The position numbers were made by a program, and so were the translations under genes. The notes beneath the pieces are model-generated. The model saw only the letters and a program-made list of their open reading frames with translations, was not told the origin of the DNA and made no database searches. A DNA stretch of 64,000 nt from an uncultured bacterium (GTDB lineage: Bacteria > Actinomycetota > Acidimicrobiia > Spongiisociales > ZC4RG35), in the NCBI GenBank assembly GCA_963785075.1, contig CAWATW010000006.1, positions 356,412-420,411 of the forward strand. The letters run 5' to 3'. Below, piece by piece: positions 1-64,000 of this stretch (position 1 is the stretch's first letter; each line of letters begins with the position of its first letter).

Positions 1-773
1 ATCGGAATGAAGTGGTCTCCCCCGGCCACGACCACCAGGTCTCCATCCACCATCGACCGAGCGATGGTGGCGGCCCAATTCACGTCGTAGGTGTCCGACG
101 CGTCACCCACCATCACGGTTGTCGGAGCGGCAGCGGCGTTCAACAGCCGCGAGGCGCCGTGCCCATGGGCGGTGTCGTAGACCTCAGCCTCGAAATCGGG
201 GTCGCAGGACAACGACACGCCATCGTGGCGGTCGACCAGGCCGTCCTGGAGGTAGCCGGCGAGCGCGTCGGCATGCCAGCGCGAGAACGGCGCTTTGCGT
301 TCGAAGTTCCGGGCCGCCCGATCGCGACTCTCGAAACGACTTCGACGTTTTCGAACGACGTCGGCGAGCGGATACGAAGTCCGACGAACGGGATCGCCGA
401 CCAGAATCGGTTCGGCCAACACCAGTCCATCGAACGATCCTGGCCGGGTGATCTCGGCCATGACGAGGGCGGCGCCGCCCATCGAGTGACCCACACCGAC
501 ATGGATGTCACCGTGGGACGCAAACGCAGACCGGATCTCGATGACGTCGCCGGCCATCGTCCACCACGAAACGGGCAAGGCAGAGCGCTGTGATCGTCCG
601 TGGCCGCGGAAGTCCCACATCACCAGGCGAGCGACTTTCGGGACCAGGAGGTCGACCACCGGCCGCCAGCAGGCACCACAGAAGCCCGTGGCGTGCGACA
701 ACCACACGTCCACTCCGGATCCATCCCCTTCGACCACGGTGACGGCGATCTCGGCGCCATCGAAGGACTTCAC
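1..773 (-). CDS. alpha/beta-fold hydrolase (3' end runs off the window start)
   Basis: Absent from the ORF track because it has no stop in the window. Hand translation of the minus strand from GTG 773..771 gives VKSFDGAEIAVTVVEGDGSGVDVWLSHATGFCGACW..WDFRGHGRS..HVGVGHSMGGAALVMAE (GHSMGG nucleophile elbow). The frame stays open to position 1. The start lies 1 nt after the TGA of the upstream gene. Confidence 0.7.
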   Translation of the reverse strand, partial: MKSFDGAEIAVTVVEGDGSGVDVWLSHATGFCGACWRPVVDLLVPKVARLVMWDFRGHGRSQRSALPVSWWTMAGDVIEIRSAFASHGDIHVGVGHSMGGAALVMAEITRPGSFDGLVLAEPILVGDPVRRTSYPLADVVRKRRSRFESRDRAARNFERKAPFSRWHADALAGYLQDGLVDRHDGVSLSCDPDFEAEVYDTAHGHGASRLLNAAAAPTTVMVGDASDTYDVNWAATIARSMVDGDLVVVAGGDHFIP

Positions 774-774
774 G

Positions 775-1341
775 TCAATTCGACGTCACGTGATGATCGA
801 CGCCCTCGTACAGGTCGACGAAGGTCTCGAGGTCGGACCGCACGTCGTTGGTGATCTCGTCGAAGTAGTACACCTTGGTCCAGGCGACCGCGGCAGCTCG
901 GAACGTGTTCCCATCGTGCTGGATGCCCGAATACGGAGTCATCAACCGGCGAGAACCGGCATCGACGATTTCGGTCAACCCGGCCACGAGATCATCGCAT
1001 CCGTCGGGACAGTCGTAGGTGAAGACCACGCCGCCGTCTTCGAGGTTGTGTATGAAGAGCTCCTGTGGCACCGGCTCCTCGTGCGCTCCCCACTCGGCGA
1101 GGATTCCGAGATGCGGTCCTGACGACGGCGGAGAGGAGTTGTAGGGCGTGTGAGGCTGATCGGGTGCTGAGATGTGGAGGTTCCCGAGGCTCGGGAACGT
1201 GACGCCGGGTGGCTGGGGATCGAAGAACACGATCGCGGCGATCGCTGCGGCGACCACCGCAACAACAGCGAGCGGCTTCCACGGGATCTCCCGGGCTTGC
1301 TCGACGACCTCGGCCTTCTTGGGTGATGCGGGACGCGCCAT
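775..1341 (-). CDS. DUF3105-like membrane-anchored protein
   Basis: ORF track, 188 aa. N-terminal TM segment LAVVAVVAAAIAAIVFF, then HNLEDGGVVFTYDCPDGCDDLVAGL, which I recognise as the DUF3105 pattern. Confidence 0.75.
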   Translation of the reverse strand: MARPASPKKAEVVEQAREIPWKPLAVVAVVAAAIAAIVFFDPQPPGVTFPSLGNLHISAPDQPHTPYNSSPPSSGPHLGILAEWGAHEEPVPQELFIHNLEDGGVVFTYDCPDGCDDLVAGLTEIVDAGSRRLMTPYSGIQHDGNTFRAAAVAWTKVYYFDEITNDVRSDLETFVDLYEGVDHHVTSN

Positions 1342-1401
1342 GATCCTCGGGGTGGTTGAGTCCGGCGAGGATAGTGCCTCGAGTCGATTACCTACCGAGC
1401 C

Positions 1402-2079
1402 TCACGGTCCGCGACCGTCCGGCCATTCCTCTGGCGGGTATTCCTCACCTTGGTTTGCCGACAGACGGGCCATGTAGGCGGCGGCTTCGCTTCGTCGGTG
1501 CATGCCCATCTTGGCGAGCATGTTCGACACGTAGTTCTTCACGGTCTTCTCTGCCAGGAACATCGCCTCGGCGATCTGCCGGTTGGTCTGGCCTTCGGCG
1601 ATGTGCTCGAGAATCGTGCGTTCCTGCGGAGAGAGCCGGGCAAGCACCGGGTCCTCCGGCTCATCACCTCGAAGTCGTCTGAACAACCGCTCGGTCATGT
1701 CGGGGTCGAGGAGCGATTCGCCGCGACCGACACGACGGATCGACTCGACCAGATCCTGGCCTTTGATTCGTTTGAGAACGTATCCGGCGGCGCCGGCGAT
1801 GATGGCCGACATCAGGGCTTCCTCGTCGGCGAACGAGGTGAGAATCAGCACCTTCACCTCTGGGAACCTCTCGCGAATCTCACGGCAGACCTCGACACCC
1901 GACCCATCGGGCAGCCGCACGTCGAGCACGACGATATCCGGATCGTCGAAACCCACCCTTCGCACGGCCTCGGCTGCGGTTGCTGCGGTGCCGACCACTT
2001 CGATGTCCTCGACGGCGTCGAGCATGGCTCGTAATCCTTCTCGGACCACTTCGTGGTCGTCCACCAACAGGACTCTCAT
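1402..2079 (-). CDS. NarL/LuxR-family response regulator, DevR/DosR-like
   Basis: ORF track, 225 aa. REC domain (MRVLLVDDHEVVREGL..VLDVRLPDGSG) plus LuxR HTH (SPQERTILEHIAEGQTNRQIAEAMFLAEKTVKNYVSNMLAKMG). From memory it is colinear with M. tuberculosis DevR, including the MFLAEKTVKNYVS recognition segment. Confidence 0.85.
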   Translation of the reverse strand: MRVLLVDDHEVVREGLRAMLDAVEDIEVVGTAATAAEAVRRVGFDDPDIVVLDVRLPDGSGVEVCREIRERFPEVKVLILTSFADEEALMSAIIAGAAGYVLKRIKGQDLVESIRRVGRGESLLDPDMTERLFRRLRGDEPEDPVLARLSPQERTILEHIAEGQTNRQIAEAMFLAEKTVKNYVSNMLAKMGMHRRSEAAAYMARLSANQGEEYPPEEWPDGRGP

Positions 2080-2187
2080 TCAATCACCTCTGGCGCAAGG
2101 GTAATTGGGCCAGGCGCAAGTGGATACTCACCTGGGCGACAACGCGCTTTCGATGGCAGGACCGGACGCTATTACGATCAGAGTCCC

Positions 2188-3294
2188 ATGGATCGAATGC
2201 CCCTCGACCGTTTCTCGATGCTGATCGAAGCTGCTGCTGCGGTGGCCGGTCAGGTCGAACTCCGCTCGGTGCTGAGGACCACCGTGCGCATGGCAATCGA
2301 GGCCACGGCTGCCTCCTACGGCGCAATCGGAGTTCTGGGAGAGCACGGAACCCTGGTGGACTTCATCTACGAGGGAATGACGCCTGAGGAGGCGGCGCAG
2401 ATCGGACCGCCGCCGGTCGGCAAAGGGGTTCTCGGTGTCTTGATCGAACACCCGGAGCCGATCAGACTCGACCGTATCGCGGACCATCCGAGCTCAGCGG
2501 GTTTTCCCCCCGGCCACCCGCCGATGACAGCGTTTCTCGGGGTTCCCGTTCGAGTAGGCGACCACGTCTTCGGCAACCTCTATCTGTCGGAGAAGGAGGG
2601 GGGGTTCACGGTCGGCGACGAGCAACTGGTGATCGCGCTGGCAGCAGTCGCCGGGTCCGCCGTGTCGGCCTCGCGCCTACATGAGCGCCTGACCCGGGTG
2701 GCGCTGGCCGAAGACCGGGAGCGCTTAGCCCGCGACCTCCACGACTCCGTGATCCAGGATCTGTTCGCGACGGGGCTCGGACTGCAGGGCTTGTCCATGA
2801 GCATCGAGGACGACGGGCAGGCTCGACGCCTGGACGAGGCAATCGAGCGCATCGATCAGGCGATCGCCTCACTTCGCACGTTCATATTCGACATCCGGTC
2901 GTTCGGATCCACCCTTGCCGATCCGGCCCGAACGATCGGCCGGATGGTCGACCGACTCGTCGGGGACCGCCCGATCGAGGTGACCCTCGACGTCGAGCAG
3001 CTGACGTCATGCTCGCCGCAACTGCTCGACGACGTGCTCGCCATCATCAGGGAGTCCGTCTCGAACGCCGTCCGCCACGGTCGGCCTCGGGCCATGACGG
3101 TTTCCGGGCGGATGGGCGATCGCGGCGTGATCCTCGCAGTGTGGGACGATGGTGTCGGATTCGATCAGGCGGAGGTCCGGCGCGGGATGGGCCTCGACAA
3201 CCTCGCTGCTCGCACCGCTGACCGAGCGGGCAGCCTTCAGATCGAAACGGCGCCTGGCGGCGGCACCAAGGTCATGGTCGAGCTTCCGGGCTGA
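2188..3294 (+). CDS. GAF-domain sensor histidine kinase (DevS/DosT-like, single GAF)
   Basis: Lies inside ORF 2053..3294. Start moved to ATG 2188 (MDRMPLDRF). GAF region (FLGVPVRVGDHVFGNLYLSEKEGG), HisKA_3 (RERLARDLHDSVIQDLF) and HATPase_c (WDDGVGF..GMGLDNL). Divergent from the response regulator gene. Confidence 0.8.
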   Translation: MDRMPLDRFSMLIEAAAAVAGQVELRSVLRTTVRMAIEATAASYGAIGVLGEHGTLVDFIYEGMTPEEAAQIGPPPVGKGVLGVLIEHPEPIRLDRIADHPSSAGFPPGHPPMTAFLGVPVRVGDHVFGNLYLSEKEGGFTVGDEQLVIALAAVAGSAVSASRLHERLTRVALAEDRERLARDLHDSVIQDLFATGLGLQGLSMSIEDDGQARRLDEAIERIDQAIASLRTFIFDIRSFGSTLADPARTIGRMVDRLVGDRPIEVTLDVEQLTSCSPQLLDDVLAIIRESVSNAVRHGRPRAMTVSGRMGDRGVILAVWDDGVGFDQAEVRRGMGLDNLAARTADRAGSLQIETAPGGGTKVMVELPG

Positions 3295-3757
3295 TCATCG
3301 GATCCGGTGCCAGGACCTTGGTCTCCACGACCACCGCCTCGGACAAGCGTTCGAGGAAGTTCCGCACGGTGGATTCTGCGACCCGATGGAGGGCGAGCCG
3401 GTCGAGCAGGCGACCCACCCCATCGAGTGGCGGCCGATAGCTACCCCTGAACTCGAGGTGGGTGCCGGATGCACCGAGTGGGGACACGACGACTTCGGCG
3501 TCCATCCGGGGAAACAGCCGCGTGACCGTAGATGCGATCCACGACATCGGGATGGTCACGGCCTCCAACCCGGCGATGGGCTCTCCGAGCTGCAGCTCGA
3601 TTGGCGCAGACACGCCTGAGCGGGGGCCCACAGCGAGCTCTTCGCCGCGCTGGAAGGCAGCAGACGCCCACACCTGAAACTCGTCTTCGGCGCTGCTCAA
3701 CATGCGTACGACGAGTTCGAAGGGTCGGGCTATCTCGATGAAGTCATAGACCAGCAT
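3272..3757 (-). CDS. hypothetical protein, tandem paralog B
   Basis: ORF track, 161 aa. Shares the C-terminal pattern G(S/E)YRPP..G..G...DRL.LH.VAE....FLE with the adjacent 3785..4255 product. Last gene of the CBS operon. Confidence 0.6.
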   Translation of the reverse strand: MLVYDFIEIARPFELVVRMLSSAEDEFQVWASAAFQRGEELAVGPRSGVSAPIELQLGEPIAGLEAVTIPMSWIASTVTRLFPRMDAEVVVSPLGASGTHLEFRGSYRPPLDGVGRLLDRLALHRVAESTVRNFLERLSEAVVVETKVLAPDPMISPEARP

Positions 3758-3784
3758 GTCGGGCTCCCCCCACGGGGCAGGTTG

Positions 3785-4255
3785 TCAGATCGGTACACCT
3801 GAAAGGGCATCGAGAGCGGCGGCCGCCTTGCCAAACCGCCGGGTGATCGCCTCGAAGTAGCCGTCGATCGCGGCTTCCGCCACATGATGCAGACCGAGCC
3901 GATCAGCGATGGCCCCCAGGGCACCCGCCGGCGGCCGGTACTCGCCTTCCAGGGCGAGACTCACTCCGCCACTGTGCACCGCGACGACCTCGATCTCCGC
4001 GCTCAGAACAGGGAACGAATCGGATTCTGGATCGGCCTCGATCGTGAACGGGACGACGGCCATCTCGAGCGGCGCGTCCATCACCACCAGTTCACCACAC
4101 ACGACTCGAATCGGGTGCGCCACCTCGAACCCGAAGACATCCACGGACAGCGACGCCGAATCCGAGCCGAGAAGCTCCTGCGGGCAGTCCTCGAGCAGCT
4201 TGACCGCCGAGGCCATCGACACGCCGAGTCGTATCTCACGACTCACCTTCGCCAT
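3785..4255 (-). CDS. hypothetical protein, tandem paralog A
   Basis: Lies inside ORF 3785..4417. Start moved to ATG 4255 (MAKVSREIRL), 1 nt after the CBS gene stop. Contains EGEYRPPAGALGAIADRLGLHHVAEAAIDGYFE, paralogous to 3272..3757. Confidence 0.6.
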   Translation of the reverse strand: MAKVSREIRLGVSMASAVKLLEDCPQELLGSDSASLSVDVFGFEVAHPIRVVCGELVVMDAPLEMAVVPFTIEADPESDSFPVLSAEIEVVAVHSGGVSLALEGEYRPPAGALGAIADRLGLHHVAEAAIDGYFEAITRRFGKAAAALDALSGVPI

Positions 4256-4256
4256 G

Positions 4257-4643
4257 TCAGCCCCCCTTTCCGATCGGCTCCCGCAGGGCCCAGAGAATGT
4301 CCTTGATCGAGACGATGCCCAGCAGTGCCCCATCTTCGACGACGGGGAGGTGGCGATACCCGGTCGCCAGCAGCCACTCGGCGGCGTCTTCGACGTCGAC
4401 CGTCGGGGAGAGCACATCGGGATCCGGGGTCATCCAATCGGCAACCACCTGCTCGGTGGGGTCGGATCCGTCGGCGGCGGCCCGCAGAGCATCACGCTCG
4501 GTGAAGATCCCGACCAGACGGCCCTGATCGACCACACCGATCGATCCGATCCTCTCCTTCACCATGGCCTGTGCCGCCACGGAGACCGTCACGTCGGGTC
4601 CGCAAACGCTGGCGGTTCCACCAACCAAGGTTCTGATTTCCAC
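4257..4643 (-). CDS. CBS-pair domain protein (Hrp1-like)
   Basis: Lies inside ORF 4257..4724. Start set at GTG 4643, preceded by GGAGG 6 nt upstream. Two CBS motifs (IGSIGVVDQGRLVGIFTERD and YRHLPVVEDGALLGIVSIKDIL). Confidence 0.75.
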   Translation of the reverse strand: MEIRTLVGGTASVCGPDVTVSVAAQAMVKERIGSIGVVDQGRLVGIFTERDALRAAADGSDPTEQVVADWMTPDPDVLSPTVDVEDAAEWLLATGYRHLPVVEDGALLGIVSIKDILWALREPIGKGG

Positions 4644-4760
4644 TTCGCACCTCCGTCTCACTCCACATGCTCGCCCGATCCAACCCCCAGGAGCAGGGCG
4701 GAGAGTCATGACTGGCAGGACCAAAGACCCTACGTGAAGGCCTTTTGGATCCCACGGTGT

Positions 4761-7421
4761 TCAATCCCCGGCGGTGGCTGCATCCGGACGGAACCGGCGG
4801 GTCGAGGTCTTGATCAGGTCGATCGCCAGGGCGGGCACGACGGCGGCGACGGCGATCGCAACCCATCCCTCCACGGGGAACGGAGTCGTCTCGAGGAGGC
4901 TCTGACCGATGCTCGTCGAGATCGCCGCTGCGTGAACTGCGAAGGACGCCGCGAGGGACCACAGCAGCCAGGGATTCCGGAGCCTGGTTCTGAACACGGA
5001 AGCGCCTTGGGCTCGGACCGTCAAGGCATGCACCAGCTGTACCGCGACCAGGCCCGTGAATGCCATCGATCGGGTCGTCGACCAATCCATGCCGGTGGCC
5101 ACGCCGTACCCGAACAACGCCAATGGCCCGCATGCCAAGACGGCCCCCTGCCACACCAGGCGACCCTGGTGTGCCAGACCCAGAATGTTGCGATCGAGAT
5201 CCGGTGGCCGTTTCATGATGTCCCGCGCCGGAGGATCGAGACCGAGGGCCAGTGCAGGTAGCCCGTCCGTGACCAGGTTGACCCACAGGAGCTGCACCGC
5301 AACCAGCGGCTCGCCATAGGAGGCGAATAGCAGGAACCCGGCGACCATCACGGTGATCTCGCTGAGGTTGGCGGCCAGCAGGAAGTACGTGACCTTCCTC
5401 AGGTTTGCAAAGATCGCCCGGCCCCGCTCGACGGCAGCGACGATGGTTGCGAAGTTGTCATCGGCGAGCACGACGTCCGATGCATCCTTGGCCACATCGG
5501 TGCCCGAGCCCATTGCGACGCCGATGTCGGCCATGCGAAGGGCCGGTGCATCGTTGACGCCGTCACCGGTCATCGACACCAGTCGACCGGTCTTCTGCCA
5601 CGCCTTGACGATGCGAACCTTGTCGGCAGGCTCGACGCGAGCGAATGCTCCGATCGTTTCGATCCTGCCGGCCAGCTCGTCGTCGTCCATCGCCGCCAGC
5701 TGTCCGTGATCGACCACCGACCTTCCCTGAAGCAACCCGATCTCGTCGGCGACGGCGCTGGCGGTGACGAGGTGGTCGCCGGTGAGCATCACGACGTCGA
5801 TTCCGGCAGTCCGGCAGGTGGAGATCGACTCCTGCGCCTCCGGTCGCGTCTCGTCTGCCATTCCAGCAACGCCCAGCCAGGTCAGGCCACGCTCGGCGTC
5901 CTCGAGTCGCTCAGGGAGCCCATCGAGCACCACCTCTGCCACGGCGATGGTCCTGAGCCCTCCCCGGGCGAGCATCACGACCTCCTCCAGCCTCAGCTCT
6001 CGGCCGGCCTCGTCGAGTGGAAGGTCGCCCTCGGCGCCGGCATACGCAACGGCCAGCGGCGCCACCGCCTCCGGTGCACCCTTCACAGCGACCAACCATC
6101 GATCACCGAATCGGTGGATCGTGACCATACGCTTGCGGTCGGAATCGAAGGCGATCTCGGCGACCCGTGGGTGCGCGCCCCGCAGGGCCGCGAGCTCGGG
6201 TCCCACCCATTCGGCCAGCGCCACTTCCGTCGGGTCGCCGACCAGACCCGCGTCCCCGTGACGTACGTCGGAACAAAGGGCCAATACTCTCCGGATGCGG
6301 GGCTCGGCATCACCACCGTCCGCGTGTGCCATGGCCTGCACCACCATGCGGTTGCGGGTGAGCGTCCCGGTCTTGTCGGTGCAGATGACCTGGGCGGCGC
6401 CAAGGGCCTCGACAGCAGGCAGGCTTCGCACGATGGCCTGCCGCTCTGCCATCGACCGGACCCCACGAGCCAGGGTGATCGTCGTCACGGCGGGCAGACC
6501 TTCGGGAATCGCTGCCACGGCCAGCGCCACCGCCACGAGGAAGAGCGACTGCAGCGTGCCCCCCGAAGCCAGCCCGACCACGAGCACGACCACGGCCGCC
6601 ACACCTGCCAGCAACGTCACACGCCGCCCGATCGCTGCGAGTTCGCGCTGCAGGGGCGTGGGTGGCTCGTCCTCGATGAGCATGCCCGCGATCCGCCCCA
6701 TCTCGGTGCGACGTCCGGTGCCGGTGACGATCGCCCGGCCCCGGCCCGCTGCAACATTCGTCCCGCCAAACACCATCGAGGTGCGGTCGCCCACCATCGA
6801 ATCGGATGGTGCAGGGACTGTGAGCTTCGCGACCGGGAACGACTCACCTGTGAGCGACGATTCGTCGACCGACAGTGCGATCGCCTCGAGCACCCGACCG
6901 TCTGCCGCCAGCCGGTCCCCGGCCTCGAGCACCATGACGTCACCGGGGACGAGGTCCGCGGCCGCGATCGTGACCGCCTTTCCGTCTCGCGTCACGCGCA
7001 CGGTGGGCGCGGCCAACTGCTGAAGTGCCTCCATCGCATCTTCGGCCCGCCACTCTTGCACGAATCCGATGACACCGTTGATCACGACGATCGCAAGGAT
7101 GGCGATCGCCTCCAGCACGTCGCCGAGGACCACGCCGCCCACGAATGCCGCCCCGAGCAGGACCCAGACGAGCACGCTCGTGAACTGCCGCCCCAGAACC
7201 TTCCACGCACTGGGGCGCGAACGACCGTCGAGGACGTTCGGGCCATGGACCTCGAGCCGGTGGCTCGCCTCCTCAGAAGAGAGGCCGTCCTCTCCGGCCG
7301 ACAAGAGCGCGAGAACCGCGTCGACGGTCGAGGCGTGCCAGACGGGCTCGGCCGCCTCGGTGTCCGAGTCGACACTGTCGACAGCTTTCAAGAGTCGGGC
7401 GCGAACTCGATCGCCCCGCAT
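4761..7421 (-). CDS. P-type cation-transporting ATPase (P2/Ca-type, CtpF-like)
   Basis: Lies inside ORF 4761..7595. Start at ATG 7421 with GGAGG 6 nt upstream. Contains ICTDKTGTLT (phosphorylation site), TGDGVNDAPAL and the N-terminal cation-ATPase-N segment (LSSEEASHRLEVHGPN). Confidence 0.9.
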   Translation of the reverse strand: MRGDRVRARLLKAVDSVDSDTEAAEPVWHASTVDAVLALLSAGEDGLSSEEASHRLEVHGPNVLDGRSRPSAWKVLGRQFTSVLVWVLLGAAFVGGVVLGDVLEAIAILAIVVINGVIGFVQEWRAEDAMEALQQLAAPTVRVTRDGKAVTIAAADLVPGDVMVLEAGDRLAADGRVLEAIALSVDESSLTGESFPVAKLTVPAPSDSMVGDRTSMVFGGTNVAAGRGRAIVTGTGRRTEMGRIAGMLIEDEPPTPLQRELAAIGRRVTLLAGVAAVVVLVVGLASGGTLQSLFLVAVALAVAAIPEGLPAVTTITLARGVRSMAERQAIVRSLPAVEALGAAQVICTDKTGTLTRNRMVVQAMAHADGGDAEPRIRRVLALCSDVRHGDAGLVGDPTEVALAEWVGPELAALRGAHPRVAEIAFDSDRKRMVTIHRFGDRWLVAVKGAPEAVAPLAVAYAGAEGDLPLDEAGRELRLEEVVMLARGGLRTIAVAEVVLDGLPERLEDAERGLTWLGVAGMADETRPEAQESISTCRTAGIDVVMLTGDHLVTASAVADEIGLLQGRSVVDHGQLAAMDDDELAGRIETIGAFARVEPADKVRIVKAWQKTGRLVSMTGDGVNDAPALRMADIGVAMGSGTDVAKDASDVVLADDNFATIVAAVERGRAIFANLRKVTYFLLAANLSEITVMVAGFLLFASYGEPLVAVQLLWVNLVTDGLPALALGLDPPARDIMKRPPDLDRNILGLAHQGRLVWQGAVLACGPLALFGYGVATGMDWSTTRSMAFTGLVAVQLVHALTVRAQGASVFRTRLRNPWLLWSLAASFAVHAAAISTSIGQSLLETTPFPVEGWVAIAVAAVVPALAIDLIKTSTRRFRPDAATAGD

Positions 7422-7494
7422 GGACCACCTCCGCTTTTCGACGGTATCCCGCAACCGGAGGCACCCGCAAGTGAGGAAGGTCCCAGCCGGTCGG

Positions 7495-8496
7495 TCAGTC
7501 CGGCGGTTGGAACCGCAGCTCGGTCGCGGGGCTGCGGCCGTGAGCAAAGTCGTCGATGTTCGTCGCGGTCGTCGCTGCGATCTCCTCCAACGCATTCCGG
7601 GTGAAGAACGCCTGGTGACCGGTGACGATCACATTCGGGAATGTCAACAGCCTGCTGAACACGTCATCGTGGATGATCCGGTCAGAAAGGTCTTCGAAGA
7701 ACAGATCGGTCTCTTCCTCGTAGACGTCGAGTCCCAGGTGTCCGACCTTTCCATCCTTCAGCCCCTCGATGACGGCCGGCGTGTCGATGAGGCCACCACG
7801 ACTGGTGTTGATGATCATCACACCGTCTTTCATGACCGAGAGGGTGTGCGAATCGACGAGATGGTGGGTCTCGGGTGTCAGAGGGCAATGAAGCGTGATG
7901 ACGTCGGACTCCTCCAGCAGCCGTTCGAGATCCACGTATTCAACTCCCAGCGCCACACAGTTCGGGTTCGGCTGCACATCGAAGCCGAGGAGTCGACACC
8001 CGAACCCACGGAGAATCTGGGCGACCGTCTGACCGATCTGCCCGGTTCCGACGATGCCGACGGTACGGAGATGGAGATCGAACCCGAGAAGACCCTCGAG
8101 CGAGAAGTTTCCCTCCCGGACTCTGGCATACGCCCGATGGATCCTCCGGTCCAAGGCCAGCATCAAAGCGACCGCATGCTCGGCCACGGCATACGGGGAG
8201 TATCCCGGGACCCTGGCCACCCGGATCCCAACGTCGGCCGCGGCCTTCAGATCCACATGGTTGTAGCCGGCCGAACGCAACACGAGGAAGCGGGTTCCCC
8301 CGGCCGCCAACAGCTCGAGGACCGCCCGCGAGGAGTCATCGTTGACGAAGATGCAGACCGCCTCACACCCCGCCGCCAACCTCGCGGTGTGCACGTCGAG
8401 GCGAGCCTCGAGAAACACGGGCTCGTGCGAGTCGCCGATCGCGGCCCCCAGATGGTCGCGGTCATATCGCTTGGTACTGAACACCGCTACACGCAT
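7495..8496 (-). CDS. ldhA: D-lactate dehydrogenase (D-2-hydroxyacid dehydrogenase family)
   Basis: Lies inside ORF 7495..8640. Start moved to ATG 8496 ([12 protein letters not shown]). From memory it is colinear with E. coli LdhA ([55 protein letters not shown]). The annotated N-terminal extension is a translated DNA repeat. Confidence 0.85.
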
Positions 8497-8577
8497 CTGG
8501 GCAGGATCGGGGCTTGCTCCCGTGACCGCAAGTCGGGAGAGGGGCTTTGAGGGCTTCGCACTTCCCTTCCCGAGTGA

Positions 8578-8612
8578 CCAGTCCCCAGTCCCCAGTCCCC
8601 AGTCCCCAGTCC
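8578..8612. repeat. perfect tandem heptamer array (CCAGTCC)x5, equal to (GGGGACT)x5 on the ldhA strand
   Basis: Read directly: ccagtcc ccagtcc ccagtcc ccagtcc ccagtcc. It lies 82-116 nt upstream of the ldhA ATG. Confidence 0.95.
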
Positions 8613-8649
8613 CCGGCGACGCGAGCCACTGCCACACCATCCATCATCA

Positions 8650-8720
8650 CCTGACGCCGCCCAACCCGAACCCACCCGCCGTCAGGACGGCATGCGGGGG
8701 TCTGGGGGTCGCCCCCAGAC
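8650..8720. repeat. ~70-nt intergenic repeat unit, copy 1, ending in a perfect hairpin
   Basis: cctgacgccgccc..gtcaggacggcatgcggggGTCTGGGGGtcgCCCCCAGAC. The 9-bp stem with a 3-nt loop is at 8700..8720. Homologous to 8932..9001. Confidence 0.85.
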
Positions 8721-8828
8721 ATGGCAGTCCCGAGGGCTTCGCTGCGCTCGCGTCTCTGGTCTCCGGTCTCCAGCCGGCGGCATCGCGAACCTCGGCTTCA
8801 CCGATCATCGTGACGTGACGCCGCCCAG

Positions 8829-8898
8829 GTCATGCGTCATGCGTCGTTCGTCTTGCGTCTTGCGTCATACGTCATACGTCATGCGTCATGCGTCTCCA
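8829..8898. repeat. tandem heptamer array (GTCWTRC)x9-10
   Basis: Read directly: GTCATGC GTCATGC GTCGTTC GTCTTGC GTCTTGC GTCATAC GTCATAC GTCATGC GTCATGC GTCTCCA. Confidence 0.95.
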
Positions 8899-8931
8899 GC
8901 ACGCGACCCGCGGCTGCACGGTGCGTCGCTG

Positions 8932-9001
8932 CCTGACGCCGCCCGACCCCAACCTGGCTCCAGTCATGACGGCAGCGGGGGTTTGGGGTCGCTCCCCAGA
9001 C
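8932..9001. repeat. ~70-nt intergenic repeat unit, copy 2
   Basis: cctgacgccgccc..cagtcatgacggcagcggggGTTTGGGGtcgctCCCCAGAC. The hairpin is kept through a G-U-compatible change relative to copy 1. Confidence 0.85.
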
Positions 9002-9126
9002 GTAGTACGTCCAACGTTCTCGTACCTCTCGGGAGGGATGCACCATGCTGGGTGGCAGGGCCGAACGGCCCTGGTGCAACCCATGCGCTGCGCTGAATAT
9101 GGCATCGAGCAGCGAGGAGGCGTGCA

Positions 9127-9549
9127 GTGGTGGTGGTGGTCGGAGTCGATGAGTCCGATCACGCCGTCTATGTGGTCGAACGAGCGATGGAAGAGGCCCG
9201 GATGAGAGATGCCGAGCTGCACGTGGTCCACGTCTTCCATCCCCCAGTTCTGCCCTACATGGGTGCCCCGATCGACATGGCTGCCGTCGCCGCGGCCCAA
9301 CGCCAAGCGGTATGGGAGCGGGTCGAGCCATTGGTCGCCAAGGCGGCCACTCCGGTCGAGCGGGTGGACCTAGAGGGGTACCCGCCGGATTCTCTGGTGG
9401 ACTACTCGCAGAATGTCGGAGCCGAGCTCTTGATCGTCGGATCGAGGGGTCGTGGCGAGTTCGCTGCACTCATCCTGGGATCGACAAGCCATCGCGCCAT
9501 CCATCTAGCTCATTGCGATGTGTTGGTGGTGAAGCCGTCGCACGCTTGA
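9127..9549 (+). CDS. universal stress protein (UspA family)
   Basis: ORF track, 140 aa. GTG start with GAGGAGG upstream. VVVGVDESDH..LLIVGSRGRGEFAALILGSTSHRAIHLAHCDVLVV is a typical USP. Confidence 0.85.
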   Translation: MVVVVGVDESDHAVYVVERAMEEARMRDAELHVVHVFHPPVLPYMGAPIDMAAVAAAQRQAVWERVEPLVAKAATPVERVDLEGYPPDSLVDYSQNVGAELLIVGSRGRGEFAALILGSTSHRAIHLAHCDVLVVKPSHA

Positions 9550-9576
9550 CCGTCTCCGCACCACCGACGCGACGCC

Positions 9577-9603
9577 GAGGGCGGCCTCCAAGAGGCCGCC
9601 CTC
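9577..9603 (+). terminator. perfect 12-bp stem hairpin downstream of usp
   Basis: GAGGGCGGCCTC-caa-GAGGCCGCCCTC, followed by cggcatttcc (weak T tract), 28 nt after the usp stop. Confidence 0.55.
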
Positions 9604-9763
9604 CGGCATTTCCGAACCGCGAACCGGCTGCGGCGGCCGATTACGGTGGGTCGGACAGCGGATCCGAAGCCATGGACGGGGGCTCGGGGCCGAGACGAGC
9701 GGCCTCGATGCAACCCACCGCCGGTCTGATCAGAATGGGCCCATCGATCCGGAAGGAGACGAC

Positions 9764-10189
9764 ATGAGCGACACGGGGGCGGCACCCACAGATCACGCAG
9801 GGCTCGAAGTCATGACCCGCGACCAGTGCGACGAGATGCTGGCGGCCACATCGGTTGGCCGGATCGGGTTCCTCGCCGATGGCGACGTCACCATTCTCCC
9901 GGTCAACTATCGATTCCACGGTGGGGCCATCGTCTTTCGGACCAGCACCGGTTCGAAGCTCGAGGCGGCGGGTCGCCGCGCGGCAGTGGCCTTCGAGATC
10001 GACGGTTGGGATGACGAGACCCAGACCGGCTGGTCCGTTCTCGTGAAGGGAACGGCCGTCGAGGTCCTTTCCGACGAGGACGCAAACACCCTCTTCGACC
10101 TCGAGCTCAGGCCTTGGGCCGAGGCCGTGGAGCGACGACAGTGGGTCCGAATACGACCTGACGAGATCACCGGTCGAAAGATCAGTTGA
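9764..10189 (+). CDS. pyridoxamine 5'-phosphate oxidase-like (PPOX/Pyridox_ox_2) family protein
   Basis: ORF track, 141 aa. VGRIGFLADGDVTILPVNYRFHGGAIVFRTSTGSKL..GWSVLVKGTAVEV is a split-barrel flavin/deazaflavin-binding family pattern. Confidence 0.7.
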   Translation: MSDTGAAPTDHAGLEVMTRDQCDEMLAATSVGRIGFLADGDVTILPVNYRFHGGAIVFRTSTGSKLEAAGRRAAVAFEIDGWDDETQTGWSVLVKGTAVEVLSDEDANTLFDLELRPWAEAVERRQWVRIRPDEITGRKIS

Positions 10190-10275
10190 TCTTTCGATGG
10201 CGATGAACTCTGGCGGGATCGTGCAGCCACCACAATACGATCCGGAGCTCTGACCGCAATGAAGGACGCAAGATC

Positions 10276-12903
10276 GTGAGTATTTCCTGGGTACGTGACT
10301 TCTCGGAGGGCGACGGAACTCAACAGGACCGCCTCGGAGGAAAGGGTGCCGGACTCGCCGAAATGACACGAATGGGCTTGGCCGTGCCACCGGGCTTCAC
10401 CGTGACCACCGACGCCTGTCGACATGTCATGCACCACGGTGGGATGCCCGACGACCTGTGGGATCAGGTCGATCAGGCGATGACCCGGTTGGAACAGCGG
10501 ATGGAGCGCACGTTCGGCAGCGGCCCGAACCCGCTGCTCGTATCCGTCCGGTCGGGTGCCTCGGTCTCCATGCCAGGAATGATGGACACCGTCCTCAATC
10601 TCGGGATCAACAATGAGGTCCTGCCGGCGCTGATCGACTGGTCGGGCGATTCCCACTTCGCCCACGACGCCTACCGACGATTCCTCCAGATGTACTCGGA
10701 CGTCGTGCTCGGGATCGACGAGCACCCGTTCCAGGACACGCTGTCCGACCTCCGCCGTCGACGCGGCGTCGTCGATGACTCGAAGCTGACGGCCGACGAC
10801 CTGGCCGAGGCGGTCGACCGCTTTCGGAAGCTCATCGTGGAAGCGGGGCACATGGTGCCGGAGGATCCCCGGGAACAACTCCATTCCGCCATCGGCGCGG
10901 TGTTCAATTCATGGAACAACCCACGCGCAATCGCCTATCGCAGGATCAACCGCATCCCGGATGACCTCGGCACCGCCGCCAACGTTCAGACGATGGTGTT
11001 CGGCGACCTGGGCGACAACTCCGGGACCGGCGTCTGCTTCACCCGTGACCCTGCAACCGGGGAGAAGATCCCGTTCGGCGACTACCTGCCGCGGGCCCAG
11101 GGCGAAGACGTGGTCGCCGGTATCCGCAACACCCTCTCCCTCGAGGATCTCGCAGAGCTCCACCCGGAGGTCCACGCCGAGTTGCTCTCTGTGATGGACG
11201 ACCTCGAACGGCATACGACCGACATGGCCGACATCGAGTTCACCGTCGAACGGGGCCGGCTGTGGATCCTCCAGACGCGATCCGGCAAGAGGACAGCCGC
11301 CGCTGCGGTGCGGGCCGCCGTCGAAATGGAGCGGGAAGGCCTGATCGAACGAGAGACCGCAGTGATGCGTGTCGATCCGGCTCAGCTGGAACAGCTCGAG
11401 CGGCCGAGGATCGACGATGCCGCTCGGGGCGCCGTCGTCGCCACCGGGGTAGCCGCCTCCCCAGGCGCCGCCCAGGGCGAAGCGGTCTTCGATGCCGATC
11501 GTGCCGTCGAGGCGAGGGCGGCCGGGCGTCGGGTCGTTCTGGTGCGGCAGGAGACCACGCCCGACGACATCCACGGGATGGACGCCGCCGACGGGATCCT
11601 CACGAGTCAAGGCGGCAAGACGAGCCACGCCGCGGTCGTAGCCCGAGGAATGGGCAAGCCGGCCGTCACTGGAGTCGCCGACCTCGCGGTCGACACCAAA
11701 CGCGGCATCGCCCGCACCAGCACCGCGGAGTTCGCCGAAGGTGACGAGATCACAATCGATGGCACCACCGGCGAGGTCTACCTGGGTCTCCTTCCCCTCA
11801 TCGAGCCCAAAGAGACTGCAGAGCTGCACGATCTTCTCACATGGGCCAACGAGATTCGGACGCTGGGTGTGCGCGCCAACGCCGACACACCGGAGGATGC
11901 CGTCAAGGCACGTGCGTACGGCGCCGAAGGCATCGGACTGGCCCGGACCGAGCACATGTTCATGGGGGACCGTCTCGCTATCGTCCAGACCATCATCCTC
12001 GCCGACAACGACGAGGAGAGCAGAGAGGCCCTGACCGAGCTGAAGTCCCTCCAGACCGCCGACTTCGCCGGCATCCTCGAGGCCATGGACGGCCTGCCCG
12101 TCGTCGTGCGACTGCTCGACCCCCCGCTCCACGAATTCCTGCCCTCGCTCCTCGACCTGGAACACCAGATGGTCGACCGGGTTCGAGCCCGCGTATCGGC
12201 GGACGATCTCGTGAAGACCGCCGCCAAGGTCGCAAGATGGCAAGAGGACAACCCCATGCTCGGACTCCGCGGTGTGCGACTCGGCCTCATGATGGAGCAT
12301 CTCTACCTGATGCAGGCGGAGGCGGCGGTGGACGCGGTCACGATCCGCAAGGAGGCCGGCGGCGACCCCCATCTCGAGATCATGATCCCCCTCGTTTCCA
12401 CAGTGCAGGAACTGAGGAGGATGCGCGACATGATCGAAGGCGTCATCCGAGACAAGGTGGCGGCCACGGGGATCGGGCTGGAGATCCCGATCGGGACGAT
12501 GATCGAACTTCCACGGGCGGCGCTGACCGCCGGGGAGATTGCAGGGGCCGCGGAGTTCTTCTCGTTCGGGACGAACGATCTGACCCAGATGACCTTTGGC
12601 TTGAGCCGGGACGACGCCGAGGCACTCTTCCTCCGTGACTACCTCGAACAGAGGATCCTCACGTTCGATCCGTTCCAAACCCTCGACGTCGAAGGAGTCG
12701 GACGACTCATGCGACTCGCCAATGCGGAAGGTCGGGCAGCGAACCCCGATTTGACCGTCGGGGTGTGCGGCGAGCACGGAGGCGATCCCGATTCGATCGC
12801 GTTCTGCCGCGAGATCGGGCTCGACTACGTGTCGTGTTCTCCGCCCCGGGTTCATGTGGCTCGACTGGCAGCCGCCCAGGCCGAGATCGCCCAGCGCAGC
12901 TGA
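10276..12903 (+). CDS. ppdK: pyruvate, phosphate dikinase
   Basis: ORF track, 875 aa (GTG start). ATP-grasp N-terminus (GGKGAGLAEMTRMGLAVPPGFTVT), phospho-His swivel (GILTSQGGKTSHAAVVARGMGKP) and PEP-utilising C-terminus (FSFGTNDLTQMTFG). Confidence 0.92.
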   Translation: MSISWVRDFSEGDGTQQDRLGGKGAGLAEMTRMGLAVPPGFTVTTDACRHVMHHGGMPDDLWDQVDQAMTRLEQRMERTFGSGPNPLLVSVRSGASVSMPGMMDTVLNLGINNEVLPALIDWSGDSHFAHDAYRRFLQMYSDVVLGIDEHPFQDTLSDLRRRRGVVDDSKLTADDLAEAVDRFRKLIVEAGHMVPEDPREQLHSAIGAVFNSWNNPRAIAYRRINRIPDDLGTAANVQTMVFGDLGDNSGTGVCFTRDPATGEKIPFGDYLPRAQGEDVVAGIRNTLSLEDLAELHPEVHAELLSVMDDLERHTTDMADIEFTVERGRLWILQTRSGKRTAAAAVRAAVEMEREGLIERETAVMRVDPAQLEQLERPRIDDAARGAVVATGVAASPGAAQGEAVFDADRAVEARAAGRRVVLVRQETTPDDIHGMDAADGILTSQGGKTSHAAVVARGMGKPAVTGVADLAVDTKRGIARTSTAEFAEGDEITIDGTTGEVYLGLLPLIEPKETAELHDLLTWANEIRTLGVRANADTPEDAVKARAYGAEGIGLARTEHMFMGDRLAIVQTIILADNDEESREALTELKSLQTADFAGILEAMDGLPVVVRLLDPPLHEFLPSLLDLEHQMVDRVRARVSADDLVKTAAKVARWQEDNPMLGLRGVRLGLMMEHLYLMQAEAAVDAVTIRKEAGGDPHLEIMIPLVSTVQELRRMRDMIEGVIRDKVAATGIGLEIPIGTMIELPRAALTAGEIAGAAEFFSFGTNDLTQMTFGLSRDDAEALFLRDYLEQRILTFDPFQTLDVEGVGRLMRLANAEGRAANPDLTVGVCGEHGGDPDSIAFCREIGLDYVSCSPPRVHVARLAAAQAEIAQRS

Positions 12904-12939
12904 AGCCGGGTCGCGGCCGGCGGCCTACTCTTTGCCGCC

Positions 12940-13872
12940 GTGGCACTGTCGTCCGATCCCGAGACCCTGTGGTCGTCCGCCGGCAGCGGAGATGTACGGG
13001 CGATCGCCCGTGTCTTGTCGATCGTCGAGGATGGCCGTCCGGGCGATCGACTGATACTCGCCAAGGCCCACCGTCGATGGTCGACCGCCAACACGGTGGG
13101 AATCACTGGCGCCCCAGGAACCGGAAAGAGCACGCTCACGAACGCTCTCATCACGCGCTTTCGCGCCACCCACGAAAAGGTGGGCGTCGTTGCGGTCGAT
13201 CCGTCGAGCCCTTTCACCGGTGGCGCCATCCTCGGCGACCGGATTCGGATGCAGGACCACGTCTCGGACATCGGCGTGTTCGTGCGGTCGATGTCGAGCC
13301 GTGGCCGTCTGGGCGGCTTGGCGAACGGCACCGCCAAGATCGTGACCGTGCTCTCTGCGCTCGGATACGATCCGATCGCCGTCGAGACCGTCGGCGTCGG
13401 GCAGAGCGAGGTCGAGGTCATGGAGCTCACCGACACGGTGATCGTTGTCGTCACACCCGGGATGGGCGACGGGATTCAGGCGGCGAAGGCAGGGCTCCTC
13501 GAAGTGGGTGACATCTTCGTGGTCAACAAGGCCGATCTCCCCGGCGCCGGCGAGGTCGTTCGTGATCTCACCCAGATGCTCGAGATGGGGACCACCGATG
13601 GTTGGAGGCCGCCGATCATCTCGACTGCGGCCCACATCGGAGAGGGCGTGGACGACGTCGCAGAGGCGATTTCGTCCCACCAGCGCTACCTCGACGAGTC
13701 CGGGCTCCTCCAGCAGCGACGGCGATCGCGGGTCGAGAGGACGTTGAAGCGTGCCGTGCTCGGGGCTCTCTCCGATCAGATCGACACGAATGGAATGGCG
13801 CCCGAGGTGATCGATAGTGTGATGCGTGGGGAACTGGACCCGTGGACGGCGGCAGAGGAAGTGGCCACCTGA
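12940..13872 (+). CDS. meaB: methylmalonyl-CoA mutase-associated G-protein (MeaB/ArgK)
   Basis: ORF track, 310 aa. P-loop GITGAPGTGKSTL, then VDPSSPFTGGAILGDRIRM and VVNKADL. Confidence 0.85.
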   Translation: MALSSDPETLWSSAGSGDVRAIARVLSIVEDGRPGDRLILAKAHRRWSTANTVGITGAPGTGKSTLTNALITRFRATHEKVGVVAVDPSSPFTGGAILGDRIRMQDHVSDIGVFVRSMSSRGRLGGLANGTAKIVTVLSALGYDPIAVETVGVGQSEVEVMELTDTVIVVVTPGMGDGIQAAKAGLLEVGDIFVVNKADLPGAGEVVRDLTQMLEMGTTDGWRPPIISTAAHIGEGVDDVAEAISSHQRYLDESGLLQQRRRSRVERTLKRAVLGALSDQIDTNGMAPEVIDSVMRGELDPWTAAEEVAT

Positions 13873-13879
13873 CCTTTTG

Positions 13880-14176
13880 TCAGGCGATGGCGTTGACTTC
13901 TTCCACGCCGGGAACCCGATCCTTGAGGATACGTTCGATGCCCGCCTTGAGCGTCATCATCGACATGGGACAACCACCGCATGCGCCGACCATCTGGAGG
14001 TTGACTGTCCCGCCTTCTGTGCCCAGGAGCACGATGTCGCCGCCGTCCATCTGGATGGCGGGCCGGATGTATTCCAGGGTCTGTTCGAGCACGTCGACAT
14101 CGATATCGACGTCGACTCCCGACTCGGCGTCGGGCTTCGAAGTGGTGATTGCGACGGGTGTGGTGCTGTCTGTCAT
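13880..14176 (-). CDS. NifU C-terminal-domain (Nfu-type) Fe-S cluster protein
   Basis: Lies inside ORF 13880..14368. Start at ATG 14176 (MTDSTT). Contains IRPAIQMDGGDIVLLG..VNLQMVGACGGCPMSMMTLK (CxxC). Confidence 0.8.
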   Translation of the reverse strand: MTDSTTPVAITTSKPDAESGVDVDIDVDVLEQTLEYIRPAIQMDGGDIVLLGTEGGTVNLQMVGACGGCPMSMMTLKAGIERILKDRVPGVEEVNAIA

Positions 14177-14231
14177 GTGCTTCTTCGGGAGGGTACCGGT
14201 GTCTCCAAGAAAAACCGCAAACGGGCGTTGC

Positions 14232-15812
14232 CTATTCCGCTCCAGGCACGTAGGCGATGCTCGCCATGGCTTCGCCGTCAGGAGACCGGGCTTGCACGAC
14301 GAGAACTCCCCCGAACGAGGAGCGAAGGGGCCGGACCGCCGACCATGGCCAGCGGACCGGCCCGGCATCGTGAACCTCCCAATCGGACCGGACCAGCGTC
14401 CGGGAGCCAGAGCGTTCCACGACCCGCACCTCGGCGGCGGCCGTGATCCAGGCTTCGAGAACGATGGGAATTCGACCGACCCCCACGATTCGGATGGCGT
14501 CCACGGCCGGTGGGATGCCCAGGCCGATGGGTGGGACGATCCTCACCCCGTCGCCTGCGTGCTCGAAACGCCACGTTCCGAGCGCACCGGCGGAGACGAC
14601 GGTGCCGTCCACCTCCACCGTGATCGGGCCGTCTGCGCCCACCTCGATCACAGAGGCACCAGCCTCGAGACCGACCACGACGTCTTCGGGCAGCTCGTCG
14701 GAGGTCTGAGGAACAAGCCCCCCATAGAAGTGGGCGAGGATCTCGGGATAGGTGGCGCCATCTGCGGCCATGGCCTCGGCACCAAACTGGCTCATGCCGA
14801 CCAGATGACCCCAGCCATGGCCCCGGAACACAAAAACGGTCTCGATCATCGGCGGTCCGTCGATGGGCGGAAGGAACCGGCCTTCACGATGGATGGTGAA
14901 GGTCGGTGACAGGATCGTCTGCGGGTACCGACGATCCACATCCGGGCGCATCGCGGGAAGCACATCCGGCAACACCCGTGCTGCAGCGGCGTTGAGCTCG
15001 GTGCGGAGCTGCCAGGTCCCGATCCGTTCGACGCCTTCACTCCCTTCGATCTCGACGATCCAGCTTCCCTCGCCGTCACCGGTCTTGGTCGTCGTGACAT
15101 CGATGAGATCCCCCTCGACCAGGCCTGCGTCCTCGAAGAGCAACTCCATCTCGTTGCGATGGAGGGTGAACTCCCAATCGACGAACGGAGAATCCTCCGC
15201 CGGGGAGTCGACCGCACGCAGGTAGGGGGTGGGCGACGCTCCCGGGAAGACATCCTCGACCGAGCGTGTACGACCGCCAGACGTACTGGAGTACAGCGCT
15301 TGGGCGGGTTCGCCGGCGTACATGAGAATCTCACCACTGGTCGACTCGACGGCACCACGCCAGCGGTCACCGCCCCATCCCTCGACCACTCCGACCCCGG
15401 CGTAGACCTGACAGGCCGTCGTGGCGCAGATGTCGTATCCGTACCTGCGGCCGCTCGCGTCCCGGCCCCGGTACAGCGTCCACGCAAGGTACGTCCGGGC
15501 GGCGACCGCCTGCGATCGAAGCGCCTCGACCGGCCAGTCGAACGGCACCTCGGCAATACCCTCGAGATAGCCGTCGAGCGTGGTTCGCTCGGTGAGACCG
15601 AGACCGGTCGAGATGCCAAGGATCTCGAGTGGTCCTGCGAGCCGGATACCGTCGACATCGAATCTGACGCCGGGAGAGGCCATCATTCGCACGGTGTGCC
15701 CAGCGATCGACGCCGGTTCGTCGGGCTGGGAGACCACGTCCCCGCTCACCGGCAGCGGTACCACCAGCGTGGCCGCCAACAGAAGGGCAGCGGACGACGT
15801 CGAGGCTCTCAT
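14232..15812 (-). CDS. SpoIID/LytB-domain protein (secreted, peptidoglycan remodelling)
   Basis: ORF track, 526 aa. Signal-like N-terminus, then AQAVAARTYLAW, ICATTACQVYAG and ALYSSTSGGRT. The start overlaps the murA stop by 1 nt (TGATG). Confidence 0.85.
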   Translation of the reverse strand: MRASTSSAALLLAATLVVPLPVSGDVVSQPDEPASIAGHTVRMMASPGVRFDVDGIRLAGPLEILGISTGLGLTERTTLDGYLEGIAEVPFDWPVEALRSQAVAARTYLAWTLYRGRDASGRRYGYDICATTACQVYAGVGVVEGWGGDRWRGAVESTSGEILMYAGEPAQALYSSTSGGRTRSVEDVFPGASPTPYLRAVDSPAEDSPFVDWEFTLHRNEMELLFEDAGLVEGDLIDVTTTKTGDGEGSWIVEIEGSEGVERIGTWQLRTELNAAAARVLPDVLPAMRPDVDRRYPQTILSPTFTIHREGRFLPPIDGPPMIETVFVFRGHGWGHLVGMSQFGAEAMAADGATYPEILAHFYGGLVPQTSDELPEDVVVGLEAGASVIEVGADGPITVEVDGTVVSAGALGTWRFEHAGDGVRIVPPIGLGIPPAVDAIRIVGVGRIPIVLEAWITAAAEVRVVERSGSRTLVRSDWEVHDAGPVRWPWSAVRPLRSSFGGVLVVQARSPDGEAMASIAYVPGAE

Positions 15813-17068
15813 CAGTCTTCGAGCCGCGAGACGGCGCCGCCGAGCGCGGCCAGGTTCTCGGTGAAGCCCTCATAACCCCGGTCGATGTGGTGGGCGTCGC
15901 CGACGACAGTCGTACCCTCGGCCCGGAGTCCCGCCAGGACCAGCGCCGCCCCAGCCCTGATGTCGTGTGCCAACACCGGTGCGCCACTGAGCCGGTCGAC
16001 CCCGCGGATGACCGCGTGCTGCCACTCGGTCGTGATGTCGGCGCCCATCCGCAGCAGCTCACCGACATATCGGAATCGGGCGTCGTAGAGGTTCTCGGTG
16101 ATGACAGAGGTCCCCTTCGCCACGGCGAGCAGGGCGACCATCTGCGGATGCATGTCCGTGTGAAAGCCAGGGAAGGGCAGGGTGGCAAAGTCGACGGCAT
16201 TCGGTCGCTCCGGTCCTTTGATCCGCAACCATCCATCGCCGCGCTCGACTTCACATCCGGCTTCCTCCAGCTTGAGCAGCTCCATACGCAGATGCGCCGG
16301 ATGACATGATGTGACGGTGACGTCGCCTCCGGTGATCGCTCCCGCCACCGCGTAGGTCCCGGCCTCCAGACGATCCGCGACCACCTTGTGTGTGACCGGT
16401 TGGAGCGCGTCGACGCCGGTGATCCGAATGAGCGCCGTACCGGCGCCTTCGATCTGAGCTCCCATCTCCACGAGCATCGCCGCCAGGTCCTCGATCTCTG
16501 GCTCGCGAGCCGCGTTCACGATGACCGTGTCGCCCTGGGCAAGGGTGCCGGCAAGCAGCATGTTCTCGGTGGCGCCCACGCTGGGAAAGGGCAGCTCGAC
16601 CTCCGCGCCTCTCAGACGACCGTCACATCTCGCCACCAACTCGCCATGTACGAGCTCGAAGGTGGCGCCCATCTGCTCGAGTCCACCGAGGTGCATGTCG
16701 ATCGGTCGGGCACCCAGGTCGTCACCGCCAGGAAGCGCCACCCTGGCCTCACCACATCGAGCGAGCAGCGGACCCAGGACGATGATGGAAGCCCGCATCG
16801 CGCGGACCAGTTCGATCGGCGCCTCCGGCTCCAGCCCATCGGGGATCACAACCGACAGGTCGTGTTCGTCCAGCGAGACGTGCGCCCCCATGTGTTTGAG
16901 AACTCGCCCCATCAATTCCACGTCCAGGATGCCCGGGACGTTGCGGATGATGTGCCGGCCCGGCGCCAGAAGTGTGGCCGCCATTTCCTTCAGGACGGCG
17001 TTCTTCGCCCCGAGCACCCCCACGGTGCCTCGTAATGCGCGTCCTCCTTCGACAGCGATTGCGGGCAT
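15812..17068 (-). CDS. murA: UDP-N-acetylglucosamine 1-carboxyvinyltransferase
   Basis: ORF track, 418 aa. [16 protein letters not shown], typical MurA length and an EPSP-synthase-like fold pattern throughout. Confidence 0.9.
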
Positions 17069-17150
17069 GAGGCCAGTCTACGGAGCGCAGGACGACAACC
17101 AGACTCCCCAAACGACCACCGGAGCAGGCGGCGGCATTACCCTCTGCACC

Positions 17151-17597
17151 ATGCGAATCGCTCTCGGGTCGGACCATGCCGGCTTTGCGCTCAAACAACA
17201 CCTCGCCCTGCGGCTGGCCGAGACCGGCGTGACGGTCTTCGACCTCGGCACGCACTCGGAGGATCCGGTGGACTATCCCGACTTCGCGGCTGCCGTCGGC
17301 CGCGCCGTCGTCGACGGGCGCGCAGACCGCGGCATCGTTGTCTGCGGATCGGGGGCTGGTGCATGCGTGGCGGCCAACAAGATCCGGGGGGTGCGGGCCG
17401 CCGTCGCCCACGACACCTACACGGCACATCAGGCGGTCGAACACGACGACGTCAACGTGCTGTGCCTCGGCTCGCGAGTCATCGGGCCGGCCATCGCCGA
17501 TGAGCTCGTCGATGCCTTTCTGGGTGCGACCTTCTCTCGTGAAGAGCGGCACCAGCGTCGCCTCGAGAAGGTAAAGGCTCTCGAGCTGGACATGTAG
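17151..17597 (+). CDS. rpiB: ribose-5-phosphate isomerase B
   Basis: Lies inside ORF 16521..17597. Start at ATG 17151 ([15 protein letters not shown]). Contains [22 protein letters not shown]. Divergent from murA. Confidence 0.88.
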
Positions 17598-17882
17598 GGC
17601 CGGCGTTGGCCCGCGGTACTGCAACGAGCACCCCACAGCTTCTCGCCCAGACGGGCATCAATCAACGTCCGAGACGAGATGCCGCGCTCCGCGCGCGGAT
17701 GTCCAGCAGAAGTGGTCGGGTGCACGCGCACGGTCTAGCGAAGAGACCACACTCGCACTGGAGATCCTCGTAGTCTCCTCGCCCTGGGAGCCACCGACTT
17801 GGATGGCTAACGAGGCGACTCTTGGTCGCGACGGCTGCGGCGAGAAGCTTCACTTTCGCGGATGTCCGCTTGGCGAGGTTGG

Positions 17883-18539
17883 TCACGTATCGCGCGGGAA
17901 GCCCCCCACCGCGTCGAGAATCACGTCGAGTCCGACCTCGAACGTGTCGCTGAACTCGTAGCCGGGCTGGAACACGTGATCGAGTGTGAAGCCGACGAGA
18001 TGAGGGTAGGCGTCTGCGTCCATGGCGGATGCGATGTCCTCGACCACTCCGACGAACTCGCCCTCGGCCTGTGATGGGAGTGAGGCCTCCAGGAGGGCGA
18101 ACCCATATATGTAGGCGTCCAGCATCGCGTTTGCATGGGCGACCATCTGCCAGTTCAGGCCGCCCCGGCGCAGGCACCCAACAACTGCATCGTGATGCCC
18201 GAGGGTCTCCGGGCCGGGTGACGTTCGAGACTCCATGAGGGGCCCCGCCCACCGGTGCTTGTTCAGGACCGCCCTGGCCGACACGCAACGGCGTCGGAGT
18301 TCACCCAGCCAGTCCCCATCGGTCGAGGGGCGCTCGATCTCGGCGAAGACCCTGTCGACCATCCCATCGATGATCGCCTCCTTCGATGGGACGTGGCGAT
18401 AGATCGACATCGGTTTCGTGCCCATCGCTGCTGCGAGCTTGCGGATCGTCAGAGCCTCGATCCCGATCTCGTCCGCCAGGGCTACTGCGCTCTCCAGCAC
18501 AAGGTCTCGGCTCAGCGATGGTTGTGTCGTGTCCTCCAA
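17883..18539 (-). CDS. TetR-family transcriptional regulator
   Basis: ORF track, 218 aa (TTG start; exact start uncertain). HTH ALTIRKLAAAMGTKPMSIYRHVPSKEAI plus a tetracycline-repressor-like C-terminal domain. Confidence 0.8.
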   Translation of the reverse strand: MEDTTQPSLSRDLVLESAVALADEIGIEALTIRKLAAAMGTKPMSIYRHVPSKEAIIDGMVDRVFAEIERPSTDGDWLGELRRRCVSARAVLNKHRWAGPLMESRTSPGPETLGHHDAVVGCLRRGGLNWQMVAHANAMLDAYIYGFALLEASLPSQAEGEFVGVVEDIASAMDADAYPHLVGFTLDHVFQPGYEFSDTFEVGLDVILDAVGGFPRDT

Positions 18540-18563
18540 TTCGGAACCTTCCTCAAGAGCTGC

Positions 18564-18619
18564 TTGACATAGCGTACTAAGTACGCGTAGGGTACGTCCA
18601 TACCGCGTACTAAGTACGC
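18564..18619. promoter_or_regulatory. divergent promoter with two identical 15-bp palindromic operators
   Basis: GCGTACTaAGTACGC occurs at 18572..18586 and again at 18605..18619. The first copy sits between TTGACA (18564..18569) and TAGGGT (18588..18593). Confidence 0.7.
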
Positions 18620-18626
18620 AACCCCG

Positions 18627-18995
18627 ATGGAAGGTAGACTCATGTCAACATCAACCCGCTCCCAGTCTCCGGCGACACCGGACAAGTCGGATGACCGACG
18701 CCGGGAGGAAGCCCGCGAGTACGTGCACGGGCTACGAGCCTTTCAGGTCCACGCATCGGTCTTCACGGCAGGAATGGTCGTCATCTTCTTGGTGAACCTC
18801 TTCACCAACAAGGCTGCCGGGATCAGCGGTGGTGAGTGGTCGGCTTGGTGGTCCGCCTGGGCGCTGATCGGTTGGGGTCTGGGAGTTGCCGTCCACGGGC
18901 TCGTCGTACGGCTGTCCCGGCCCGGGATCTCCTCGGCGATTCGGGAGGACAAGCAGATCGACAAGGTCCTGGCCTCGATGGACCCACACCGCTGA
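18627..18995 (+). CDS. 2TM-domain membrane protein
   Basis: ORF track, 122 aa. An in-frame ATG at 18642 has the better SD (GGAAGG). Contains FQVHASVFTAGMVVIFLVNLF..WWSAWALIGWGLGVAVHGLVV. Confidence 0.7.
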   Translation: MEGRLMSTSTRSQSPATPDKSDDRRREEAREYVHGLRAFQVHASVFTAGMVVIFLVNLFTNKAAGISGGEWSAWWSAWALIGWGLGVAVHGLVVRLSRPGISSAIREDKQIDKVLASMDPHR

Positions 18996-19102
18996 GGTCG
19001 ACGGGAGGACGAGGAGGACGAGATGGGCGAGAAGAAGTACAAACACGCTCTAGGTTCGGCTGACAGGGATGCGAGCGGGCAGACACACGTAGGAGAGGGA
19101 GC

Positions 19103-20077
19103 ATGATGAAGGGAATTGTCCAAGAAGGGTTTGGCGAGCCCAGCGGGGTACTGGCACTCACCGAGGTCGACCTACCCGTGGTGGCCGACGACGAGGTGCT
19201 GGTCCGTGTCCGTGCGGCGTCGATACACATCGGGGCGGTCTACGGGGTGCGGGGATATCCGAAGGTGATGCGCCCGCTGTTCAAGTCGCTCTTGCCCGAG
19301 AGCGGGGTCGTCGGTACGAACATCGCGGGCATCGTCGAAGCCGTAGGCGCGAACGTGACGGGGTTCAGCGAGGGTGACGAGGTGTTTGGTTCGTGCAAGG
19401 GAGCCTTTGCCGAGCTCGCAGTTGCAGAAGCCGACGCGCTCGCCCTTGTGCCGGAGAACCTCACCCTGGAGCAGGCTTCGGCGGTCGGAGTGTCTGCCTT
19501 CACCGCTTTGCAGGGCCTCAGGGACAATGGCGGCCTCCATGAAGGTCAGAAGGTGCTGATCACCGGAGCTTCTGGTGGTGTGGGCACCTTCGCCGTTCAG
19601 ATCGCCAAGGCGTTTGGTGCGAATGTGACAGGGGTCTGCAGCACCCGGAATGTCGACCTGGTCCGATCCATCGGCGCGGACCATGTCATCGACTACACCA
19701 AAGAGGACTTCACCAAAGGCGGCCCAAAGTACGACCTGATATTCGACAACGTGGGTGCCCACTCGCTCAAAGACACAAGATGCGCCCTCTCTCCCGAGGG
19801 GCTGTTGCTTGCCAATGGCGCACCGGCGCCAAAGGGTTGGTTCGGCGGTCTCGGCCATCCCCTGAAAGTCACCCTCGTGTCCATGTTCTCAAAGCAGCAG
19901 GGGGGCTCGTTCCTGTCAAAGGAAAACAAGGAAGATCTGGCCACACTGAGAGAACTTGCTGCCTCAGGCAAGATCGTCCCGGTCATCGACAGGACCGTTC
20001 CACTCGAGAACGGCATTGAGGCGATCGGCCACGTCGGAGAAGGACACAACCGAGGCACCAGCATCATCACCGTCTGA
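19103..20077 (+). CDS. NAD(P)H-dependent medium-chain dehydrogenase/reductase (quinone oxidoreductase-like)
   Basis: ORF track, 324 aa. VLVRVRAASI, Rossmann motif VLITGASGGVGTFAVQIAK and the typical MDR length. Confidence 0.8.
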   Translation: MMKGIVQEGFGEPSGVLALTEVDLPVVADDEVLVRVRAASIHIGAVYGVRGYPKVMRPLFKSLLPESGVVGTNIAGIVEAVGANVTGFSEGDEVFGSCKGAFAELAVAEADALALVPENLTLEQASAVGVSAFTALQGLRDNGGLHEGQKVLITGASGGVGTFAVQIAKAFGANVTGVCSTRNVDLVRSIGADHVIDYTKEDFTKGGPKYDLIFDNVGAHSLKDTRCALSPEGLLLANGAPAPKGWFGGLGHPLKVTLVSMFSKQQGGSFLSKENKEDLATLRELAASGKIVPVIDRTVPLENGIEAIGHVGEGHNRGTSIITV

Positions 20078-20134
20078 TCCGCCTCGCCGGTGAGATCATC
20101 TCTCCCAGCGCAACACACGCCGCGCGCCTGGACC

Positions 20135-20422
20135 CTATGGGATTCGAAAGGGAAAGGCTTCGTACTCCCGGGGAGAGAGCTTCAGGAAGTTGTTCGTGGC
20201 GAGATTGGCCGTGAACCTCAAGGCGAGGACGGCGGTGAAGGCGATGAACCCGGCGCCATAGCCCATGGAGGTGAAGAAGGGGAGGAGAAAGACCCAGAAG
20301 ACTGCGTTGTAGACGAATCTCACGACCCAACGAGGTTGCGGGAACCCCTGTTCGACCGATACATAGCCAGGTGTGTTTTGGCGAAGCCATGCGAACCGCA
20401 GGGTGGTGTGATACTCCACCAC
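20135..20422 (-). CDS. hypothetical small membrane protein
   Basis: ORF track, 95 aa (GTG start). Two hydrophobic segments (VVRFVYNAVFWVFLLPFF, AGFIAFTAVLALRF). Starts 3 nt after the stop of the upstream small ORF. Confidence 0.45.
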   Translation of the reverse strand: MVEYHTTLRFAWLRQNTPGYVSVEQGFPQPRWVVRFVYNAVFWVFLLPFFTSMGYGAGFIAFTAVLALRFTANLATNNFLKLSPREYEAFPFRIP

Positions 20423-20425
20423 CAG

Positions 20426-20584
20426 TCAGAAGAATCCTCCGAGGACTGACAGCGCGATCAGGGCGCCCCTTTCCGACCAGCTGGAAGTAGAAAAGGCGAC
20501 TACGACGAGAACCAGAGTGGGGATCCCCAGACCGAGCATGAGAAGGTTGTTCCAGCGCACCGTCAAGAACTTGTCCTTGGCCAC
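20426..20584 (-). CDS. hypothetical small membrane protein (start uncertain)
   Basis: C-terminal part of ORF 20426..20785. GTG 20584 gives VAKDKFLTVRWNNLLMLGLGIPTLVLVVVAF..ALIALSVLGGFF. The upstream part of the ORF is non-hydrophobic and Arg/Pro-rich. Confidence 0.3.
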   Translation of the reverse strand: MAKDKFLTVRWNNLLMLGLGIPTLVLVVVAFSTSSWSERGALIALSVLGGFF

Positions 20585-20794
20585 TCGAGTCCCTTTTCTC
20601 TGATTGACTGCACTCGGCTGAAACGGCAATCGCAGACCGACAACCATCCTAAACACGGGACTGAGCATCCCCCGTAGCTGGCTGAGAGCGCCATCCAATG
20701 AGCAACGTGTCGCGTGAGCGGGAGCGTCCCGTGGAGAACCGAGACGTCGGGAATCGGGCGTTGTGGGCGGTGATCCGCAGCTCACGCAACACGC

Positions 20795-21919
20795 CTATCG
20801 GTCGTCGAATACGATTTCGCCACCGACGATCGTCGCCCTCACCTTCAGTTCATCGTCGAGAAGTACCAGATCGCCGCGACATCCCGGTGCGAGGCATCCG
20901 CGTGTGTGATCGTCGAGCAGGCCGGCCGGGGTGCTCGTCGCGGAAGCCACCGCCTTGTCGGCGCTCCAGCCGGTGAAATCGATCAGGTTGCGAACTGCCT
21001 GATCCATGCTCAGCACGCTCCCCGCAAGCACACCGCCTTCTGTGCGAGCCACCCAGCCCGTGACGGTGATGGTCTCGTCTCCGAGCCGGTAGACGCCGTC
21101 ACCCCGACCTGCGGCCGCGATGCAATCGGTCACCAGAGCGAGCCGCTGCGGTCCGAGCAGCTCCGCCGCGATCGAGATCATTCTCGGATCCACGTGTATT
21201 CCGTCGACGATCACTCCGGAGACCGCACTTCCGTGGGTCAGGAGCGCCGCCGCCAACCCCGGCTTCCGGTGATCCAGACCGGACATCGCGTTGAACAGAT
21301 GGGTGCCGCAGGTGGCTCCAGCGTCGAGAGCGCTCATGGCGCACTCGAAGTCGGCATCGGAGTGACCCAACGAGACGACGACGCCCTCGCTCACGAGGTG
21401 CTCGATCACCCCTCTCGATCCGGGCAGCTCCGGGGCGACCGTCACCATCGAGATGTGCTCGCAGCCTCCCCAGCCGCCGACGACTCGAACCGAGGCGTCC
21501 TGGATCCGAGATGGCGGATGCGCACCCGGGCGACCCGCGGAGATCATCGGCCCCTCGCAGTGGATCCCGATCGGAGTAGCCCCCTGCCAGCCATCTGGCG
21601 GGCCGGCCCGGAGGATCTCACGTGCGTGCCGCACGATGTCGGCGGTCGACGATATCACCGTGGGGAGGAACGCCGTCACGCCGAATCGCGGAAGCCGGGC
21701 GGCCACGTCCCAGATCGACGACGGATCGGAGGTGAAGTCTCGACCGAACGCTCCGTTGACCTGGAGGTCGATGAAGCCGGGAGCGATTCGCAGGCCCCCG
21801 GCATCCACGCACAGACCACGCTCGCCCTCACCGACGATCCGACCGGCCAGGATCTCCACCGGCGGCGCCGGCCGGTCATCGAGTGTCCGGCCGCCGCCGA
21901 CGAACATGCCGGCGCTCAT
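20795..21919 (-). CDS. nagA: N-acetylglucosamine-6-phosphate deacetylase
   Basis: ORF track, 374 aa. Contains GFIDLQVNGAFG, HCEGP, SLGHSDA and THLFNAMS. Confidence 0.88.
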   Translation of the reverse strand: MSAGMFVGGGRTLDDRPAPPVEILAGRIVGEGERGLCVDAGGLRIAPGFIDLQVNGAFGRDFTSDPSSIWDVAARLPRFGVTAFLPTVISSTADIVRHAREILRAGPPDGWQGATPIGIHCEGPMISAGRPGAHPPSRIQDASVRVVGGWGGCEHISMVTVAPELPGSRGVIEHLVSEGVVVSLGHSDADFECAMSALDAGATCGTHLFNAMSGLDHRKPGLAAALLTHGSAVSGVIVDGIHVDPRMISIAAELLGPQRLALVTDCIAAAGRGDGVYRLGDETITVTGWVARTEGGVLAGSVLSMDQAVRNLIDFTGWSADKAVASATSTPAGLLDDHTRGCLAPGCRGDLVLLDDELKVRATIVGGEIVFDDR

Positions 21920-21932
21920 GCTTGCCGATCGA

Positions 21933-22517
21933 TCAGAGCCCGGAGACGTTCTGCATCAAGGAGTCGATCTGATCCGCGCTCAACTCGCCTGCGGCGCGTG
22001 CCGCCACGGTGCCGTCGGGAGCGACGATCACCCAGAACGGGTACGACGTCAGCCCGAACGATTCGCCAACGGTCGAATCCTCGTCATCCATGATGATGGG
22101 CTCGCTCCACTCCTCCCGGTCGAGCCAGGCGGCGGGCGGGTAATTGGGCTGTCCCTGCTGGCTACCGGTGGCAATCGCAATGACGTCGACGCCGAGACGA
22201 TCCGGGTTCGCCGCGAGCCAGTCGACGACGCGCGGCACCTCGGCCTGACAGTGCGAGCACCAGTGGGCCACGAACAGCATCACGGTGGGGTTCCCCGGCG
22301 TGTACTCCACCGGGGTTCCGGTGGGGTCGACGCCACTAACCGTCGGCGCAGGCTGGCCCACCGCGGGATCGGCATTCGGGCTCTCGAACGGCGTGAGCGC
22401 AGCACCCGAGACCGTCACATCTCCAAAGGCGGGATTGGCGAAATCAGAGCTGGACGCAGAACCACTGCACGCGGCGACGAGCAGGGCAATGGTGACCAGC
22501 GGCAAGATCTCTTTCAT
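21933..22517 (-). CDS. TlpA/ResA-like thiol-disulfide oxidoreductase lipoprotein
   Basis: Lies inside ORF 21933..22832. Start at ATG 22517 (AAGGAG upstream), which forms an ATGA overlap with the dsbB-like stop. Lipobox LLVAAC and thioredoxin motif WCSHC. Confidence 0.8.
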   Translation of the reverse strand: MKEILPLVTIALLVAACSGSASSSDFANPAFGDVTVSGAALTPFESPNADPAVGQPAPTVSGVDPTGTPVEYTPGNPTVMLFVAHWCSHCQAEVPRVVDWLAANPDRLGVDVIAIATGSQQGQPNYPPAAWLDREEWSEPIIMDDEDSTVGESFGLTSYPFWVIVAPDGTVAARAAGELSADQIDSLMQNVSGL

Positions 22518-23023
22518 GTCGACTCCTTGAAACGAGCGATCTGAGTCAGGGCAATGATGAGTAGGAAACCACATCCCGCCATGAATGGGATCGAGACGAA
22601 TCCAAACGCATTCACGTACTTGGCGGAACACGACGCACCGACGACGCACGAATTCTCGCCGCTCAGGGCCGGAAAAGTCTGGATCAGGTAGTGGTACACA
22701 CTGATTCCCGCGCCTATCACCGCGAGCGGCAACGCGTACCATCGCAGGCTGGGGTCTCTCCTCCAGGCGCCGACGGCGATCACGGGGACGAGTGGATACA
22801 TGGCGATCCGCTGAAACCAGCACAGGCGACAAGGTTCGAAGAGGAAGTACTCGGAGTAAGTGAGGCTTCCGAGTGTTGCGATCAGTGCCACGATGGCCGC
22901 ACCCCAGGCGGCGCGCGCCGACACGGCCTCCCTGAGCGACGGGGTCACCGCGAGGAAGGCCGTTGCCACCAGCGCCATCAGCGCCAAGGTGGCCACGAAA
23001 GTGTTGAAGACCTGGACAGACAT
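22514..23023 (-). CDS. disulfide bond formation protein (DsbB/BdbC family)
   Basis: ORF track, 169 aa. Contains FEPCRLCWFQRIAMYP and a second Cys pair (CVVGASC). An alternative in-frame start is at 22978. Confidence 0.8.
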   Translation of the reverse strand: MSVQVFNTFVATLALMALVATAFLAVTPSLREAVSARAAWGAAIVALIATLGSLTYSEYFLFEPCRLCWFQRIAMYPLVPVIAVGAWRRDPSLRWYALPLAVIGAGISVYHYLIQTFPALSGENSCVVGASCSAKYVNAFGFVSIPFMAGCGFLLIIALTQIARFKEST

Positions 23024-23027
23024 GATG

Positions 23028-23103
23028 TGGCAGCCCCGACCAGGTTCGAACTGGCGTTTCCGGCTTGAAAGGCCGGCGTCCTAGACCACTGGACGACGGG
23101 GCC
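23028..23103 (-). tRNA. tRNA-Glu (anticodon UUC), CCA encoded
   Basis: Reverse complement: GGCCCCGTCGTCCAGTGGTCTAGGACGCCGGCCTTTCAAGCCGGAAACGCCAGTTCGAACCTGGTCGGGGCTGCCA. 7-bp acceptor stem, anticodon stem CCGGC/GCCGG with loop CTTTCAA, T-arm GGTTCGAACC. Confidence 0.9.
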
Positions 23104-23260
23104 CTGCGGCAGACAAGCGTAGCCGCTCACAGAATCAGCTCGGCCCCTGGTGCCCCAGTCCGGCTCACGGTGCCGACAGCCCAGGCCGACAGCCGACCTT
23201 CTTCACGCCTCGAGCTGCTCGACCGATCGCCGCTCATTCCGATGAGCCCGCCGATCGGGC

Positions 23261-23719
23261 TCAGTCCAGACCTTCGAGGGCACGTTGGATCTGGGCCGCG
23301 TGCTCCCTCGGGTGCTCCGTGTAGATGCGGAGCCAATCGTCGAGCGTGTAGTGGCCGGAGTCCTCGTGCCTCCCAGAGCGACCCAGATCGTCCACCGAGA
23401 TCCGCTCGAGGAGCTCGAGGTTCGCCAACCGAACCGCCATCAATGTGGCCAGCGAGCCTTCGATCGGCCGGTCGTACGACAACACCCGGGCGTAGTGCTC
23501 CTCGTCGTAGGCCTGGATGACGGGATCCTCCTCAGCCAAGAGCTGCCTGAGCCTGATGCAGCTCCTCAGCTCCGCGTCGGCAAGATGATGCACGACCAGA
23601 CGAGCGGTCCATCCGCTCGGCGGCGTGCGGTCGAGATCCTCTGTGGTTGCGCCTTCGAGGGCGGCGGACACGGTGTCGTAGCCCCGGCGATACTGCTCGA
23701 TGCGGTCGGCGAGGCTCAC
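23261..23719 (-). CDS. DinB-family (DinB_2) protein
   Basis: Lies inside ORF 23261..23989. GTG 23719 forms a GTGA overlap with the gltX stop. Contains WTARLVVHHLADAELR..HYTLDDWLRIYTEHPREH (His-rich four-helix-bundle pattern). Confidence 0.7.
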   Translation of the reverse strand: MSLADRIEQYRRGYDTVSAALEGATTEDLDRTPPSGWTARLVVHHLADAELRSCIRLRQLLAEEDPVIQAYDEEHYARVLSYDRPIEGSLATLMAVRLANLELLERISVDDLGRSGRHEDSGHYTLDDWLRIYTEHPREHAAQIQRALEGLD

Positions 23720-25137
23720 AGTCGAGCCCTCGCAGTCAGGATGCGTTCGAGGGATCGTTCCTTGCCGAGCGCCGCCATCGACTCGAAGAGGGGCGGGCTC
23801 ACCGACGAACCGGTGACGGCCACCCGCAACGGCTGCAGCCCCTTCCGGGCGCCGATCTCGAGCTTCTCGAGCATGGCACGCAGCGCCGTCTCGATCGACG
23901 GTGCATCGAAGGCCTCGAGACTCTCGATCCGACGCACTGCTTCGTCGAGGACGTCGGCAACCCCATCCTTGTCCATGACCTTGGACCACGAACCCTCGTC
24001 GTAGTCGAGCGATGATGCGTAGAGGAAACGCACCTGTTCCGGGACTTCGACGAGGAACTTGGTCCGCTCTTGGACGAGGGGTGCCATGGCTTCAAAAGAC
24101 GACACCTCGCCGACGCTCATTGCACGACCGAGGTCCTGCTCGACAAGGCGCCTTGCGTCCCTCGCGAACTGGTCTGGATCCATCGCTCTGATGTACTCGC
24201 CGTTGATCCAGGCCAGCTTGTCCACATCGAACACTGCCGGGTTCTTCGAGACATCGGCGAGGTCGAAGGCTGCGATCGCCTCGTCGACCGAGAAGATCGT
24301 CTGGTCGGCACCTATCGACCAGCCGAGGAGCGCCAGGAAGTTGACCATCGCCTCGGGCAGGTACCCGCCCTCGCGATACGCCTTGAGCGACGTGTCCCCA
24401 TGGCGCTTCGAGAGCTTCTTCCCGTCGGGCCCGAACAGCAGCGGAAGGTGGGCGTACGTCGGTATCTCGCCCGTGCCGATCGCGCTCGCCAGGAGGAGGT
24501 GCTTCGGAGTGGATGGCAGGAGGTCCTCCCCCCGGGCGACGTGGGTGATCCGATAATCGAGGTCATCGACGACCGATGCGAGATGGTATGTGGGCACCCC
24601 GTCTGATCGCAGAATGACAAAATCATCGACGGCGTCGGCCTCGAACCGCATGTCTCCCCGAACGAGATCCCGGAACTCGACCGGACGATCTTGCGGTACC
24701 GAGAATCGAATCGGACCGGTGCCCGAAGCCGTGTCGGGGCGCCGGATGTAGTAATTCGGGTGGCGCTTCTCGGCCTGGGCCCGCGTCCGCATCTCCTCGA
24801 GCTCGTCCGGGGATCGCGGATCGCGATAGGCAAGACCCCGATCGACCAGGTCCTCTGCGATGTCGCGATAATGATCGAAACGATCCGACTGGCGGTAGCT
24901 CCCGTGCGGCCCGCCCACGTCCACACCTTCGTCCCAATCGAGGCCGAGCCATCGGAAGCCGGCCTTGATGTCGTCCTCGTACACCTGCTCCGATCGCTCG
25001 ACATCGGTGTCGTCGATACGAAGAATGAACGTCCCACCGTGGTGCCGTGCGAAGAGCCAGTTGAAGAGCGCCGCTCGGACGTTGCCGACATGGACATACC
25101 CGGTGGGCGAAGGAGCGATTCGAACTCGGACCGTCAT
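23716..25137 (-). CDS. gltX: glutamate--tRNA ligase
   Basis: ORF track, 473 aa. HIGH-type PSPTGYVHVGNVRAALFNW, RIDDTD and KMSKS-type KLSKR. Confidence 0.92.
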   Translation of the reverse strand: MTVRVRIAPSPTGYVHVGNVRAALFNWLFARHHGGTFILRIDDTDVERSEQVYEDDIKAGFRWLGLDWDEGVDVGGPHGSYRQSDRFDHYRDIAEDLVDRGLAYRDPRSPDELEEMRTRAQAEKRHPNYYIRRPDTASGTGPIRFSVPQDRPVEFRDLVRGDMRFEADAVDDFVILRSDGVPTYHLASVVDDLDYRITHVARGEDLLPSTPKHLLLASAIGTGEIPTYAHLPLLFGPDGKKLSKRHGDTSLKAYREGGYLPEAMVNFLALLGWSIGADQTIFSVDEAIAAFDLADVSKNPAVFDVDKLAWINGEYIRAMDPDQFARDARRLVEQDLGRAMSVGEVSSFEAMAPLVQERTKFLVEVPEQVRFLYASSLDYDEGSWSKVMDKDGVADVLDEAVRRIESLEAFDAPSIETALRAMLEKLEIGARKGLQPLRVAVTGSSVSPPLFESMAALGKERSLERILTARARL

Positions 25138-25162
25138 GATTTCTCCCTCCCGGGATCCTCGG

Positions 25163-25918
25163 TCATGGTCTGACGACCCTGTTCATCAGCGTGCCGATCC
25201 CGTCGATTTCGACCTCGACGACCTCACCGGGGACGACGGGGACGGCGCCGTCCGGTGTTCCGGTGAGCACCACGTCGCCGGGGAGCAACGTCATGATCGA
25301 GGTGATGAACTCGAACAACGCCCCGACGCCGAACACCATGTCCGACGTGAACCCGGCCTGTCGGACCTCGCCGTCCACCCGCCCGATGATCGCCAGCCGC
25401 TCCAGCGGATCAAGCTCCGTCTCGACCGCAGGTCCGAGCGGGCAGAAGGTGTCGAACGAGCGGGCGCGCCCGGTGTGCCCGTCTCGAGCAGCGAGATCGG
25501 CGGCATGGACATCGTTGGCGGCCGTGTACCCGAACACGTACTGCGACACGTCCTCGGCGCGTACCCCCCGTGCCACGCGCCCGACCACCACCGCGAGTGA
25601 GGCCTGAGGCACCACCTCGGTGCTGGACGGCGGGAAGGCGATGGCGGTGTTGGGACCCGTCACGCTCGTCGCCGGCTTGACCGAGATCACGGGCTCATCC
25701 GGCGGCGCCGCGTCACCGTCGAGATCCAAGAAGTTCGAGTCGACCGTGACGATCTTGGAGGGAAGCACCGGAGCCAGCAGTTGCACTTGATCCCAAGGGA
25801 CGACCGTCTCGGTTGCCTCCCACGCAAACAGCGGGGAGCCCTGGTAGACGGTCACGCCATCGGCGTCGGCCAGGCCGTAGGCGATGTCGTCGCCGGCTTT
25901 GAATCGAACGATCTTCAT
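25163..25918 (-). CDS. fumarylacetoacetate hydrolase (FAH) family protein
   Basis: ORF track, 251 aa. Contains LAVVVGR, GYTAANDVHA, SFDTFCPLGP and LLPGDVVLTGTP. Confidence 0.82.
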   Translation of the reverse strand: MKIVRFKAGDDIAYGLADADGVTVYQGSPLFAWEATETVVPWDQVQLLAPVLPSKIVTVDSNFLDLDGDAAPPDEPVISVKPATSVTGPNTAIAFPPSSTEVVPQASLAVVVGRVARGVRAEDVSQYVFGYTAANDVHAADLAARDGHTGRARSFDTFCPLGPAVETELDPLERLAIIGRVDGEVRQAGFTSDMVFGVGALFEFITSIMTLLPGDVVLTGTPDGAVPVVPGEVVEVEIDGIGTLMNRVVRP

Positions 25919-26047
25919 GTGGCCACCGACGGTAGAGCGCAGCCAGGAATGCGGCCAAACCTTCGCGCCACCTTGGCTGCACGACGACCGAGGGCCGGAT
26001 GCTCGGTGGCAGGACTGTGGTGCAGGTTCACCGAACCGACCGCAACA

Positions 26048-26584
26048 TCACGGGTAGTACTCGTCGGAGCGATAGGCGGTATCCGGGTACGGCGTGGTGA
26101 CGCCCTCCACCGCCTTCGTGAAGTGTTCGATCCCCACGGTGAGGAACAGCGCATTCACCTCGACGTGCACCGTTCCGTCGGGTCCGTAGCCGACCGCCTC
26201 GGCGGACAGCTTGCGCCCGTTCACGCCTGAGAGCCAGGCCTCACCTCTGACGGTGACACCGAGCTGGATCGGGTGCAGGTAGTTGACCTCGAGCTTGGCG
26301 GTGACGGCCGGCTTCTGATGCACCATGGCCACGAATCCCATCAGGTCGTCGAAGAACGCCGCTATCGCCCCGCCGTGGGCGAGGCCGGGACCGCCTTCGA
26401 ATCGTGGTTGGAATCGCAACTCGGCGGTGACCTTGTCACCTTCGTATACGGGCACGATGCCCAGCCTCACATCGTTGTCAGGCCCACAACCGAAACAGGT
26501 GGGCAGATGATGCTTGGGCATTGCACCGAGGAGGGACTTGTCGGGAACGGGAACCACGTTCCCGCTGAGGAACCGGAAGGTCAC
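26048..26584 (-). CDS. PaaI/hotdog-fold thioesterase
   Basis: ORF track, 178 aa. Zn-ribbon-like CFGCGPDN, then GGPGLAHGGAIAAFFDDLMG. GTGA overlap with the upstream gene. Confidence 0.75.
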   Translation of the reverse strand: MTFRFLSGNVVPVPDKSLLGAMPKHHLPTCFGCGPDNDVRLGIVPVYEGDKVTAELRFQPRFEGGPGLAHGGAIAAFFDDLMGFVAMVHQKPAVTAKLEVNYLHPIQLGVTVRGEAWLSGVNGRKLSAEAVGYGPDGTVHVEVNALFLTVGIEHFTKAVEGVTTPYPDTAYRSDEYYP

Positions 26585-27123
26585 AGGCCGACGGTCAACG
26601 TCTTGCGCAATTCATCCGGTTTCATCCTGAGCTGCTCCACCGTTACGTCCGCCACCGCCGCTCGGCCCTTCGATCGCTCGTGGGCTACGGCGGAGGTCCA
26701 GCGGCGGCGCCGCGCCGAAAGGTCCAGAGGAAGGCCCTCGCCCATCCCACACAGCAGCTTCGCCACGGCGAGATCCTCGGGGATCGGCGCTCTGCCGAAC
26801 GACGCTGCCCTGGCCGACATCAGCGCCGCCAACACGCTCTCGAGGTTGGAGTCGATGTCACCGCCGACATGGCGGATGATCTTGAGCGCCCAGCCCGTGT
26901 CGGGTCCGGGTGTGCCGAAGGTCCCGCCCGCCGGAACCTGCCCAGGAGAGGTGATCACACCCGGCTTGTCGCCGGCCGACCATCTGCGCGCCGGCGAGGT
27001 GTCGAGTCCGGTTCTCGGCAGATCAGAAGGGTCGAGTTCGATGTTCGGCTGCTGCGCCACCTGCTTCGCTCCTGACGATGGTCTCTTGGTCCACATCTTG
27101 CACGTTCCAGCGGCTGCGGACAA
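26581..27123 (-). CDS. hypothetical protein
   Basis: ORF track, 180 aa (alternative start ATG 27097). No motif recognised. Sits in an operon between the S9 peptidase and the thioesterase. Confidence 0.5.
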   Translation of the reverse strand: MSAAAGTCKMWTKRPSSGAKQVAQQPNIELDPSDLPRTGLDTSPARRWSAGDKPGVITSPGQVPAGGTFGTPGPDTGWALKIIRHVGGDIDSNLESVLAALMSARAASFGRAPIPEDLAVAKLLCGMGEGLPLDLSARRRRWTSAVAHERSKGRAAVADVTVEQLRMKPDELRKTLTVGL

Positions 27124-27132
27124 ACGTGGTCC

Positions 27133-29067
27133 TCAGATGTCGGAACCGGTACCCAGCCACCTTCGGTGCCATTCCAGAATGGCCTCGAAACGTTCGACCC
27201 GATGCCGCGGCTTCCCGCTGCGCGACATCTCGTGTCCCTCGCCCGGGAACCTCACCATCTCGGTCGGCGTGCCGTTCCTGAGCAACGCCGTGAAGTACTG
27301 CTCGGCCTGCTCGATCGGGCATCTGAGATCGGACTCGGCGTGGAGCACCAGCGTTGGTGTCGTGACCCGATCGACGACGGCGAGCGGGCTCCTCTCCCAC
27401 CAGGTCCGCCACCCCTCGGGATAGCCGGCTCCGAGGTAGCTCTCGGCGAAGACACCGGCGATGTCGGATGTTCCCGAGAAGCTGGTCCAGTTCAGGAGCC
27501 CCCGTTCCACGACCGCCGAACGAAAGCGGTCGTGGTGTCCGAGGATCCAGGCCGTGAGGAATCCGCCGTAGGAGCCACCCATGATCCCGATCCTCCCGGG
27601 ATCGAGGCGCGGATTGGCTTCGAGAGCGGCGTCGAGCGCCACGAGGACGTCTTCGACGTCGACTACTCCCCAACCATCGGCGGTGACCGCTTTCAAGAAC
27701 TCCTCGCCGCGGCCTGACGACCCTCGAGGGTTGCACGCGACGACCCCGAATCCGGCGGCGGCGTACACCTGGAACTCGTCGAAGAACCCGTCGCCGTACT
27801 GGCTGGCCGGGCCGCCGTGGATGTTCAGCAGCACCGGCACCCGACCATCCCCCGGCGGCATCACGACCCACGTGTCGACGTCGTGCGTGCCGGATCGGAA
27901 ATGACGGGGTTCGACCAATTCCACATCGGAGCGTATGGACTCCAACTCGGACTCACCGCCTTCGATCCACTCCAGCAGCGTTCCGGGCTCGACCGGTGAC
28001 GAGGCCGTGAACACTATGCGGTCCTCCGACACGTCGAACGAGCCTACGACCCGCCGCCCGCCGATGGCGACCTCGGTGGATCCGTCGGGCTCGACCCGGA
28101 GCACGTTCACCGATCCGGCGTCTTCGACGTAGCAGTACAGGGTACGGCCGCGCCATCGCATCTGTGGCGGTCCTCCCGCCAGTGACGCAACGGCACGGTC
28201 GACCGGAGCAGTGAGCCCCGTCAGACCGCGGTCGGACTCGACCCGATAGACCCCGAAGACCTGAGGAAACATCGGGTCGGTATGTCCGATCAGATGGAGC
28301 ACACCGTCGGGCCGGTAGCCGGGCATCGTCCAGAATCCCCGCTCGGCCCTGCGGATCGGGACCCGATCCCCGGCGATGGCGACCTCCCATACGTCCGTGC
28401 CGGCCGCGAGACCTTGCCTCGCGTGGCGATCGGAGACGAACGCCAGCGCAGATCCGTCCGGAGACCACGCCAGATTGCGGTCGTCATGGGGCCCGGGGGT
28501 GACACAGTCCGGTTCGGCGACGCCTTCTGGGTCGACCAGCCAGATGTGACGTTTCCGGTCGTGGGTCCAGCCCATTTGATCGAACCTGTACGGGATCGAG
28601 GTGACGCGTCGCGGTCTACCAGCTCGCTCGTCGTCATCGAGGTCGGCCCAATCGTCGTGCCATGTGATTGCGGTCACGGCGAGACGGCTGCCGTCCGGCG
28701 ACCATTCGAGCTCCTCGACGCCGAGGTCGAAGTCGGTGATGGCCGCCGCCTCGCCCCCATCGACCGGGATGACCGCCACCTGCGCCGGCTTTGAATCGCG
28801 GCTTCGGAGAAAGGCCAGACGGCTGCCGTCCGGCGACCATCGGGGTGCCGAGTCAGCTGGTCCTCCGGTCAGCCTGCGGGCTCCGGAGCCGTCATGGATC
28901 CATATCTCGCGTACATATCGATCCTCGTCGAGATCGATGGAGGTCAGGACGAACACGACCCGGTCACCGTGGATCCGAGGATCGCTGGGTGTGACGAGCT
29001 TGGAGAGATCAGAAGGTTGCACGTCGGACAGGGTATAGCCCCGAGCAACGAGCAAGAACGTGCCCAC
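27133..29067 (-). CDS. S9 prolyl-oligopeptidase/acylaminoacyl-peptidase family serine peptidase
   Basis: Lies inside ORF 27133..29175. Start moved to GTG 29067 (TTG 29055 is also possible). N-terminal PD40/beta-propeller repeats (PRWSPDGSRLAF, LEWSPDGSRLAV, LAWSPDGSALAF). C-terminal GGSYGG nucleophile and HGESD-type LVLHAESDLRCP. Confidence 0.85.
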   Translation of the reverse strand: MGTFLLVARGYTLSDVQPSDLSKLVTPSDPRIHGDRVVFVLTSIDLDEDRYVREIWIHDGSGARRLTGGPADSAPRWSPDGSRLAFLRSRDSKPAQVAVIPVDGGEAAAITDFDLGVEELEWSPDGSRLAVTAITWHDDWADLDDDERAGRPRRVTSIPYRFDQMGWTHDRKRHIWLVDPEGVAEPDCVTPGPHDDRNLAWSPDGSALAFVSDRHARQGLAAGTDVWEVAIAGDRVPIRRAERGFWTMPGYRPDGVLHLIGHTDPMFPQVFGVYRVESDRGLTGLTAPVDRAVASLAGGPPQMRWRGRTLYCYVEDAGSVNVLRVEPDGSTEVAIGGRRVVGSFDVSEDRIVFTASSPVEPGTLLEWIEGGESELESIRSDVELVEPRHFRSGTHDVDTWVVMPPGDGRVPVLLNIHGGPASQYGDGFFDEFQVYAAAGFGVVACNPRGSSGRGEEFLKAVTADGWGVVDVEDVLVALDAALEANPRLDPGRIGIMGGSYGGFLTAWILGHHDRFRSAVVERGLLNWTSFSGTSDIAGVFAESYLGAGYPEGWRTWWERSPLAVVDRVTTPTLVLHAESDLRCPIEQAEQYFTALLRNGTPTEMVRFPGEGHEMSRSGKPRHRVERFEAILEWHRRWLGTGSDI

Positions 29068-29107
29068 GTCGGTCGCGTTCCAGCTTGTTGCCTGGCGGGC
29101 TCGGCGC

Positions 29108-29144
29108 CCGGTCCGAGGTCCGGGGTCCGAGGTCCGAGGTCCGG
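29108..29144. repeat. tandem heptamer array (NRGGTCC)x5, equal to (GGACCYN)x5 on the peptidase strand
   Basis: Read directly: ccggtcc gaggtcc ggggtcc gaggtcc gaggtcc, then GGTCCGgacttCGGACC, which can fold as a hairpin. Lies 41-77 nt upstream of GTG 29067. Confidence 0.9.
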
Positions 29145-29277
29145 ACTTCGGACCCGAACACCAAACGGGAGACAATCACCACGATCCGTGCGGTCGGCGG
29201 CACGGACATCGGACCCGAAGGCCCAAACTCCAAACCGGCGCAGCAACCAGCCCGGGGTCGCGCTGTAGCCTCCTGCT

Positions 29278-29733
29278 GTGCATCGACTCATTGCCACCTG
29301 GTTCGGGACCGGGCTGATCCTCGGCAAGTTGCGAGGGTCCGACAGCGGTTCGGGCACGGTGGCTTCGGTGTTTGCCATGCTGGTGTGGTGGGCGCTCACG
29401 CCGTTCGAATGGTGGGTGCAGTTCGTCGTTGCACTGGTCGTGGCCGGGCTGTCGTTGTGGTCGGCCCGTCCGTTTGCAGGTGCGCACGCCGATCCGCCTT
29501 GGGTGGTGATCGACGAGGCGGCCGGCGCGTTGATCGCCACGATCGGCCTCACCGGATGGCCGGTGGTGGCGGCATGGTGTGTGTTCAGGCTCGCCGACAT
29601 CTTGAAACGAGTCTTCCCCGGGGTCGCTGCCGCCGAGAAGCTCCCCGGCCCGATCGGCGTCACCGCCGACGATCTCGTTGCGGGCCTCTACGGTCTCGCT
29701 GCCGGCTGGGCCGTTCAGTGGGCGCTGGCATAG
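29278..29733 (+). CDS. pgpA: phosphatidylglycerophosphatase A
   Basis: ORF track, 151 aa (GTG start). Contains WFGTGLI..GSGTVASV and VVIDEAAG..FRLADILK, typical of PgpA. Confidence 0.8.
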   Translation: MHRLIATWFGTGLILGKLRGSDSGSGTVASVFAMLVWWALTPFEWWVQFVVALVVAGLSLWSARPFAGAHADPPWVVIDEAAGALIATIGLTGWPVVAAWCVFRLADILKRVFPGVAAAEKLPGPIGVTADDLVAGLYGLAAGWAVQWALA

Positions 29734-30015
29734 GGGACCTCGACATCACGACGCGGCACATGCGGGCATGGAGGTCGCCGCCGTCATCCGGGGCCGGCGC
29801 CGATGGCGCAACTCTCGTGCGGTCCACACGGTCGGAAACGGCCCCCGACCAGGTTCCTGAGAGGTCCAACCCGCACATCTCAAATCGTCGACGGTGGCCC
29901 CGGACGTGACCATGGCCTTTGCCAACGCATCGGTACCACCGTGCCGGGCCGCCCTCGGGCCACTACGTCCACCAACGGTCCCGGTATAGAGTCGTCGGGA
30001 GACGGGAGGCGAGGA

Positions 30016-30675
30016 ATGCCGAACATCACGATGCTGGACATCGACGATCTGTTGGAATCGGAGCTCGCCGGTTTCGTGAGGAAATGCCTCCGTCATCGGG
30101 CACCGGACCCTGCGTTCCATGCCATCCAGGGACACAATCCTTCGCTCTCCAAGGCGCTCTACACGGCCTGGGGCACGGTCTTCAACACCGGGAGGGTCGA
30201 CCACAGCCTGAAGGAGATCATCCGGGTGCAGTTGTCCCGGGCGGCCTCCTGCAACTATTGAGGGAACGTCAGATCTGCTTCGGCGAAGCAGAACGGACTG
30301 ACCGAGCAGCGCATCGACGAGGGCATCGATCATTGGCGGGACAGCCCCAACTTCACGGATGCCGAGAAGATCGCGCTCGAATACAGCGAGTTGATGCAAT
30401 TCGCACCTGAGAAGATCGACGCCGACTTCTACCGGCGGCTCCAAAGCCTCTGGTCTGACGACGACATCGTCGAACTCGGGGCGTTCATCGGGTTCAACGT
30501 GGGGTATCACACGTTCTTCCGGACGCTCGATTTCTATCCGATGTTCACGCCCGACGGTCGCCTGGTCAGCCAGGAGGTCTCGAGAGCCATCTACGGCGAC
30601 ACACCCGGGTCCCACCTCGACCCACGCGTCATCGAAGCTATGGAGGCTTCGCGGTCAGGAGAGAAGCCATCGTGA
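30016..30675 (+). CDS. carboxymuconolactone decarboxylase/AhpD-like protein with in-frame TGA (candidate selenocysteine, C-N-Y-U motif)
   Basis: ATG 30016 with GGGAGG upstream. The ORF track splits it into 29803..30261 and 30391..30675, which share one frame, and TGA 30259..30261 is the only stop between them. The sequence around it reads LSRAASCNY[TGA]GNVRSA. The adjacent paralog aligns colinearly across the TGA. Confidence 0.6.
30268..30298 (+). promoter_or_regulatory. SECIS-like stem-loop 6 nt downstream of the in-frame UGA
   Basis: GUC-aga-UCUGCUUC-ggc-GAAGCAGA-acg-GAC. This gives an 8-bp upper stem, a 3-bp lower stem and a G-rich apical loop starting 21 nt after the UGA. Confidence 0.5.
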
Positions 30676-31235
30676 CCGACACGTTCATCGACCCCGTCGA
30701 TCTCGAAACGGCTCGCAAGGCCGGCCTGTCGGCGCGAATGGAGTCGCTCGCCCTCGCCGGCGACGTCGACGCCACCTTCATCCGGATCCTCGCCCGCGTG
30801 CCCGGCTACGCCGAGGCGCTGTGGGACGCGATGAGCGAATCGCTCATGGAGGGGGGCGTCGATCATCGCCTGAAAGAGCTGGTCAGGATCCAGCTCGCTC
30901 GTACCGCCCAGGACCCGTATTTTTCGTCACGGATCCGCTCCAAGAAAGCGCAGCGAGCCGGCATGACCGAAGACTACGTCGATGCTGCCTCAGGCGACTT
31001 CGAACACGAAGATCGATTCGGCGACGCAGAGAAATGGGCGCTCCGATACGCCCACCTCATGTACCGGCATCCCGAGAGGGTCGACGCCGACTTCTACGCC
31101 GAGGGCAAGCGCCATTTCACCGAGGCCCAGATCATGGAGCTCGGCGGTCTGATTGCGATCCACTACGGAATGCAGGTGTTCATGCGCACGCTGCTGCCAT
31201 CAGACCCGCCCGCCTTCTCGCACCAGGCGTCCTGA
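30672..31235 (+). CDS. carboxymuconolactone decarboxylase/AhpD-like paralog lacking the redox motif
   Basis: ORF track, 187 aa. GTGA overlap with the upstream stop. Has DPYF where the upstream paralog has CNY-TGA. Shares DHRLKELVRIQLAR, DAEKWALRY and DADFY. Confidence 0.75.
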   Translation: MTDTFIDPVDLETARKAGLSARMESLALAGDVDATFIRILARVPGYAEALWDAMSESLMEGGVDHRLKELVRIQLARTAQDPYFSSRIRSKKAQRAGMTEDYVDAASGDFEHEDRFGDAEKWALRYAHLMYRHPERVDADFYAEGKRHFTEAQIMELGGLIAIHYGMQVFMRTLLPSDPPAFSHQAS

Positions 31236-31251
31236 AACGAGTCGGCCGGCG

Positions 31252-32829
31252 TCACCCCGTCAGGTCGAGATACCGAGCCTCCTGGATGCCGTCCAGCGAC
31301 CTGAGGCCGCTGAGCTGACTGTCGGAGAGCTCCTGATCCACGTTGAGCCCCATCATGGCGGCTTCCCCGGACTCCATCGATCGGCCCACCACCATGTTGG
31401 CGATGTTGATCCGATGGTCTCCCAGGTAGGTGCCGACACGCCCGATCACACCTGGCACATCCGAGTTGCGGACGATGAGCACGTGCTCCGAGAACGGGAG
31501 CTCGACTTCGTGTCCGAGAATCTCCACCATGATCGGGCCTTTGCGAGCGATGGTCCCGGCCAGCGAAGCCGACCCGTCTTCGAGGGCGACCCGCAGGCAC
31601 GACACGTACTCCTCCGCCTCCTCCGAGGATTCGAGATCGACCACGAGGCCGCGTTGCTCGGCGATGCTCGGCGCGTTCACGTACGACACGGGCTCGGTGG
31701 AGTAACCGGACAGTGCCCCCTTGAGGAGCGCCAACTTCAGGGGACGGAGCTCATGGGTCGCGATCTTGCCCTCGGCACGAAGGGTGACACGACCCGACAT
31801 GTGGCCGGCGAGCCCGACGATCGCCTTGCCCAGCTGCTCTGCGAGGGGCAGATAGGCCTGCACCTCCTCGGTCACCTCCCGGCCCAGATCGACATTCACC
31901 GCCGAGAGCACCAGTTCGCCGCGCAACGCCGCCGCAACCGCCTCCGCCGTGTCCGTTCCCGCTTTGTCCTGCGCCTCGGCGGTCGACGCCCCGAGGTGGG
32001 GTGTGACCACCACCTCGGGCAGGTCGAACAGTGGACTCTCGGTTGTCGGCTCCACCGCGAACACGTCGAGACCGACACCGGCGACGTGGCCTGAGCGGAT
32101 GGCCTCGGCGAGCGCGTGCTCGTCGATGATGCCGCCACGCGATGTGTTCACGATGCGGACTCCCGGCTTGCAGCGGGCGAGATTGTCCTTGCCGAACAGC
32201 CCCTCGGTCTCCTTCGTCTTCGGCAGGTGAATGGTGATGAAGTCGGCCTGAGGAAACAACGCGTCGAGATCGACGAGTTCCACCCCGAGGCGTCGGGCCC
32301 GATCGACGGAGACGAAGGGGTCATAGGCGATGAGGCGCATCCCGAATGCGAGGCACCGTTGCGCCACCAGCGTGCCGATCTTCCCGAGTCCGATCACGCC
32401 CAACGTCTTCCCGTGCAACTCGACCCCTTGAAAGCTGCTGCGATCCCAGTCTCCGGTGATCAGCTTGCCGTGGGCACGGGGGACGTTTCGAGCCTGGCTC
32501 AACAAGAGCGCCATGGTGTGCTCTGCGGCCGAAATCGTGTTGGCGTGCGGGGCGTTGACGACCAGCACGCCACGAGCCGTGGCGGTTTCGAGGTCGATGT
32601 TGTCGACGCCGATCCCGGCCCTGCCCACGACCTGAAGAGCCGGTGCAGCCAGAAACATGTCTCTGTCGACCATGGTCGCGGACCGCACGATGAGACCGTT
32701 GGCGTCGGCGAGTCGACGCAGCAGCTCCTGACGGTCCAGGCCCACGGCCACGTCGACCACGCACGACTCGGCCAGGGCATCGATGCCCGACTGAGCGATG
32801 GTTTCGGCAATGACGACCTTCGGCTTCAC
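31252..32829 (-). CDS. serA: D-3-phosphoglycerate dehydrogenase (long form with ACT domain)
   Basis: Lies inside ORF 31252..33516. Start at GTG 32829 with GGAG upstream (VKPKVVIAETI). Contains GVIGLGKIG, NTSRGG and a C-terminal ACT region (VLIVRNSDVPGVIGRVGTYLG). Confidence 0.88.
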   Translation of the reverse strand: MKPKVVIAETIAQSGIDALAESCVVDVAVGLDRQELLRRLADANGLIVRSATMVDRDMFLAAPALQVVGRAGIGVDNIDLETATARGVLVVNAPHANTISAAEHTMALLLSQARNVPRAHGKLITGDWDRSSFQGVELHGKTLGVIGLGKIGTLVAQRCLAFGMRLIAYDPFVSVDRARRLGVELVDLDALFPQADFITIHLPKTKETEGLFGKDNLARCKPGVRIVNTSRGGIIDEHALAEAIRSGHVAGVGLDVFAVEPTTESPLFDLPEVVVTPHLGASTAEAQDKAGTDTAEAVAAALRGELVLSAVNVDLGREVTEEVQAYLPLAEQLGKAIVGLAGHMSGRVTLRAEGKIATHELRPLKLALLKGALSGYSTEPVSYVNAPSIAEQRGLVVDLESSEEAEEYVSCLRVALEDGSASLAGTIARKGPIMVEILGHEVELPFSEHVLIVRNSDVPGVIGRVGTYLGDHRINIANMVVGRSMESGEAAMMGLNVDQELSDSQLSGLRSLDGIQEARYLDLTG

Positions 32830-32925
32830 GTATTGCTCCGAGATGGGAAACCTGCATTGTCGTGAATCGAACGCTCGGCGACAAAGCGGCGATACCCTGT
32901 GATCACCAATATCTGGAGGAGCCCG

Positions 32926-33363
32926 ATGGGCTGGAAGCCCGCACATGTCATCGCCGCAGTCGATGGCTCGGATCAAAGCGTGGCTGCTGCACGTGCTGCA
33001 GTCGAAATCGCCCGTGACACAGGGGCAAGACTGACGTTCATCACGGTCGTACGCCCGCCCGAGGGATGGTGGGGCCTCGAAGGCGCGCCTCCGAGCCCCG
33101 AGGTCCTGGCGGAGGCGATCGCCGGTGGCCGGCGTGAGCTGAACAGCCTGATCTCGACCCTGGAGGTCACAGATCTGGAGGTGGACACTGCCGAGGAGCT
33201 GGGTGACCCCGCCGGGAAGATCATCGACCTCACCGAACAAACCGGCGCCGACCTGCTCGTCATCGGACGGAGAGGGGCGGGTCTGGTGGAACGGATGATG
33301 ATGGGATCGGTCGCGGACCGCCTTGCTCACAATGCTCCGTGCCCGCTCCTGATCGTTCCGTGA
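32926..33363 (+). CDS. universal stress protein (UspA family)
   Basis: Lies inside ORF 32899..33363. ATG 32926 with GGAGGA 6 nt upstream. Contains VIAAVDGSDQS..LLVIGRRGAGLVERMMMGSVADRLAHNAPCPLLIV. Confidence 0.82.
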   Translation: MGWKPAHVIAAVDGSDQSVAAARAAVEIARDTGARLTFITVVRPPEGWWGLEGAPPSPEVLAEAIAGGRRELNSLISTLEVTDLEVDTAEELGDPAGKIIDLTEQTGADLLVIGRRGAGLVERMMMGSVADRLAHNAPCPLLIVP

Positions 33364-34199
33364 GTCCCGGAGCGGTAGACACTGCCGAGCGTCGGCTGAG
33401 AGACGCAATCGAGCCGTTCCACGGCCTGTGCTACTACGTGCCCGAGGTCCGGGCCCGGTACGTCGACGACCTGGGACTCCACCCGTGGTCGGCCTATTTC
33501 GCTCAACGGGCTGCACCCATGGGTGCCGTGGGCGCCGCAGTGGTCACCGCGCTGTTCTATGGATTCAGTCCCCGGCTGGTCGGGCGAAGCATCCCTGCCG
33601 TCTGGGAGTCGATCGCACCGGCGGAGGCATGGGAAGACCGAGTCCGCGGCGTCTCGGCCGCGCTCGACCGGCTGCTGAGCCATACAGAAGGCACGGAGAT
33701 CGACATGGCCGCTTCGATCGCCTCCAAAGCGGTGACAGCGATGGAACCGGCAGGGCGCCCACAGGCGGCCGCCCTCGCTGCGATGGATGTGCCCGACACT
33801 CCGCTCATGCGTTTGTGGCGCGACGCCTCGGCGCTCAGAGAATATCGGGGAGATGGCCATGTGGCGGCCCTGGTGTCGCACGGGCTCGGGCCCATGGACT
33901 CGCTCATCACCTCGGCGGGGTTCTCGAACCTGTCGCTGTCGTTCCACCAGCGCGCACGAGGATGGTCCGAGGAGGAGTGGTCGGCCGGCGTCGAACATTG
34001 CCGATCGGACGGTTGGATCGACGCCGAAGACCGCCTGACCGATCGAGGATTGAAGCTCCGGCTCGACATCGAATCGACGACCGACCGGTCGATGGCCGCT
34101 GTCACGTCCGCACTCACGGAGGCCGAGATGGAGAGCCTGACCAAGACGTTGCGCGTCCTCAGTCGCCAAGTCGTCGAGGCAGGCGGATTCCCGGTCTGA
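33360..34199 (+). CDS. hypothetical protein
   Basis: Lies inside ORF 33339..34199. GTG 33360 forms a GTGA overlap with the usp stop. No motif confidently recognised (contains LREYRGDGHVAAL). Confidence 0.55.
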   Translation: MSPGAVDTAERRLRDAIEPFHGLCYYVPEVRARYVDDLGLHPWSAYFAQRAAPMGAVGAAVVTALFYGFSPRLVGRSIPAVWESIAPAEAWEDRVRGVSAALDRLLSHTEGTEIDMAASIASKAVTAMEPAGRPQAAALAAMDVPDTPLMRLWRDASALREYRGDGHVAALVSHGLGPMDSLITSAGFSNLSLSFHQRARGWSEEEWSAGVEHCRSDGWIDAEDRLTDRGLKLRLDIESTTDRSMAAVTSALTEAEMESLTKTLRVLSRQVVEAGGFPV

Positions 34200-34218
34200 T
34201 CCGCGATACTGGCCTTCG

Positions 34219-35121
34219 ATGACTCAAGAGCAGGAAGGCAAACACCCGCGGCCGCCGGTGGATCGGGTCACCCCCGACACCTTCGAACGGCTCGACGCGC
34301 TGAGCCGTCCACTGGCGGAACGTGTCCTCAATCGTGCCATCGCGCTCCACCATGACGAGGTCCATGGTCCGGACCGGATCACCAGGAAGCAACTGGATCA
34401 GATCGCGAAGGAGCTCGGGATCGAACCAGAGTTCGTGCAGGCGGCTCTGGTCGCCGAGCTCGAGACCGGCCGCGACGCCGACGCTCGTTCGGTCAAGGCG
34501 TTGTTTCTGGCACCCGACAGGATAACCGGGGGACGGATCGTCGAGGCCGACCGGTCCACCGTCGAACGGTCGATCATCGAATGGCTTCGCGGCGAAGAAG
34601 GTTTTCGACCGAGAAGCAAGACCGGGTCCGGGTACAAGTGGGAGCGAGACGACCACTGGGCCACCAAGCTCAGAATGTCCTTCGGCGGAAGCAAGCCTTC
34701 GCTGCGCGGCCTGAAGACGGTCACCCACCGACACACCGACCTCGGTGACGGCCGCCACCTCGTGGAGCTGGACGCCGACGCCAAGGTGGTGTCGATGACC
34801 GGAGCCGGACTCATCGCCGGCTTCGGAGCGGCGTCGGTGCTCGGCGGGGTGGCTGCTGCTGCGGGTGTGGCCGGGGGCAACGACCTCGCCCAGTTCCTCA
34901 CCGCCATGGTGCCCACCGCCGTCACCGGACTGGCGGCGGGACTGATCACTGCCAAGACCTGGTCGGCGAGCATCAGGCGGGGAATCGACCGTGCATTGGA
35001 CGGCATCACATCCCCGGAGCTCCATCACAGCCGGCGCTCGAGGACGAAACGGAACCGGAAGACCGGCATCGCCAGGGTGCTCGACGACATCGGCGACGCC
35101 ATCGAGGACCTCTTCGACTGA
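34219..35121 (+). CDS. hypothetical membrane protein
   Basis: ORF track, 300 aa. Soluble N-terminal half, two Gly/Ala-rich TM segments (GLIAGFGAASVLGGVAAAAGVAG; AMVPTAVTGLAAGLITA) and a basic tail. Confidence 0.55.
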   Translation: MTQEQEGKHPRPPVDRVTPDTFERLDALSRPLAERVLNRAIALHHDEVHGPDRITRKQLDQIAKELGIEPEFVQAALVAELETGRDADARSVKALFLAPDRITGGRIVEADRSTVERSIIEWLRGEEGFRPRSKTGSGYKWERDDHWATKLRMSFGGSKPSLRGLKTVTHRHTDLGDGRHLVELDADAKVVSMTGAGLIAGFGAASVLGGVAAAAGVAGGNDLAQFLTAMVPTAVTGLAAGLITAKTWSASIRRGIDRALDGITSPELHHSRRSRTKRNRKTGIARVLDDIGDAIEDLFD

Positions 35122-35206
35122 TCAAGCGGTGAGATCGCCGCCCGCGGCGAGTCGCAACGGTGTCGGACCTCGACCGAAGGCGCTTCGATTCTCCGGCCCG
35201 GGACCG

Positions 35207-36187
35207 TCACTCCAGGGCCGGGAGAACCTCGGCCGCAAACAGCTCCAAGCCGGATGTGTCGTGGCCCGCCTCGGCGAAGTAGCAGATCGCATAGCTCATA
35301 CCTGCCCCGACCCAGGGTTCCAGCTTTTCGACGAGCTGCCCCGGGGTCCCGGAACACTCCGCGAACATCGCCCTCACCTTGGCGGCCCGATCGGCGTCGA
35401 CGTACCGGCCGTAGTGAGCTTCGATCCAGTCGAGACGTTTGGCGACCTCGACCTCGGTGGGCTCACACACGACATTGAAGTTCGACGATCGCACGATCGC
35501 TGTGAAGTCCCTTCCCACGTCGGAACAGTGGCCGTCCAGCACCTCGGACTTGTGTACGAACTCCTCGAGATCCACTCCGAAATTCGTGTAGTCGGCGTGT
35601 CGGGCTGCCACGTTGAGCGTGAGTTGCTCCCCTCCCCCTGCGATCCACAGCGGGACGTGAGGGTCCTGGACCGGTTTGGGTTGGCAGATGGCCCCGTCGA
35701 GCGTGTAGTACTTCCCGTCGTAGCTGACCTCGTCCTCGGTCCACATGCGGCGCATGATCTCCACTCCCTCGCGGAGCTGACCGATCCGCACCGACGCCTT
35801 CGGGAACTCGTATCCGTATCCGAGGTACTCCTTCTCGTACCATCCGGCGCCGATACCCATCTCGAGCCGTCCGTTCGAGATCACGTCGATCGTGGCAGCC
35901 ACCTTCGCCAGATAGGACGGTGGCCGGTAGGAGTTGCAGGTGCACATCTGCCCGAGGCGAACGGTCGACGTGACCGCCGCCAACGCTCCCATCAGCGTCC
36001 ACGCCTCGTAGGTGACCTCCTGGGTCGCAACCGGGACCGTGTGGAAGTGGTCGTACACCCACGCCGACTCGTAGCCGGAGGCCTCGATGGTCGTCGCCAC
36101 CGCCGTCATGGTCGCCCAATGCCGATCACGGTCGATGTCGACGAGGTCGAGTCGCCAACCTTGCGGAACGAATGCGCCTGCTCTCAT
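35207..36187 (-). CDS. luciferase-like monooxygenase (LLM) class, probable F420-dependent oxidoreductase
   Basis: ORF track, 326 aa. Contains ESAWVYDHF, LGQMCTCNSYRPPSYLAK, LEMGIGAGWYEKEY and PLWIAGGGE. Confidence 0.8.
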   Translation of the reverse strand: MRAGAFVPQGWRLDLVDIDRDRHWATMTAVATTIEASGYESAWVYDHFHTVPVATQEVTYEAWTLMGALAAVTSTVRLGQMCTCNSYRPPSYLAKVAATIDVISNGRLEMGIGAGWYEKEYLGYGYEFPKASVRIGQLREGVEIMRRMWTEDEVSYDGKYYTLDGAICQPKPVQDPHVPLWIAGGGEQLTLNVAARHADYTNFGVDLEEFVHKSEVLDGHCSDVGRDFTAIVRSSNFNVVCEPTEVEVAKRLDWIEAHYGRYVDADRAAKVRAMFAECSGTPGQLVEKLEPWVGAGMSYAICYFAEAGHDTSGLELFAAEVLPALE

Positions 36188-36223
36188 AGGCAGAGCCTAC
36201 GGCCTCCACCGGAGGTCGTTGAG

Positions 36224-36293
36224 CAGTCGTCCGGTCTCCGGTCGCCAGTCCCCGGTCTCCGGTCCCCAGTCCCCAGTCGCCGGTCCCCGGTCC
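36224..36293. repeat. tandem heptamer array (CCRGTCN)x10
   Basis: Read directly: CAGTCGT CCGGTCT CCGGTCG CCAGTCC CCGGTCT CCGGTCC CCAGTCC CCAGTCG CCGGTCC CCGGTCC. Lies in the 202-bp divergent region between the LLM gene and the S9 peptidase gene. Confidence 0.92.
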
Positions 36294-36389
36294 ACCGCCC
36301 ACGTTGGATCCACGATCGCCGTCCACGTTGGCCATCGCCAGAGCCGCCTGCGTCGACTTCCGATCGGTCAGGGGCAGTAGCCTCGCGGG

Positions 36390-38328
36390 ATGCCCAACCC
36401 GCTCACCGCTGAAGCTCTCTGGACTATTCCACGGGTGGGGACGCCGACCGTGGCCGGGGGCCGCATCGTCGTGCCGGTCACCACTGCCGACGTCGACGCC
36501 AACACCACCGAGACGACGTTGTGGGAGGTGTTCGCAGACGGCCGCTCCGCCCGGACGCTCACCGCCTCGAACGCTTCTCGCCCTTCACTGTCGCCTGACG
36601 GGAGCCGGTTGGCGTTTGTGCGCAAGGTGGACGAGCGCCGACAGATCCATGTGATGCCGATGGACGGCGGCGAGGCGACTGCGCTCACGGATCTTCCCCT
36701 CGGCGTGATCGGCGCCAAGTGGTTCCCGTCGGGAGAGTCCGTCGCCGTCCTCGCCCTGGTGTTCGACGAGCACCCGGACATCGAGGCGTCCCGGGTGGAG
36801 CGCGATCGGCGTGCCGAGCAGAAGCACTCCGCCAAGGTCAGCGACCGAGCGGTCTTCCGGTACTGGGACCGATGGCTCGACGGAGGTGAGGTGCCACACA
36901 TCTTCAAGGTGGACGTGGAGGGCGGGCACGGCACCGATCTCACCCCGACCTCACGCCGGTGGATGAGGTGGGACAACACCTTCGACCCGCTCGACGACGT
37001 CGACATCTCTCCAGACGGCCGGTTGCTGGCGTGGTGCGCCGACAGGTCGGAGTTCCCGCATGGCGAGATCCGATGGTCGCTGTTCACCACCGATGTGGGG
37101 TCGCTCGCTGAGCGTTCGCTGACACCGGAACACGAGGGGCATGCTTCCCATCCCCGCTTCGACCCTGCGGGTGGCGCCGTCGTGTACGGGCGCACGGAGG
37201 ATCCACACTTCTACGCCGACCGCGTGCACCTCATCCGCCACGACCTCGGCTCCGGTTCCGAGACCGATCTCACACCGGACTGGGATCGATCGCCGACCAA
37301 CTGGTTCTTCGACGGCGCCGATCTGGTCATGGAGGCGGAGGACGATGCCCGGCAACCGCTGTGGCGTTTGACCGAGGACGGCGCGATCGGCGAGGTTGCC
37401 CGGCAGGGGACCATCTCCGGAACGTCGCGGCTCGGGGAGCGACGCTACGTCGCTGTGCGGAGCACCATCGTCAGTCCACCCGAGGTTGTGATGGTGGGCG
37501 ACGGGGTGATCGACCCGCTCAGCGATTTCACGACTCGATCCCTGGCGGACCGCGACCTCCCGACGGTGTCGGAGTTCCGGTTCATCGGCGCCGCCAACCG
37601 AGAGATTCAGATGTGGGTGGTCACGGCCGCCGGTGCGCCGGCAGGGCCCGGTCCGGTCGTCCACATGATCCACGGAGGCCCCCACGGGGCATGGACCGAT
37701 GTATGGCACTGGCGGTGGAACCCGGCCGTGTTCTGCGGATCGGGCCGTCGAGCCGCTCTCGTCAACTTCCACGGCTCCACATCGTGGGGCCAGAGATTTC
37801 GCCGCTTCCATTCGAGGGGAGTGGGGCGACAGGCCGGCAGCCGACATCGAAGCCGCCACGGATCGGTTGATCGCCGAAGGCATCGCCGACCCCGAGCGAA
37901 TCGCCATCGCCGGCGGCTCGTACGGAGGCTATCTCGTGGCGTGGCTCGTGGGTCGAACCGACCGCTACGGCTGTGCGGTCGCGCACGCCGCAGTCACAGA
38001 CCTTCCCAACATGTACGCCTCTGACGTCACCTCGGGACGGGCCGACGCATACGGCGCAGAGGTCTGGACCGACCTCGAGCGCGTGAACCGCTGGAGTCCC
38101 GCCGCCCACGCCAGTGGCTACTCCACTCCGACGTTGGTCATCCATGGCGAGAAGGACTACCGGGTGCCGGTCGGCCAGGGTCTCGAGCTCTACGGAGTCC
38201 TCAAGGCCAAGGGAGTCGAGGCTCGCCTGGTCTACTACCCGGACGAGAACCATTGGATTCTCACACCCGCCAACTCGATCCATTGGTACGGCGAAGTGAC
38301 CGACTGGATCGCTCGGTTCACCGATTGA
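36390..38328 (+). pseudogene. S9-family serine peptidase interrupted by a single extra nucleotide (or sequencing error) near 37794
   Basis: ORFs 36390..38024 and 37699..38328 are offset by +1. Frame 1 reads VNFHGSTSWGQ, then Arg-rich nonsense. Frame 2 continues DFAASIRGEWGDRPAADI..IAIAGGSYGGYL..VIHGEKDYRVP. Removing a37794 restores GSTSWGQDFAASIRGEWG. Confidence 0.8.
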
Positions 38329-38395
38329 CCGCCGAACGACAACGGGGCCCGTCCTGCGACGAGCCCCGGGTCGGGGAGGATGGAGACCGATCGGG

Positions 38396-38680
38396 TCAGA
38401 GGGTCACGTCGACTCCGCGCCAGAAGGCGACGCGGTCGGCGATCTGACTGGCAGCTTCCTTGGGAGCCGGATAGACCCAGGCTGCGCCTGGGTTCCGAAC
38501 TCCGTCGACCACCACGTCGTAGTACGACGCCTCGCCCTTCCAAGGGCAGGTCGACTTCAGGGGCGAATCCGCCAGGAATTCACGCTTCACCGAGTCGGCC
38601 GGGAAGTAGTGGTTGCCCTCGACGACGATCGTCTCGCCGCTCTCGGCAATCACGGTTCCGTTCCAGGTTGCTTTCGCCAA
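38396..38680 (-). CDS. DUF427-domain protein
   Basis: Lies inside ORF 38396..38764. TTG 38680 with GGAAGAGG upstream gives LAKATWNGTVIAESGETIVVEGNHYFP..CPWKGEASYYDV, the DUF427 pattern. Confidence 0.7.
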   Translation of the reverse strand: MAKATWNGTVIAESGETIVVEGNHYFPADSVKREFLADSPLKSTCPWKGEASYYDVVVDGVRNPGAAWVYPAPKEAASQIADRVAFWRGVDVTL

Positions 38681-38779
38681 CGTGTGCCTCTTCCGTCCGG
38701 TCACGCCATGGAACGCATTCGGGGGCCACGGTATTCCACCGTCGCAGCAGTCTCGGATTCGCAATTAGCCTCGCCCTCA

Positions 38780-39394
38780 ATGCGATCACTCCTGCGGTCG
38801 GTGACGGCGGCGATCCCGGTGAAGCCCTTCGACGACGCCAAACGACGCCTCTCGGAGGTCCTGGACGCCGACGGCCGAAGGTCGGTGAGCGAGCAACTGG
38901 CGCGCCGGACGGTTCAGACCGTTCGTGCAGCCGGTGTCGAACCGCTCGTGCTGTCGGCCGACGATGGTGTGACGAGGTGGGCTCGGAACGAGGGAGTCGA
39001 GGTGTTGCTCGACCGCGGATCGAGCTTGAACGTGGCCGCTACCGCCGCCCGCGATCGAATCCTCGACACGGGCAGCTCCTGGATGATCGTGCACGCCGAT
39101 CTTCCGTTGCTGTCGGTGGCCGACGTGTTCGACGCCGCGCGGCTCCTGGCAGACGGCAGGGCCGTCATCGCCCCGTCCTCGGACGGAGGGACGAGCATGA
39201 TCGGTGCGGCCCAGCACGTGAGGTTCGACTACGGGCTCGGCAGCTTCCATCGACATCTCGCGGCTCTCGCATCGGCCGACCCGAGGGTCATCATCAGCGT
39301 TGGCTGGGCACTTGATCTCGACACCCCGACCGATTTGACCGCGGCCCTCCGCCACCGGGATGGCGCTTGGCTCAGCGCTCTTCGGCTCTCCTGA
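38780..39394 (+). CDS. cofC: 2-phospho-L-lactate/phosphoenolpyruvate guanylyltransferase (F420 biosynthesis)
   Basis: Lies inside ORF 38609..39394. Start at ATG 38780 (MRSLLRSVTAAIPVKPFDDAKRRL). Contains IVHADLPLL, IAPSSDGGTS and GSFHRH. Confidence 0.8.
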   Translation: MRSLLRSVTAAIPVKPFDDAKRRLSEVLDADGRRSVSEQLARRTVQTVRAAGVEPLVLSADDGVTRWARNEGVEVLLDRGSSLNVAATAARDRILDTGSSWMIVHADLPLLSVADVFDAARLLADGRAVIAPSSDGGTSMIGAAQHVRFDYGLGSFHRHLAALASADPRVIISVGWALDLDTPTDLTAALRHRDGAWLSALRLS

Positions 39395-40739
39395 GGAACG
39401 CTGCCATCTGCCCTCGAGTGATGGGATCGTCGGAGCAGAACGAGGAGTCGCTGCAACCGGCAGTGATGCCCGAAGCCGCCAGCCGATTGATGTCGGATTC
39501 GAACACCGACCCATCGTCGTCGGCGAAGAAGTCCGAATCGGTGGCGGGGAGGTCGTACGCTCGAGTGAGGAACGCCGCCATCTGTCCCCGGGTCACCCCC
39601 TCGTCGGGACAGAATCTGGTCGGAGTACAGCCTTGCGTGACCTCCGATGCCGCCAACGCATCGATGTCTCCCTCGAACACCGAGTTGTCGTCGTCGGTGA
39701 AGTAGTCGCCGGTGTCTCCCGGAAGACTCTGGGCTCGTCCGATGAATGCCGCCATCTGTCCGCGTGTCACCGGATCGTCGGGACAGAAGAGCGTGTCGCT
39801 GCACCCCTGTGTGATCCCGCTGGCGAACAGCCACTCGATGTCGGACTCGAAGACCGAGTTGTCATCGTCGGCAAAGGTGCCCACCCAGACATCCCGATCG
39901 TCACAGCCGACCCTCTCGGGGCCCAGCGCCAGCGAGTCGAAGTGAATCTCGAGACGGGTGGGCGTGGAGTTCCCCCCGTAGTACACGTCGAACCAGAACA
40001 TGTCGACGTCGAGGCCACCCTCGTTCGAGCGGCGCCAGGCGAAGTCCGACCTCGAGAACGCCGGATCGCCGTCGACCCATCCCTCCAGTGTCCCGTCGTT
40101 CACACCAGGGGTGTTGAGATCGATGTGACCTTCCACGCAATACCACTTCCCGTGGTCGAGGAGGGCAACGTCGTCATCCCAGGTGAGGATGTCACCACGG
40201 TTGGACGGTCCATCGAGGTGATAGGTGTAGAACCCGAGCAGTGTCTTGTCGGAAGGCCCGTCCTGGTACAGCCCGAGGTCGTCCTCGTAGTCGCGGGAGA
40301 AGAGCATCCTGGCACTCCAGCACGGATTCGCCTCGGTGGACGGCCGCCCGCCGAGGCAGTTGTAGGTGTAGAGGTTGGCGGGGCCCGGGAGCTTGCCGCG
40401 GTCGGGAGGATTGACCCGGAATCCGATCGGGAACTTGACGTAGTACCGCCAGTACAGCTCTTCGGGTGCGGTGATCCCATGGTCCTCGAACGTCCATCGA
40501 CCCGAGGCGCCCCAATGGCCGTCGGCCGGGATCACTGCACGGGTACCGGCACCGACATGCCCCTCGTCGAGCGATTCGAAGGTGTCGACCAGCTCGGTGA
40601 AGGTCTGGTTGGCGTCTGTCTCGAAATCCTCGTCGAGGTAGGGGTCGGCGGCGGCGGCAGGCAGGGCGGCTGCGAACAACAGCCCGGCCACCACAGCCAT
40701 GAGCCACGGACGAGTTCGAACACGGCGGAAACGGTTCAT
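39372..40739 (-). CDS. secreted polysaccharide-lyase-like protein with three C-terminal SLH-like repeats
   Basis: Lies inside ORF 39372..40997. Start at ATG 40739 (MNRFRRVRTRPWLMAVVAGLLFAAALPAAAA signal peptide). The central WYCVEGHIDLNTPGVNDGTLEGWVDG pattern resembles the PF14099-type lyase fold. Three repeats of F.DDD.SVFE.DI..L.ASGIT.GC....FCPDD.VTRGQMAAF..RA follow. Confidence 0.7.
   Translation of the reverse strand: MNRFRRVRTRPWLMAVVAGLLFAAALPAAAADPYLDEDFETDANQTFTELVDTFESLDEGHVGAGTRAVIPADGHWGASGRWTFEDHGITAPEELYWRYYVKFPIGFRVNPPDRGKLPGPANLYTYNCLGGRPSTEANPCWSARMLFSRDYEDDLGLYQDGPSDKTLLGFYTYHLDGPSNRGDILTWDDDVALLDHGKWYCVEGHIDLNTPGVNDGTLEGWVDGDPAFSRSDFAWRRSNEGGLDVDMFWFDVYYGGNSTPTRLEIHFDSLALGPERVGCDDRDVWVGTFADDDNSVFESDIEWLFASGITQGCSDTLFCPDDPVTRGQMAAFIGRAQSLPGDTGDYFTDDDNSVFEGDIDALAASEVTQGCTPTRFCPDEGVTRGQMAAFLTRAYDLPATDSDFFADDDGSVFESDINRLAASGITAGCSDSSFCSDDPITRGQMAAFLRRAEER
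39375..39875. repeat. three tandem ~170-nt coding repeats (SLH-like modules)
   Basis: Repeat peptides: FADDDNSVFESDIEWLFASGITQGC.., FTDDDNSVFEGDIDALAASEVTQGC.. and FADDDGSVFESDINRLAASGITAGC... Boundaries are approximate. Confidence 0.75.
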
Positions 40740-40785
40740 GAACATCCCCCTGGAGCGGATCGAAACAGCGTAGGTCGAAACGGCT

Positions 40786-41514
40786 TCAAGCCAACCCGAG
40801 AAGCCACGACAGCATCGTGAGACCTGCCCCCATGGTCGCCGTAGCGACGCCGAGCACACGCAACGGCATGGTCCCCCAGCGAGCGAGGGTGGTGGCCCGT
40901 CCGACGACCCGGTCTCTCGAGGTTGCCACGCCATCGATGATCTGATCCATCCGTGGGGATGTGTCCGGCATCGTGGCGAAGACCGCCGGAAGGCCACGGT
41001 CGACGATCCGGGTGAGCATGCCGTCGAGCAATGCTCGGACCACAGGCGCCAGAATCAGGAACCGCCTCGACAACGCGGTGGTGACCGCCGGTATTGCGCT
41101 CACCAGGACGAGACCGCGCACGATCTGCTCGGCCGAGCTCGAGAGGGTCTGCAGCTGCGAAGAGGCGTCGTTGGCGACCTGACCTGCGACGCTGAAGATC
41201 GTTTCGACCTCCTCGGGGATACGTCGCCGCAGGAGGACACCCGCCACGACCATCGCAACGCCGAGGCCGCCGACCACTCCCCCGAGGACCGCAAAGAAGG
41301 CCACGGCGCCGGACAGTCCCATGACCGCAGAGATCGCCCCAATCACGATTGCCATTCCCAAGCCGGCGGTCATCGCGACCAGGAGATCGCGGACCAGACG
41401 CCCGCCGGCGTCGCCGTCGGACGCCAGGACACCGCCGATCGAGGGCCGGAGACGCCCGAAGTCGAGCCCCGTGTTCGACAACAACTGGCGCCGAAGCCGC
41501 TCTCTCAGCCTCAT
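40786..41514 (-). CDS. hypothetical multi-pass membrane protein
   Basis: Lies inside ORF 40786..41622. Start moved to ATG 41514 (MRLRERLRRQ). Several Gly/Ala/Val-rich TM segments. No family recognised. Confidence 0.5.
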   Translation of the reverse strand: MRLRERLRRQLLSNTGLDFGRLRPSIGGVLASDGDAGGRLVRDLLVAMTAGLGMAIVIGAISAVMGLSGAVAFFAVLGGVVGGLGVAMVVAGVLLRRRIPEEVETIFSVAGQVANDASSQLQTLSSSAEQIVRGLVLVSAIPAVTTALSRRFLILAPVVRALLDGMLTRIVDRGLPAVFATMPDTSPRMDQIIDGVATSRDRVVGRATTLARWGTMPLRVLGVATATMGAGLTMLSWLLGLA

Positions 41515-41555
41515 GAGGTTCTCGATGATCGCACGCGCCGGTACCCTCCGCCGGT

Positions 41556-42329
41556 ATGCCGTCCGCACGCACCAACCTGTTCTCCGAAGCCCGGCGCGAA
41601 CCGGTGTCCCAACTCGACACACCCGAGCGGGCTCTCGTGATCGCAGCTCATCCGGACGACGCCGAGTTCGGCGCCGGCGCCACCCTGGCGAAGTGGTCCG
41701 ACGCCGGATGCGAGGTCTCGCTGCTCATCGCCACCGACGGATCGAAGGGAACGTGGGATCCCGATCAGAGCCAGGCCGAGTTGATCGAGGCGCGGCGTCA
41801 GGAATCGCGGCGTGCCGCCGACATCCTCGGCGCGCGGGGCGAACTCGTGTTCCTCGATCACGTCGATGGTGAGCTGATCCATTCGATGGCGCTCAGGGAG
41901 GAGGTCGCGTTGTGGATCCGTCGCTTGCGACCGAACGTGGTGCTCAGCTGGGATCCCTGGCGCCGCTACATGCTGCATCCCGACCATCGTGAGATCGGGT
42001 GGGGCGCCATCGACGGCGTGGTGGCCGCACGAGATCACCTCTTCTTCCCCCACCAACTGGTCGACGGCGTCACCAAGCACCGACCCGAGACGATCTTGCT
42101 GTTCGCTGCTGACGAGGTGGATTACTGGGAGGACGTCACTTCCACCTTCGATCGGAAGGTCGATGCACTGTTGTGCCACTCGTCGCAAACCCACACGACC
42201 ATGGGCGATGCGTTGAGCACCGAACAACACCGAGCCGATTTCACCGCTCGAATTCGAGAGTGGTGCGCCTCGATGGGTGAAGCTGCGGGAATGGAGCTGG
42301 CCGAGGCGTTCAAGCTCCTCAAACCCTGA
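41556..42329 (+). CDS. PIG-L/LmbE-family N-acetylglucosaminyl deacetylase
   Basis: ORF track, 257 aa. Contains VIAAHPDDAEFGAGATLAKW and HPDHREIG (zinc-binding motifs of the LmbE family). Confidence 0.82.
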   Translation: MPSARTNLFSEARREPVSQLDTPERALVIAAHPDDAEFGAGATLAKWSDAGCEVSLLIATDGSKGTWDPDQSQAELIEARRQESRRAADILGARGELVFLDHVDGELIHSMALREEVALWIRRLRPNVVLSWDPWRRYMLHPDHREIGWGAIDGVVAARDHLFFPHQLVDGVTKHRPETILLFAADEVDYWEDVTSTFDRKVDALLCHSSQTHTTMGDALSTEQHRADFTARIREWCASMGEAAGMELAEAFKLLKP

Positions 42330-42381
42330 TCCGACGTTCGGCAGGATGTCGAGACCCTTCGACGAGAGGTAGGCCCCGCGT

Positions 42382-42753
42382 CTACCGGAACTGGTCGATG
42401 AGGATGGCGTTGCCGTCAGGGTCGACCAACGTGATGTGACCGGGGCCCGTCGTGTCCGGGTCGACCCGGTCGTTCAGTTCGACGCCCGCATTCGTCAGCT
42501 CCTGCTGGATCACTCTCACATCGGTGAAGGGCTCGACCTCTGCGGTGTCCTGACCGTGCCCCGGATTGAAGGTGAGAATGTGCCCGTCGAACATCCCGTG
42601 GAAGAGTCCGATCAGCGCGCCGCCGTTGCGGAGGATCAGATAGTTCTGATCGGGATCGCCTCCGACCACCTCGAAGCCGAGCTTTTCGTAGAACGCCCGG
42701 GATCGCTCGAGGTCCGAGACCGACAGGCTGATGGAGAATGCGCCGAGTTCCAT
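42382..42753 (-). CDS. VOC/glyoxalase-family protein
   Basis: Lies inside ORF 42382..42771. Start moved to ATG 42753 ([29 protein letters not shown]). C-terminal [11 protein letters not shown]. Confidence 0.75.
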
Positions 42754-42767
42754 CACCCAAACGTAGC

Positions 42768-43262
42768 TCAACCGGCCAGCGCACGCTCGTACTGGTCGGC
42801 CGTCGCCCGATCGAACGCCACGAGAATCACTTCGTCGACGTCGGCGTCGAGGGACGTCAGCGTGTCCACCGCCACCCGAGCCGCCTGATCCTTCGGGTAG
42901 CCATAGACCCCTGTCGAGATCGCCGGGAATGCCATCGACCGAGCTCCTACTGCCTCGGCCTGCTCGACCGATCGCCGATAGCAGCTGGCGAGCAACGCCG
43001 GTTCACCGTGCTCGCCCCCACGCCACACCGGGCCCACCGCGTGGATCACCCAGCGAGCCGGAAGCGCAAAGCCCGGCGTGGCCTTGGCGTCGCCGGTCTC
43101 GCAACCCTCGAGCTTTCGGCAGGCTTCGAGAAGCTCAGGACCAGCCGCCCTGTGAATGGCCCCGTCGACACCTCCACCTCCGAGGAGCGACGAATTCGCA
43201 GCATTGACGATCGCATCGACTTCGAGCGTGGTGATGTCGCCGACGTATACGGAGATCCTCAT
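42768..43262 (-). CDS. macro-domain protein (O-acetyl-ADP-ribose deacetylase-like)
   Basis: Lies inside ORF 42768..43319. Start at ATG 43262 ([37 protein letters not shown]). Contains [13 protein letters not shown]. Confidence 0.85.
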
Positions 43263-43322
43263 GGGCCCATTGTCGCGAATGGACTGCCAGCCGTCAGGTG
43301 ACATCTTCGGCATTCGCACGGT

Positions 43323-43661
43323 CTAGCGGTGCGCGACTTCCGGCTCGACGTCCAGCGCCATCCGGATCCCGGCCAACCGCTCGGGCTGGAGCCGGTGATA
43401 CACCCACTTTCCGCGCCGCTCCGAGGTGGTGAAACCTGCCTCTCGCAACACCTTCATGTGGTGACTCACCGTCGGCTGGGAGAGGTCGAGCGGGTCGGTG
43501 AGATCGCACACGCAGATCTCATGGCCCTCGGCACGGGCGAGCATCGACAATATGCGCAGCCGGGCGGGATCGGCCACCACCTTCAGCAGCGCCGCGGTCT
43601 GCTCGGCCTCCTCGGCCGACATCACTCCCGAGATCGGGGTACAGCAGGAATCCATATCCAT
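43323..43661 (-). CDS. ArsR/SmtB-family metalloregulator
   Basis: C-terminal 112 codons of ORF 43323..44222. Contains LKVVADPARLRILSML..ICVCDL..LSQPTVSHHMKVLREAGF. The start could be ATG 43661 or 43655. Confidence 0.82.
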   Translation of the reverse strand: MDMDSCCTPISGVMSAEEAEQTAALLKVVADPARLRILSMLARAEGHEICVCDLTDPLDLSQPTVSHHMKVLREAGFTTSERRGKWVYHRLQPERLAGIRMALDVEPEVAHR

Positions 43662-43693
43662 ATATTGACAACGATCGATGCATCGGTCAAGAT

Positions 43694-43721
43694 CAATACA
43701 TCGACGGCCATCGATGTATTG
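43694..43721. promoter_or_regulatory. perfect 11-6-11 inverted repeat (likely ArsR operator) in the divergent promoter
   Basis: CAATACATCGA-cggcca-TCGATGTATTG. A second palindromic block, TTGAC-aaCGATCGATGCATCG-GTCAA, is at 43665..43690. Confidence 0.7.
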
Positions 43722-43748
43722 ATTCTCGAAACGACCAAGGAGACAGAC

Positions 43749-44183
43749 ATGAGCAGATTGCAGCTGGCACTCACCGTGCGCGATGTCGATGCAGCGGTTG
43801 ACTTCTACAGCACGATGTTCCAGTCCCAGCCCGCCAAGCGCCGGCCCGGATACGCCAACTTCGCCATCACCGATCCCCCGCTCAAGCTGGTGCTGATCGA
43901 AGGGGCCGACGGCGGGACTTTGAACCACCTCGGTGTCGAGGTCGAGGGCACGCAGGAAGTCCACACCGCGACGGGCCGCTTCGATGACGCCGGGTTGTCC
44001 ACCCGCCTCGAGGACGGCGTCGAGTGTTGCTACGCACTCCAGGACAAGGTGTGGGTCAGGGATCCCGATGGTGCCGAATGGGAGTGGTACACGGTGCTCG
44101 GAGATTCGCAACGAATGGAGTCGACCGACGACGCCTGCTGCGCAGCTGAAGAGTCCGACCCGGCAGCCGCCGCCTGCTGCTGA
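43749..44183 (+). CDS. CadI/ArsI-like VOC-family metal(loid) resistance protein
   Basis: Lies inside ORF 43329..44183. ATG 43749 with AAGGAG upstream. Contains MSRLQLALTVRDVDAAVDFY..LNHLGVEV..CCYALQDKVWVRDPDG and a Cys-rich tail (DDACCAAEESDPAAAACC). Confidence 0.75.
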   Translation: MSRLQLALTVRDVDAAVDFYSTMFQSQPAKRRPGYANFAITDPPLKLVLIEGADGGTLNHLGVEVEGTQEVHTATGRFDDAGLSTRLEDGVECCYALQDKVWVRDPDGAEWEWYTVLGDSQRMESTDDACCAAEESDPAAAACC

Positions 44184-44188
44184 TCGGC

Positions 44189-45364
44189 TTGACTGCGGAG
44201 CCGATGACCGTCGGCTCCGCACCGCCCAGGCCCCGCGAGGCGGCGATCGTGGCGCTCGCCTGCGTCACGCTCGCCGCCTATGGGTCCTGGATCTACAGCT
44301 TCGGGGTCATCCTCGACGATCTGACAGCCGACCTCGGGGCGTCGGAGTCCTCGATGGTCGCGGCCTTCGGCGCCGCCCAGCTCCTCGCCGGCGCCGGAAG
44401 TGTGGCCGCCGGGCGCCTGCTCGATCGGAGAGGGTCTCGGCCGGTGTTCGTGATCGGCATGGTCGGTGCCCTCGTCCTCGCCGCCGCCACGCTGGCAGGT
44501 TCGCCGCTCGGCTTCGGGGCTCTGTTCTCGGTGGGAGCCGGCATCGTCGGGGCGACCGGCTTCTATCACATCTCCCAGACCGCCGCCGCACGCGTCGCAC
44601 CCGGCCACGAGGCCGCAGCGATCACACGCCTCACGCTCTACGCGGCGTTTTCGTCTCCGATCTTCTATCCCCTCTCGGCATGGCTCGTGGAGCGTTCCGG
44701 CTGGCGGCTCGCCCTGCAGGCCGGAGCCGCGATGACGCTTGCGTCGTTCGTCGCCGCGCTGTCGATAGCGAACAGCCCGGCGACGGACGTCTCCCGTACC
44801 TCGTGGCGCCTGGCGCCGGGTGGTTTCGACCGCCGAGCCCTCCGATTCGGGGCCGGTGTGGTCCTCGCCACCGGAACCATCCAGCTGCTGTCGGTGTATC
44901 AGGTGCCGGTGATGAGCTCGGCCGGGCTCGGGTTGGCGACCGCATCGACGCTTGCCGGTGCTCGCGGGATCATGCAGTTCTTCGGGCGCCTGCCCCTGAC
45001 CCGGGTGGCGGCGCGCTTCGGTGCAGCCCGCACGCTCAGGTCGGCGATCCTCATGCTCGCCGTGGGGACCGCGCTCCTCGCCGGCAGCGGGTGGTTCCCT
45101 GTCGCGCTGGTGGCGATGACGATCACCGGACTGTCGATCGGAGCGCAATCGCCGCTGGTGGGCATCCGGGGACGGGAGGTCTTCGGAGATCGTGTTCTGG
45201 GCACGTCGCTCGGCACGGTGACGCTCGGCACCTTCGTCGCCGGGGCAGTGACACCAGTCGTCGCCGGAACGCTGGTGGAGTCGACCGGCAGCAGGATGTC
45301 GGCGGTGGTGATCGGGACGGTGATCGCCCTCGGGGCCGCCATCGTCGTGGGAGGCGACGAATGA
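44189..45364 (+). CDS. MFS transporter
   Basis: ORF track, 391 aa. About 12 hydrophobic segments and a GRLLDRRGSRP loop motif between TM2 and TM3. Confidence 0.8.
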   Translation: MTAEPMTVGSAPPRPREAAIVALACVTLAAYGSWIYSFGVILDDLTADLGASESSMVAAFGAAQLLAGAGSVAAGRLLDRRGSRPVFVIGMVGALVLAAATLAGSPLGFGALFSVGAGIVGATGFYHISQTAAARVAPGHEAAAITRLTLYAAFSSPIFYPLSAWLVERSGWRLALQAGAAMTLASFVAALSIANSPATDVSRTSWRLAPGGFDRRALRFGAGVVLATGTIQLLSVYQVPVMSSAGLGLATASTLAGARGIMQFFGRLPLTRVAARFGAARTLRSAILMLAVGTALLAGSGWFPVALVAMTITGLSIGAQSPLVGIRGREVFGDRVLGTSLGTVTLGTFVAGAVTPVVAGTLVESTGSRMSAVVIGTVIALGAAIVVGGDE

Positions 45365-46528
45365 CCCGGGAGCGGGTCCTCACCGCCTATCGCTCGGCCC
45401 TCCAGGCCGTCGATCCCGAGGCTGCCGTCGCCCGAGCGGTGCGGGATCTGGAAAGCGAGCGGGTATGGGTGGCTGCCGTCGGCAAGGCGGCGCCGGCGAT
45501 GGTCCGGGGCGCGGCGTCCGCTCTCGGCGAGGCGATGCGCGGTTTCCTGGCGGTCTCCGACCACGTCGAGCCGACCGCTGCCAACGGATCGGTGTTCGTG
45601 GGAGGACACCCGTTTCCCGACGAACGATCGGAACGAGCCGGACGGGCGTTGTTGTCGTTCGTCGGCTCGATCCCGCCGGACGACCTGCTGCTCGTGCTCG
45701 TCTCCGGCGGCGGCTCAGCCCTCGTGGAGGTCCCGGTCGAGGGCGTCGCCGTCGAGGACGTGGCCAGGCTCACGGACCGGCTCATGCACGTGGGCACCCC
45801 CATCGAGGAGATCAACCTGGTGCGAAGACACCTGTCTCGCATCAAGAACGGCGGCCTGCTGCGCGCAACCACTGCGACCCGAGCGGTGACGCTCGTGGTG
45901 TCCGACGTGATCGACGCCGGACCGGAGGTGGTCGCGTCCGGTCCCACACTCGTCGACGGATCGTCGGTCGACGACGCCGTCGAAGTGATCCGATCGCGGC
46001 TCGGTGTCGACTTTCCAGTTCGTCCCGTGGGCCCGACAGGCCCGCTCCCGGAGCATCGGGCCGAAGTGGTGGCCGACTGTTCGATGGCCGCTCTGGCGGC
46101 GGCCGACGAACTCGGCGCCGAGGTGTGGACCGCCGCCCTGCGCGGCGAGGCATCCGAGCAGGCCAGACGGATGGTGGCCGCCGGCGAGAAGCGTCCGCTG
46201 GTGGCGACGGGCGAGACCACCGTGACGGTGCGAGGTGCGGGCCTCGGTGGTCGCAATCAGGAGGCGGCGCTCGCCGCAGCGATCGCGCTGGACGGAGAGA
46301 CCGGATGGTTCGGTGCGCTCGGCACCGACGGCATCGACGGTCCCACCGAGGCGGCCGGCGCCATCGTCGACGGGAACTCGGCGGATCGGATGCGCCGCCT
46401 GGGTGTCGACCCCTACCGCGCCCTCGAGTCCAACGACTCGCACGGGGCGTTGGCGGCTGCGCGGCGATCTCGTCGTCACCGGGCCCTCCGGCACCAACGT
46501 CGGCGATCTGTGGATCAGCCTTCCCTGA
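45361..46528 (+). pseudogene. glycerate 2-kinase/hydroxypyruvate reductase (MOFRL family) with a 1-nt frameshift near 46462 affecting the last ~22 codons
   Basis: ATG 45361 (ATGA overlap with the MFS stop). Contains LVLVSGGGSAL and GGRNQE. After ..SNDSHGALAAA the frame runs into RRSRRHRALRHQRRR. The +1 frame instead reads GDLVVTGPSGTNVGDLWISLP-stop (46463..46528), the canonical family C-terminus. Confidence 0.75.
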
Positions 46529-46534
46529 GAACGA

Positions 46535-47263
46535 TCAGGGCGCAAGCGTGGACAGATCGTCGACGGTGATGGTGGCTCCGGCCTCCGCCAGTGCTGCCGA
46601 CGAGTCGGTGCGATCGACGCCGACGACGACGGCGAAACCGCCGGCCGCACCTGCCGCCACTCCGCTGACCGCGTCCTCGAAGACAACCGTGCGACCCGGC
46701 GCTGCGCCGAGCTCTGCGGCGGCATCGAGGAAGGTGTCGGGAGCCGGCTTCCCGGGAAGTGATCGTTGCCGGGCGACGACCCCGTCCATCACGAAGCGAA
46801 ATCGGTCGGACAGATCCGCTGCAGCCAGCACCGGCTTGGCGTTGGCGCTGGACGAAACCACCGCGAGGCCGATCTCCGTGGCCGCCAAGGCGTCGAGCAG
46901 CCCGACTGCGTCGGGGTACGGCTCCACACCCTCATCCTCCAGCACCCGGTTGAACATGGCGTTCTTCAGGTTGCCGAGGGCACACACCGTGTCGTGACCC
47001 GGCGCATCCCCTGGGTCACCCTCGGGGAGCACGATATTGCGGGAGGCGAGGAAGTCCCTGACCCCGTCGTAGCGCGGCTTGCCGTCGACGTGTGCCAGGT
47101 AATCGGCCTCGACGAACGGCACGAAGGCGGGACCGCTCCGAGCGGCGAGGAACTCGTCGAACGATCGCTTCCAAGCAGATTCGTGCACCCGTGCCGTCGG
47201 AGTCAGGACGCCGTCGAGATCGAACAAAACTGCGTCGATGGCCTGCCAGTCGATGAGGCTCAT
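46535..47263 (-). CDS. HAD-superfamily hydrolase, beta-phosphoglucomutase-like
   Basis: ORF track, 242 aa. Contains AVLFDLDGVLT, VVSSSAN, GKPAPD and FEDAVSGV. Confidence 0.82.
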   Translation of the reverse strand: MSLIDWQAIDAVLFDLDGVLTPTARVHESAWKRSFDEFLAARSGPAFVPFVEADYLAHVDGKPRYDGVRDFLASRNIVLPEGDPGDAPGHDTVCALGNLKNAMFNRVLEDEGVEPYPDAVGLLDALAATEIGLAVVSSSANAKPVLAAADLSDRFRFVMDGVVARQRSLPGKPAPDTFLDAAAELGAAPGRTVVFEDAVSGVAAGAAGGFAVVVGVDRTDSSAALAEAGATITVDDLSTLAP

Positions 47264-47303
47264 GCCCGCACCCTGGCACAGAGGAGGTCATCAGCCAACC
47301 CCA

Positions 47304-48083
47304 TCATCGATGGGCCACCACGAACCGGTCCCGCCCGGTGAGGTCTCGACGAACCGAGACAGAGGCGAATGCCCGCTCGAACAACACCGTCACCTCGGGA
47401 CCCTGCTCATCGCCGATCTCGCAGATCACCGTCCCACCGGGCGCGAGCCAGCGGACCGCCTCGAAGGCGATGCGATCGAGCACCTCGAGTCCGGTCGGGC
47501 CGGACACGAGCGCCATCCGCGGCTCATCCTTCACGTCGGGAGGCAGGTCATCGAACTCCGCATCCGTGACGTACGGCGGATTGGACACGATGAGGTCCAG
47601 CAGCCCGGACAGCTCCGGCGGCAGCGCCTCGAACAGATCCCCTTGGAGGACCTCGATGTCCGACCGTGAGCGAGCGACGTTGAGCCGAGCGACGTCAACG
47701 GCGTCGGGCGAGAGGTCGGTTGCGATCACCCGCGCAGCGGGCCAGGTGGACTTGCAGGCGATCGCCAGCGCGCCAGATCCGGTGCACAGGTCGACCACGA
47801 CAGCCGGGTCGATCACCTCCGCCACCGCCAGCTCCCAGAGCTGCTCCGTCTCGGGACGTGGGATCAGCACGCGTTCGTCGACCACGAGTTCGAAAGGGCC
47901 GAACGCAGCGGTTCCCTCGAGGTACTGCAGTGGCGCGCCCGCCAACCTCCGGCGAAGGAGATCGGCGAACAGGCGGTCGTCGCCTCCGCTCGCCGCCCTC
48001 AGGCGACGTTCCTCATGGGCCGGGAGGACGGGGTCGGACACAACGGCAGTGTGGCACCTTCGACACGATTCAACATGCCACAA
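47304..48083 (-). CDS. prmC: release-factor glutamine N5-methyltransferase (PrmC/HemK-like, short N-terminal domain)
   Basis: ORF track, 259 aa (GTG 48041 is a plausible alternative start). Contains PLQYLEG, VLIPRPETE, DLCTGSGALA and IVSNPPYV. Confidence 0.8.
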   Translation of the reverse strand: MWHVESCRRCHTAVVSDPVLPAHEERRLRAASGGDDRLFADLLRRRLAGAPLQYLEGTAAFGPFELVVDERVLIPRPETEQLWELAVAEVIDPAVVVDLCTGSGALAIACKSTWPAARVIATDLSPDAVDVARLNVARSRSDIEVLQGDLFEALPPELSGLLDLIVSNPPYVTDAEFDDLPPDVKDEPRMALVSGPTGLEVLDRIAFEAVRWLAPGGTVICEIGDEQGPEVTVLFERAFASVSVRRDLTGRDRFVVAHR

Positions 48084-48172
48084 ACGGCCCAGGACGGGTG
48101 CGCTGACTGGCGTCGTGCCCTATCGGGTCGGAGCCTTCGGCCCGTAGCGTGGGGAACGAAGGAGGTGTCGCC

Positions 48173-49159
48173 ATGCAACCGATCGCAGTGGCGATCGTTC
48201 ACGGGATCGAGATCGAAGACCCCGACTTCGCCACAACCCCGACCAAGTTGCTGAAGGAGGCGTTCGCCGATCAGTTCGGACCGCACGGTCCCGACCCGGA
48301 TCAGGCACTGATCGTGGAACCGATCGCCTGGGCCGCCGAGGCACAGGCACGACAGCAGCAGCTCTTCGATCACGTCTTCGCCACCGATTCGCACGAGTTC
48401 TTCGAGGACCGCATCTCCCGGATCATCACCAAGCTGAACGCCGGGTCGACCCGCCACCTCGTGCCGCTGATCCTGTCCATGTCCGACCGGAAGGTTCCGG
48501 GGATGAAAGAGCTTCATTGGCCGACCGCCCGGTGGCTCATGATGCATTTCGTTGGTGACGTCATCGCATATGACCGAACCGGGGACGGCGCCAACTATCA
48601 CGCGGTACACGGGACCTTCGCAAGCGGTCTCGAATCACTCGCCCGCCGGGCCGGCCCGGAGGCTCCGCTGTGCGTGATCGCACACTCGTTCGGCACGGTG
48701 CTCGCCACCGACTACTTCTACGACCAGCAACAATGGCGCCGGCGGCTGGCCGCCGAAACTGTCGACGCCGCACGTGGGAAGTCTGCACTGGCCCGCGGCC
48801 ACACGTTGGCCTGGCTCTACACGATGGGAAGCCCGCTCGCCCTCTGGAGCCTGCGCTATGCGTCCGACTCCCGACAGATGAGCAAGCCGATCAGGTTTCC
48901 CGGACAACGCATCGAGACAGACCGTCCCGATCTGAACACCGAGTGGGTGAACATCTACGAGAAGGACGACATCATCGCATACCCGCTCCGCGGGCTCAGC
49001 GAGGCGTACGCGGCGACGGTCGACGAGGATCGCGCAGTCGACGTGTCCGGCCCCGTGTCGACGACCCCGCTGACTCACATCTTCTACTGGTCGGACCGCA
49101 AGGTGATCGATCCGATCGGAGCAAGACTCGCTCAGGGGTGGCGGCTGCTCAACGAGTGA
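48173..49159 (+). CDS. putative alpha/beta-fold serine hydrolase, family not recognised
   Basis: Lies inside ORF 48149..49159. ATG 48173 with AAGGAGG 7 nt upstream. Contains VAIVHGI (oxyanion HG), VIAHSFGT (GxSxG-like) and later EKDDIIAYP and LTHIFYW (possible Asp/His). Confidence 0.6.
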   Translation: MQPIAVAIVHGIEIEDPDFATTPTKLLKEAFADQFGPHGPDPDQALIVEPIAWAAEAQARQQQLFDHVFATDSHEFFEDRISRIITKLNAGSTRHLVPLILSMSDRKVPGMKELHWPTARWLMMHFVGDVIAYDRTGDGANYHAVHGTFASGLESLARRAGPEAPLCVIAHSFGTVLATDYFYDQQQWRRRLAAETVDAARGKSALARGHTLAWLYTMGSPLALWSLRYASDSRQMSKPIRFPGQRIETDRPDLNTEWVNIYEKDDIIAYPLRGLSEAYAATVDEDRAVDVSGPVSTTPLTHIFYWSDRKVIDPIGARLAQGWRLLNE

Positions 49160-49459
49160 TGTCACGAAGCACCCAAGTCACCGAAGGAGTCTTGCCTTGA
49201 TGGGATGGAGAGAGGTTTTGAGCGTGTAGCTCGAAACTGCTGACGACCAAACGAGAGGGAGAAGCGCGGACGCGTTCCGCGCTGCCGCTTTCGTAGTAGT
49301 TCAACTGGCCCCCTGGGCGCGTCGACCGTGGCCTCGACAAGTGATGCAGCCCCATTCGATCTGTGCCTATCCGAACCGGCTGAGAGTGGGACGTTCCGCC
49401 CGGGATCTCGCACAGAGGGCGTGCAGAGTCACGGTCCGCGAGGTGGTTATCGTTCGTCG

Positions 49460-50218
49460 ATGGCTGATGTACCGCCGATTCTCGAGTTCGACCCGGACCG
49501 AGCGGCGCTGATCGATCCTCGATCGGAGCCGCCGATTCCCGGGGCCCCCGTTGCTGCTGTTGCGTGCTTCTTCCCGTCGCTGATCGCCGAGCTGTCCGAG
49601 ACTGGTCAGGTGCTACTTCAGTTGCCCAGCCTGGGAGAGCTGTGGAAGATCGACTACGACGGAGAGCCACTTGCCGTGTTCTACCCCGGCCAGGGGGCTT
49701 CGCTGGCGGCCGTCACCGTCGAGCGTGTTCTAGCAGCGGGCATCGAAGCAGTCGTTGCCTGCGGAGGTGCTGGAGCTGTGGTGCCCGACTTGTCGCTCGG
49801 GCACGTGATCGTCGTCGATTCCGCGATCCGCGACGAAGGCACGTCGTACCACTACATCGCTCCATCACGAGAGATCTCAACCCCAAAGAAGGTTGTTGCC
49901 GTCCTGCGCGACGTTGCGCAGAAATCCGGGTTGGCGTACACAGTCGGCAAGACCTGGACCACCGACGGGTTCTTCCGGGAGACGCCCGGGCGAATCCAGC
50001 GACGACGTGACGAGGGTTGCATCGTCGTGGAAGCAGAGGCGGCCGCCTTGCTCGCGGTTGGACAGTTCCGAGGGGCACCAATCGGGCAGTACCTATTCGC
50101 TGGTGACGATGTCAGCGGAGAGGTGAGGGACGACCGGGGCTGGCGCACAGCCGACGAGCTTCACATGGCGCTGTTCAACCTGGCTGCTCGATCGGCCCTC
50201 CGTCTGGTGGCCGGCTGA
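49460..50218 (+). CDS. nucleoside phosphorylase (PNP_UDP_1 family, uridine-phosphorylase-like)
   Basis: Lies inside ORF 49328..50218. Start at ATG 49460 (MADVPPILEF). Contains CGGAGAV, AIRDEGTSYHY, TWTTDGFFRET and VVEAEAAAL. Confidence 0.75.
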   Translation: MADVPPILEFDPDRAALIDPRSEPPIPGAPVAAVACFFPSLIAELSETGQVLLQLPSLGELWKIDYDGEPLAVFYPGQGASLAAVTVERVLAAGIEAVVACGGAGAVVPDLSLGHVIVVDSAIRDEGTSYHYIAPSREISTPKKVVAVLRDVAQKSGLAYTVGKTWTTDGFFRETPGRIQRRRDEGCIVVEAEAAALLAVGQFRGAPIGQYLFAGDDVSGEVRDDRGWRTADELHMALFNLAARSALRLVAG

Positions 50219-50403
50219 CGTCAGCACCCGATCGACACTGCCATCTGGGTGACATGAGTCTTCCGGTTCGGGGGGCGGAGAGGCGGCAAGATTCGCTAGA
50301 GGCAATCTCGAGGATGACCGACGACGCGGAGAGGTCGGCATGGCGGCCGTGACAGACCACGAAACCGTGCGACACGCCAACGCTCACGCGGGGCGGCAGA
50401 TGA

Positions 50404-50747
50404 TCACTGCCGCAGCGACGCGTCAGACCTTGCTTCGGCTCTCACCAGGATGGACCCGACCGGGACCACCAACTGCAAGAGCGTCAACTCGACACGGCGC
50501 TCGAGCGTGACCGTCACCGATTGCCCGTCACCCGCAACCACGATCTGCGGCGAGGCGTCCAGATCACCGCCGTTGGGCTGAGCATCGATGAGTCGAAGCG
50601 CCAGACCACTCGCCAACGCCGGGTCGAGCACCACCCTGCCCTCGTTTCGGAAGGTTTCCGCGTCCACGCCCGACGCACCTGCTACTGCGGCGGCATCGGC
50701 GATCCCCGCCAAGTCACGATGTGCGCCGAGAGCACTCCAAAGGTCCA
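50404..50747. repeat. 344-bp direct repeat, copy A (partner 56478..56821)
   Basis: Hand alignment: 19 mismatches in 344 nt, including one perfectly identical run of about 110 nt. Confidence 0.9.
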
Positions 50748-50895
50748 GGCCGAAGGGACCAAAGGGCACCGTGCCCTCCAGATACTGCAATGGCTCGCCG
50801 GCCATTCGGCGCTTCTCCATCTCCACCAAGACAGAGTCATCACCGCCGGACGCTTCTCGCAATCGACGCCTCTCGTGTGCTGGGAGCTCGGCCAT
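50404..50895 (-). CDS. chimeric ORF: PrmC-like N-terminal 47 codons fused to a second copy of the TadG-like C-terminal domain
   Basis: ORF track, 163 aa. MAELPAHERRRLREASGGDD..PLQYLEGTVPFGPFGL resembles the PrmC N-terminus. The remaining 113 aa differ at only 2 residues from the C-terminus of 56478..56912. Confidence 0.55.
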   Translation of the reverse strand: MAELPAHERRRLREASGGDDSVLVEMEKRRMAGEPLQYLEGTVPFGPFGLDLWSALGAHRDLAGIADAAAVAGASGVDAETFRNEGRVVLDPALASGLALRLIDAQPNGGDLDASPQIVVAGDGQSVTVTLERRVELTLLQLVVPVGSILVRAEARSDASLRQ

Positions 50896-50984
50896 CGCTT
50901 GATTCTGCCACCGTCATCCGGCAGTCCGCTTCCCGGGCCGGACCGGCGAGGCCAGCCCTCCGCCCGGTCGCCGTCACGCAATCG

Positions 50985-52748
50985 TCAGCGGAGCGGGAAG
51001 AAGATCGGGATTGCGATGGCGGCCGCTACGACCGTCACGACCGTGAGCGGTGCACCAAGACGGGTGAAATCCGAGAAGCGATATCCGCCCATGCCGTAGA
51101 CGATGGTGTTGGTCTGGTAGCCGATCGGGGTGAGGAAGGAACACGACGCTCCCACGACGATCGCAACCGCCATCGCTCGCATGTTCAGACCCTGAGACAC
51201 CGCTGTGGCTTGCGCCACCGGGAAGACCAGGATGGCAGCGGCATTGTTGGAGAGAAGTTCTGTGGCAGCCATCGTCGCTACCAGGATGCCAACCAGCACG
51301 GCCACATCTCCGAAGCCGCTGAACATCGACACCATCCCCGACGCGAGCACGGCGTCGAGCCCACTGACATCGACAGCCGCACCCAATCCGAAGCTCAGCG
51401 CCACCAGCAATACCGTGTTCAGGTCGATGGCTTCGCGAGCCTCAGCCACCGACAACACGCCCGTTCCGATCACTGCGAGGGCCGCTACCAGCGCGGCCTG
51501 GGGGAGATCAACGAGGCTGGTGGCGGAGGCGATGATGAGGGCGGCAGTCACCGCACGGACGATCCATGCCTTCGTGCGTCGGACCGGGACCGAGCCGTCG
51601 AGCGGCGAAACCAGGAGGAGGCCCTCACGGTCGTGCCACCGCCTGATGAAGCCTCGATCGGAGACCAGCATCAAGACATCGCCGAGCTTGAGGGTCACGT
51701 CACCGAGCTTTCCGCCCAGCCGCTCCCCCGCCCGGTGGATGGCCAGGACGGCCGCTCCAAACCGGTTGCGAAAGTCGGCGTCGCGCAGATTGGTGCCCAG
51801 CAAACCTGCTCCTACGACCGCCTCGTAATACCGCTGGCCTCCGGCTCCGAAGTGGGGCTCCTCCAGGGGCAAGAGACCCCGGAGCGACTGAAGATCCACT
51901 ACGCGGGCGACGTCTCCCACGAAGGCGAGCCGGTCGCCCGCTCTGAGGATCTGCTCGGGCGCCACTGGTGCGAGGACCGCCTCATCACGTTCGAGCTGAG
52001 CCAGAAACACTCCCGCGAGGTGACGCAGGCCCGCATCCTCCACGGTCTTCCCCTCGAGGGCACCACCCGCCTCGACCTCCATCTCGACGATGAACTCTCT
52101 CATCGAGTCCATCCGGTCGCGCTTCGGGTGATGCTCTCGCTGCAACCAAGGGGCCACCACAAGCAGTACGCCGACTCCGACTGAAGCCACGAGCATCCCG
52201 ACCCCACTGAACTCGAAGACACCAAAGGGAGCCATGCCGGCGTCGCTCATGAGCCCGTTGACGGTGAGGTTCGTCGAGGTTCCGAGCACCGTGATCACCC
52301 CGCCGAAGACGGTCGCGAAGCTGAGCGGCATCAGGAAGCGGGAGACCGGCCGTCCGGTTCGTCGGCACCACGAGTCGATCCGAGGGGCCAACATCGCCAC
52401 CAACGGTGTATTGGCGATGAACGCAGATGCTGCCGCAGCCGGAACACAGATCCGGGCGAGTTGGCGCCGCTCTCCACCTTCTGCCGCGCCGCTGCCGAGA
52501 AGCCTGTCGGTCAGGCCCGTCAATGCTCCGGTGGCTTCGACCGCGGCGGCCAGCACGTAGAGCGCAGCGATCGTGATCGGCGCCGAGTTGGCGAGCCCTC
52601 CGAAGGCCTCCTGGAAATCGATCACGCCTGCGAGATGAAGAACCGTCACAGCCACCAGCGTCACGGCTGCCGCGTGAAACCTCTCACTGACGAACGCAGC
52701 GATTGCGACGGACAGGACGGCAGCCGTCAACCAGGCGTCCGGGGTCAC
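50985..52748 (-). CDS. SLC13/DASS-family anion permease with two internal TrkA-C domains
   Basis: ORF track, 587 aa. Multi-pass membrane protein with central soluble repeats (ALEGKTVEDAGLRH..GDRLAFVGD and LLGTNLRDADFRNRFGAAVLAIHR..GDVLMLVSD). Confidence 0.8.
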   Translation of the reverse strand: MTPDAWLTAAVLSVAIAAFVSERFHAAAVTLVAVTVLHLAGVIDFQEAFGGLANSAPITIAALYVLAAAVEATGALTGLTDRLLGSGAAEGGERRQLARICVPAAAASAFIANTPLVAMLAPRIDSWCRRTGRPVSRFLMPLSFATVFGGVITVLGTSTNLTVNGLMSDAGMAPFGVFEFSGVGMLVASVGVGVLLVVAPWLQREHHPKRDRMDSMREFIVEMEVEAGGALEGKTVEDAGLRHLAGVFLAQLERDEAVLAPVAPEQILRAGDRLAFVGDVARVVDLQSLRGLLPLEEPHFGAGGQRYYEAVVGAGLLGTNLRDADFRNRFGAAVLAIHRAGERLGGKLGDVTLKLGDVLMLVSDRGFIRRWHDREGLLLVSPLDGSVPVRRTKAWIVRAVTAALIIASATSLVDLPQAALVAALAVIGTGVLSVAEAREAIDLNTVLLVALSFGLGAAVDVSGLDAVLASGMVSMFSGFGDVAVLVGILVATMAATELLSNNAAAILVFPVAQATAVSQGLNMRAMAVAIVVGASCSFLTPIGYQTNTIVYGMGGYRFSDFTRLGAPLTVVTVVAAAIAIPIFFPLR

Positions 52749-53377
52749 GCAGGCGCCCCACCCCGCGCAGCCCTACGGCGCAAAACTCCCAGGACCTCTC
52801 GACCGACCGGCAGCAATGAGAGCGCCACGATCGCCATCGCAGCCACCTCGACGTTGTCGCGTACAAGCGGCAGACTGCCCAACCACCACCCCACGATTGG
52901 TAGACCGACGGCCCACAGGATGGCGCCGATGACGTTGGCCCTGGTGAACGCAGGGCGAGACATCCCGGCGATGCCTGCTGCCAGCGGAGCGAACGTCCGG
53001 ACGATTGGCACGAAGCGAGCGAGCACGACGCCACGCCGGCCATACGCCGTGACAAAACGGCTGGCGCGCTCGAAACGATCGCGGGTGAAGAAGCGCCCGT
53101 CGGGACGGTTCAGGAATCTACGCCCGGCGCGACGACCGATCGAATACCCGACCTGATCACCGGCGACAGCCGCCGCGAACGCGGCGAGGATCACAACGAT
53201 CAAGGGCGGCATGACCTGACCACCCGCAGGGGACGCAAGGAATCCGGCGATGAACAATAGGGAGTCGCCCGGAAGGAACAGTCCGACGAGAAGACCGGAC
53301 TCTACGAAGACGATCGCCATCAACATCAGCAAACCTCCGGCGGACAGCAGAGATTCGGGGTCCAGCAAGGACATCAC
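52745..53377 (-). CDS. DedA/VTT-domain membrane protein
   Basis: ORF track, 210 aa. Contains FLPGDSLLFIAG, GYSIGRRAG and ARFVPIVRTFAPLAAG. Confidence 0.82.
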   Translation of the reverse strand: MMSLLDPESLLSAGGLLMLMAIVFVESGLLVGLFLPGDSLLFIAGFLASPAGGQVMPPLIVVILAAFAAAVAGDQVGYSIGRRAGRRFLNRPDGRFFTRDRFERASRFVTAYGRRGVVLARFVPIVRTFAPLAAGIAGMSRPAFTRANVIGAILWAVGLPIVGWWLGSLPLVRDNVEVAAMAIVALSLLPVGREVLGVLRRRAARGGAPA

Positions 53378-53516
53378 GCGTCGGTCCTCCAGCGTTTTCG
53401 GTCACTCATAATATCTCTTTCGGTCTACTGAATCTAGGAGGCACCGGGGGCGAGTGACGCCTCGGTTGGAGAAAGGGGCCGGGGCGCCATCGGGGATCTC
53501 CGGTCAGGGATGGAGC

Positions 53517-55877
53517 TCAGCGGCCGGCGATACTGCCCGCCTCGGCCAGATGAAACGGAACGCTGGTCACCGCAACGCCCGGCTCGGAAGCCAAGACCCC
53601 CTTTATGGCCAGCCCCGTCTGGTTGTGGAGGAACTGCGCCACCCTGCCCGGTACGACGAACTCGGGCACCACCACATTGATCACCGTGCCGGGAAGCGCT
53701 CGACGCCGACGCTCCCTGAGATACTTCACGAGGGGGCGAACAATGCCCCGATACGGGGAAGCCACGACCTCGAGCGCCACTTCACCGCCCGGAACCGCCC
53801 ATGAGTCGATGGAACCATCCCACTCGCGCAAGAGCCTCTCCCGCTGGCGATCTTCCACGTCGACGTGGACGGCGGTGAGCGGCAGCCCGAGCCCGGAGGC
53901 ATACGCCAGGGCTTCTAGCACGGGTCTGGTCAAGTCGGAGATCAGGACGATGGTCTCGACGTGGCGCACGGGAACAGGCGTGAGACCCGCGGGCCGGCGA
54001 CGACGAAGCAGCGTGAGATCCGTGACAGCCACTCTCGGCTCGAACAGCAGCCTGGCCTTGATGGCGAGAGAACGCGGATGACGTGCGAGCTCTGCCATCG
54101 TCCGCCGCCGGAATCGTTCCGACATGACCACGGTGATCCTGTGCTCAGGGTGGGCATCACGGGTTCGGCGGACGTGGTCGACGATACGTCCCGTCACCGA
54201 TCGTCGTTGACCCTGAAGCAACTCGATGGGACGATCAGGGTGAAGGCTTTCCCACGCATACAGGAGGTCGTCGGAACCCTCCTCTTCGGCATGGACGAAC
54301 GCCAAGGAATCGGCGGGGATCCGCTTGGCGAACTCCAATGCGCGCTCGGTCGCCTGGTCGGAATGGTTGACCAAGACAATCACCAGATTCGATCGCGAGT
54401 GCACCTCGGACGGCATCGCCTTGAGTTGTGCCGCCACGCTCTCGTAGTGACGCCGCATGGCCATCATGACCGCCACGATCAGCGGCACCGAGGCAATCAC
54501 GATCCACGCGCCATGCGTGAACTTCACCACGGCTACCACCACCAGGACCACGCCCGTCGTAGCGGAGCCGATCGCGTTCAAGATCACCGATCGTCTCCAG
54601 CCTGCATCTCGCGCCTTCAGCCAGTGCCGCACCATGCCGGCCTGGCTGAGTGTGAAGCTGGTGAACACGCCCACCACGTAGAGCTGGATGAGCCTGGAGA
54701 CCTGTGCGTCGAAAACAACCAATAGGGCCGAAGCGAGCAAAGCCAGCACGATGACACCGTTCGAAAAAACGAGGCGGTCGCCGCGATTGCGAAACTGTCG
54801 TGGCATCAAACGGTGGTCGGCGAGTATCGCCGACAGTCGCGGGAAGTCCTGATACGCCGTGTTGGCCGCCAGCACCAGGATCCCCGCAGTGAACGCCTGG
54901 AGGAGCCAGAATCCCACGCCCCCGTTGAACGCCGCTCGCCCGATCTGAGAGATCACGGTGCCGAACTGCTCGATGTTGCCTTCGCTCGGCTGCACGCCAA
55001 ACGCCCGGGCCAGCGTCGAGATACCGAAGAACATCGTGATCGAGATCGCACCCATCACCGTGAGCGTGGTGACGGCGTTCTTGCTCTTGGGTTCGCGGAA
55101 TGCCTGCACACCGTTGGCGATTGCTTCCACACCGGTGAGCGCGGTGGAGCCCGACGCAAAGGCCCGCAGGATCAGAAAGAGACCTGCGGCGCCGAGCTCA
55201 AGTTCGATCTCGGCACCCGAGCTGACCGCGATCGGACAATCGCCGTCGAAACACTCCACGAATCCCACCATGAGCATCACGAAGACCGTGCCGACGAAGA
55301 GATAGGTCGGGATTGCGAAAATGGTCGACGCTTCTTTCACGCCGCGCAGGTTCGCCATGGTCAGCAGCATGACAAATCCCAGTGCCAGCCAGACCCGCGC
55401 CGTGACCAGGGCCGGCACCGCGGACGTGATGGCGGCGACACCTGCAGCCACCGACACCGACACCGTGAGGGTGTAGTCCACCAGCAGCGCCGAGGCAGCC
55501 ACCGTCCCCGCTCCAACGCCGAGGTTCTCCGACGCAACGATGAATGCGCCGCCCCCACTGGGGTAGGCCCGGATGGTTTGCCGGTACGACACGATCACGA
55601 TCGCCAGCAGGATTCCGACAGCTGCCGTGATCGGTCCGATGAGAGAGAAGGCGGACGCCCCGGCCAGCGACAAGACGAGCATGGCCTCCTCGGTTGCATA
55701 GGCGACCGAAGAAAGCGGATCGGATGCGAAGACGGGGAGGGCCAGACGCTTGGCGAGAAGCTGATGTTCCGCCTCGTCACTGGCGATGGGCCGGCCAATG
55801 ACCGTACTCTTCAGCCGTGACAACGATCCGCCCGATACTCCGCTCGCCCTGGGCGAGCCCCCAGCCCGGTAGCTCAT
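53517..55877 (-). CDS. APC-superfamily permease with a ~300-aa cytoplasmic C-terminal extension
   Basis: Lies inside ORF 53517..56414. Start moved to ATG 55877 (MSYRAGGSP). Contains LLAKRLALPVFASDPLSSVAYATEE and 12 predicted TM segments, followed by a soluble tail. Confidence 0.8.
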   Translation of the reverse strand: MSYRAGGSPRASGVSGGSLSRLKSTVIGRPIASDEAEHQLLAKRLALPVFASDPLSSVAYATEEAMLVLSLAGASAFSLIGPITAAVGILLAIVIVSYRQTIRAYPSGGGAFIVASENLGVGAGTVAASALLVDYTLTVSVSVAAGVAAITSAVPALVTARVWLALGFVMLLTMANLRGVKEASTIFAIPTYLFVGTVFVMLMVGFVECFDGDCPIAVSSGAEIELELGAAGLFLILRAFASGSTALTGVEAIANGVQAFREPKSKNAVTTLTVMGAISITMFFGISTLARAFGVQPSEGNIEQFGTVISQIGRAAFNGGVGFWLLQAFTAGILVLAANTAYQDFPRLSAILADHRLMPRQFRNRGDRLVFSNGVIVLALLASALLVVFDAQVSRLIQLYVVGVFTSFTLSQAGMVRHWLKARDAGWRRSVILNAIGSATTGVVLVVVAVVKFTHGAWIVIASVPLIVAVMMAMRRHYESVAAQLKAMPSEVHSRSNLVIVLVNHSDQATERALEFAKRIPADSLAFVHAEEEGSDDLLYAWESLHPDRPIELLQGQRRSVTGRIVDHVRRTRDAHPEHRITVVMSERFRRRTMAELARHPRSLAIKARLLFEPRVAVTDLTLLRRRRPAGLTPVPVRHVETIVLISDLTRPVLEALAYASGLGLPLTAVHVDVEDRQRERLLREWDGSIDSWAVPGGEVALEVVASPYRGIVRPLVKYLRERRRRALPGTVINVVVPEFVVPGRVAQFLHNQTGLAIKGVLASEPGVAVTSVPFHLAEAGSIAGR

Positions 55878-55928
55878 TCTCAGAAAGTATATCCTTACTG
55901 GACGTCCGTCAAGTTGTATGCTCCTGTC

Positions 55929-56462
55929 ATGGCACGCGGTCCTAGTCGACGGCAACTCATTCTCGATACGGCGCGCGCGGCGTTCGCCGAGCGGGGCTAC
56001 GACGGCACCAGTGTCGGAGAGATCGCCGGTTCGATCGGTGTATCCAAGTCGGCAGTGAGCTTTCATTTCCCCTCGAAGGAAGACCTGTTGGTGGCTTTGG
56101 TCGAGCCGTTCTTCGCGGAGATGGATGAGCTCTTCGATCCTCAGCCGTCCCCCTCGTGGCCCGACGGAGTGCTGGAGCTGGCCGGCGACTACTTCGATGT
56201 GTTGATCCGGCACCATGACATTGCGGTGTGGATCGATGCCGACAGATCGGTCCAGGTGCGCTACGAAACACAGGTGAGCGCCCTCTTCAGTCGAATGGCC
56301 GATGCAATCACCGGACCCGATCCCGATCCCGCCGCTCATGTCCGGGCTCTCGCAGCGGTCGGCGGCCTGTGGCGACCGCTCCGACTGTTGGACGATGCCG
56401 CCCTCGGCGAGCATCGATCCGAACTGCTGGAAGCGGCATTGGTCAGCTACGCGCCGCTGTGA
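55929..56462 (+). CDS. TetR-family transcriptional regulator
   Basis: Lies inside ORF 55914..56462 (TTG). ATG 55929 is preferred. HTH FAERGYDGTSVGEIAGSIGVSKSAVSFHFPSKEDLL. Divergent from the APC permease. Confidence 0.8.
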   Translation: MARGPSRRQLILDTARAAFAERGYDGTSVGEIAGSIGVSKSAVSFHFPSKEDLLVALVEPFFAEMDELFDPQPSPSWPDGVLELAGDYFDVLIRHHDIAVWIDADRSVQVRYETQVSALFSRMADAITGPDPDPAAHVRALAAVGGLWRPLRLLDDAALGEHRSELLEAALVSYAPL

Positions 56463-56477
56463 TCCTGGATGTCCAGC

Positions 56478-56821
56478 TCACTGCCTGAGTGACGCGTCGG
56501 AGCGGGCTTCGGCGCTCACCAGAATCGACCCGACCGGGACCACCAGCCGCAAGAGCGTCAACTCGACGCGGCGTTCGAGCGTGACCGTCACCGATTGCCC
56601 GTCACCGGCAACCACGATCTGCGGTGAGGCGTCCAGATCACCGCCGTTGGGCTGAGCATCGATGAGTCGAAGCGCCAGACCACTCGCCAACGCCGGGTCG
56701 AGCACCACCCTGCCCTCGTTTCGGAAGGTTTCCGCGTCCACGCCCGACGCACCGGCTACTGCGGCGGCATCGGCGATCCCCGCCAAGTCACGATGTGCCC
56801 CGAGAGCACTCCACAGGTCCA
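56478..56821. repeat. 344-bp direct repeat, copy B (partner 50404..50747)
   Basis: See copy A. This copy lies inside the intact tadG-like gene. Confidence 0.9.
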
Positions 56822-56912
56822 AGCTGATTCCCCCCACCATCAACAACGTGATCGCAAGCGCCAGGGTCCACAGAGTCGTGCTACCCCGCTCGTCGCGGTG
56901 CAGCCAACGCAT
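56478..56912 (-). CDS. TadG/TadE-like pseudopilin-type Flp-pilus assembly protein
   Basis: Lies inside ORF 56478..57113. ATG 56912 shares 1 nt with the upstream stop (TGATG). N-terminal ERGSTTLWTLALAITLLMVGGISLD (TadG-like N-terminus). Confidence 0.7.
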   Translation of the reverse strand: MRWLHRDERGSTTLWTLALAITLLMVGGISLDLWSALGAHRDLAGIADAAAVAGASGVDAETFRNEGRVVLDPALASGLALRLIDAQPNGGDLDASPQIVVAGDGQSVTVTLERRVELTLLRLVVPVGSILVSAEARSDASLRQ

Positions 56913-57361
56913 CAGCCGACGCTCCGGTACAGGTCGACGAGCGACTGGTGCTCGGACCAGACCTCGACGCCGCCAACGCCGGCGTCGATACCGGGGACGA
57001 CGATCAGCGGAATGTCCATCTCCACGCGGGCCACGATGGTCTGATCCCGCTGCAACGGCGCTGGACATGCCGCCGCCCCACCCGACGAGACCGGAGCCGG
57101 GACGGCACCGCACAGCCCGACGCGGACCTCTGAGGCTTCGAAGCCGTGGTTGGCCGCCATCGTGGCGATCTGCGCCATGGCCGTCGCCGTTTCCCCATCT
57201 GCGATCACCACAGCACGTGAGGCCTCTGCAGCCGCCTGTCGCACGAACGAGCGCATTTCCAGCGCGGGACCGAACGACAGAACGATCATCGCCATCGGGA
57301 TCATCAGCAGGCCCACACCCAGCGCCAACTCGAGTGGGGCGGCGCCACGTTCGGCCCTCAT
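56912..57361 (-). CDS. TadE-like protein
   Basis: ORF track, 149 aa. MRAERGAAPLELALGVGLLMIPMAMIVL is a TadE N-terminal motif. Confidence 0.75.
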   Translation of the reverse strand: MRAERGAAPLELALGVGLLMIPMAMIVLSFGPALEMRSFVRQAAAEASRAVVIADGETATAMAQIATMAANHGFEASEVRVGLCGAVPAPVSSGGAAACPAPLQRDQTIVARVEMDIPLIVVPGIDAGVGGVEVWSEHQSLVDLYRSVG

Positions 57362-57732
57362 GGGGTCAGGTCCTCCAGCGGAGCCCGTGCCTCCCGCGTG
57401 AATGACAGATCAGGCACCGGCGGAGCCCATCCATCGAGCGTCCCGTCGACCCGGGCCACCACCCACGGACCATCGATCGAGCATTGGAGGCTCGCCCCCA
57501 CCACTGCTCCGCCGAGCACCGAGTCGAAGGTCGAATGCGCCCGGCTCTCGCATGCCCCGATCGGATCGAGCGATCGAGCGCCCTGGCGGACGCCCTCGTC
57601 GAGGGCCGCCACGGTGACTCCGAGTGCGTACTGCATCACGATCAGATTCGTGAGGATGGCAAAGAAGAGCAACGCCAAGGCCGCCGCAGCCACGTTCTCG
57701 AGCGTGGCAAAGCCGCCCTCTCCGGCGGTCAG
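57358..57732 (-). CDS. TadE-like protein (start uncertain)
   Basis: C-terminal part of ORF 57358..57954. GEGGFATLENVAAAALALLFFAILTNLIV resembles a TadE N-terminus. The only nearby start candidate is CTG 57732, which overlaps the flp stop, so the start is low confidence. Confidence 0.5.
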   Translation of the reverse strand: MTAGEGGFATLENVAAAALALLFFAILTNLIVMQYALGVTVAALDEGVRQGARSLDPIGACESRAHSTFDSVLGGAVVGASLQCSIDGPWVVARVDGTLDGWAPPVPDLSFTREARAPLEDLTP

Positions 57733-57920
57733 CCGATCCCGAGCTGGGATGCGATCCAATCGACAACGCTGACTCCCAGGGCCTCGAGCGCTCCCCAGAT
57801 CACCAGCAAGGCAGCAATCGCCAGCGCGGCGTTGCCGAGAAGCTCGGCCGTGTTCAGGCCTCGTTCGTCCTCGTGTACCTGGCGCACGACCGCGCCGACG
57901 TGTTCCCTCACCGTGTGCAT
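57729..57920 (-). CDS. flp: Flp/Fap-family type IVb pilin
   Basis: ORF track, 63 aa. SD GAGGGA upstream. DERGLNTAELLGNAALAIAALLVIWGAL fits the G/xxxxE(Y/L) Flp processing motif plus a hydrophobic helix. Confidence 0.75.
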   Translation of the reverse strand: MHTVREHVGAVVRQVHEDERGLNTAELLGNAALAIAALLVIWGALEALGVSVVDWIASQLGIG

Positions 57921-57944
57921 CCCGGTCCCTCTCTCTCGTTCCCG

Positions 57945-58883
57945 TCATTGCCAACCGAGCACCAATCGCGGCAGCGGGGCAGCCACGAAAATCAACATCA
58001 CCGGAGCGAGAATGGCGATGGTTGGTATGAGCATCGCCGCCCTCCGCTTCGTCGCATTGCGTTTGATGGAGGCTCGTCTCGCCTCACGGACGTCCTCCGA
58101 CAGCGACAGCAGCCCCTCCGCCAGATCGACACCTCTGTCCTCGGCCACAGCGAGCAGCGAGTAGGTGCGGGCGCAGACTGGCTCGGGGGTGGCCTCCGCA
58201 ATCCGGTGGAATGCCTCGGAGGCTCGGATTCCCGCCCGCTGGAGCCGCAGGGCCTCACGCAATTCGGAGACCACCTCGCCATGTCCGCGGGCCACGAGCT
58301 GAGACACCGCTTGAACCACACCGCCCCCGGCACGCGCGCGCACCGCGAGCAACTGATTCACCGTATAGATCTCGATCCGCATTCGGTTCTGTCGATCCTC
58401 GATCGCACGATCGAGCCGGCCCCGTTGGCGGGTGGCGCCGATCATCACTCCTGAGGCGACCAGGACCAGCCCGATCCCCGTGGACAGGTCGAGCAGCAGC
58501 GCCACGCCGATCGCCCCACCCAGCCACAACGCAAGCGTCGTGAGCTGCCGCATCCGGTACGCCCCCAGCCGTTCCGACTCGGGGATCTCCGGGAACAAGC
58601 GGGCCTGGCGGATCTTGAGCGCCAGCACCTCGTCGCCACCACGGTCGATGAATCCACTCAACCGACGGGCGACACCGCCTGCCAGCGGCCCGAACACACC
58701 TTTGATCGCAGTCCCGGCGCCGCCATCGGCCACCCCACGCACGTCGGCACTTCCGCCCAGGCTGGTCCGGGCGCCGATCGCATACGGTCGGACTCGGGGA
58801 CCGAGTCGCCGGGTCGGGGGGATGAGCACACTGGCAAACGCCATCACGGCCACGGCCGAGGCGATCGCCGCCAGCGCGAGCAT
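57945..58883 (-). CDS. tadC: type II secretion system F-family protein (TadC)
   Basis: Lies inside ORF 57945..59660. Start at ATG 58883 (MLALAAIASAV). Has the T2SS-F domain pattern and a C-terminal TM pair. Confidence 0.78.
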   Translation of the reverse strand: MLALAAIASAVAVMAFASVLIPPTRRLGPRVRPYAIGARTSLGGSADVRGVADGGAGTAIKGVFGPLAGGVARRLSGFIDRGGDEVLALKIRQARLFPEIPESERLGAYRMRQLTTLALWLGGAIGVALLLDLSTGIGLVLVASGVMIGATRQRGRLDRAIEDRQNRMRIEIYTVNQLLAVRARAGGGVVQAVSQLVARGHGEVVSELREALRLQRAGIRASEAFHRIAEATPEPVCARTYSLLAVAEDRGVDLAEGLLSLSEDVREARRASIKRNATKRRAAMLIPTIAILAPVMLIFVAAPLPRLVLGWQ

Positions 58884-58891
58884 CGGGTCGA

Positions 58892-59785
58892 TCAAAACGC
58901 CTCCCCTGTGGAACTGGCGGCGCCTCCGAAGACCCTTGGCTCGTCTGGCTCGGCTCCGAGCCTCGACACCAGCCACATGCCGAACCCGCTCATCAGCCCA
59001 CACACCACCACCACCACGACACCGCCTCCGCTTGCGTAGAACTCCCGGAAAGGACCCGGACGCGCCGTGATGGCGATGAGGATCAGCCAGGGGATGACGA
59101 AGACCGCCCGGGCGTTGATCTTCTGCTCGAGGGACTGAGTCTCGATCTCTTCGATCGTCCACACATCGCGCACGGTCGCATCGGCGAGATCCCTCAGGAT
59201 CTCGGGAACGATGGCCCCACCGCGCTGATGGGCGAGTATCACGACCTCGATGATTCTGTCGCTCGTTGGGTCGGCAAGCTCCTCCTTGATGACTTCGAGC
59301 GCAGGCACCATACCGAGGGTCCTGGCGAGATACGGGAAGCGAGCGAATGCCACACGCAGGGGCATCGGACCGGTGAGCGCAAGGTTCTCGACGGCCCGCT
59401 GAAGCGACATTCCAGCGGTGATGGACGCCACGAGATCCCTCAATCCGTCGGGCCACGCTTTCTGGACCTCCGACATGCGGAGCGCACGACGGCGGGCGTA
59501 GAACGCTCTCGGCAACACTGCGATCAGCGCCGCCGCCACCAGCGCCACCGACACCAATCCGGTCACCAGCAGGACGAACAGGAAGGCGAGCACCCCCGCC
59601 CCGAGGCTCACCAGGCGAAACTGCCGGGGTGTGATCTCGAGACCGGCCTGGATCAGCCACTGCTGACGCGGGTCGACCTGTGGCGCGGCAGTGAGCTGTG
59701 CCCGACGCCGGGGGACTACACCCATCACCAGACCGATGGCGGTGCCGATGGCGACAGCACTCGAGAGGGCGGCCACAATGATCAC
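58892..59785 (-). CDS. tadB: type II secretion system F-family protein (TadB)
   Basis: Lies inside ORF 58892..59890. GTG 59785 forms a GTGA overlap with the tadA stop. Contains WPDGLRDLVASITAGMSLQRAV. Confidence 0.78.
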   Translation of the reverse strand: MIIVAALSSAVAIGTAIGLVMGVVPRRRAQLTAAPQVDPRQQWLIQAGLEITPRQFRLVSLGAGVLAFLFVLLVTGLVSVALVAAALIAVLPRAFYARRRALRMSEVQKAWPDGLRDLVASITAGMSLQRAVENLALTGPMPLRVAFARFPYLARTLGMVPALEVIKEELADPTSDRIIEVVILAHQRGGAIVPEILRDLADATVRDVWTIEEIETQSLEQKINARAVFVIPWLILIAITARPGPFREFYASGGGVVVVVVCGLMSGFGMWLVSRLGAEPDEPRVFGGAASSTGEAF

Positions 59786-61065
59786 GGCAGCGCCGCTCGT
59801 CCGTCGAGCACGTCGGCCAACCCCACCCCGTCGGGCAGGATCTGGGCGATCTGTCCCGACAACCTGGACGGGGGCAGCGCGCCTGTCCACCGCATAGGAG
59901 CCCCGACCCGCTCGCGCACGAAGATCGGCTCCGTGCTGAAATCGTCGTGGAGCGAAGGCACCACTGCCAGGATTTCTCTCACCTGACGCTTCATTCCTCC
60001 GTCGTCACCGCGCACGGCTTCACGGTCGCAGTGAACGACCAGATCGAGCGATGCGGAGAACACGTTGCGCACCACAGCCTCCGGAACGTTCTCGCCGGCC
60101 ATGAGGGCGGCGTTCACCATCGCCGCCAGCGCATCGGCTGCAGAGTTGGCGTGGATCGTGCAAGCAAAGCCGGTGCCGGCGTTCACGGCTCGTGTCAGCT
60201 CGAATGCTTCAGCGCCGCGGACCTCGCCCACCACGATGCGATCGGGACGCATGGCCAGCACCACCTTCACCAGGTCACGCAGCGAGACCTCGCCCGAACC
60301 GTCGAGCCCCGGGGGGCGGGCCTCGTAGAACGAGCCGTGCACCAGCGGGAAATGAAGCTCACGCACCTCTTCGCAGCATCGCAGACAATGATCCGAGGGC
60401 GCGGCATTCAGCATCGCAGAAAGCAGCGAGGTCTTTCCGGCACCGGGCGGCCCCGAGATCATGATGCTTGAGTTCGTCTGCATGACCGCCCAGAGGAACC
60501 CGGCGGCGGAACCGGTGAGCGAGTCGAGCTCGACCAGCGAAGACAAGCTCTCCTTGCGCAACGCGTATCGACGGATGGTCGCAGACAACTGGTCCGCAAT
60601 CGGCGGGATCACCGCCGTGAGACGAGCCGTGCCTTCGAGCACCCTTCCCTGCACGATGGGACTGGATGCATCCATCCTCCTGTCGGTGGAGGCGAGAAGC
60701 CGGTCGACCACCTGACGGTTCTCATCGATGGTCGTCGGCTCACCGAGCCCGCGCAGGCGCCCGGTGCCATCGATGAACGTGACGCGGGGGCCTTCGATGA
60801 AGATCTCCTCGACATCGGTGCGTTGGAGCAGCTCGGTCAGCGGCCCGTAGTCGGCGAGGGACCGCACGATTCGTTCGACCATGTGGCCGGGATCGCTGAT
60901 GGCCCTGTTCTCACCGAGGTTCGAACGCCGCTGGTATTCGTCGACCGCACGAGAAACCAGATCGCGGACCATGTCGCGATCACCCGACGCGTCCACATGC
61001 GCCTCTTCCACGAGCTGGAGGGCACGACGCCGGATCGAGTCGTAGGCGTGGGACCGGTTGGTCAT
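59782..61065 (-). CDS. tadA: CpaF/TadA secretion ATPase
   Basis: Lies inside ORF 59782..61317. ATG 61065 (ATGA overlap, GGGGAG upstream). Walker A GPPGAGKTS, then MRPDRIVVGEVRG and TIHANSA. Confidence 0.88.
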   Translation of the reverse strand: MTNRSHAYDSIRRRALQLVEEAHVDASGDRDMVRDLVSRAVDEYQRRSNLGENRAISDPGHMVERIVRSLADYGPLTELLQRTDVEEIFIEGPRVTFIDGTGRLRGLGEPTTIDENRQVVDRLLASTDRRMDASSPIVQGRVLEGTARLTAVIPPIADQLSATIRRYALRKESLSSLVELDSLTGSAAGFLWAVMQTNSSIMISGPPGAGKTSLLSAMLNAAPSDHCLRCCEEVRELHFPLVHGSFYEARPPGLDGSGEVSLRDLVKVVLAMRPDRIVVGEVRGAEAFELTRAVNAGTGFACTIHANSAADALAAMVNAALMAGENVPEAVVRNVFSASLDLVVHCDREAVRGDDGGMKRQVREILAVVPSLHDDFSTEPIFVRERVGAPMRWTGALPPSRLSGQIAQILPDGVGLADVLDGRAALP

Positions 61066-62240
61066 ATCTCCCCATCCACGAACCGATCGACCCACCGGTC
61101 GAGCGACCGACGGAACTTGCCACGACTCGGCACCGAGCCATCCCAGGTCATCGACGACATCCGGCTGTCTTCGGGCAGGAAGGCGAAGCTGGTCGGCGGG
61201 TAGGTACGAGTGATCTCCTGGACCAGTTCGCCCCTGCGGAACTGGTCCCCGGGTGCACGATTCACAAGGATGTCGGCTCGCGGTGAACCGCCGATCGACT
61301 GGGCGGTGGCGAGCCATTCGAGCAGCCGCGCCACCCCGACCGGCGTCCCGAGACCGACGACCACCAGCCTGTCACAATGCTCGACGGCCACCCGGCTCGT
61401 CCCGTAGCGGGGCTGGCCCTCACCAAAGGCGTCGGCATCGATTCGACTGCCGACATTCACCACCACGTGCACATGACTCATTGCCAGCTCGCGGACGAGG
61501 TCGAGCGCCTGCCGGGGGCGTATCTCATGCCAGTCGCGAATCGTGGCAAGGCCCGGGAGCGCAACGAGCCCTTCGACCCCGGTCTGGTGCAGAACCCTCT
61601 CGAGCGAGCCGGTCCGCTGTTCGAGGATGTCGATGGCAGTTCGGATGTTCGGATAGAGCGGCAGACCGAGCCGCTGGGCGAGCGACGGCGCGTTCTCGTC
61701 GACTTCGACGAGCACCGTCGTGCCGCGTCTCACCAGTCGGGCAGCCAGACCGAGCGCCACCTCGGTGGATCCCACCCCACCACTCGGACCGCCGACCGCA
61801 ATGACCGTCGGCGCGCCGACAGGGGCCCGCTGCTCGGGCTCCTTCTCGGAGCTCGGACTCGGAGATTCCACCTCGATGGTCGGTTCTCGCTGGGTCGCAA
61901 GTCGTGCAATCGTCTTGAGGAACTCCTCTGGACGAGCATCGGCTTCGACGACGTCGGCGACGCCACACTCGAGAAGCCGGTCCTTACCATCGGCGAACTC
62001 GGCCGGGTCGTAGACACCGAGGACCACCCGTCCCTGGTCGGAGACCAGGTCCACGAGTCGGGGAGTCAGAAACGAGCAGATGTCGTCGATGAGCAGCAGG
62101 TCGTACGCCTCTACCAGCAGGTCTTCGGGACCCATCGCGGCGACACGCACCCTGGCCCCACCGTGGTCTGCGAGAAAATGACGGAGGCGGTCAGGCCACT
62201 CTCGGGCCGACAGCGCGATTGCGAGCTCGGTCTCGGGCAT
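61062..62240 (-). CDS. tadZ: TadZ/CpaE-like ParA/MinD-fold protein with a degenerate Walker A
   Basis: ORF track, 392 aa. Receiver-like N-terminal domain, then VIAVGGPSGGVGSTEVA in place of the KGGxGK(S/T) deviant Walker A (both lysines absent). Confidence 0.7.
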   Translation of the reverse strand: MPETELAIALSAREWPDRLRHFLADHGGARVRVAAMGPEDLLVEAYDLLLIDDICSFLTPRLVDLVSDQGRVVLGVYDPAEFADGKDRLLECGVADVVEADARPEEFLKTIARLATQREPTIEVESPSPSSEKEPEQRAPVGAPTVIAVGGPSGGVGSTEVALGLAARLVRRGTTVLVEVDENAPSLAQRLGLPLYPNIRTAIDILEQRTGSLERVLHQTGVEGLVALPGLATIRDWHEIRPRQALDLVRELAMSHVHVVVNVGSRIDADAFGEGQPRYGTSRVAVEHCDRLVVVGLGTPVGVARLLEWLATAQSIGGSPRADILVNRAPGDQFRRGELVQEITRTYPPTSFAFLPEDSRMSSMTWDGSVPSRGKFRRSLDRWVDRFVDGEI

Positions 62241-63013
62241 CAGCCACCGGCTCCGGCCTCGTCGTCCTCAAGTTCCCCTCCGCCGGACTCGGGCGTGCCT
62301 TCCACCGGTGCCTCGTCAGGGCCTTCCTCCAGGGTGAGACGCTCGGGGGCGGGAGCCCCGGTCGCCAGCACGACCTCTACCGAGTCCGACTGCAGGGCTT
62401 CGGCCACCGACAGCGCTGTGTCTGCGTCGACGGCGATCACGATGAAGTAGTCGTTGATGGAAACGAGACCTCCGCTGGAGTCTTGAGCGGGCACCCGCAG
62501 TACCTGTGCTCCGGTCACCACGTATCGGGCCCTCCCGTCCTCGACGGCGATGATGTCGATGAGATCGCCACGTTCGATGAGCGAACCGCCGCCGGCGTGG
62601 TCGGCATCGACCCTCACCGTGACGGCGCGGAGGTTCTCCTGGGCGGCCTGGTCTGCGAGATCGGCTGTGGCAACGAATTCACCTTCGAGGACTCGGCTGG
62701 TGACGATCTTGCCCTCGAACGAAGCAAGGGCCTCTTCAGGCATCAGTCGATCGATGACCGGGTTCTCGGCATCGATCGGCACCATCTCGACCATGGACGC
62801 GTCGAACTCGACGCCGGGTACGAGGTCCTCGGTGGCGACCGCCACCATCGTCACCGCCTCCTGGGCGCGGATGACATTCACGTTCAGCACGAAGGCAGCC
62901 AGACCAGCGACGATCATGACGATTTGCCCCATCGACATACGCGACCAGAACGGCCGACGCTTGGCCGGCGCGGGCTCTTTGCGTACGTTGTCCCCTGGCT
63001 GTTGACTCAGCAT
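62240..63013 (-). CDS. cpaB: CpaB/RcpC-like Flp pilus assembly protein (SAF domain)
   Basis: ORF track, 257 aa. N-terminal TM segment (IVMIVAGLAAFVLNV), beta-rich body and an acidic Gly/Glu tail. First gene of the tad operon. Confidence 0.7.
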   Translation of the reverse strand: MLSQQPGDNVRKEPAPAKRRPFWSRMSMGQIVMIVAGLAAFVLNVNVIRAQEAVTMVAVATEDLVPGVEFDASMVEMVPIDAENPVIDRLMPEEALASFEGKIVTSRVLEGEFVATADLADQAAQENLRAVTVRVDADHAGGGSLIERGDLIDIIAVEDGRARYVVTGAQVLRVPAQDSSGGLVSINDYFIVIAVDADTALSVAEALQSDSVEVVLATGAPAPERLTLEEGPDEAPVEGTPESGGGELEDDEAGAGG

Positions 63014-63054
63014 TTGGCCCCTCCCCGAGAGGGCATGGTATCCAGGAGGCTCCG

Positions 63055-63630
63055 ATGACGGAAGATGCGAACTCCGATCGAGGCCCTCGAGACTGGGACG
63101 ACGATCCTCTCGAGAGCCTCGCGAGGGAACTCCGCGAAACCGTTGGTTCGGAGTTCCGGGCCGAGGCGGAAATGGTCGAGATCGAGACCGAGATCGGCCG
63201 GTTGCGGAGACGTTCGCTCAGAGAGGTTGCCCGGGAGGCCGCGAATCGGGGCGACCGCGTATCTGTCGTCACTGCGGGCCGCACCGTCACCGGATCCGTT
63301 GCACACGTCGGGAAGGATTACGTGTCGATCGAAACTCCGACCGAACACCTGGACGCGAGGCTCGACAGGGTCGCTCTCGTGGTCGCGCACAGCGCCGCCG
63401 GAGGGATCGGCCCCCGAGGCGGATCGATCACATTCAAAGCTCGTCTCTCCGAGTTCGAACAAACCGGAGAGACGGTGGAGGTCGTAGCACCCCGATTGGA
63501 CTCGTCGGTCGCGGGCAGAATCCAGGTGGTGGCCGACGATCACGTGGTGATGGTGGATCCGGACGGCACTCGCGTCATCTTTGCGCTCGACGTGATCGAC
63601 CTCGTGATCAGGACGCGTCGATCTCGTTGA
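63055..63630 (+). CDS. hypothetical protein (two short beta-rich repeats)
   Basis: ORF track, 191 aa. No family recognised. Divergent from cpaB. Confidence 0.45.
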   Translation: MTEDANSDRGPRDWDDDPLESLARELRETVGSEFRAEAEMVEIETEIGRLRRRSLREVAREAANRGDRVSVVTAGRTVTGSVAHVGKDYVSIETPTEHLDARLDRVALVVAHSAAGGIGPRGGSITFKARLSEFEQTGETVEVVAPRLDSSVAGRIQVVADDHVVMVDPDGTRVIFALDVIDLVIRTRRSR

Positions 63631-63853
63631 GCGATTCTTCGGCACCGGCATCGGCTTCTGCCACCACGGGATGGGCACGCACGAAGTCGAATACCTCGTC
63701 ACGGAAGAACTTGAAGGTCCGGCCGCCCGGAAGCTTGTAGGCGGGAATCCGACCCTCCCGTGCGTATCTGCGCACCATCTGGATGTTCATTCCCAGGAGA
63801 TCGGCGACCTGGGAAGCGTCGAGGATCGGCGGGAAGTCTTCGAGGTCTGCCAC
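63608..63853 (-). CDS. excisionase/MerR-like helix-turn-helix DNA-binding protein
   Basis: ORF track, 81 aa. GTG start with AAGGAGG 6 nt upstream. LDASQVADLLGMNIQMVRRYAREGRIPAYKLPGGRTFKFFRDEV fits the excisionase-family HTH pattern. Confidence 0.7.
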   Translation of the reverse strand: MADLEDFPPILDASQVADLLGMNIQMVRRYAREGRIPAYKLPGGRTFKFFRDEVFDFVRAHPVVAEADAGAEESLNEIDAS

Positions 63854-64000
63854 GTCATGCCTCCTTCTGGTCGTGCGTGTCGTCGTGTCCGCTTGGTTGC
63901 TCTGGTCGTGCCTGCAGGTTCAGCTCAGTCCTACTCCACGCAGCGCCCACGCGACATGTGGCGTTGTGTAACGATAGCAGAAAGCTGTTGAAGATGTGGG

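Follow-up and report, generated by a model that had tools for sequence, protein, structure and literature searches.

We consider it likely that the five perfect GGGGACT heptamers upstream of the D-lactate dehydrogenase gene ldhA are a strain-specific, recently homogenised heptanucleotide repeat that arose by slippage in a hypervariable spacer. The array was studied within the window, by which we mean the whole 64,000-nt stretch of DNA from an uncultured bacterium analysed here. A sequence-only reading of the window had described the array, raised slippage and identity with the STRR1 unit, and taken the heptamers for DosR half-sites; its factual parts, the slippage and the STRR1 identity held up, whereas the half-site array found little support.

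Array and candidate ldhA promoter

On the plus strand the array reads (AGTCCCC)5 from 8580 to 8614 with zero mismatches, corresponding to (GGGGACT)5 on the minus strand, which carries ldhA. TRF recovered the five perfect units noticed in the sequence-only reading (100% match); the range originally given for them, 8578-8612, is 2 nt off the GGGGACT phase. The features of the array and its immediate neighbours are as follows.

8578..8614, minus strand: heptamer array 1, (GGGGACT)5; TRF period 7, 5.3 copies, 100% match, score 74
7495..8496, minus strand: ldhA, D-lactate dehydrogenase, 333 aa; Pfam 2-Hacid_dh (from residue 3) and 2-Hacid_dh_C
8497..8531, minus strand: putative leaderless ldhA core promoter; -35 TTGCGG (8526-8531), 17-nt spacer, -10 GATCCT (8503-8508), 6 nt, ATG
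9127..9549, plus strand: universal stress protein (USP) gene by domain match, divergent from ldhA

Relative to the ldhA ATG (8496), array 1 occupies positions -84 to -118. Its head-to-tail 7-nt copies surpass the three to four that characterise heptanucleotide long simple sequence repeats (LSSRs) or STRR-type repeats, and they are beyond chance: the window contains four period-7 tracts of at least three copies, versus 0.0 when the window was simulated 100 times with a first-order Markov model.

A protein search returned relatives at graded LdhA identity, the best of which are Acidimicrobiia MAGs. They comprise L081 and L082 (contigs of 469 and 553 kb; LdhA 95% identical), L099 (85%) and L096-L098 and L100 (80-83%). 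Among the matches returned, LdhA is 52-59% identical to LdhA of other bacterial phyla, enterobacteria included. The source annotation apparently extends ldhA to 381 aa (P0123, identical in sequence to the frame at 7495-8640, minus strand), beginning at ATG 8640 and translating through array 1. The relatives begin at the Met equivalent to ATG 8496, and Pfam coverage together with all relatives indicates that the 381-aa call is over-extended and that the true start is M49 (8496).

A scan of 8400-9200 with sigma-70 and terminator consensus patterns gave no match, so our promoter assignment is based on conserved geometry. The succession TTGCGG/TTGCCA, 17 nt, GATCCT/GAACCT, 6 nt and ATG is kept in L081 and L096 even though the sequences have diverged, and ldhA has no Shine-Dalgarno in any lineage compared. 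TANNNT 6-8 nt before a start codon that lacks a Shine-Dalgarno is also frequent among neighbouring genes. Many genes carry a -10-like TAGCCT, TAGGCT or TAGACT exactly 6-8 nt 5' of the start and no Shine-Dalgarno (for example at 36176-36187, 36377-36392 and 29268-29280 in the window, and at gene starts in L081, L095 and L096), a pattern from which leaderless mRNAs would seem to be common in the lineage. From the conserved layout we infer that the ldhA transcript would be leaderless, with its core promoter downstream of array 1. Lying upstream of this putative promoter, at -84 to -118, the array would be dispensable for core promoter function.

Composite ldhA-USP spacer

Array 1 sits within a 630-bp divergent spacer (8497-9126) between ldhA on the minus strand and the USP gene on the plus strand. 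This spacer has a modular layout: every heptamer array is followed by a module of ~110 bp (CGCGAGCC...CCTGACGCCGCCC...CGTCAGGACGGCA.GCGGGGGTCTGGGGGTCGCCCCCAGA), of which there are two complete copies and a partial one. The parts beyond array 1 are listed in order.

8615..8722, plus strand: module copy 1, with two palindromes and a C-rich tract (8660-8677)
8752..8771, plus strand: heptamer array 2, GTCTCYG x2.9 (TRF)
8784..8826, plus strand: module copy 2, partial, 5' 43 nt only; repeat family D2
8829..8894, plus strand: heptamer array 3, GTCATGC-type x9.4, with units GTCATGC, GTCTTGC, GTCATAC and GTCGTTC
8895..9002, plus strand: module copy 3, 82% column identity to copy 1

Two further families of internal duplication run through the spacer: D3 (8588-8663 versus 8752-8827, 71%) and D7 (GAGGGCTTCGC at 8549 and 8732). 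A 164-183-bp internal duplication makes arrays 1 and 2 paralogues, and array 3 is the orthologue of a GCGTCNT array in L081 and L082. The presence of five identical units beside degenerate sister arrays points to recent expansion of one variant of an RGTCNCC family, although selection could also account for their perfect identity.

The module contains the palindromes CCGTCAGGACGG and TCTGGGGG-TCG-CCCCCAGA. At ~110-115 bp per copy it behaves as a VNTR: copies number 5.9 in L081 (9199-9876), 1.9 in L082 (5267-5485), ~2.5 in the window, where they have diverged, and three or more in L099 (1-330). It was seen at the ldhA-USP locus only. A metagenome scan with a 22-nt degenerate module core detected no dispersed family; its 12 matches all cover the pattern alone and are hence attributed to chance. 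We also considered the module as a structured RNA and rejected this reading, as folding z-scores of -0.5 and -0.9 for DNA/RNA were no better than those of shuffles. No Rfam family matched the spacer. The sole Rfam or ARAGORN match anywhere in the window is a tRNA-Glu (UUC; 23028-23103, minus strand).

In two different spacers, the stretch that separates the heptamer arrays from the downstream plus-strand gene carries ACGT-rich motifs similar to the palindrome CAACGTTG (9000-9030 and 36297-36333 in the window, 9137-9188 in L081 and 9870-9895 in L095). Examples are GTCCAACGTT, CCACGTTGG (twice) and GTCAACGTTGTACGTTCAACGTGG. In L081, a 21-bp unit, TACGTAGAACGTTGGACGTAC, occurs in 2.5 copies. These motifs may be sites for another regulator.

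Heptamer arrays across the lineage

Array 1 is accompanied by at least four 7-nt arrays with other units in the window: arrays 2 and 3 in the same spacer (8752-8771 and 8829-8894) and two at distant loci.

29110..29143, plus strand: GGTCCGA x4.9 (TRF), in the divergent spacer between a peptidase S9 and a PgpA gene
36230..36293, plus strand: nine-unit heptamer array (CCGGTCT, CCAGTCC, CCGGTCC and others), flanked by divergent genes for an F420-type LLM oxidoreductase and a PD40 peptidase

The genes around these two distant arrays are unrelated to hypoxia, and the unit AGTCCCC is common to the array at 36230-36293 and array 1. Seven is the sole tandem period in the window among periods of 4-12 nt, and likewise the only one in L081 and L095, while L082 has mostly period 7 plus one 6-nt tract. 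Period-7 tract density per Mb is ~62 in the window, 71 in L081 and L095 together and 95 in L096, values that refer to ~64 kb of this genome and ~80 kb of relatives and are not genome-wide; 1.55 Mb of unrelated bacterial loci gave 3.9 per Mb. These control loci came from the genome-contig scan with LdhA, in which all matches were at most 66% identical, and were used for taxonomy as well. In the sample of ~150 kb, the abundance of arrays, their mostly intergenic location and the preference for period 7 are those of LSSRs.

All arrays examined are intergenic, and the three array-bearing spacers of the window (8497-9126, ~28784-29277 and 36188-36389) are all divergent (promoter-promoter) regions. 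In the relatives' gene calls only ~24% of junctions are of this type, and three of three against this expectation hints at some link with promoters. A GTC core shared by all heptamers was tried as a protein-binding signature and discarded, as the CGAGCAA, GACAGCC and CTCGTAG arrays lack GTC.

Turnover among relatives

L081 and L082 have conserved gene order around ldhA and no GGGGACT array. Beside ldhA they instead carry four copies of GGGTCTT that continue in register into seven copies of GCGTCNT, followed by the 115-bp module in tandem (5.9 and 1.9 copies, respectively). In L095 (same relative), the orthologue of the array at 36230 has 6.4 units, versus nine in the window, and another composition that includes (GTCTCCG)4; the array at 29110 is missing, and CGAGCAA is present in 4.6 copies where the window has two (29041-29058). 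L099 shows three copies of GACAGCC plus CAGCCGA/CGGCCGA heptamers, with a module after each, up to the point at which its contig stops within the repeats. At the far end of the series, the USP-ldhA spacer of L096-L098 and L100 measures 152 or 115 bp and contains neither heptamers nor module. Heptamer arrays, including CTCGTAG x5, do occur in other spacers of L096, which, with the series of relatives, makes heptamer richness a trait of the wider clade. In L082, the genes for LdhA, PPDK, the P-type ATPase, Pyridox_ox_2 and MeaB are in fragments, most likely owing to indel errors in a long-read assembly and not to true pseudogenes.

The GGGGACT array is thus absent from the orthologous ldhA promoter in L081, L082 and L096-L100, that is, in all relatives examined. 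The composite repeat at the ldhA-USP locus arose within the subclade of at least 85% LdhA identity, and, among the relatives examined, the GGGGACT allele is private to the window's strain. Polymorphism of this kind, between strains and in both copy number and unit, is another LSSR property. The search for it in related strains had been proposed with the slippage idea, and the differing orthologous arrays, the 4.6 versus two CGAGCAA copies and the module counts bear that idea out.

Copy-number variation between strains, in orthologous arrays as in the 115-bp module, and the slippage-prone nature of a perfect five-unit tract would also suit a contingency locus, at which ldhA expression is switched or tuned within a population as 7-bp units are added or removed. 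We think this improbable. The array lies upstream of the conserved -35/-10 elements and not between them, and the 381-aa frame spanning it results from an over-extended gene call; given the putative promoter at 8497-8531, the repeat is neither in the true reading frame nor between -35 and -10, the two placements typical of phase variation. Steps of 7 bp are moreover out of helical phase, and no fixed upstream site is known. The proposed phase variation through promoter spacing is therefore unlikely for a tract upstream of the putative -35, and a classical on/off switch is unlikely for a tract outside both the core promoter and the true reading frame.

DosR-type regulator and DosR-type boxes

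The window encodes a close homologue of the mycobacterial regulator DosR/DevR 6 kb from array 1, and two DosR-type boxes stand out.

1402..2079, minus strand: DosR/DevR-type response regulator (NarL/LuxR); best match DevR (PDB 3c3w)
9058..9071, no strand assigned: palindromic DosR-type box GGGCCGAACGGCCC, within the longer palindrome CAGGGCCGAACGGCCCTG (9056-9073), upstream of the USP gene
4717..4730, minus strand: second DosR-type box GGGTCTTTGGTCCT, upstream of a CBS-domain (hrp1-like) gene

Among solved structures, DevR (3c3w) matches the regulator with E=4.7e-65, ahead of VraR at 1e-43. The claim that it carries the recognition segment of DevR was correct: FLAEKTVKNYVS is identical in the two proteins, which amounts to the same recognition helix. 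The surrounding cluster (response regulator, GAF-HisKA_3 kinase, P-type ATPase, CBS-domain protein, USP, Pyridox_ox_2 and pyruvate phosphate dikinase) likewise resembles a DosR regulon in content, as had been pointed out.

The M. tuberculosis DosR/DevR box is reportedly a 20-bp palindrome with the core GGGACTnnAGTCCC (Park et al. 2003), with PDB entry 1ZLK as the complex. Boxes of this inverted kind occur at conserved positions in the lineage. The USP box is the sole zero-mismatch match to GGGNCNWWNGNCCC in the window, and it is kept as GGGTCGAACGGCCC in L081/L082 and as GGGCCTTCCGGCCC in L096-98 at equal distance to the USP start; the 130 nt upstream of USP are nearly invariant among the window, L081 and L082. 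From its centre, the USP start (9127) follows after ~63 nt and the transcription start predicted from a putative -10, GAATAT (9095-9100), after ~43 nt; this -10 reads GAATAT or GAATGT among lineages. About 43 nt upstream of the transcription start is the typical position of M. tuberculosis DosR boxes. The CBS box, GGGTCTTTGGTCC(C/T), is kept in three lineages, being found also in L081 (13764-13777) and in L096 (12422-12435, GGGTCTTTGGTCCC). In L096, the relative at 80% identity, GGGACTTGTTTCCC lies upstream of Pyridox_ox_2, and ahead of this gene (9281-9331) the CTCGTAG x5 array directly abuts the DosR-type box TAGGGACTTGTTTCCCTC; the window's equivalent spacer (9550-9763) contains neither the CTCGTAG array nor the box.

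The boxes before the USP, CBS and L096 Pyridox_ox_2 genes indicate that DosR-type boxes of the lineage are of the ordinary inverted-repeat kind, their half-sites being GGGAC, GGGTC and GGGCC. Neither the canonical palindrome GGGACnnnnGTCCC (60 observed versus 89 expected) nor the looser GGGNCNWWNGNCCC (15 versus 13.6) is enriched in the window overall, so only the conserved positions before the USP and CBS genes carry weight. On this conservation, the palindromes before these two genes are likely true DosR-type boxes of the cluster.

Against this background, the DosR homologue might bind the five direct GGGACT repeats of array 1 and activate or repress ldhA. The regulator's proximity and its shared recognition segment speak for this, as does the GGGAC core in every unit of array 1, which matches the lineage's half-sites and is the likeness to the M. 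tuberculosis box; the GGGTCTT next to ldhA in relatives, too, holds a half-site-like GGGTC. The location at -84 to -118 fits an upstream activator site. In addition, the single ldhA-USP box of the repeat-free relatives lies ~88 nt from the ldhA ATG, compared with 562-575 nt in the window, and binding to the array could compensate for the displacement of this ancestral shared box to ~570 bp from ldhA by repeat expansion. Such a move keeps the half-site reading alive, at a low probability.

We nevertheless regard binding of this kind as quite unlikely. A DosR box consists of inverted GGGAC(T)-type half-sites ~4 bp apart, as does every conserved box here in its orientation, whereas the half-sites of array 1 are direct at 7-bp spacing, and no GGGACnnnnGTCCC match with up to two mismatches overlaps the array. 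It is not conserved at orthologous promoters, unlike the USP and CBS boxes, and is missing in all relatives examined, including those with 95% identical LdhA. GGGNC is missing from further arrays of this and other spacers, heptamers of unrelated units also stand beside genes that have no tie to hypoxia, and GGGACnnnnGTCCC-type matches are not enriched in the window. Close relatives without the array and the many fast-changing heptamers of the lineage mean that array 1 is probably not a conserved regulator-binding site. The half-site interpretation, then, finds little support in direct repeats that relatives lack and that stand apart from the conserved, canonical palindromic boxes.

G-quadruplex potential and the STRR1 unit

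Array 1 provides five GGGG tracts with 3-nt ACT loops and so has the sequence of a G-quadruplex (G4), i.e., at least four tracts of at least three G with loops of 1-7 nt. A functional G4 is conceivable in which the G-rich ldhA sense strand folds upon opening of the divergent promoters and modulates transcription of ldhA or USP. The window contains only four G3+N1-7 x4 motifs, two of which lie in the ldhA-USP spacer, both on the minus strand, and in vitro, oligonucleotides of (GGGGACT)4 adopt an antiparallel G4 whose T1/2 in KCl is >95 C (PMC4692102). By analogy with this stable folding, a side effect on ldhA is possible. A functional role is unlikely all the same: the potential is not conserved, as relatives have GGGTCTT on the other strand or units without G-tracts, the majority of the lineage's heptamer arrays are unable to form a G4, and the published folding concerns oligonucleotides in vitro rather than duplex DNA in vivo. 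The second strong G4 motif of the spacer, GGGTGGGTTCGGGTTGGG (8660-8677, minus strand), belongs to module copy 1, 46 nt from array 1, and is absent in copy 3.

The unit of array 1 is also that of STRR1, which we take to be the name for GGGGACT (CCCCAGT in another phase). It is identical to the GGGGACT of Nostoc PCC 7120, in which GGGGA(C/T)T repeats occur at 89 sites (Rehm et al. 2015, PMC4692102), and descent or horizontal transfer from cyanobacterial STRR1 could account for this. We hold this to be extremely improbable. The host is not a heterocystous cyanobacterium, its best relatives being Acidimicrobiia MAGs; nothing foreign is seen in the flanking DNA, and gene order agrees with that of relatives, which for the repeat-free ones argues for a local origin of the array and not for transfer. 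AGTCCCC is, furthermore, one variant (RGTCNCC) among drifting local units, and identity over 7 nt is easily convergent, as shown by the local CCGGTCC, which equals a Geobacter heptamer. The identity of the unit with STRR1, noted previously, is thus correct (PMC4692102). The accompanying remark that it would be unexpected in this genome does not stand, because heptanucleotides are the commonest long repeat class in several high-GC bacteria.

Probable origin of the array

The preferred explanation, a repeat born by slippage, can be laid out as a series of steps. Replication slippage, in an Acidimicrobiia-like member of the Actinomycetota prone to 7-nt intergenic tandems, would generate the array. 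The spacer between the divergent ldhA and USP promoters would have grown from a repeat-free state of 115-152 bp, as seen in the 80-83% relatives, and in the subclade of at least 85% identity it would have come to be occupied by composite units that join a heptamer array to a ~110-bp module. These units would duplicate, expand and contract while the heptamer drifts (GACAGCC, GGGTCTT, GCGTCNT, GTCTCCG, AGTCCCC), and array 1 would be the paralogue in which the AGTCCCC variant swept five units. Such an array is most likely near-neutral to selection, as we infer, but its effect on spacing and the ability of the ldhA sense strand to form a G-quadruplex may have side effects.

A bolder variant is that expansion of a GGGAC-containing unit, after displacement of the box to ~570 bp, gave ldhA a new input, either a G4 switch or a platform to which DosR binds multivalently and with low affinity. 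We rate this as very unlikely. If true, slippage-prone heptamers would supply the variation from which a hypoxia regulon is quickly rewired, a case of regulatory innovation through slippage that the data do not require.

Comparison with known repeats

Mycobacterial MIRU/VNTR are intergenic minisatellites. The 115-bp module can be likened to them by its copy-number behaviour only (5.9, 1.9 and ~3 copies in three strains), and differs in being seen at one locus. The M. tuberculosis DosR box, as set out above, is an inverted pair and so differs from the non-conserved, direct 7-bp repeats of array 1, the lineage having separate palindromic boxes of its own.

The STRR1 repeats of Nostoc share with array 1 the identical unit, the tandem and intergenic arrangement, variable copy number and G4 formation in vitro. 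They come from a different phylum with a different GC content, and in the window GGGGACT is a minority among heptamer types. Only 9% of the Nostoc GGGGA(C/T)T repeats lie between divergent ORFs, where G-rich heptamers are under-represented in both Xanthomonas and Nostoc (PMC4692102). In Geobacter metallireducens, four-fold heptanucleotide elements of GGACCGG/GGGACCG occupy 49 sites (PMC2700814). These are likewise dispersed GC-rich heptamers in about four tandem copies, and GGACCGG is the reverse complement of the CCGGTCC found at 36230-36293; they form, however, a conserved, BLAST-matching multicopy family that is often located within genes, whereas the window's arrays vary by locus and strain.

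The closest parallel is with prokaryotic LSSRs as described by Mrazek, Guo & Shah (2007), in the accounts given in PMC4679880 and PMC4692102. In these accounts, heptanucleotides are the most abundant LSSR class in many genomes, including Actinobacteria and several high-GC bacteria, and polymerase slippage is proposed as their cause (Mrazek 2007, via PMC4679880); Nostoc and Xanthomonas are genera with documented heptamer repeats (PMC4692102). The arrays described here agree with them in the head-to-tail 7-nt units, the mostly intergenic location, the large number of arrays per genome and their differing units, the occurrence in high-GC free-living bacteria including Actinobacteria and the ascription to slippage. 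They differ in being embedded with a ~110-bp module and, in our small sample, in being confined to divergent promoter regions. The heptanucleotide-repeat class would thereby extend to an uncultured Acidimicrobiia-like lineage that, to our knowledge, has not previously been described for heptamer-repeat richness, and the ldhA-USP spacer offers a natural series for the birth and turnover of repeats near promoters, from repeat-free spacers of 115-152 bp through composite repeats to strain-specific units.

Follow-up and report, generated by a model that had tools for sequence, protein, structure and literature searches.

The locus described here lies in a 64,000-nucleotide stretch of DNA from an uncultured bacterium (GCA_963785075.1, CAWATW010000006.1:356412-420411), which is referred to as the window throughout and has a G+C content of 65.5%. 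The source of the window is an Acidimicrobiia genome; every named match of the GltX protein encoded in it comes from an Acidimicrobiia metagenome-assembled genome (MAG), with one protein being 94% identical. On the plus strand, a coding sequence for a candidate selenoprotein of 219 residues (30016-30675) begins at ATG 30016, 6 nt downstream of a Shine-Dalgarno-like GGGAGG (30004-30009) read off the sequence, and ends with its own stop codon, TGA 30673-30675. A second TGA is located in frame at 30259-30261, where it occupies position 82 of the protein. The gene is neighboured in the window by pgpA, by a paralog of the CMD family (30672-31235, plus strand) and by serA. In the list of open reading frames it is cut into two pieces, 29803-30261 and 30391-30675. 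Both pieces lie in the same frame, and translation of 29803-30675 confirms that the only internal stop is the TGA at 30259-30261, situated between LSRAASCNY and GNVRSASAKQ, as had been stated in a first-pass annotation of the window.

The longer reading frame starting at 29803 is spurious, because homologues share the N-terminus MPNITMLDI which begins at ATG 30016. Assignment of the gene to the AhpD/CMD family, also made in the first-pass annotation, is borne out by the Pfam model CMD (PF02627), which matches residues 50-122 and spans the TGA (E-value 3e-9; score 37 bits, cutoff 23; computed with a Cys put at the TGA). The redox motif of the window protein reads C79-N-Y-[TGA]-G-N-V-R. Its first residue, Cys79 (codon TGC, 30250-30252), is a Cys in 81 of 81 sequences compared, encoded by TGC in 55 and by TGT in 26. 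TGA is the stop of 50 of the 56 candidate open reading frames in the window, including this gene itself, and is therefore an ordinary terminator here, which excludes a reassigned genetic code. Eight other TGA-interrupted regions of the window look like shadow frames or neighbouring genes, and the one at 30259 alone is convincing. A scan of 29600-31500 found no promoters or terminators.

Alignment with homologues supports the proposal that the TGA stands in for the second Cys of a CxxC motif. In a phmmer search against PDB sequences, the stretch S-C-N-Y-[U]-G-N-V-R aligned to G-C-A-F-C-V-D-M-H of Atu0492 and to G-C-A-Y-C-V-N-M-H of PA0269, and the family profile aligned C-N-Y-U to C-M-Y-C of the debrominase Bmp8, its top PDB match (E 1.5e-10). 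In all three proteins Cys79 falls on the first Cys of the CxxC motif and the TGA falls on the second. A profile search covering 1.8 billion cluster representatives (50% cluster library) returned many distant full-length homologues with the motif C-E-[YF]-C-G-N-Q-R-S, where the second Cys is again present at the TGA column, as well as paralog-type proteins carrying D-x-Y-F. The same library contains eleven N-terminal fragments that stop exactly one residue before the column of the presumed selenocysteine (Sec), and C-terminal fragments that start within a few residues past it. An AlphaFold2 model built for a relative with W at the Sec position (P0004) is all-helical with a pLDDT of 82 and shows the AhpD/CMD fold; Foldseek matches this model to Bmp8 and to AhpD-core PDB proteins of unknown function.

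A scan using one genome per species identified 214 genomes with a relative of the gene, from which 80 loci were kept for comparison, and a scan of metagenomes added at least 354 further relatives, from which another 80 loci were kept. TGA is present at this exact codon in all 160 kept loci (80 genome and 80 metagenome), and TGC or TGT was found there in none of the 160. Comparison with Cys-containing homologues, which had been suggested as a check, shows Cys at the TGA column in the distant homologues and in the PDB proteins; no Cys form occurs among the 160 related loci. Judged from these sequences, Sec appears to be fixed in the orthologous group. The MAGs carrying the gene are labelled as Acidimicrobiia, Nitrospinota, Rhodospirillales, other Alphaproteobacteria, SAR324, Chloroflexota, Tectomicrobia and others. 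The gene appears to have spread across phyla with its putative SECIS element almost unchanged.

Protein databases present these relatives in a broken form. Matches in our protein search are almost all fragments of 120-144 residues, starting with 'MRSASAK...' at the GTG of G-N-V, and seven 'full-length' proteins have W at the position of the stop. One of the latter, P0004, was traced to its DNA (locus L085), which has TGA where the database protein has W; the gene caller overran the true stop of this gene as well. The W at the Sec position is therefore an artefact of translation with genetic code 4. When the window is compared with 15 relatives, the changes 3′ of the TGA are biased towards third codon positions (for example 19/14/50 for the three positions in the comparison with locus L002), and the codon-position pattern is alike upstream and downstream of the TGA. 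This shared bias indicates that translation continues in this frame past the TGA. Many invariant residues are located 3′ of the TGA and, together with the third-position bias, they uphold the earlier view that the downstream part is protein-like and has not decayed.

A hairpin resembling a bacterial SECIS element is located on the plus strand at 30274-30292, immediately 3′ of the TGA. It has the form UCUGCUUC-GGC-GAAGCAGA, in which residues 30274-30281 pair with 30285-30292 to form a stem of 8 bp and the apical loop GGC (30282-30284) begins 21 nt past the UGA. The fold of the single sequence has a free energy of -16.8 kcal/mol (z = -1.87), and 11 of 200 shuffled sequences were as stable, so that it is weakly unusual by this measure. 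The significance of the hairpin derives not from single-sequence stability but from the comparison of 81 relatives, for which RNAalifold gives a consensus consisting of a 7-bp stem core (30275-30281 with 30285-30291) and the triloop. Close relatives with a truncated gene, or with the TGA but no conserved hairpin, had been named beforehand as observations that would speak against a selenoprotein; the comparison instead gave TGA in 160 of 160 loci and the 7-bp core as the consensus of the 81 sequences.

Codon usage within the hairpin is strongly constrained. Codons 88-91 (GCT TCG GCG AAG), which form its centre, show no synonymous variation across the 81 sequences from several phyla (for codon 88 this was counted in the 80 of 81 sequences with the majority residue, for codons 89-91 in all 81). 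The entropy of these four codons is 0 bits, compared with 1.2-2.3 bits for four-fold codons on either side. The adjacent codons 87 and 92 covary: 59 sequences combine TCT with CAG and 17 combine TCC with CGG, and two U-G intermediates occur. In the RNAalifold alignment of the 81 sequences this covariation appears as the stem pair 27/41, located at 30276/30290 in the window, which is U-A in 62, C-G in 17 and U-G in 2, and the change from U-A to C-G costs the protein a change from Gln to Arg. Locus L086 has the loop GUC instead of GGC on an intact stem, and the first G of the loop is therefore its constant feature. The near-invariant 18-nt core of the putative SECIS, with its one covarying pair, provides a handle for experiments.

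The hairpin is similar to the bacterial SECIS of the E. coli fdhF type, and to the bacterial consensus used by Zhang and Gladyshev, in being a stem-loop within the coding region right 3′ of the UGA with its loop 21 nt after it. It differs from these in that its loop has three nucleotides (GGC, or GUC in L086) and its stem of 7-8 bp is perfect, with no bulged U. The SECIS-like structure had been proposed to include an outer GUC/GAC stem (30268-30270 with 30296-30298). This outer stem does not belong to the consensus, its bases being free to vary, whereas the inner stem, the GGC loop and the 21-nt spacing are retained. At the equivalent region of the paralog and after the terminal TGA, nothing unusual was found in the predicted structure (z = 0.16 and 0.03, respectively). 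A scan of Rfam at gathering thresholds over the whole window and a permissive scan of 30100-30500 gave nothing relevant; a model for a hairpin of this kind appears to be missing from Rfam.

The window itself contains no recognizable Sec machinery. ARAGORN and Rfam found no tRNA-Sec in the 64 kb, where the only tRNA is for Glu, and ARAGORN found none in the first 60 genome loci or the 80 metagenome loci; selA, selB and selD were not found in the window either by Pfam on 40 ORFs or by tblastn. When E. coli SelA, SelB and SelD were used in tblastn searches of the window and 165 loci (1.24 Mb), a match was obtained in a single locus, L058, which belongs to an alphaproteobacterial MAG. Here selB and selA, both encoded on the minus strand, are followed by the selenoprotein gene, its paralog and a gene for an oxidoreductase-SelD fusion. 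NCBIfam models TIGR00474 (577 bits), TIGR00475 (380 bits), and TIGR03169 with TIGR00476 all score above their cutoffs in this locus. In another locus (L104, on the same contig as L024, from an Acidimicrobiia MAG), a peroxiredoxin-like (Prx-like) ORF 8 kb away from the gene is itself interrupted by TGA at W-U-P-Y-C, and 186 residues continue past this TGA.

The first-pass annotation had regarded the use of Sec as uncommon in a lineage of this kind. For this class there is a precedent in the literature: a 2026 preprint reports selA, selC, selD and a divergent selB in all 84 complete genomes of Actinomarinales (an order apparently linked to Acidimicrobiia), and transfers of the Sec trait among Actinobacteria have been described. 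The gene provides indirect evidence of Sec decoding in this soil or sediment lineage of Acidimicrobiia, which fits the report on Actinomarinales.

The second gene of the CMD family, at 30672-31235, encodes a protein of 187 residues, and its GTG start overlaps the stop codon of the candidate selenoprotein gene (GTGA). Both proteins match Pfam CMD and are 38% identical over 142 residues, which confirms the relationship that had been noticed between them. The paralog has the motif D-P-Y-F where the selenoprotein has C-N-Y-U. Across 79 paralog sequences, 31 residues are shared by at least 97%, and no conserved Cys pair is present. The paralog is no peculiarity of this locus but a regular companion throughout the family, being found directly 3′ of the gene in 80 of the 81 genome sequences (80 loci and the window) and in 75 of the 80 metagenome loci; in the loci where no adjoining paralog was seen, the sequence ends with the gene. 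The gap between the two genes is mostly -36 to +52 nt, and in many cases the stop of the first overlaps the start of the second. Apart from the paralog, clustering of flanking ORFs in the 80 genome loci revealed no universally conserved neighbour.

Both genes are fused in one frame in a SAR324 locus (L065) and in three database proteins (P0006, P0007 and P0009); the natural fusions occur in SAR324 and Betaproteobacteria. Since the two genes are invariably adjacent and in some cases naturally fused, the selenoprotein and its Cys-less paralog may form a hetero-oligomer. The invariable Cys-less partner and its fusions are a lead for experiments.

Three other explanations of the interrupted gene have to be weighed against selenocysteine, of which a nonsense mutation that truncated an AhpD-like gene and left its downstream part decaying is the one to which we give next to no credence. 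Such a pseudogene would be consistent with an in-frame stop in a region of housekeeping type where no Sec machinery is seen. However, the same TGA recurs in 160 of 160 loci across phyla, the sequence 3′ of it diverges mainly at third positions and keeps many invariant residues, the hairpin is conserved at synonymous sites, and the downstream paralog is intact and coupled; by these comparative data the pseudogene is refuted for practical purposes. The TGA might also be a true stop that separates an N-terminal piece of 81 residues from a C-terminal piece started internally, in which case the hairpin would serve coupling or re-initiation. Public annotations do give an 81-aa gene followed by a gene of about 134 aa that starts at the GTG of G-N-V. 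Against this, the Val codon in the window is GTC, which is no start codon, and Val is encoded by GTG in only 33 of the 81 sequences. The first in-frame start in the window is TTG 30391, so that residues 83-125 would be left untranslated despite their strong conservation at the protein level, and the break would run through the CMD fold as well as the CxxC-type motif. A split gene is for these reasons very remote.

Read-through of UGA 30259 without Sec, with a near-cognate or suppressor tRNA inserting Trp, Cys or Gly and the hairpin slowing the ribosome or stimulating the event, would accord with the finding of no Sec machinery in the window and with the W assigned to this codon by some public gene callers. 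The W calls, however, are code-4 artefacts which overrun the real stop as well, and TGA is an ordinary stop in this sequence. A Trp or Gly inserted here, in the place of the redox Cys, would abolish the motif, and insertion of Cys would give no reason for TGA to be preferred over TGC or TGT in 160 of 160 loci. In addition, L058 shows the family in linkage with selA, selB and selD. Read-through of this kind is thus highly improbable, and on comparative grounds TGA 30259 almost certainly encodes selenocysteine in a redox protein of the AhpD/CMD type.

The gene is a member of a selenoprotein family which, as judged by sequence comparison, was published in 2005 as 'CMD domain-containing protein'. 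This name is listed in the Sargasso Sea selenoproteome (Zhang, Fomenko & Gladyshev, PMC1088965), and its supplement contains AACY01716242 and AACY01688758 with the sequence ...IRVQLSRAADCNYuGNVRSASAKQQGLTEE..., which in AACY01716242 is preceded by VDHKLKEV. The published family agrees with the window protein in the PF02627 domain, in the CxxU motif and its flanks, and in having TGA at the same codon. The GOS set of 2008 (Zhang & Gladyshev, PMC2398784) contains JCVI_READ_1558542 (MPNISMIDIADLEK...CNYUGNVRSASAKQQG...FYPMF), whose place in the file apparently puts it under the heading AhpD-like 1. Over 179 residues, the window protein shares 69% identity with this read. A selenoprotein family of this kind is thus not new, and a 2026 review still lists the selenoprotein family 'CMD-like protein, PF02627, CxxU'. 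However, the published members are short marine shotgun reads from unknown organisms, whereas the window provides a complete gene with its operon context. The accessible parts of the 2005 (PMC1088965) and 2008 (PMC2398784) publications make no mention of the downstream Cys-less paralog, of the fusions or of the near-invariant SECIS.

In searches with NCBIfam, the best matches of the selenoprotein were NF053654 'YciW-related (seleno)protein' (72.1 bits, cutoff 310) and TIGR01926 'peroxidase-related enzyme' (30.3 bits, cutoff 81.8), both of which describe proteins of the CMD superfamily with Sec-containing members; TIGR01926 is given in the 2026 review as the model for 'AhpD-like protein'. No NCBIfam model reached its own cutoff for the selenoprotein, and annotation pipelines therefore keep mis-annotating the gene. 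Public gene callers report hypothetical proteins of 81 aa and about 134 aa or a code-4 translation, an error which is present in hundreds of MAGs, and the corrected gene model is a CxxU selenoprotein of 219 residues. No new biological category is opened by this correction.

Among proteins of known structure, M. tuberculosis AhpD and AhpD-core proteins (2prr, 6k40, 7xw1, 2gmy and 2ijc) share the all-helical fold with Foldseek TM-scores of 0.5-0.78, and they have a C-x-x-C-type motif at the same position, with the TGA at the second Cys. The nucleophile which attacks AhpC in the M. tuberculosis protein is the second motif Cys (Cys133), and a Sec at this position fits such a role. In contrast to AhpD, the window protein would have Sec in place of Cys, a conserved C-terminal extension of 60 residues (GFNxGYHTFFxTLDFYPMF...) and, four residues on in U-G-N-V-R, an Arg where AhpD-type proteins have a His, so that the C-x-x-C-x-x-x-H motif of AhpD is departed from at its last position. 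The Arg is a trait of the subfamily and not a consequence of Sec, because Cys-type relatives have it too. The window also differs in having no adjacent ahpC and in having the Cys-less paralog as partner. Bmp8 (PDB 6ohi/6ohj) ranks first among PDB proteins by fold (Foldseek E 1e-4, TM 0.58/0.64) as well as by profile. However, the identity is only about 22-23%, Cys is the residue used by Bmp8, and this protein is part of a cluster for bromopyrrole biosynthesis. Its mechanism of dehalogenation is thiol-based. No pointer to halogenated substrates was found in the window or in the related loci.

Since 2005 all knowledge of the family has come from bioinformatics, and we are not aware of any experiment that shows selenium in one of its members. 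Taking the above together, we propose a CMD/AhpD selenoprotein of 219 residues with the motif Cys79-Asn-Tyr-Sec82, with the hairpin as its SECIS and coupled to its paralog, which would act as a thiol/selenol oxidoreductase; we assign a probability of about 0.88 to this reading. In the proposed mechanism, the UGA at 30259-30261 would be decoded as selenocysteine, as the comparison of relatives suggests. The hairpin at 30274-30292 would act as a bacterial SECIS and would bring SelB with its Sec-tRNA(Sec) to a ribosome that has stalled on this UGA, upon which Sec82 would be inserted. Translation of the selenoprotein gene may be coupled to that of the Cys-less paralog (30672-31235), which could be a structural or regulatory partner. 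Sec82 is probably the nucleophile that attacks the substrate, Cys79 would then resolve the selenenylsulfide, and a thiol reductant would be expected to recycle the enzyme.

The likeliest role of the protein would be the AhpD-like re-reduction of a partner of the peroxiredoxin type. No peroxiredoxin gene adjoins the selenoprotein gene in the window, and the AhpD-like function is therefore proposed purely by analogy. It is conceivable, though rather unlikely, that both proteins are halves of an obligate heteromeric selenoenzyme, whose job would perhaps be other than classical AhpD-type recycling of peroxiredoxin. Such a job might be a reductive dehalogenation as in Bmp8, or it might be selenium handling, as hinted by the place of the gene in the selB-selA/selD cluster of L058. 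A Prx-like WCPFC gene is located directly upstream of the selenoprotein gene in 9 of the 165 loci, mostly in MAGs labelled as Acidimicrobiia or in unlabelled metagenome contigs; in a tenth locus such a gene lies on the opposite strand. Locus L168 contains a single chimeric gene, consisting of the N-terminal half of the selenoprotein and the C-terminal half of the paralog with no Sec codon, which has a thioredoxin gene on one side and, on the other, a Prx-like gene interrupted by TGA. This chimera and the upstream Prx-like genes favour a role in peroxide or thiol redox chemistry, and the occasional linkage to Prx-like genes, and once to sel genes, is likewise a lead for experiments.

In one relative's locus, the selenoprotein gene and its Cys-less paralog are located within a cluster of genes for the Sec machinery. 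This locus (L058, positions 1-6606) comes from the Alphaproteobacteria MAG OFTM101 (JAJFIX010000009.1) and carries the selenoprotein gene at 3001-3684 and the paralog at 3737-4276. Upstream of the pair, selB (2-1423) and selA (1420-2838) are both present on the minus strand, while a 753-residue fusion of a pyridine-nucleotide-disulfide oxidoreductase with SelD, carrying the motif C-G-G-C, is situated downstream (4318-6579). A tRNA-Sec gene was not found by ARAGORN within the 6.6 kb of L058.

The two genes of the pair are also found joined together. In a SAR324 MAG (L065, 3001-4281), the selenoprotein and the Cys-less paralog form one fused reading frame, in which 344 residues follow the TGA. 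Reading of the sequences of three database homologues (P0006, P0007 and P0009, the last labelled as Betaproteobacteria) reveals that the C-terminal piece of the selenoprotein runs straight into the paralog. Five further proteins of ~320-370 residues (P0010 and P0012-P0015) are assumed, solely on the basis of length and query coverage, to be fusions of the same type. A different arrangement is present in L168, where one chimeric gene (3001-3546, protein P0033) consists of the N-terminal half of the selenoprotein and the C-terminal half of the paralog. The chimera has the motif G-D-S-Y-F, without a Sec codon, and appears to have arisen from the tandem paralogs by deletion or recombination. It is flanked by a thioredoxin gene and by a Prx-like gene (3653-4123) which is itself interrupted by a TGA, in the motif F-Y-R-G-H-W-U-P-Y-C, and an OsmC gene is located nearby.

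Prx-like genes are present near the selenoprotein gene in other loci as well. In nine of these (L009, L015, L016, L018, L019, L020, L090, L092 and L100), several of which come from Acidimicrobiia-labelled MAGs, the gene directly upstream has the same orientation and encodes a Prx-like protein with the Cys motif F-Y-R-G-[AS]-W-C-P-F-C; in L093, such a gene is on the opposite strand. In the window, the corresponding upstream position is occupied by pgpA (29278-29733). The related loci L104 and L024 belong to the same contig of the Acidimicrobiia MAG 13_May_SF_Bin27. In L104, a minus-strand Prx-like ORF (1641-2339) is interrupted in frame by a TGA in the motif F-L-R-G-D-W-U-P-Y-C, after which the frame stays open for 186 residues. 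This ORF is a candidate for a second selenoprotein on an Acidimicrobiia contig, and the CMD selenoprotein gene is ~8 kb away.

Three distant homologues have W at the Sec column within motifs that differ from that of the family, namely P0154 (C-E-Y-W-A-T-H-R-S), P0205 (C-S-Y-W-G-S-V-R-T) and P0230 (C-R-Y-W-T-H-H-H-T). These may represent additional CMD subfamilies in which TGA was translated with code 4.

Downstream of the pair in the window, a minus-strand ORF of 754 codons with D-3-phosphoglycerate dehydrogenase (SerA) domains (31252-33516) is convergent with the paralog, and the stop codons of the two are 16 nt apart. Its SerA domain matches begin only at residue 234, and the true start is probably ~230 codons further in. 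On the other side, the heptamer GGTCCGA is repeated 4.9 times in tandem (92% matches, 29110-29143). The repeat falls within the annotated 5' end of a minus-strand S9 peptidase ORF (27133-29175) and precedes pgpA by ~135 nt.

Further along, in the region 34159-35121, a plus-strand ORF of 300 residues, for which Pfam gave no match, overlaps long minus-strand ORFs of equally high GC3. A minus-strand frame in this region contains a TGA at 35027 surrounded by high-GC3 sequence and is probably a shadow frame. On the minus strand, gltX (23716-25137) and the gene for tRNA-Glu(UUC) (23028-23103) are ~600 nt apart. GltX shares 94% identity with a protein encoded by a contig of 469,006 bp, which indicates long-range synteny with MAG MFD09779.bin.1.214.

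Follow-up and report, generated by a model that had tools for sequence, protein, structure and literature searches.

Between a tadG-like gene and prmC, and on the same strand as both, lies an open reading frame of 163 codons that begins as prmC and ends as tadG, and the question raised by this locus is whether such a chimera is a gene in its own right or the residue of a recombination event. Our analysis of the window, meaning the whole 64,000-nt stretch of DNA, favors the second answer: we consider it likely that the chimeric ORF is a junction scar, a fusion of gene fragments formed at a transfer hotspot, and we infer that its product is probably a non-functional by-product. Taken broadly enough to include a variant that starts from a tandem duplication, the scar reading is one that we hold with considerable confidence. 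The features on which the argument rests are collected in Table 1.

Table 1. Features of the tadG-prmC interval, in window coordinates
Feature	Position	Strand	Description
Cargo module B and flank	46900..50299	mixed	phosphorylase, 336-aa gene, prmC, 5' half of HAD hydrolase gene
Resident prmC	47304-48083	-	module B
336-aa gene (X336)	48149-49159	+	module B
PNP/UDP-family phosphorylase	ORF 49328-50218	+	module B
Native tadG downstream flank	50300..50403	-	colinear with L001 and L003 (blastn)
Chimeric ORF	50404..50895	-	163 aa from ATG 50895
tadG 3' end, copy 2	50404..50747	-	114 codons plus stop; contiguous with native downstream flank
Illegitimate joint	50745..50747	-	microhomology TGG common to prmC alleles (CTGGTGG) and tadG (TTGGACC)
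prmC'-derived segment	50748..50895	-	start codon and first 49 codons of a divergent prmC allele; linked to transporter cassette
Cargo module A	50896..56477	mixed	SLC13/CitMHS, DedA/VTT, amino-acid permease, TetR
SLC13/CitMHS permease	50985-52748	-	module A
DedA/VTT	52745-53377	-	module A
Amino-acid permease with C-terminal extension	53517-about 55850	-	module A
TetR regulator	55914-56462	+	module A
Resident TadG-related gene	56478..56912	-	144 aa, PF13400; its 3' part holds repeat copy 1 (56478-56821)
Cluster of 7 synonymous changes derived on resident tadG	56486..56505	-	directly adjoins cassette

The original prediction described the ORF as a PrmC N-terminal stub fused in frame to the C-terminal 114 codons of TadG, and this architecture was confirmed. 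The N-terminal 47 codons matched the resident PrmC at 32 of 47 residues (tblastn E=3e-16 within the window) and represent about two-thirds of the PrmC N-terminal domain. Over residues 50-163, identity was 95-98% with the resident TadG C-terminal domain and 40-73% with those of relatives; homology to the C-terminal globular domain was also evident in an alignment with the resident TadG, at 95% identity over 119 residues, and 62 homologues in a protein search covered the TadG-derived part. The predicted loss of the N-terminal transmembrane segment was likewise borne out, with tadG homology beginning at Leu30, the hydrophobic N-terminal helix absent and no membrane helix in the product. The ORF is intact, with neither stops nor frameshifts across its 163 codons and the ATG kept. 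The public gene call covers 133 aa of it, starting from an internal ATG at 50805, before which a GGAGA motif, at a distance of 8-14 nt, is a plausible ribosome-binding site; no obvious Shine-Dalgarno sequence was seen at the ATG at 50895. Consensus promoters and terminators were not found in a scan of 50150-51050, and an Rfam scan of the whole window returned one tRNA only, far from the chimera. The locus lies outside the tad operon, 6 kb away, with four unrelated genes on both strands in between.

Family tests assigned the two resident genes to known families and the chimera to none. The resident prmC matched NCBIfam TIGR03534 (RF_mod_PrmC) at 224.5 bits (cutoff 199.1); the chimera, set against the whole-protein model of TIGR03534 and the rest of NCBIfam, matched nothing. 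With just 49 PrmC N-terminal codons present it has no SAM-dependent methyltransferase domain, and the NPPY motif (SNPPYV), located in the resident PrmC far downstream of the cut point, is absent from it. The resident TadG-like gene matched Pfam PF13400 at 24.1 (cutoff 22.3) over residues 77-123 of its long ORF; no Pfam match was obtained for the chimera, in which the N-terminal helix required by PF13400 was not found. The original prediction had also called for a structural model of the repeat-encoded domain. In an AF2 model of the chimera built with 43 TadG homologues in the alignment, this domain folded confidently, with residues 47-158 at pLDDT >90 forming a long helix, two short helices and a three-stranded sheet. 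The PrmC-derived residues 1-46, a stretch with no alignment depth, had a pLDDT of 50-60 and no secondary structure, and this part of the chimera is predicted to be disordered. A Foldseek search of the model against the PDB gave no match below E 0.3 (best E 0.33), revealing no structural family for the TadG C-domain.

One alternative takes the fusion to be a functional gene encoding a new cytoplasmic, soluble TadG head domain, translated from the prmC' start, with both copies of the repeat under purifying selection. Its frame is open and provided with start codons, and residues 47-158 are predicted to fold as in full-length relatives, the cut falling where pilins are usually truncated for solubility; but a product with no membrane helix or signal would be in the wrong compartment for a pilus protein, and it would carry a partial PrmC stub that is predicted to be disordered. 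Its rarity also counts against a functional gene. Among 5.8 billion proteins no second one covered both halves, making the chimera a singleton; the protein search recovered only TadG-type proteins covering the C-terminal ~72%, together with the 133-aa gene call from the window itself, and a degenerate pattern of the junction gave 0 matches in JGI metagenomes.

The case for selection on the chimera was originally made from the repeat that forms its 3' part, and here the observations were reproduced, while the conclusion drawn from them is not the reading that we prefer. As had been reported, positions 50404-50747 are a direct repeat of 56478-56821, ungapped and at an offset of 6074, and a codon-by-codon comparison agreed on 19 nucleotide differences in 344 nt (5.5%), located in 18 codons, of which two alter the protein (CAG/CGG, Q/R, and AGA/AGC, R/S). 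Homology is bounded by the stop codon and by 50747/50748; at 50748 the chimera has the C of prmC where all tadG sequences have T, and this mismatch is counted with the prmC-derived part. A formal dN/dS calculation, which had also been proposed, gave a dN of 0.012, a dS of 0.206 and an omega of 0.06 between the copies (Nei-Gojobori, NG86), a strong synonymous bias within the range of the orthologue comparisons made here (0.012-0.18). The probability of two or fewer nonsynonymous changes among 19 is about 2e-5 even with only the fragment copy neutral. Taken pairwise, this omega speaks for a functional chimera; its place among the orthologue values speaks for the scar.

Polarisation of the 19 differences, with L001 and L002 plus L003 (three tadG loci described below) as outgroups, located most of them on the other copy. 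Eleven changes were derived on the resident tadG, all 11 of them synonymous, and five on the fragment, three synonymous and two nonsynonymous; the remaining three were ambiguous, falling at sites polymorphic among the outgroups. Changes on the functional resident tadG are uninformative about the fragment, and the five to eight that can be placed on the fragment branch include both nonsynonymous ones, 2/5 versus 0/11 on the resident branch (Fisher P=0.08, by our own arithmetic), a trend towards relaxation that weighs against a functional chimera. A fragment branch with 2/5 (at most 2/8) nonsynonymous changes deviates from neutrality at P=0.13 to 0.007, depending on the ambiguous sites. The claim that the bias shows both copies to have been maintained as coding sequence is thus no longer the preferred reading: 11 of the 16 polarisable changes are on the resident copy and both nonsynonymous changes on the fragment, divergence between alleles suffices as a simpler source of the bias, and the fragment carries the native tadG flank. 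Most likely, on these polarised counts, the synonymous bias reflects the divergence of functional tadG alleles before the fusion.

The differences were also unevenly spread along the repeat. A breakpoint scan of the 19 sites indicated mosaicism (P=0.0005), the copy-to-copy dS being 0.125 for the first 255 nt and 0.49 for the last 87 nt. Of the resident-derived changes, seven fall within the final 34 nt of the resident tadG and four within the other 310 nt (Fisher P=1.2e-5), and at this cluster the fragment copy is identical to all three outgroups. From this distribution, the end of the resident tadG is probably a cassette-linked foreign tadG tail. The first 255 nt contain seven differences (2.7%), seven synonymous and none nonsynonymous (dN 0), a pattern that would fit the import of an allele or patchy conversion, and also constraint on both copies; under an in-place origin with a neutral fragment its probability is about 0.005 (computed for 6 sites), which is a point in favor of a functional chimera. 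This segment and the intact frame are the sole hints that the ORF at the seam may be a young selected gene born of an illegitimate joint, acting for example by titrating a Tad assembly partner, and we regard that idea as doubtful. Weighing these points together with the architecture, we judge a functional chimeric gene to be unlikely; if it were true, the locus would be a case in which the birth of a gene from a recombination joint is dated.

Gene order in relatives, a comparison suggested by the original prediction, offered a view of the site as it is elsewhere in this Acidimicrobiia lineage, with tadG, which closes the tad pilus operon, and prmC-HAD as conserved flanks around different cargo in four relatives. 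The closest TadG (P0002) is encoded on L001, a 469-kb contig on which a 328-aa gene, prmC and a HAD hydrolase gene come immediately after tadG. By blastn, L001 3051-10435 matched window 63868-56478; L001 10092-10542, consisting of the tadG 3' end and 107 nt of downstream flank, matched 50747-50300; and L001 10634-13327 matched 49226-46534. On a second relative, the 1-kb contig L003, a complete tadG runs into this flank and then into the phosphorylase gene, of which the 3' end is present (L003 343-1056 corresponds to window 50747-50030). Both contigs are empty sites, that of L003 including the phosphorylase. The native downstream flank therefore adjoins the fragment copy, not the copy inside the intact tadG, and since it is the fragment that bears this flank, 50748-56477 is extra sequence between two tadG 3' ends. 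Module A was absent between tadG and its flank in L001, L002, L003 and L011.

Other relatives carried other genes at the same position. On L002, tadG is followed by a CMAS-type methyltransferase gene and then by the start of prmC. On L011, from an Acidimicrobiia MAG with ~72% nucleotide identity, 2.5 kb of other genes (an ATPase, a 169-aa ORF and a 176-aa gene) separate tadG from prmC-HAD; this locus came from a profile search of genome contigs with a TadG alignment, which yielded at least five loci, L011 being the useful one among the matches listed. A more distant relative, L004, again has different genes after tadG.

Several further observations were made at these sites. The methyltransferase gene of L002 (10493-11900) is split over several frames, through either long-read indel errors or decay of a cargo gene. 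A perfect 20-bp palindrome at L001 10413-10459 has the stop codon of tadG in its loop (RNA fold -53 kcal/mol, z=-6); of this palindrome the inner 7 bp alone occur in the fragment copy of the window, where fold prediction placed a hairpin spanning the stop codon (50393-50413), and in L003, and none in the resident copy. The palindrome looks like a quasi-palindrome perfected by template switching, and it stands where L001 lacks the phosphorylase gene. Downstream, at L001 13327-14431, ~1.1 kb with a PemK-family toxin gene lies between the HAD hydrolase gene and a MOFRL/DUF4147 gene and is absent from the window (46528-46534).

On the gene orders described, we read the tadG-prmC interval as a transfer hotspot with conserved flanks and variable cargo without mobile elements, and the flanking genes carried signs of exchange consistent with this reading. 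Across the whole tad operon L001 and L002 are 89% identical, and over the last 2.4 kb (8000-10437), up to the tadG stop, they are near-identical, after which their cargo is unrelated; this near-identity suggests that a recombination tract of recent date stops precisely at the end of the tadG gene. On the other side of the cargo, the N-terminal 47 codons of prmC are only 62% identical in nucleotide sequence between L001 and L002, and the four alleles compared (window/L001, L002, L011 and the chimera) are mutually 55-63% identical. The divergence of these first ~47 codons (window 47886-48026) was seen even between genomes that are otherwise ~90% identical. By these comparisons the 5' end of prmC travels with the cargo and belongs to the exchangeable part of the hotspot. 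That the PrmC part of the chimera is far more diverged than the TadG part had been remarked on at the outset, correctly so: the stub has only 61% nucleotide identity to the resident prmC (39% divergence), against 5.5% divergence for the tadG copies. Such a value is normal for this segment, and the seemingly older divergence of the PrmC part is explained by prmC 5' alleles being about 60% identical even between genomes with identical tadG 3' ends.

Synonymous divergence from L001 varied sharply along the window, with a dS of 0.08-0.09 for X336 and prmC and of 0.3-0.6 for the tad genes. For the HAD hydrolase gene it was 0.18 in the 5' half and 0.41 in the 3' half, and a break in mismatch density was located near 46900, inside the gene. 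These shifts within the HAD gene indicate that recombination tracts end in the flanking genes, and the low values across 46900-49226 (X336 to prmC) suggest a recent exchange of that block with an L001-like lineage. The tadG fragment had a dS to L001 of 0.25, versus 0.08 for the X336-prmC block, so more than one event is recorded at this locus.

Two other histories were tried and set aside. The difference in dS between the fragment and the X336-prmC block is more than one import of 46900-50747, from a donor resembling L001, would explain. Campbell-type integration of a circle from a distant donor conflicts with the junction-proximal 255 nt being as close to the resident copy as they are.

GC and GC3 did not discriminate cargo from flanks, and Pfam and NCBIfam scans of the cargo genes of the window found no integrase, recombinase, transposase or excisionase in 50748-56477. 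This bears directly on another explanation, in which a site-specific integrative element targeted the 3' end of tadG and supplied a replacement for it, the 344-nt repeats being its attL and attR. Direct repeats do flank the 5.7-kb insert, and the target gene is intact with a new 3' end provided by the insert; but besides the missing recombination genes, the insert terminates on one side in a truncated housekeeping gene, and the repeat, which stops at an illegitimate joint, greatly exceeds the usual length of att cores, leaving us to consider such an element highly improbable. The amino-acid permease has PF13520 at residues 46-446 followed by a ~330-residue C-terminal extension without a Pfam or NCBIfam match, and its 965-aa mechanical ORF overlaps the TetR gene, placing the true start downstream. 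The 336-aa protein is conserved in L001, where it is 328 aa long, and belongs to no Pfam or NCBIfam family.

Searches for the source of module A were made in the contexts of five relatives (L007-L010, L016-L019), in which no donor with module A beside a full prmC' or tadG' was found. The closest SLC13/CitMHS protein to that of module A was 74% identical and lay in another context; a DedA-CitMHS pair was seen once among the donor-search contexts, and tadG and prmC were never nearby. As no donor with module A beside a full-length prmC' was recovered, the two-module history given below is reconstructed rather than observed.

Under the scar reading that we prefer, ordinary turnover at the hotspot would consist of homologous recombination in the flanks that swaps the cargo along with the terminal bases of tadG and the ~50 initial codons of prmC, in agreement with reports that hotspot turnover normally proceeds by double homologous recombination in the flanks (PMC5635113, 2017). 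In the window, module A holds a probable foreign tadG tail, the TetR, amino-acid permease, DedA and SLC13/CitMHS genes and the prmC' 5' end, and module B comprises tadG from codon 30 to the stop, the native flank, the phosphorylase and 336-aa genes and the full prmC. We infer that the two were then joined in tandem instead of one replacing the other, an addition and not a replacement, through an illegitimate crossover at TGG between prmC' codon 49 and tadG codon 30. The two tadG 3' ends would have diverged synonymously in separate lineages, each within a functional tadG, before being brought together. In an alignment of the joint with three prmC alleles and tadG, the sequence was of the prmC type to the C at 50748 and then of the tadG type, the 3-nt TGG being shared and no longer stretch in common; the joint is in frame (a chance of 1/3) and the prmC' ATG is retained. 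By itself a 3-nt microhomology is weak evidence and could be due to chance. The most economical mechanism may be homology-facilitated illegitimate recombination (HFIR), in which incoming DNA is anchored by homology at one end and joined by microhomology at the other; as the work of 2002 is summarised in PMC6382021, HFIR allows the integration of 3- to 10-bp segments, which we ourselves read as joints forming at microhomologies of 3-10 bp. The candidate homologous anchor is the low-dS block 46900-49226, though the dS of the tadG fragment to the same reference is 0.25.

The same joint is exactly what would be expected from a tandem duplication of an ancestral segment from tadG codon 30 to prmC codon 49, followed by replacement of cargo and flanking alleles: the 5' end of prmC is joined to the 3' end of tadG, on the same strand and between the parent genes. 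Relative to L001, 15 derived sites are common to both copies, whose first 255 nt differ by just 2.7%. But the two cargo halves have no genes in common, and with the prmC stub 39% diverged and the tadG copies 5.5%, at least two further replacements would be needed. We find this order of events improbable, and it would still leave a scar and not a selected gene.

The joint could also be an artefact of assembly, a chimeric read or an error in the graph having connected two co-occurring strains with different cargo. The 806-kb source contig evidently comes from a metagenome assembly, the joint has been seen once only, and relatives with alternative cargo do exist. A joint sharing just 3 nt, however, offers no overlap or repeat to mislead an assembler, the 344-nt copies are 6 kb apart and 5.5% different, and one would not expect a read that is chimeric by chance to connect, in matching orientation, the two genes at the borders of one hotspot. 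We therefore think an artefact very unlikely, and return to a scar formed by joining two modules as the likely origin of the chimera. This result has a more general implication for the interpretation of partial gene copies: a partial copy that has a low dN/dS relative to a nearby gene is not thereby shown to be functional if recombination can have united different functional alleles. As a hotspot without mobile elements, the locus is moreover small and clean: the turnover of cargo reaches into both flanking genes, over ~30 nt at the end of tadG and ~50 codons at the start of prmC, and an event of addition rather than replacement would have left the fragments of both flanks fused.

When compared to known systems, the chimera shares its C-terminal domain with the TadE/TadG-like pseudopilins of Flp/Tad pili (PF13400; NCBI 'pilus assembly protein TadG-related'), but it is missing the hydrophobic N-terminal helix that defines and anchors these proteins and it is encoded outside the tad operon. 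The arrangement resembles the att repeats of islands and prophages in that the target gene is kept intact by a substitute 3' end and the displaced native 3' end is found at the far border, and differs from them in having no integrase, a 344-nt repeat that is 5.5% diverged, and a far border fused to a fragment of another housekeeping gene. As in HFIR (as summarised in PMC6382021), a 3-nt microhomology joint is found beside homologous exchange, and foreign DNA has been acquired without an element-encoded recombinase; HFIR was defined experimentally in naturally transformable bacteria, whereas competence, the position of the anchor and the direction of transfer are here deduced from the sequence. 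There is also a likeness to hotspots without mobile elements (PMC5635113), with which the locus shares conserved flanks, cargo that differs in every relative examined, no integrase, mosaic divergence and sharp shifts of dS in the flanks, and from which it is set apart by two modules standing in tandem with a fused fragment of both flank genes between them.
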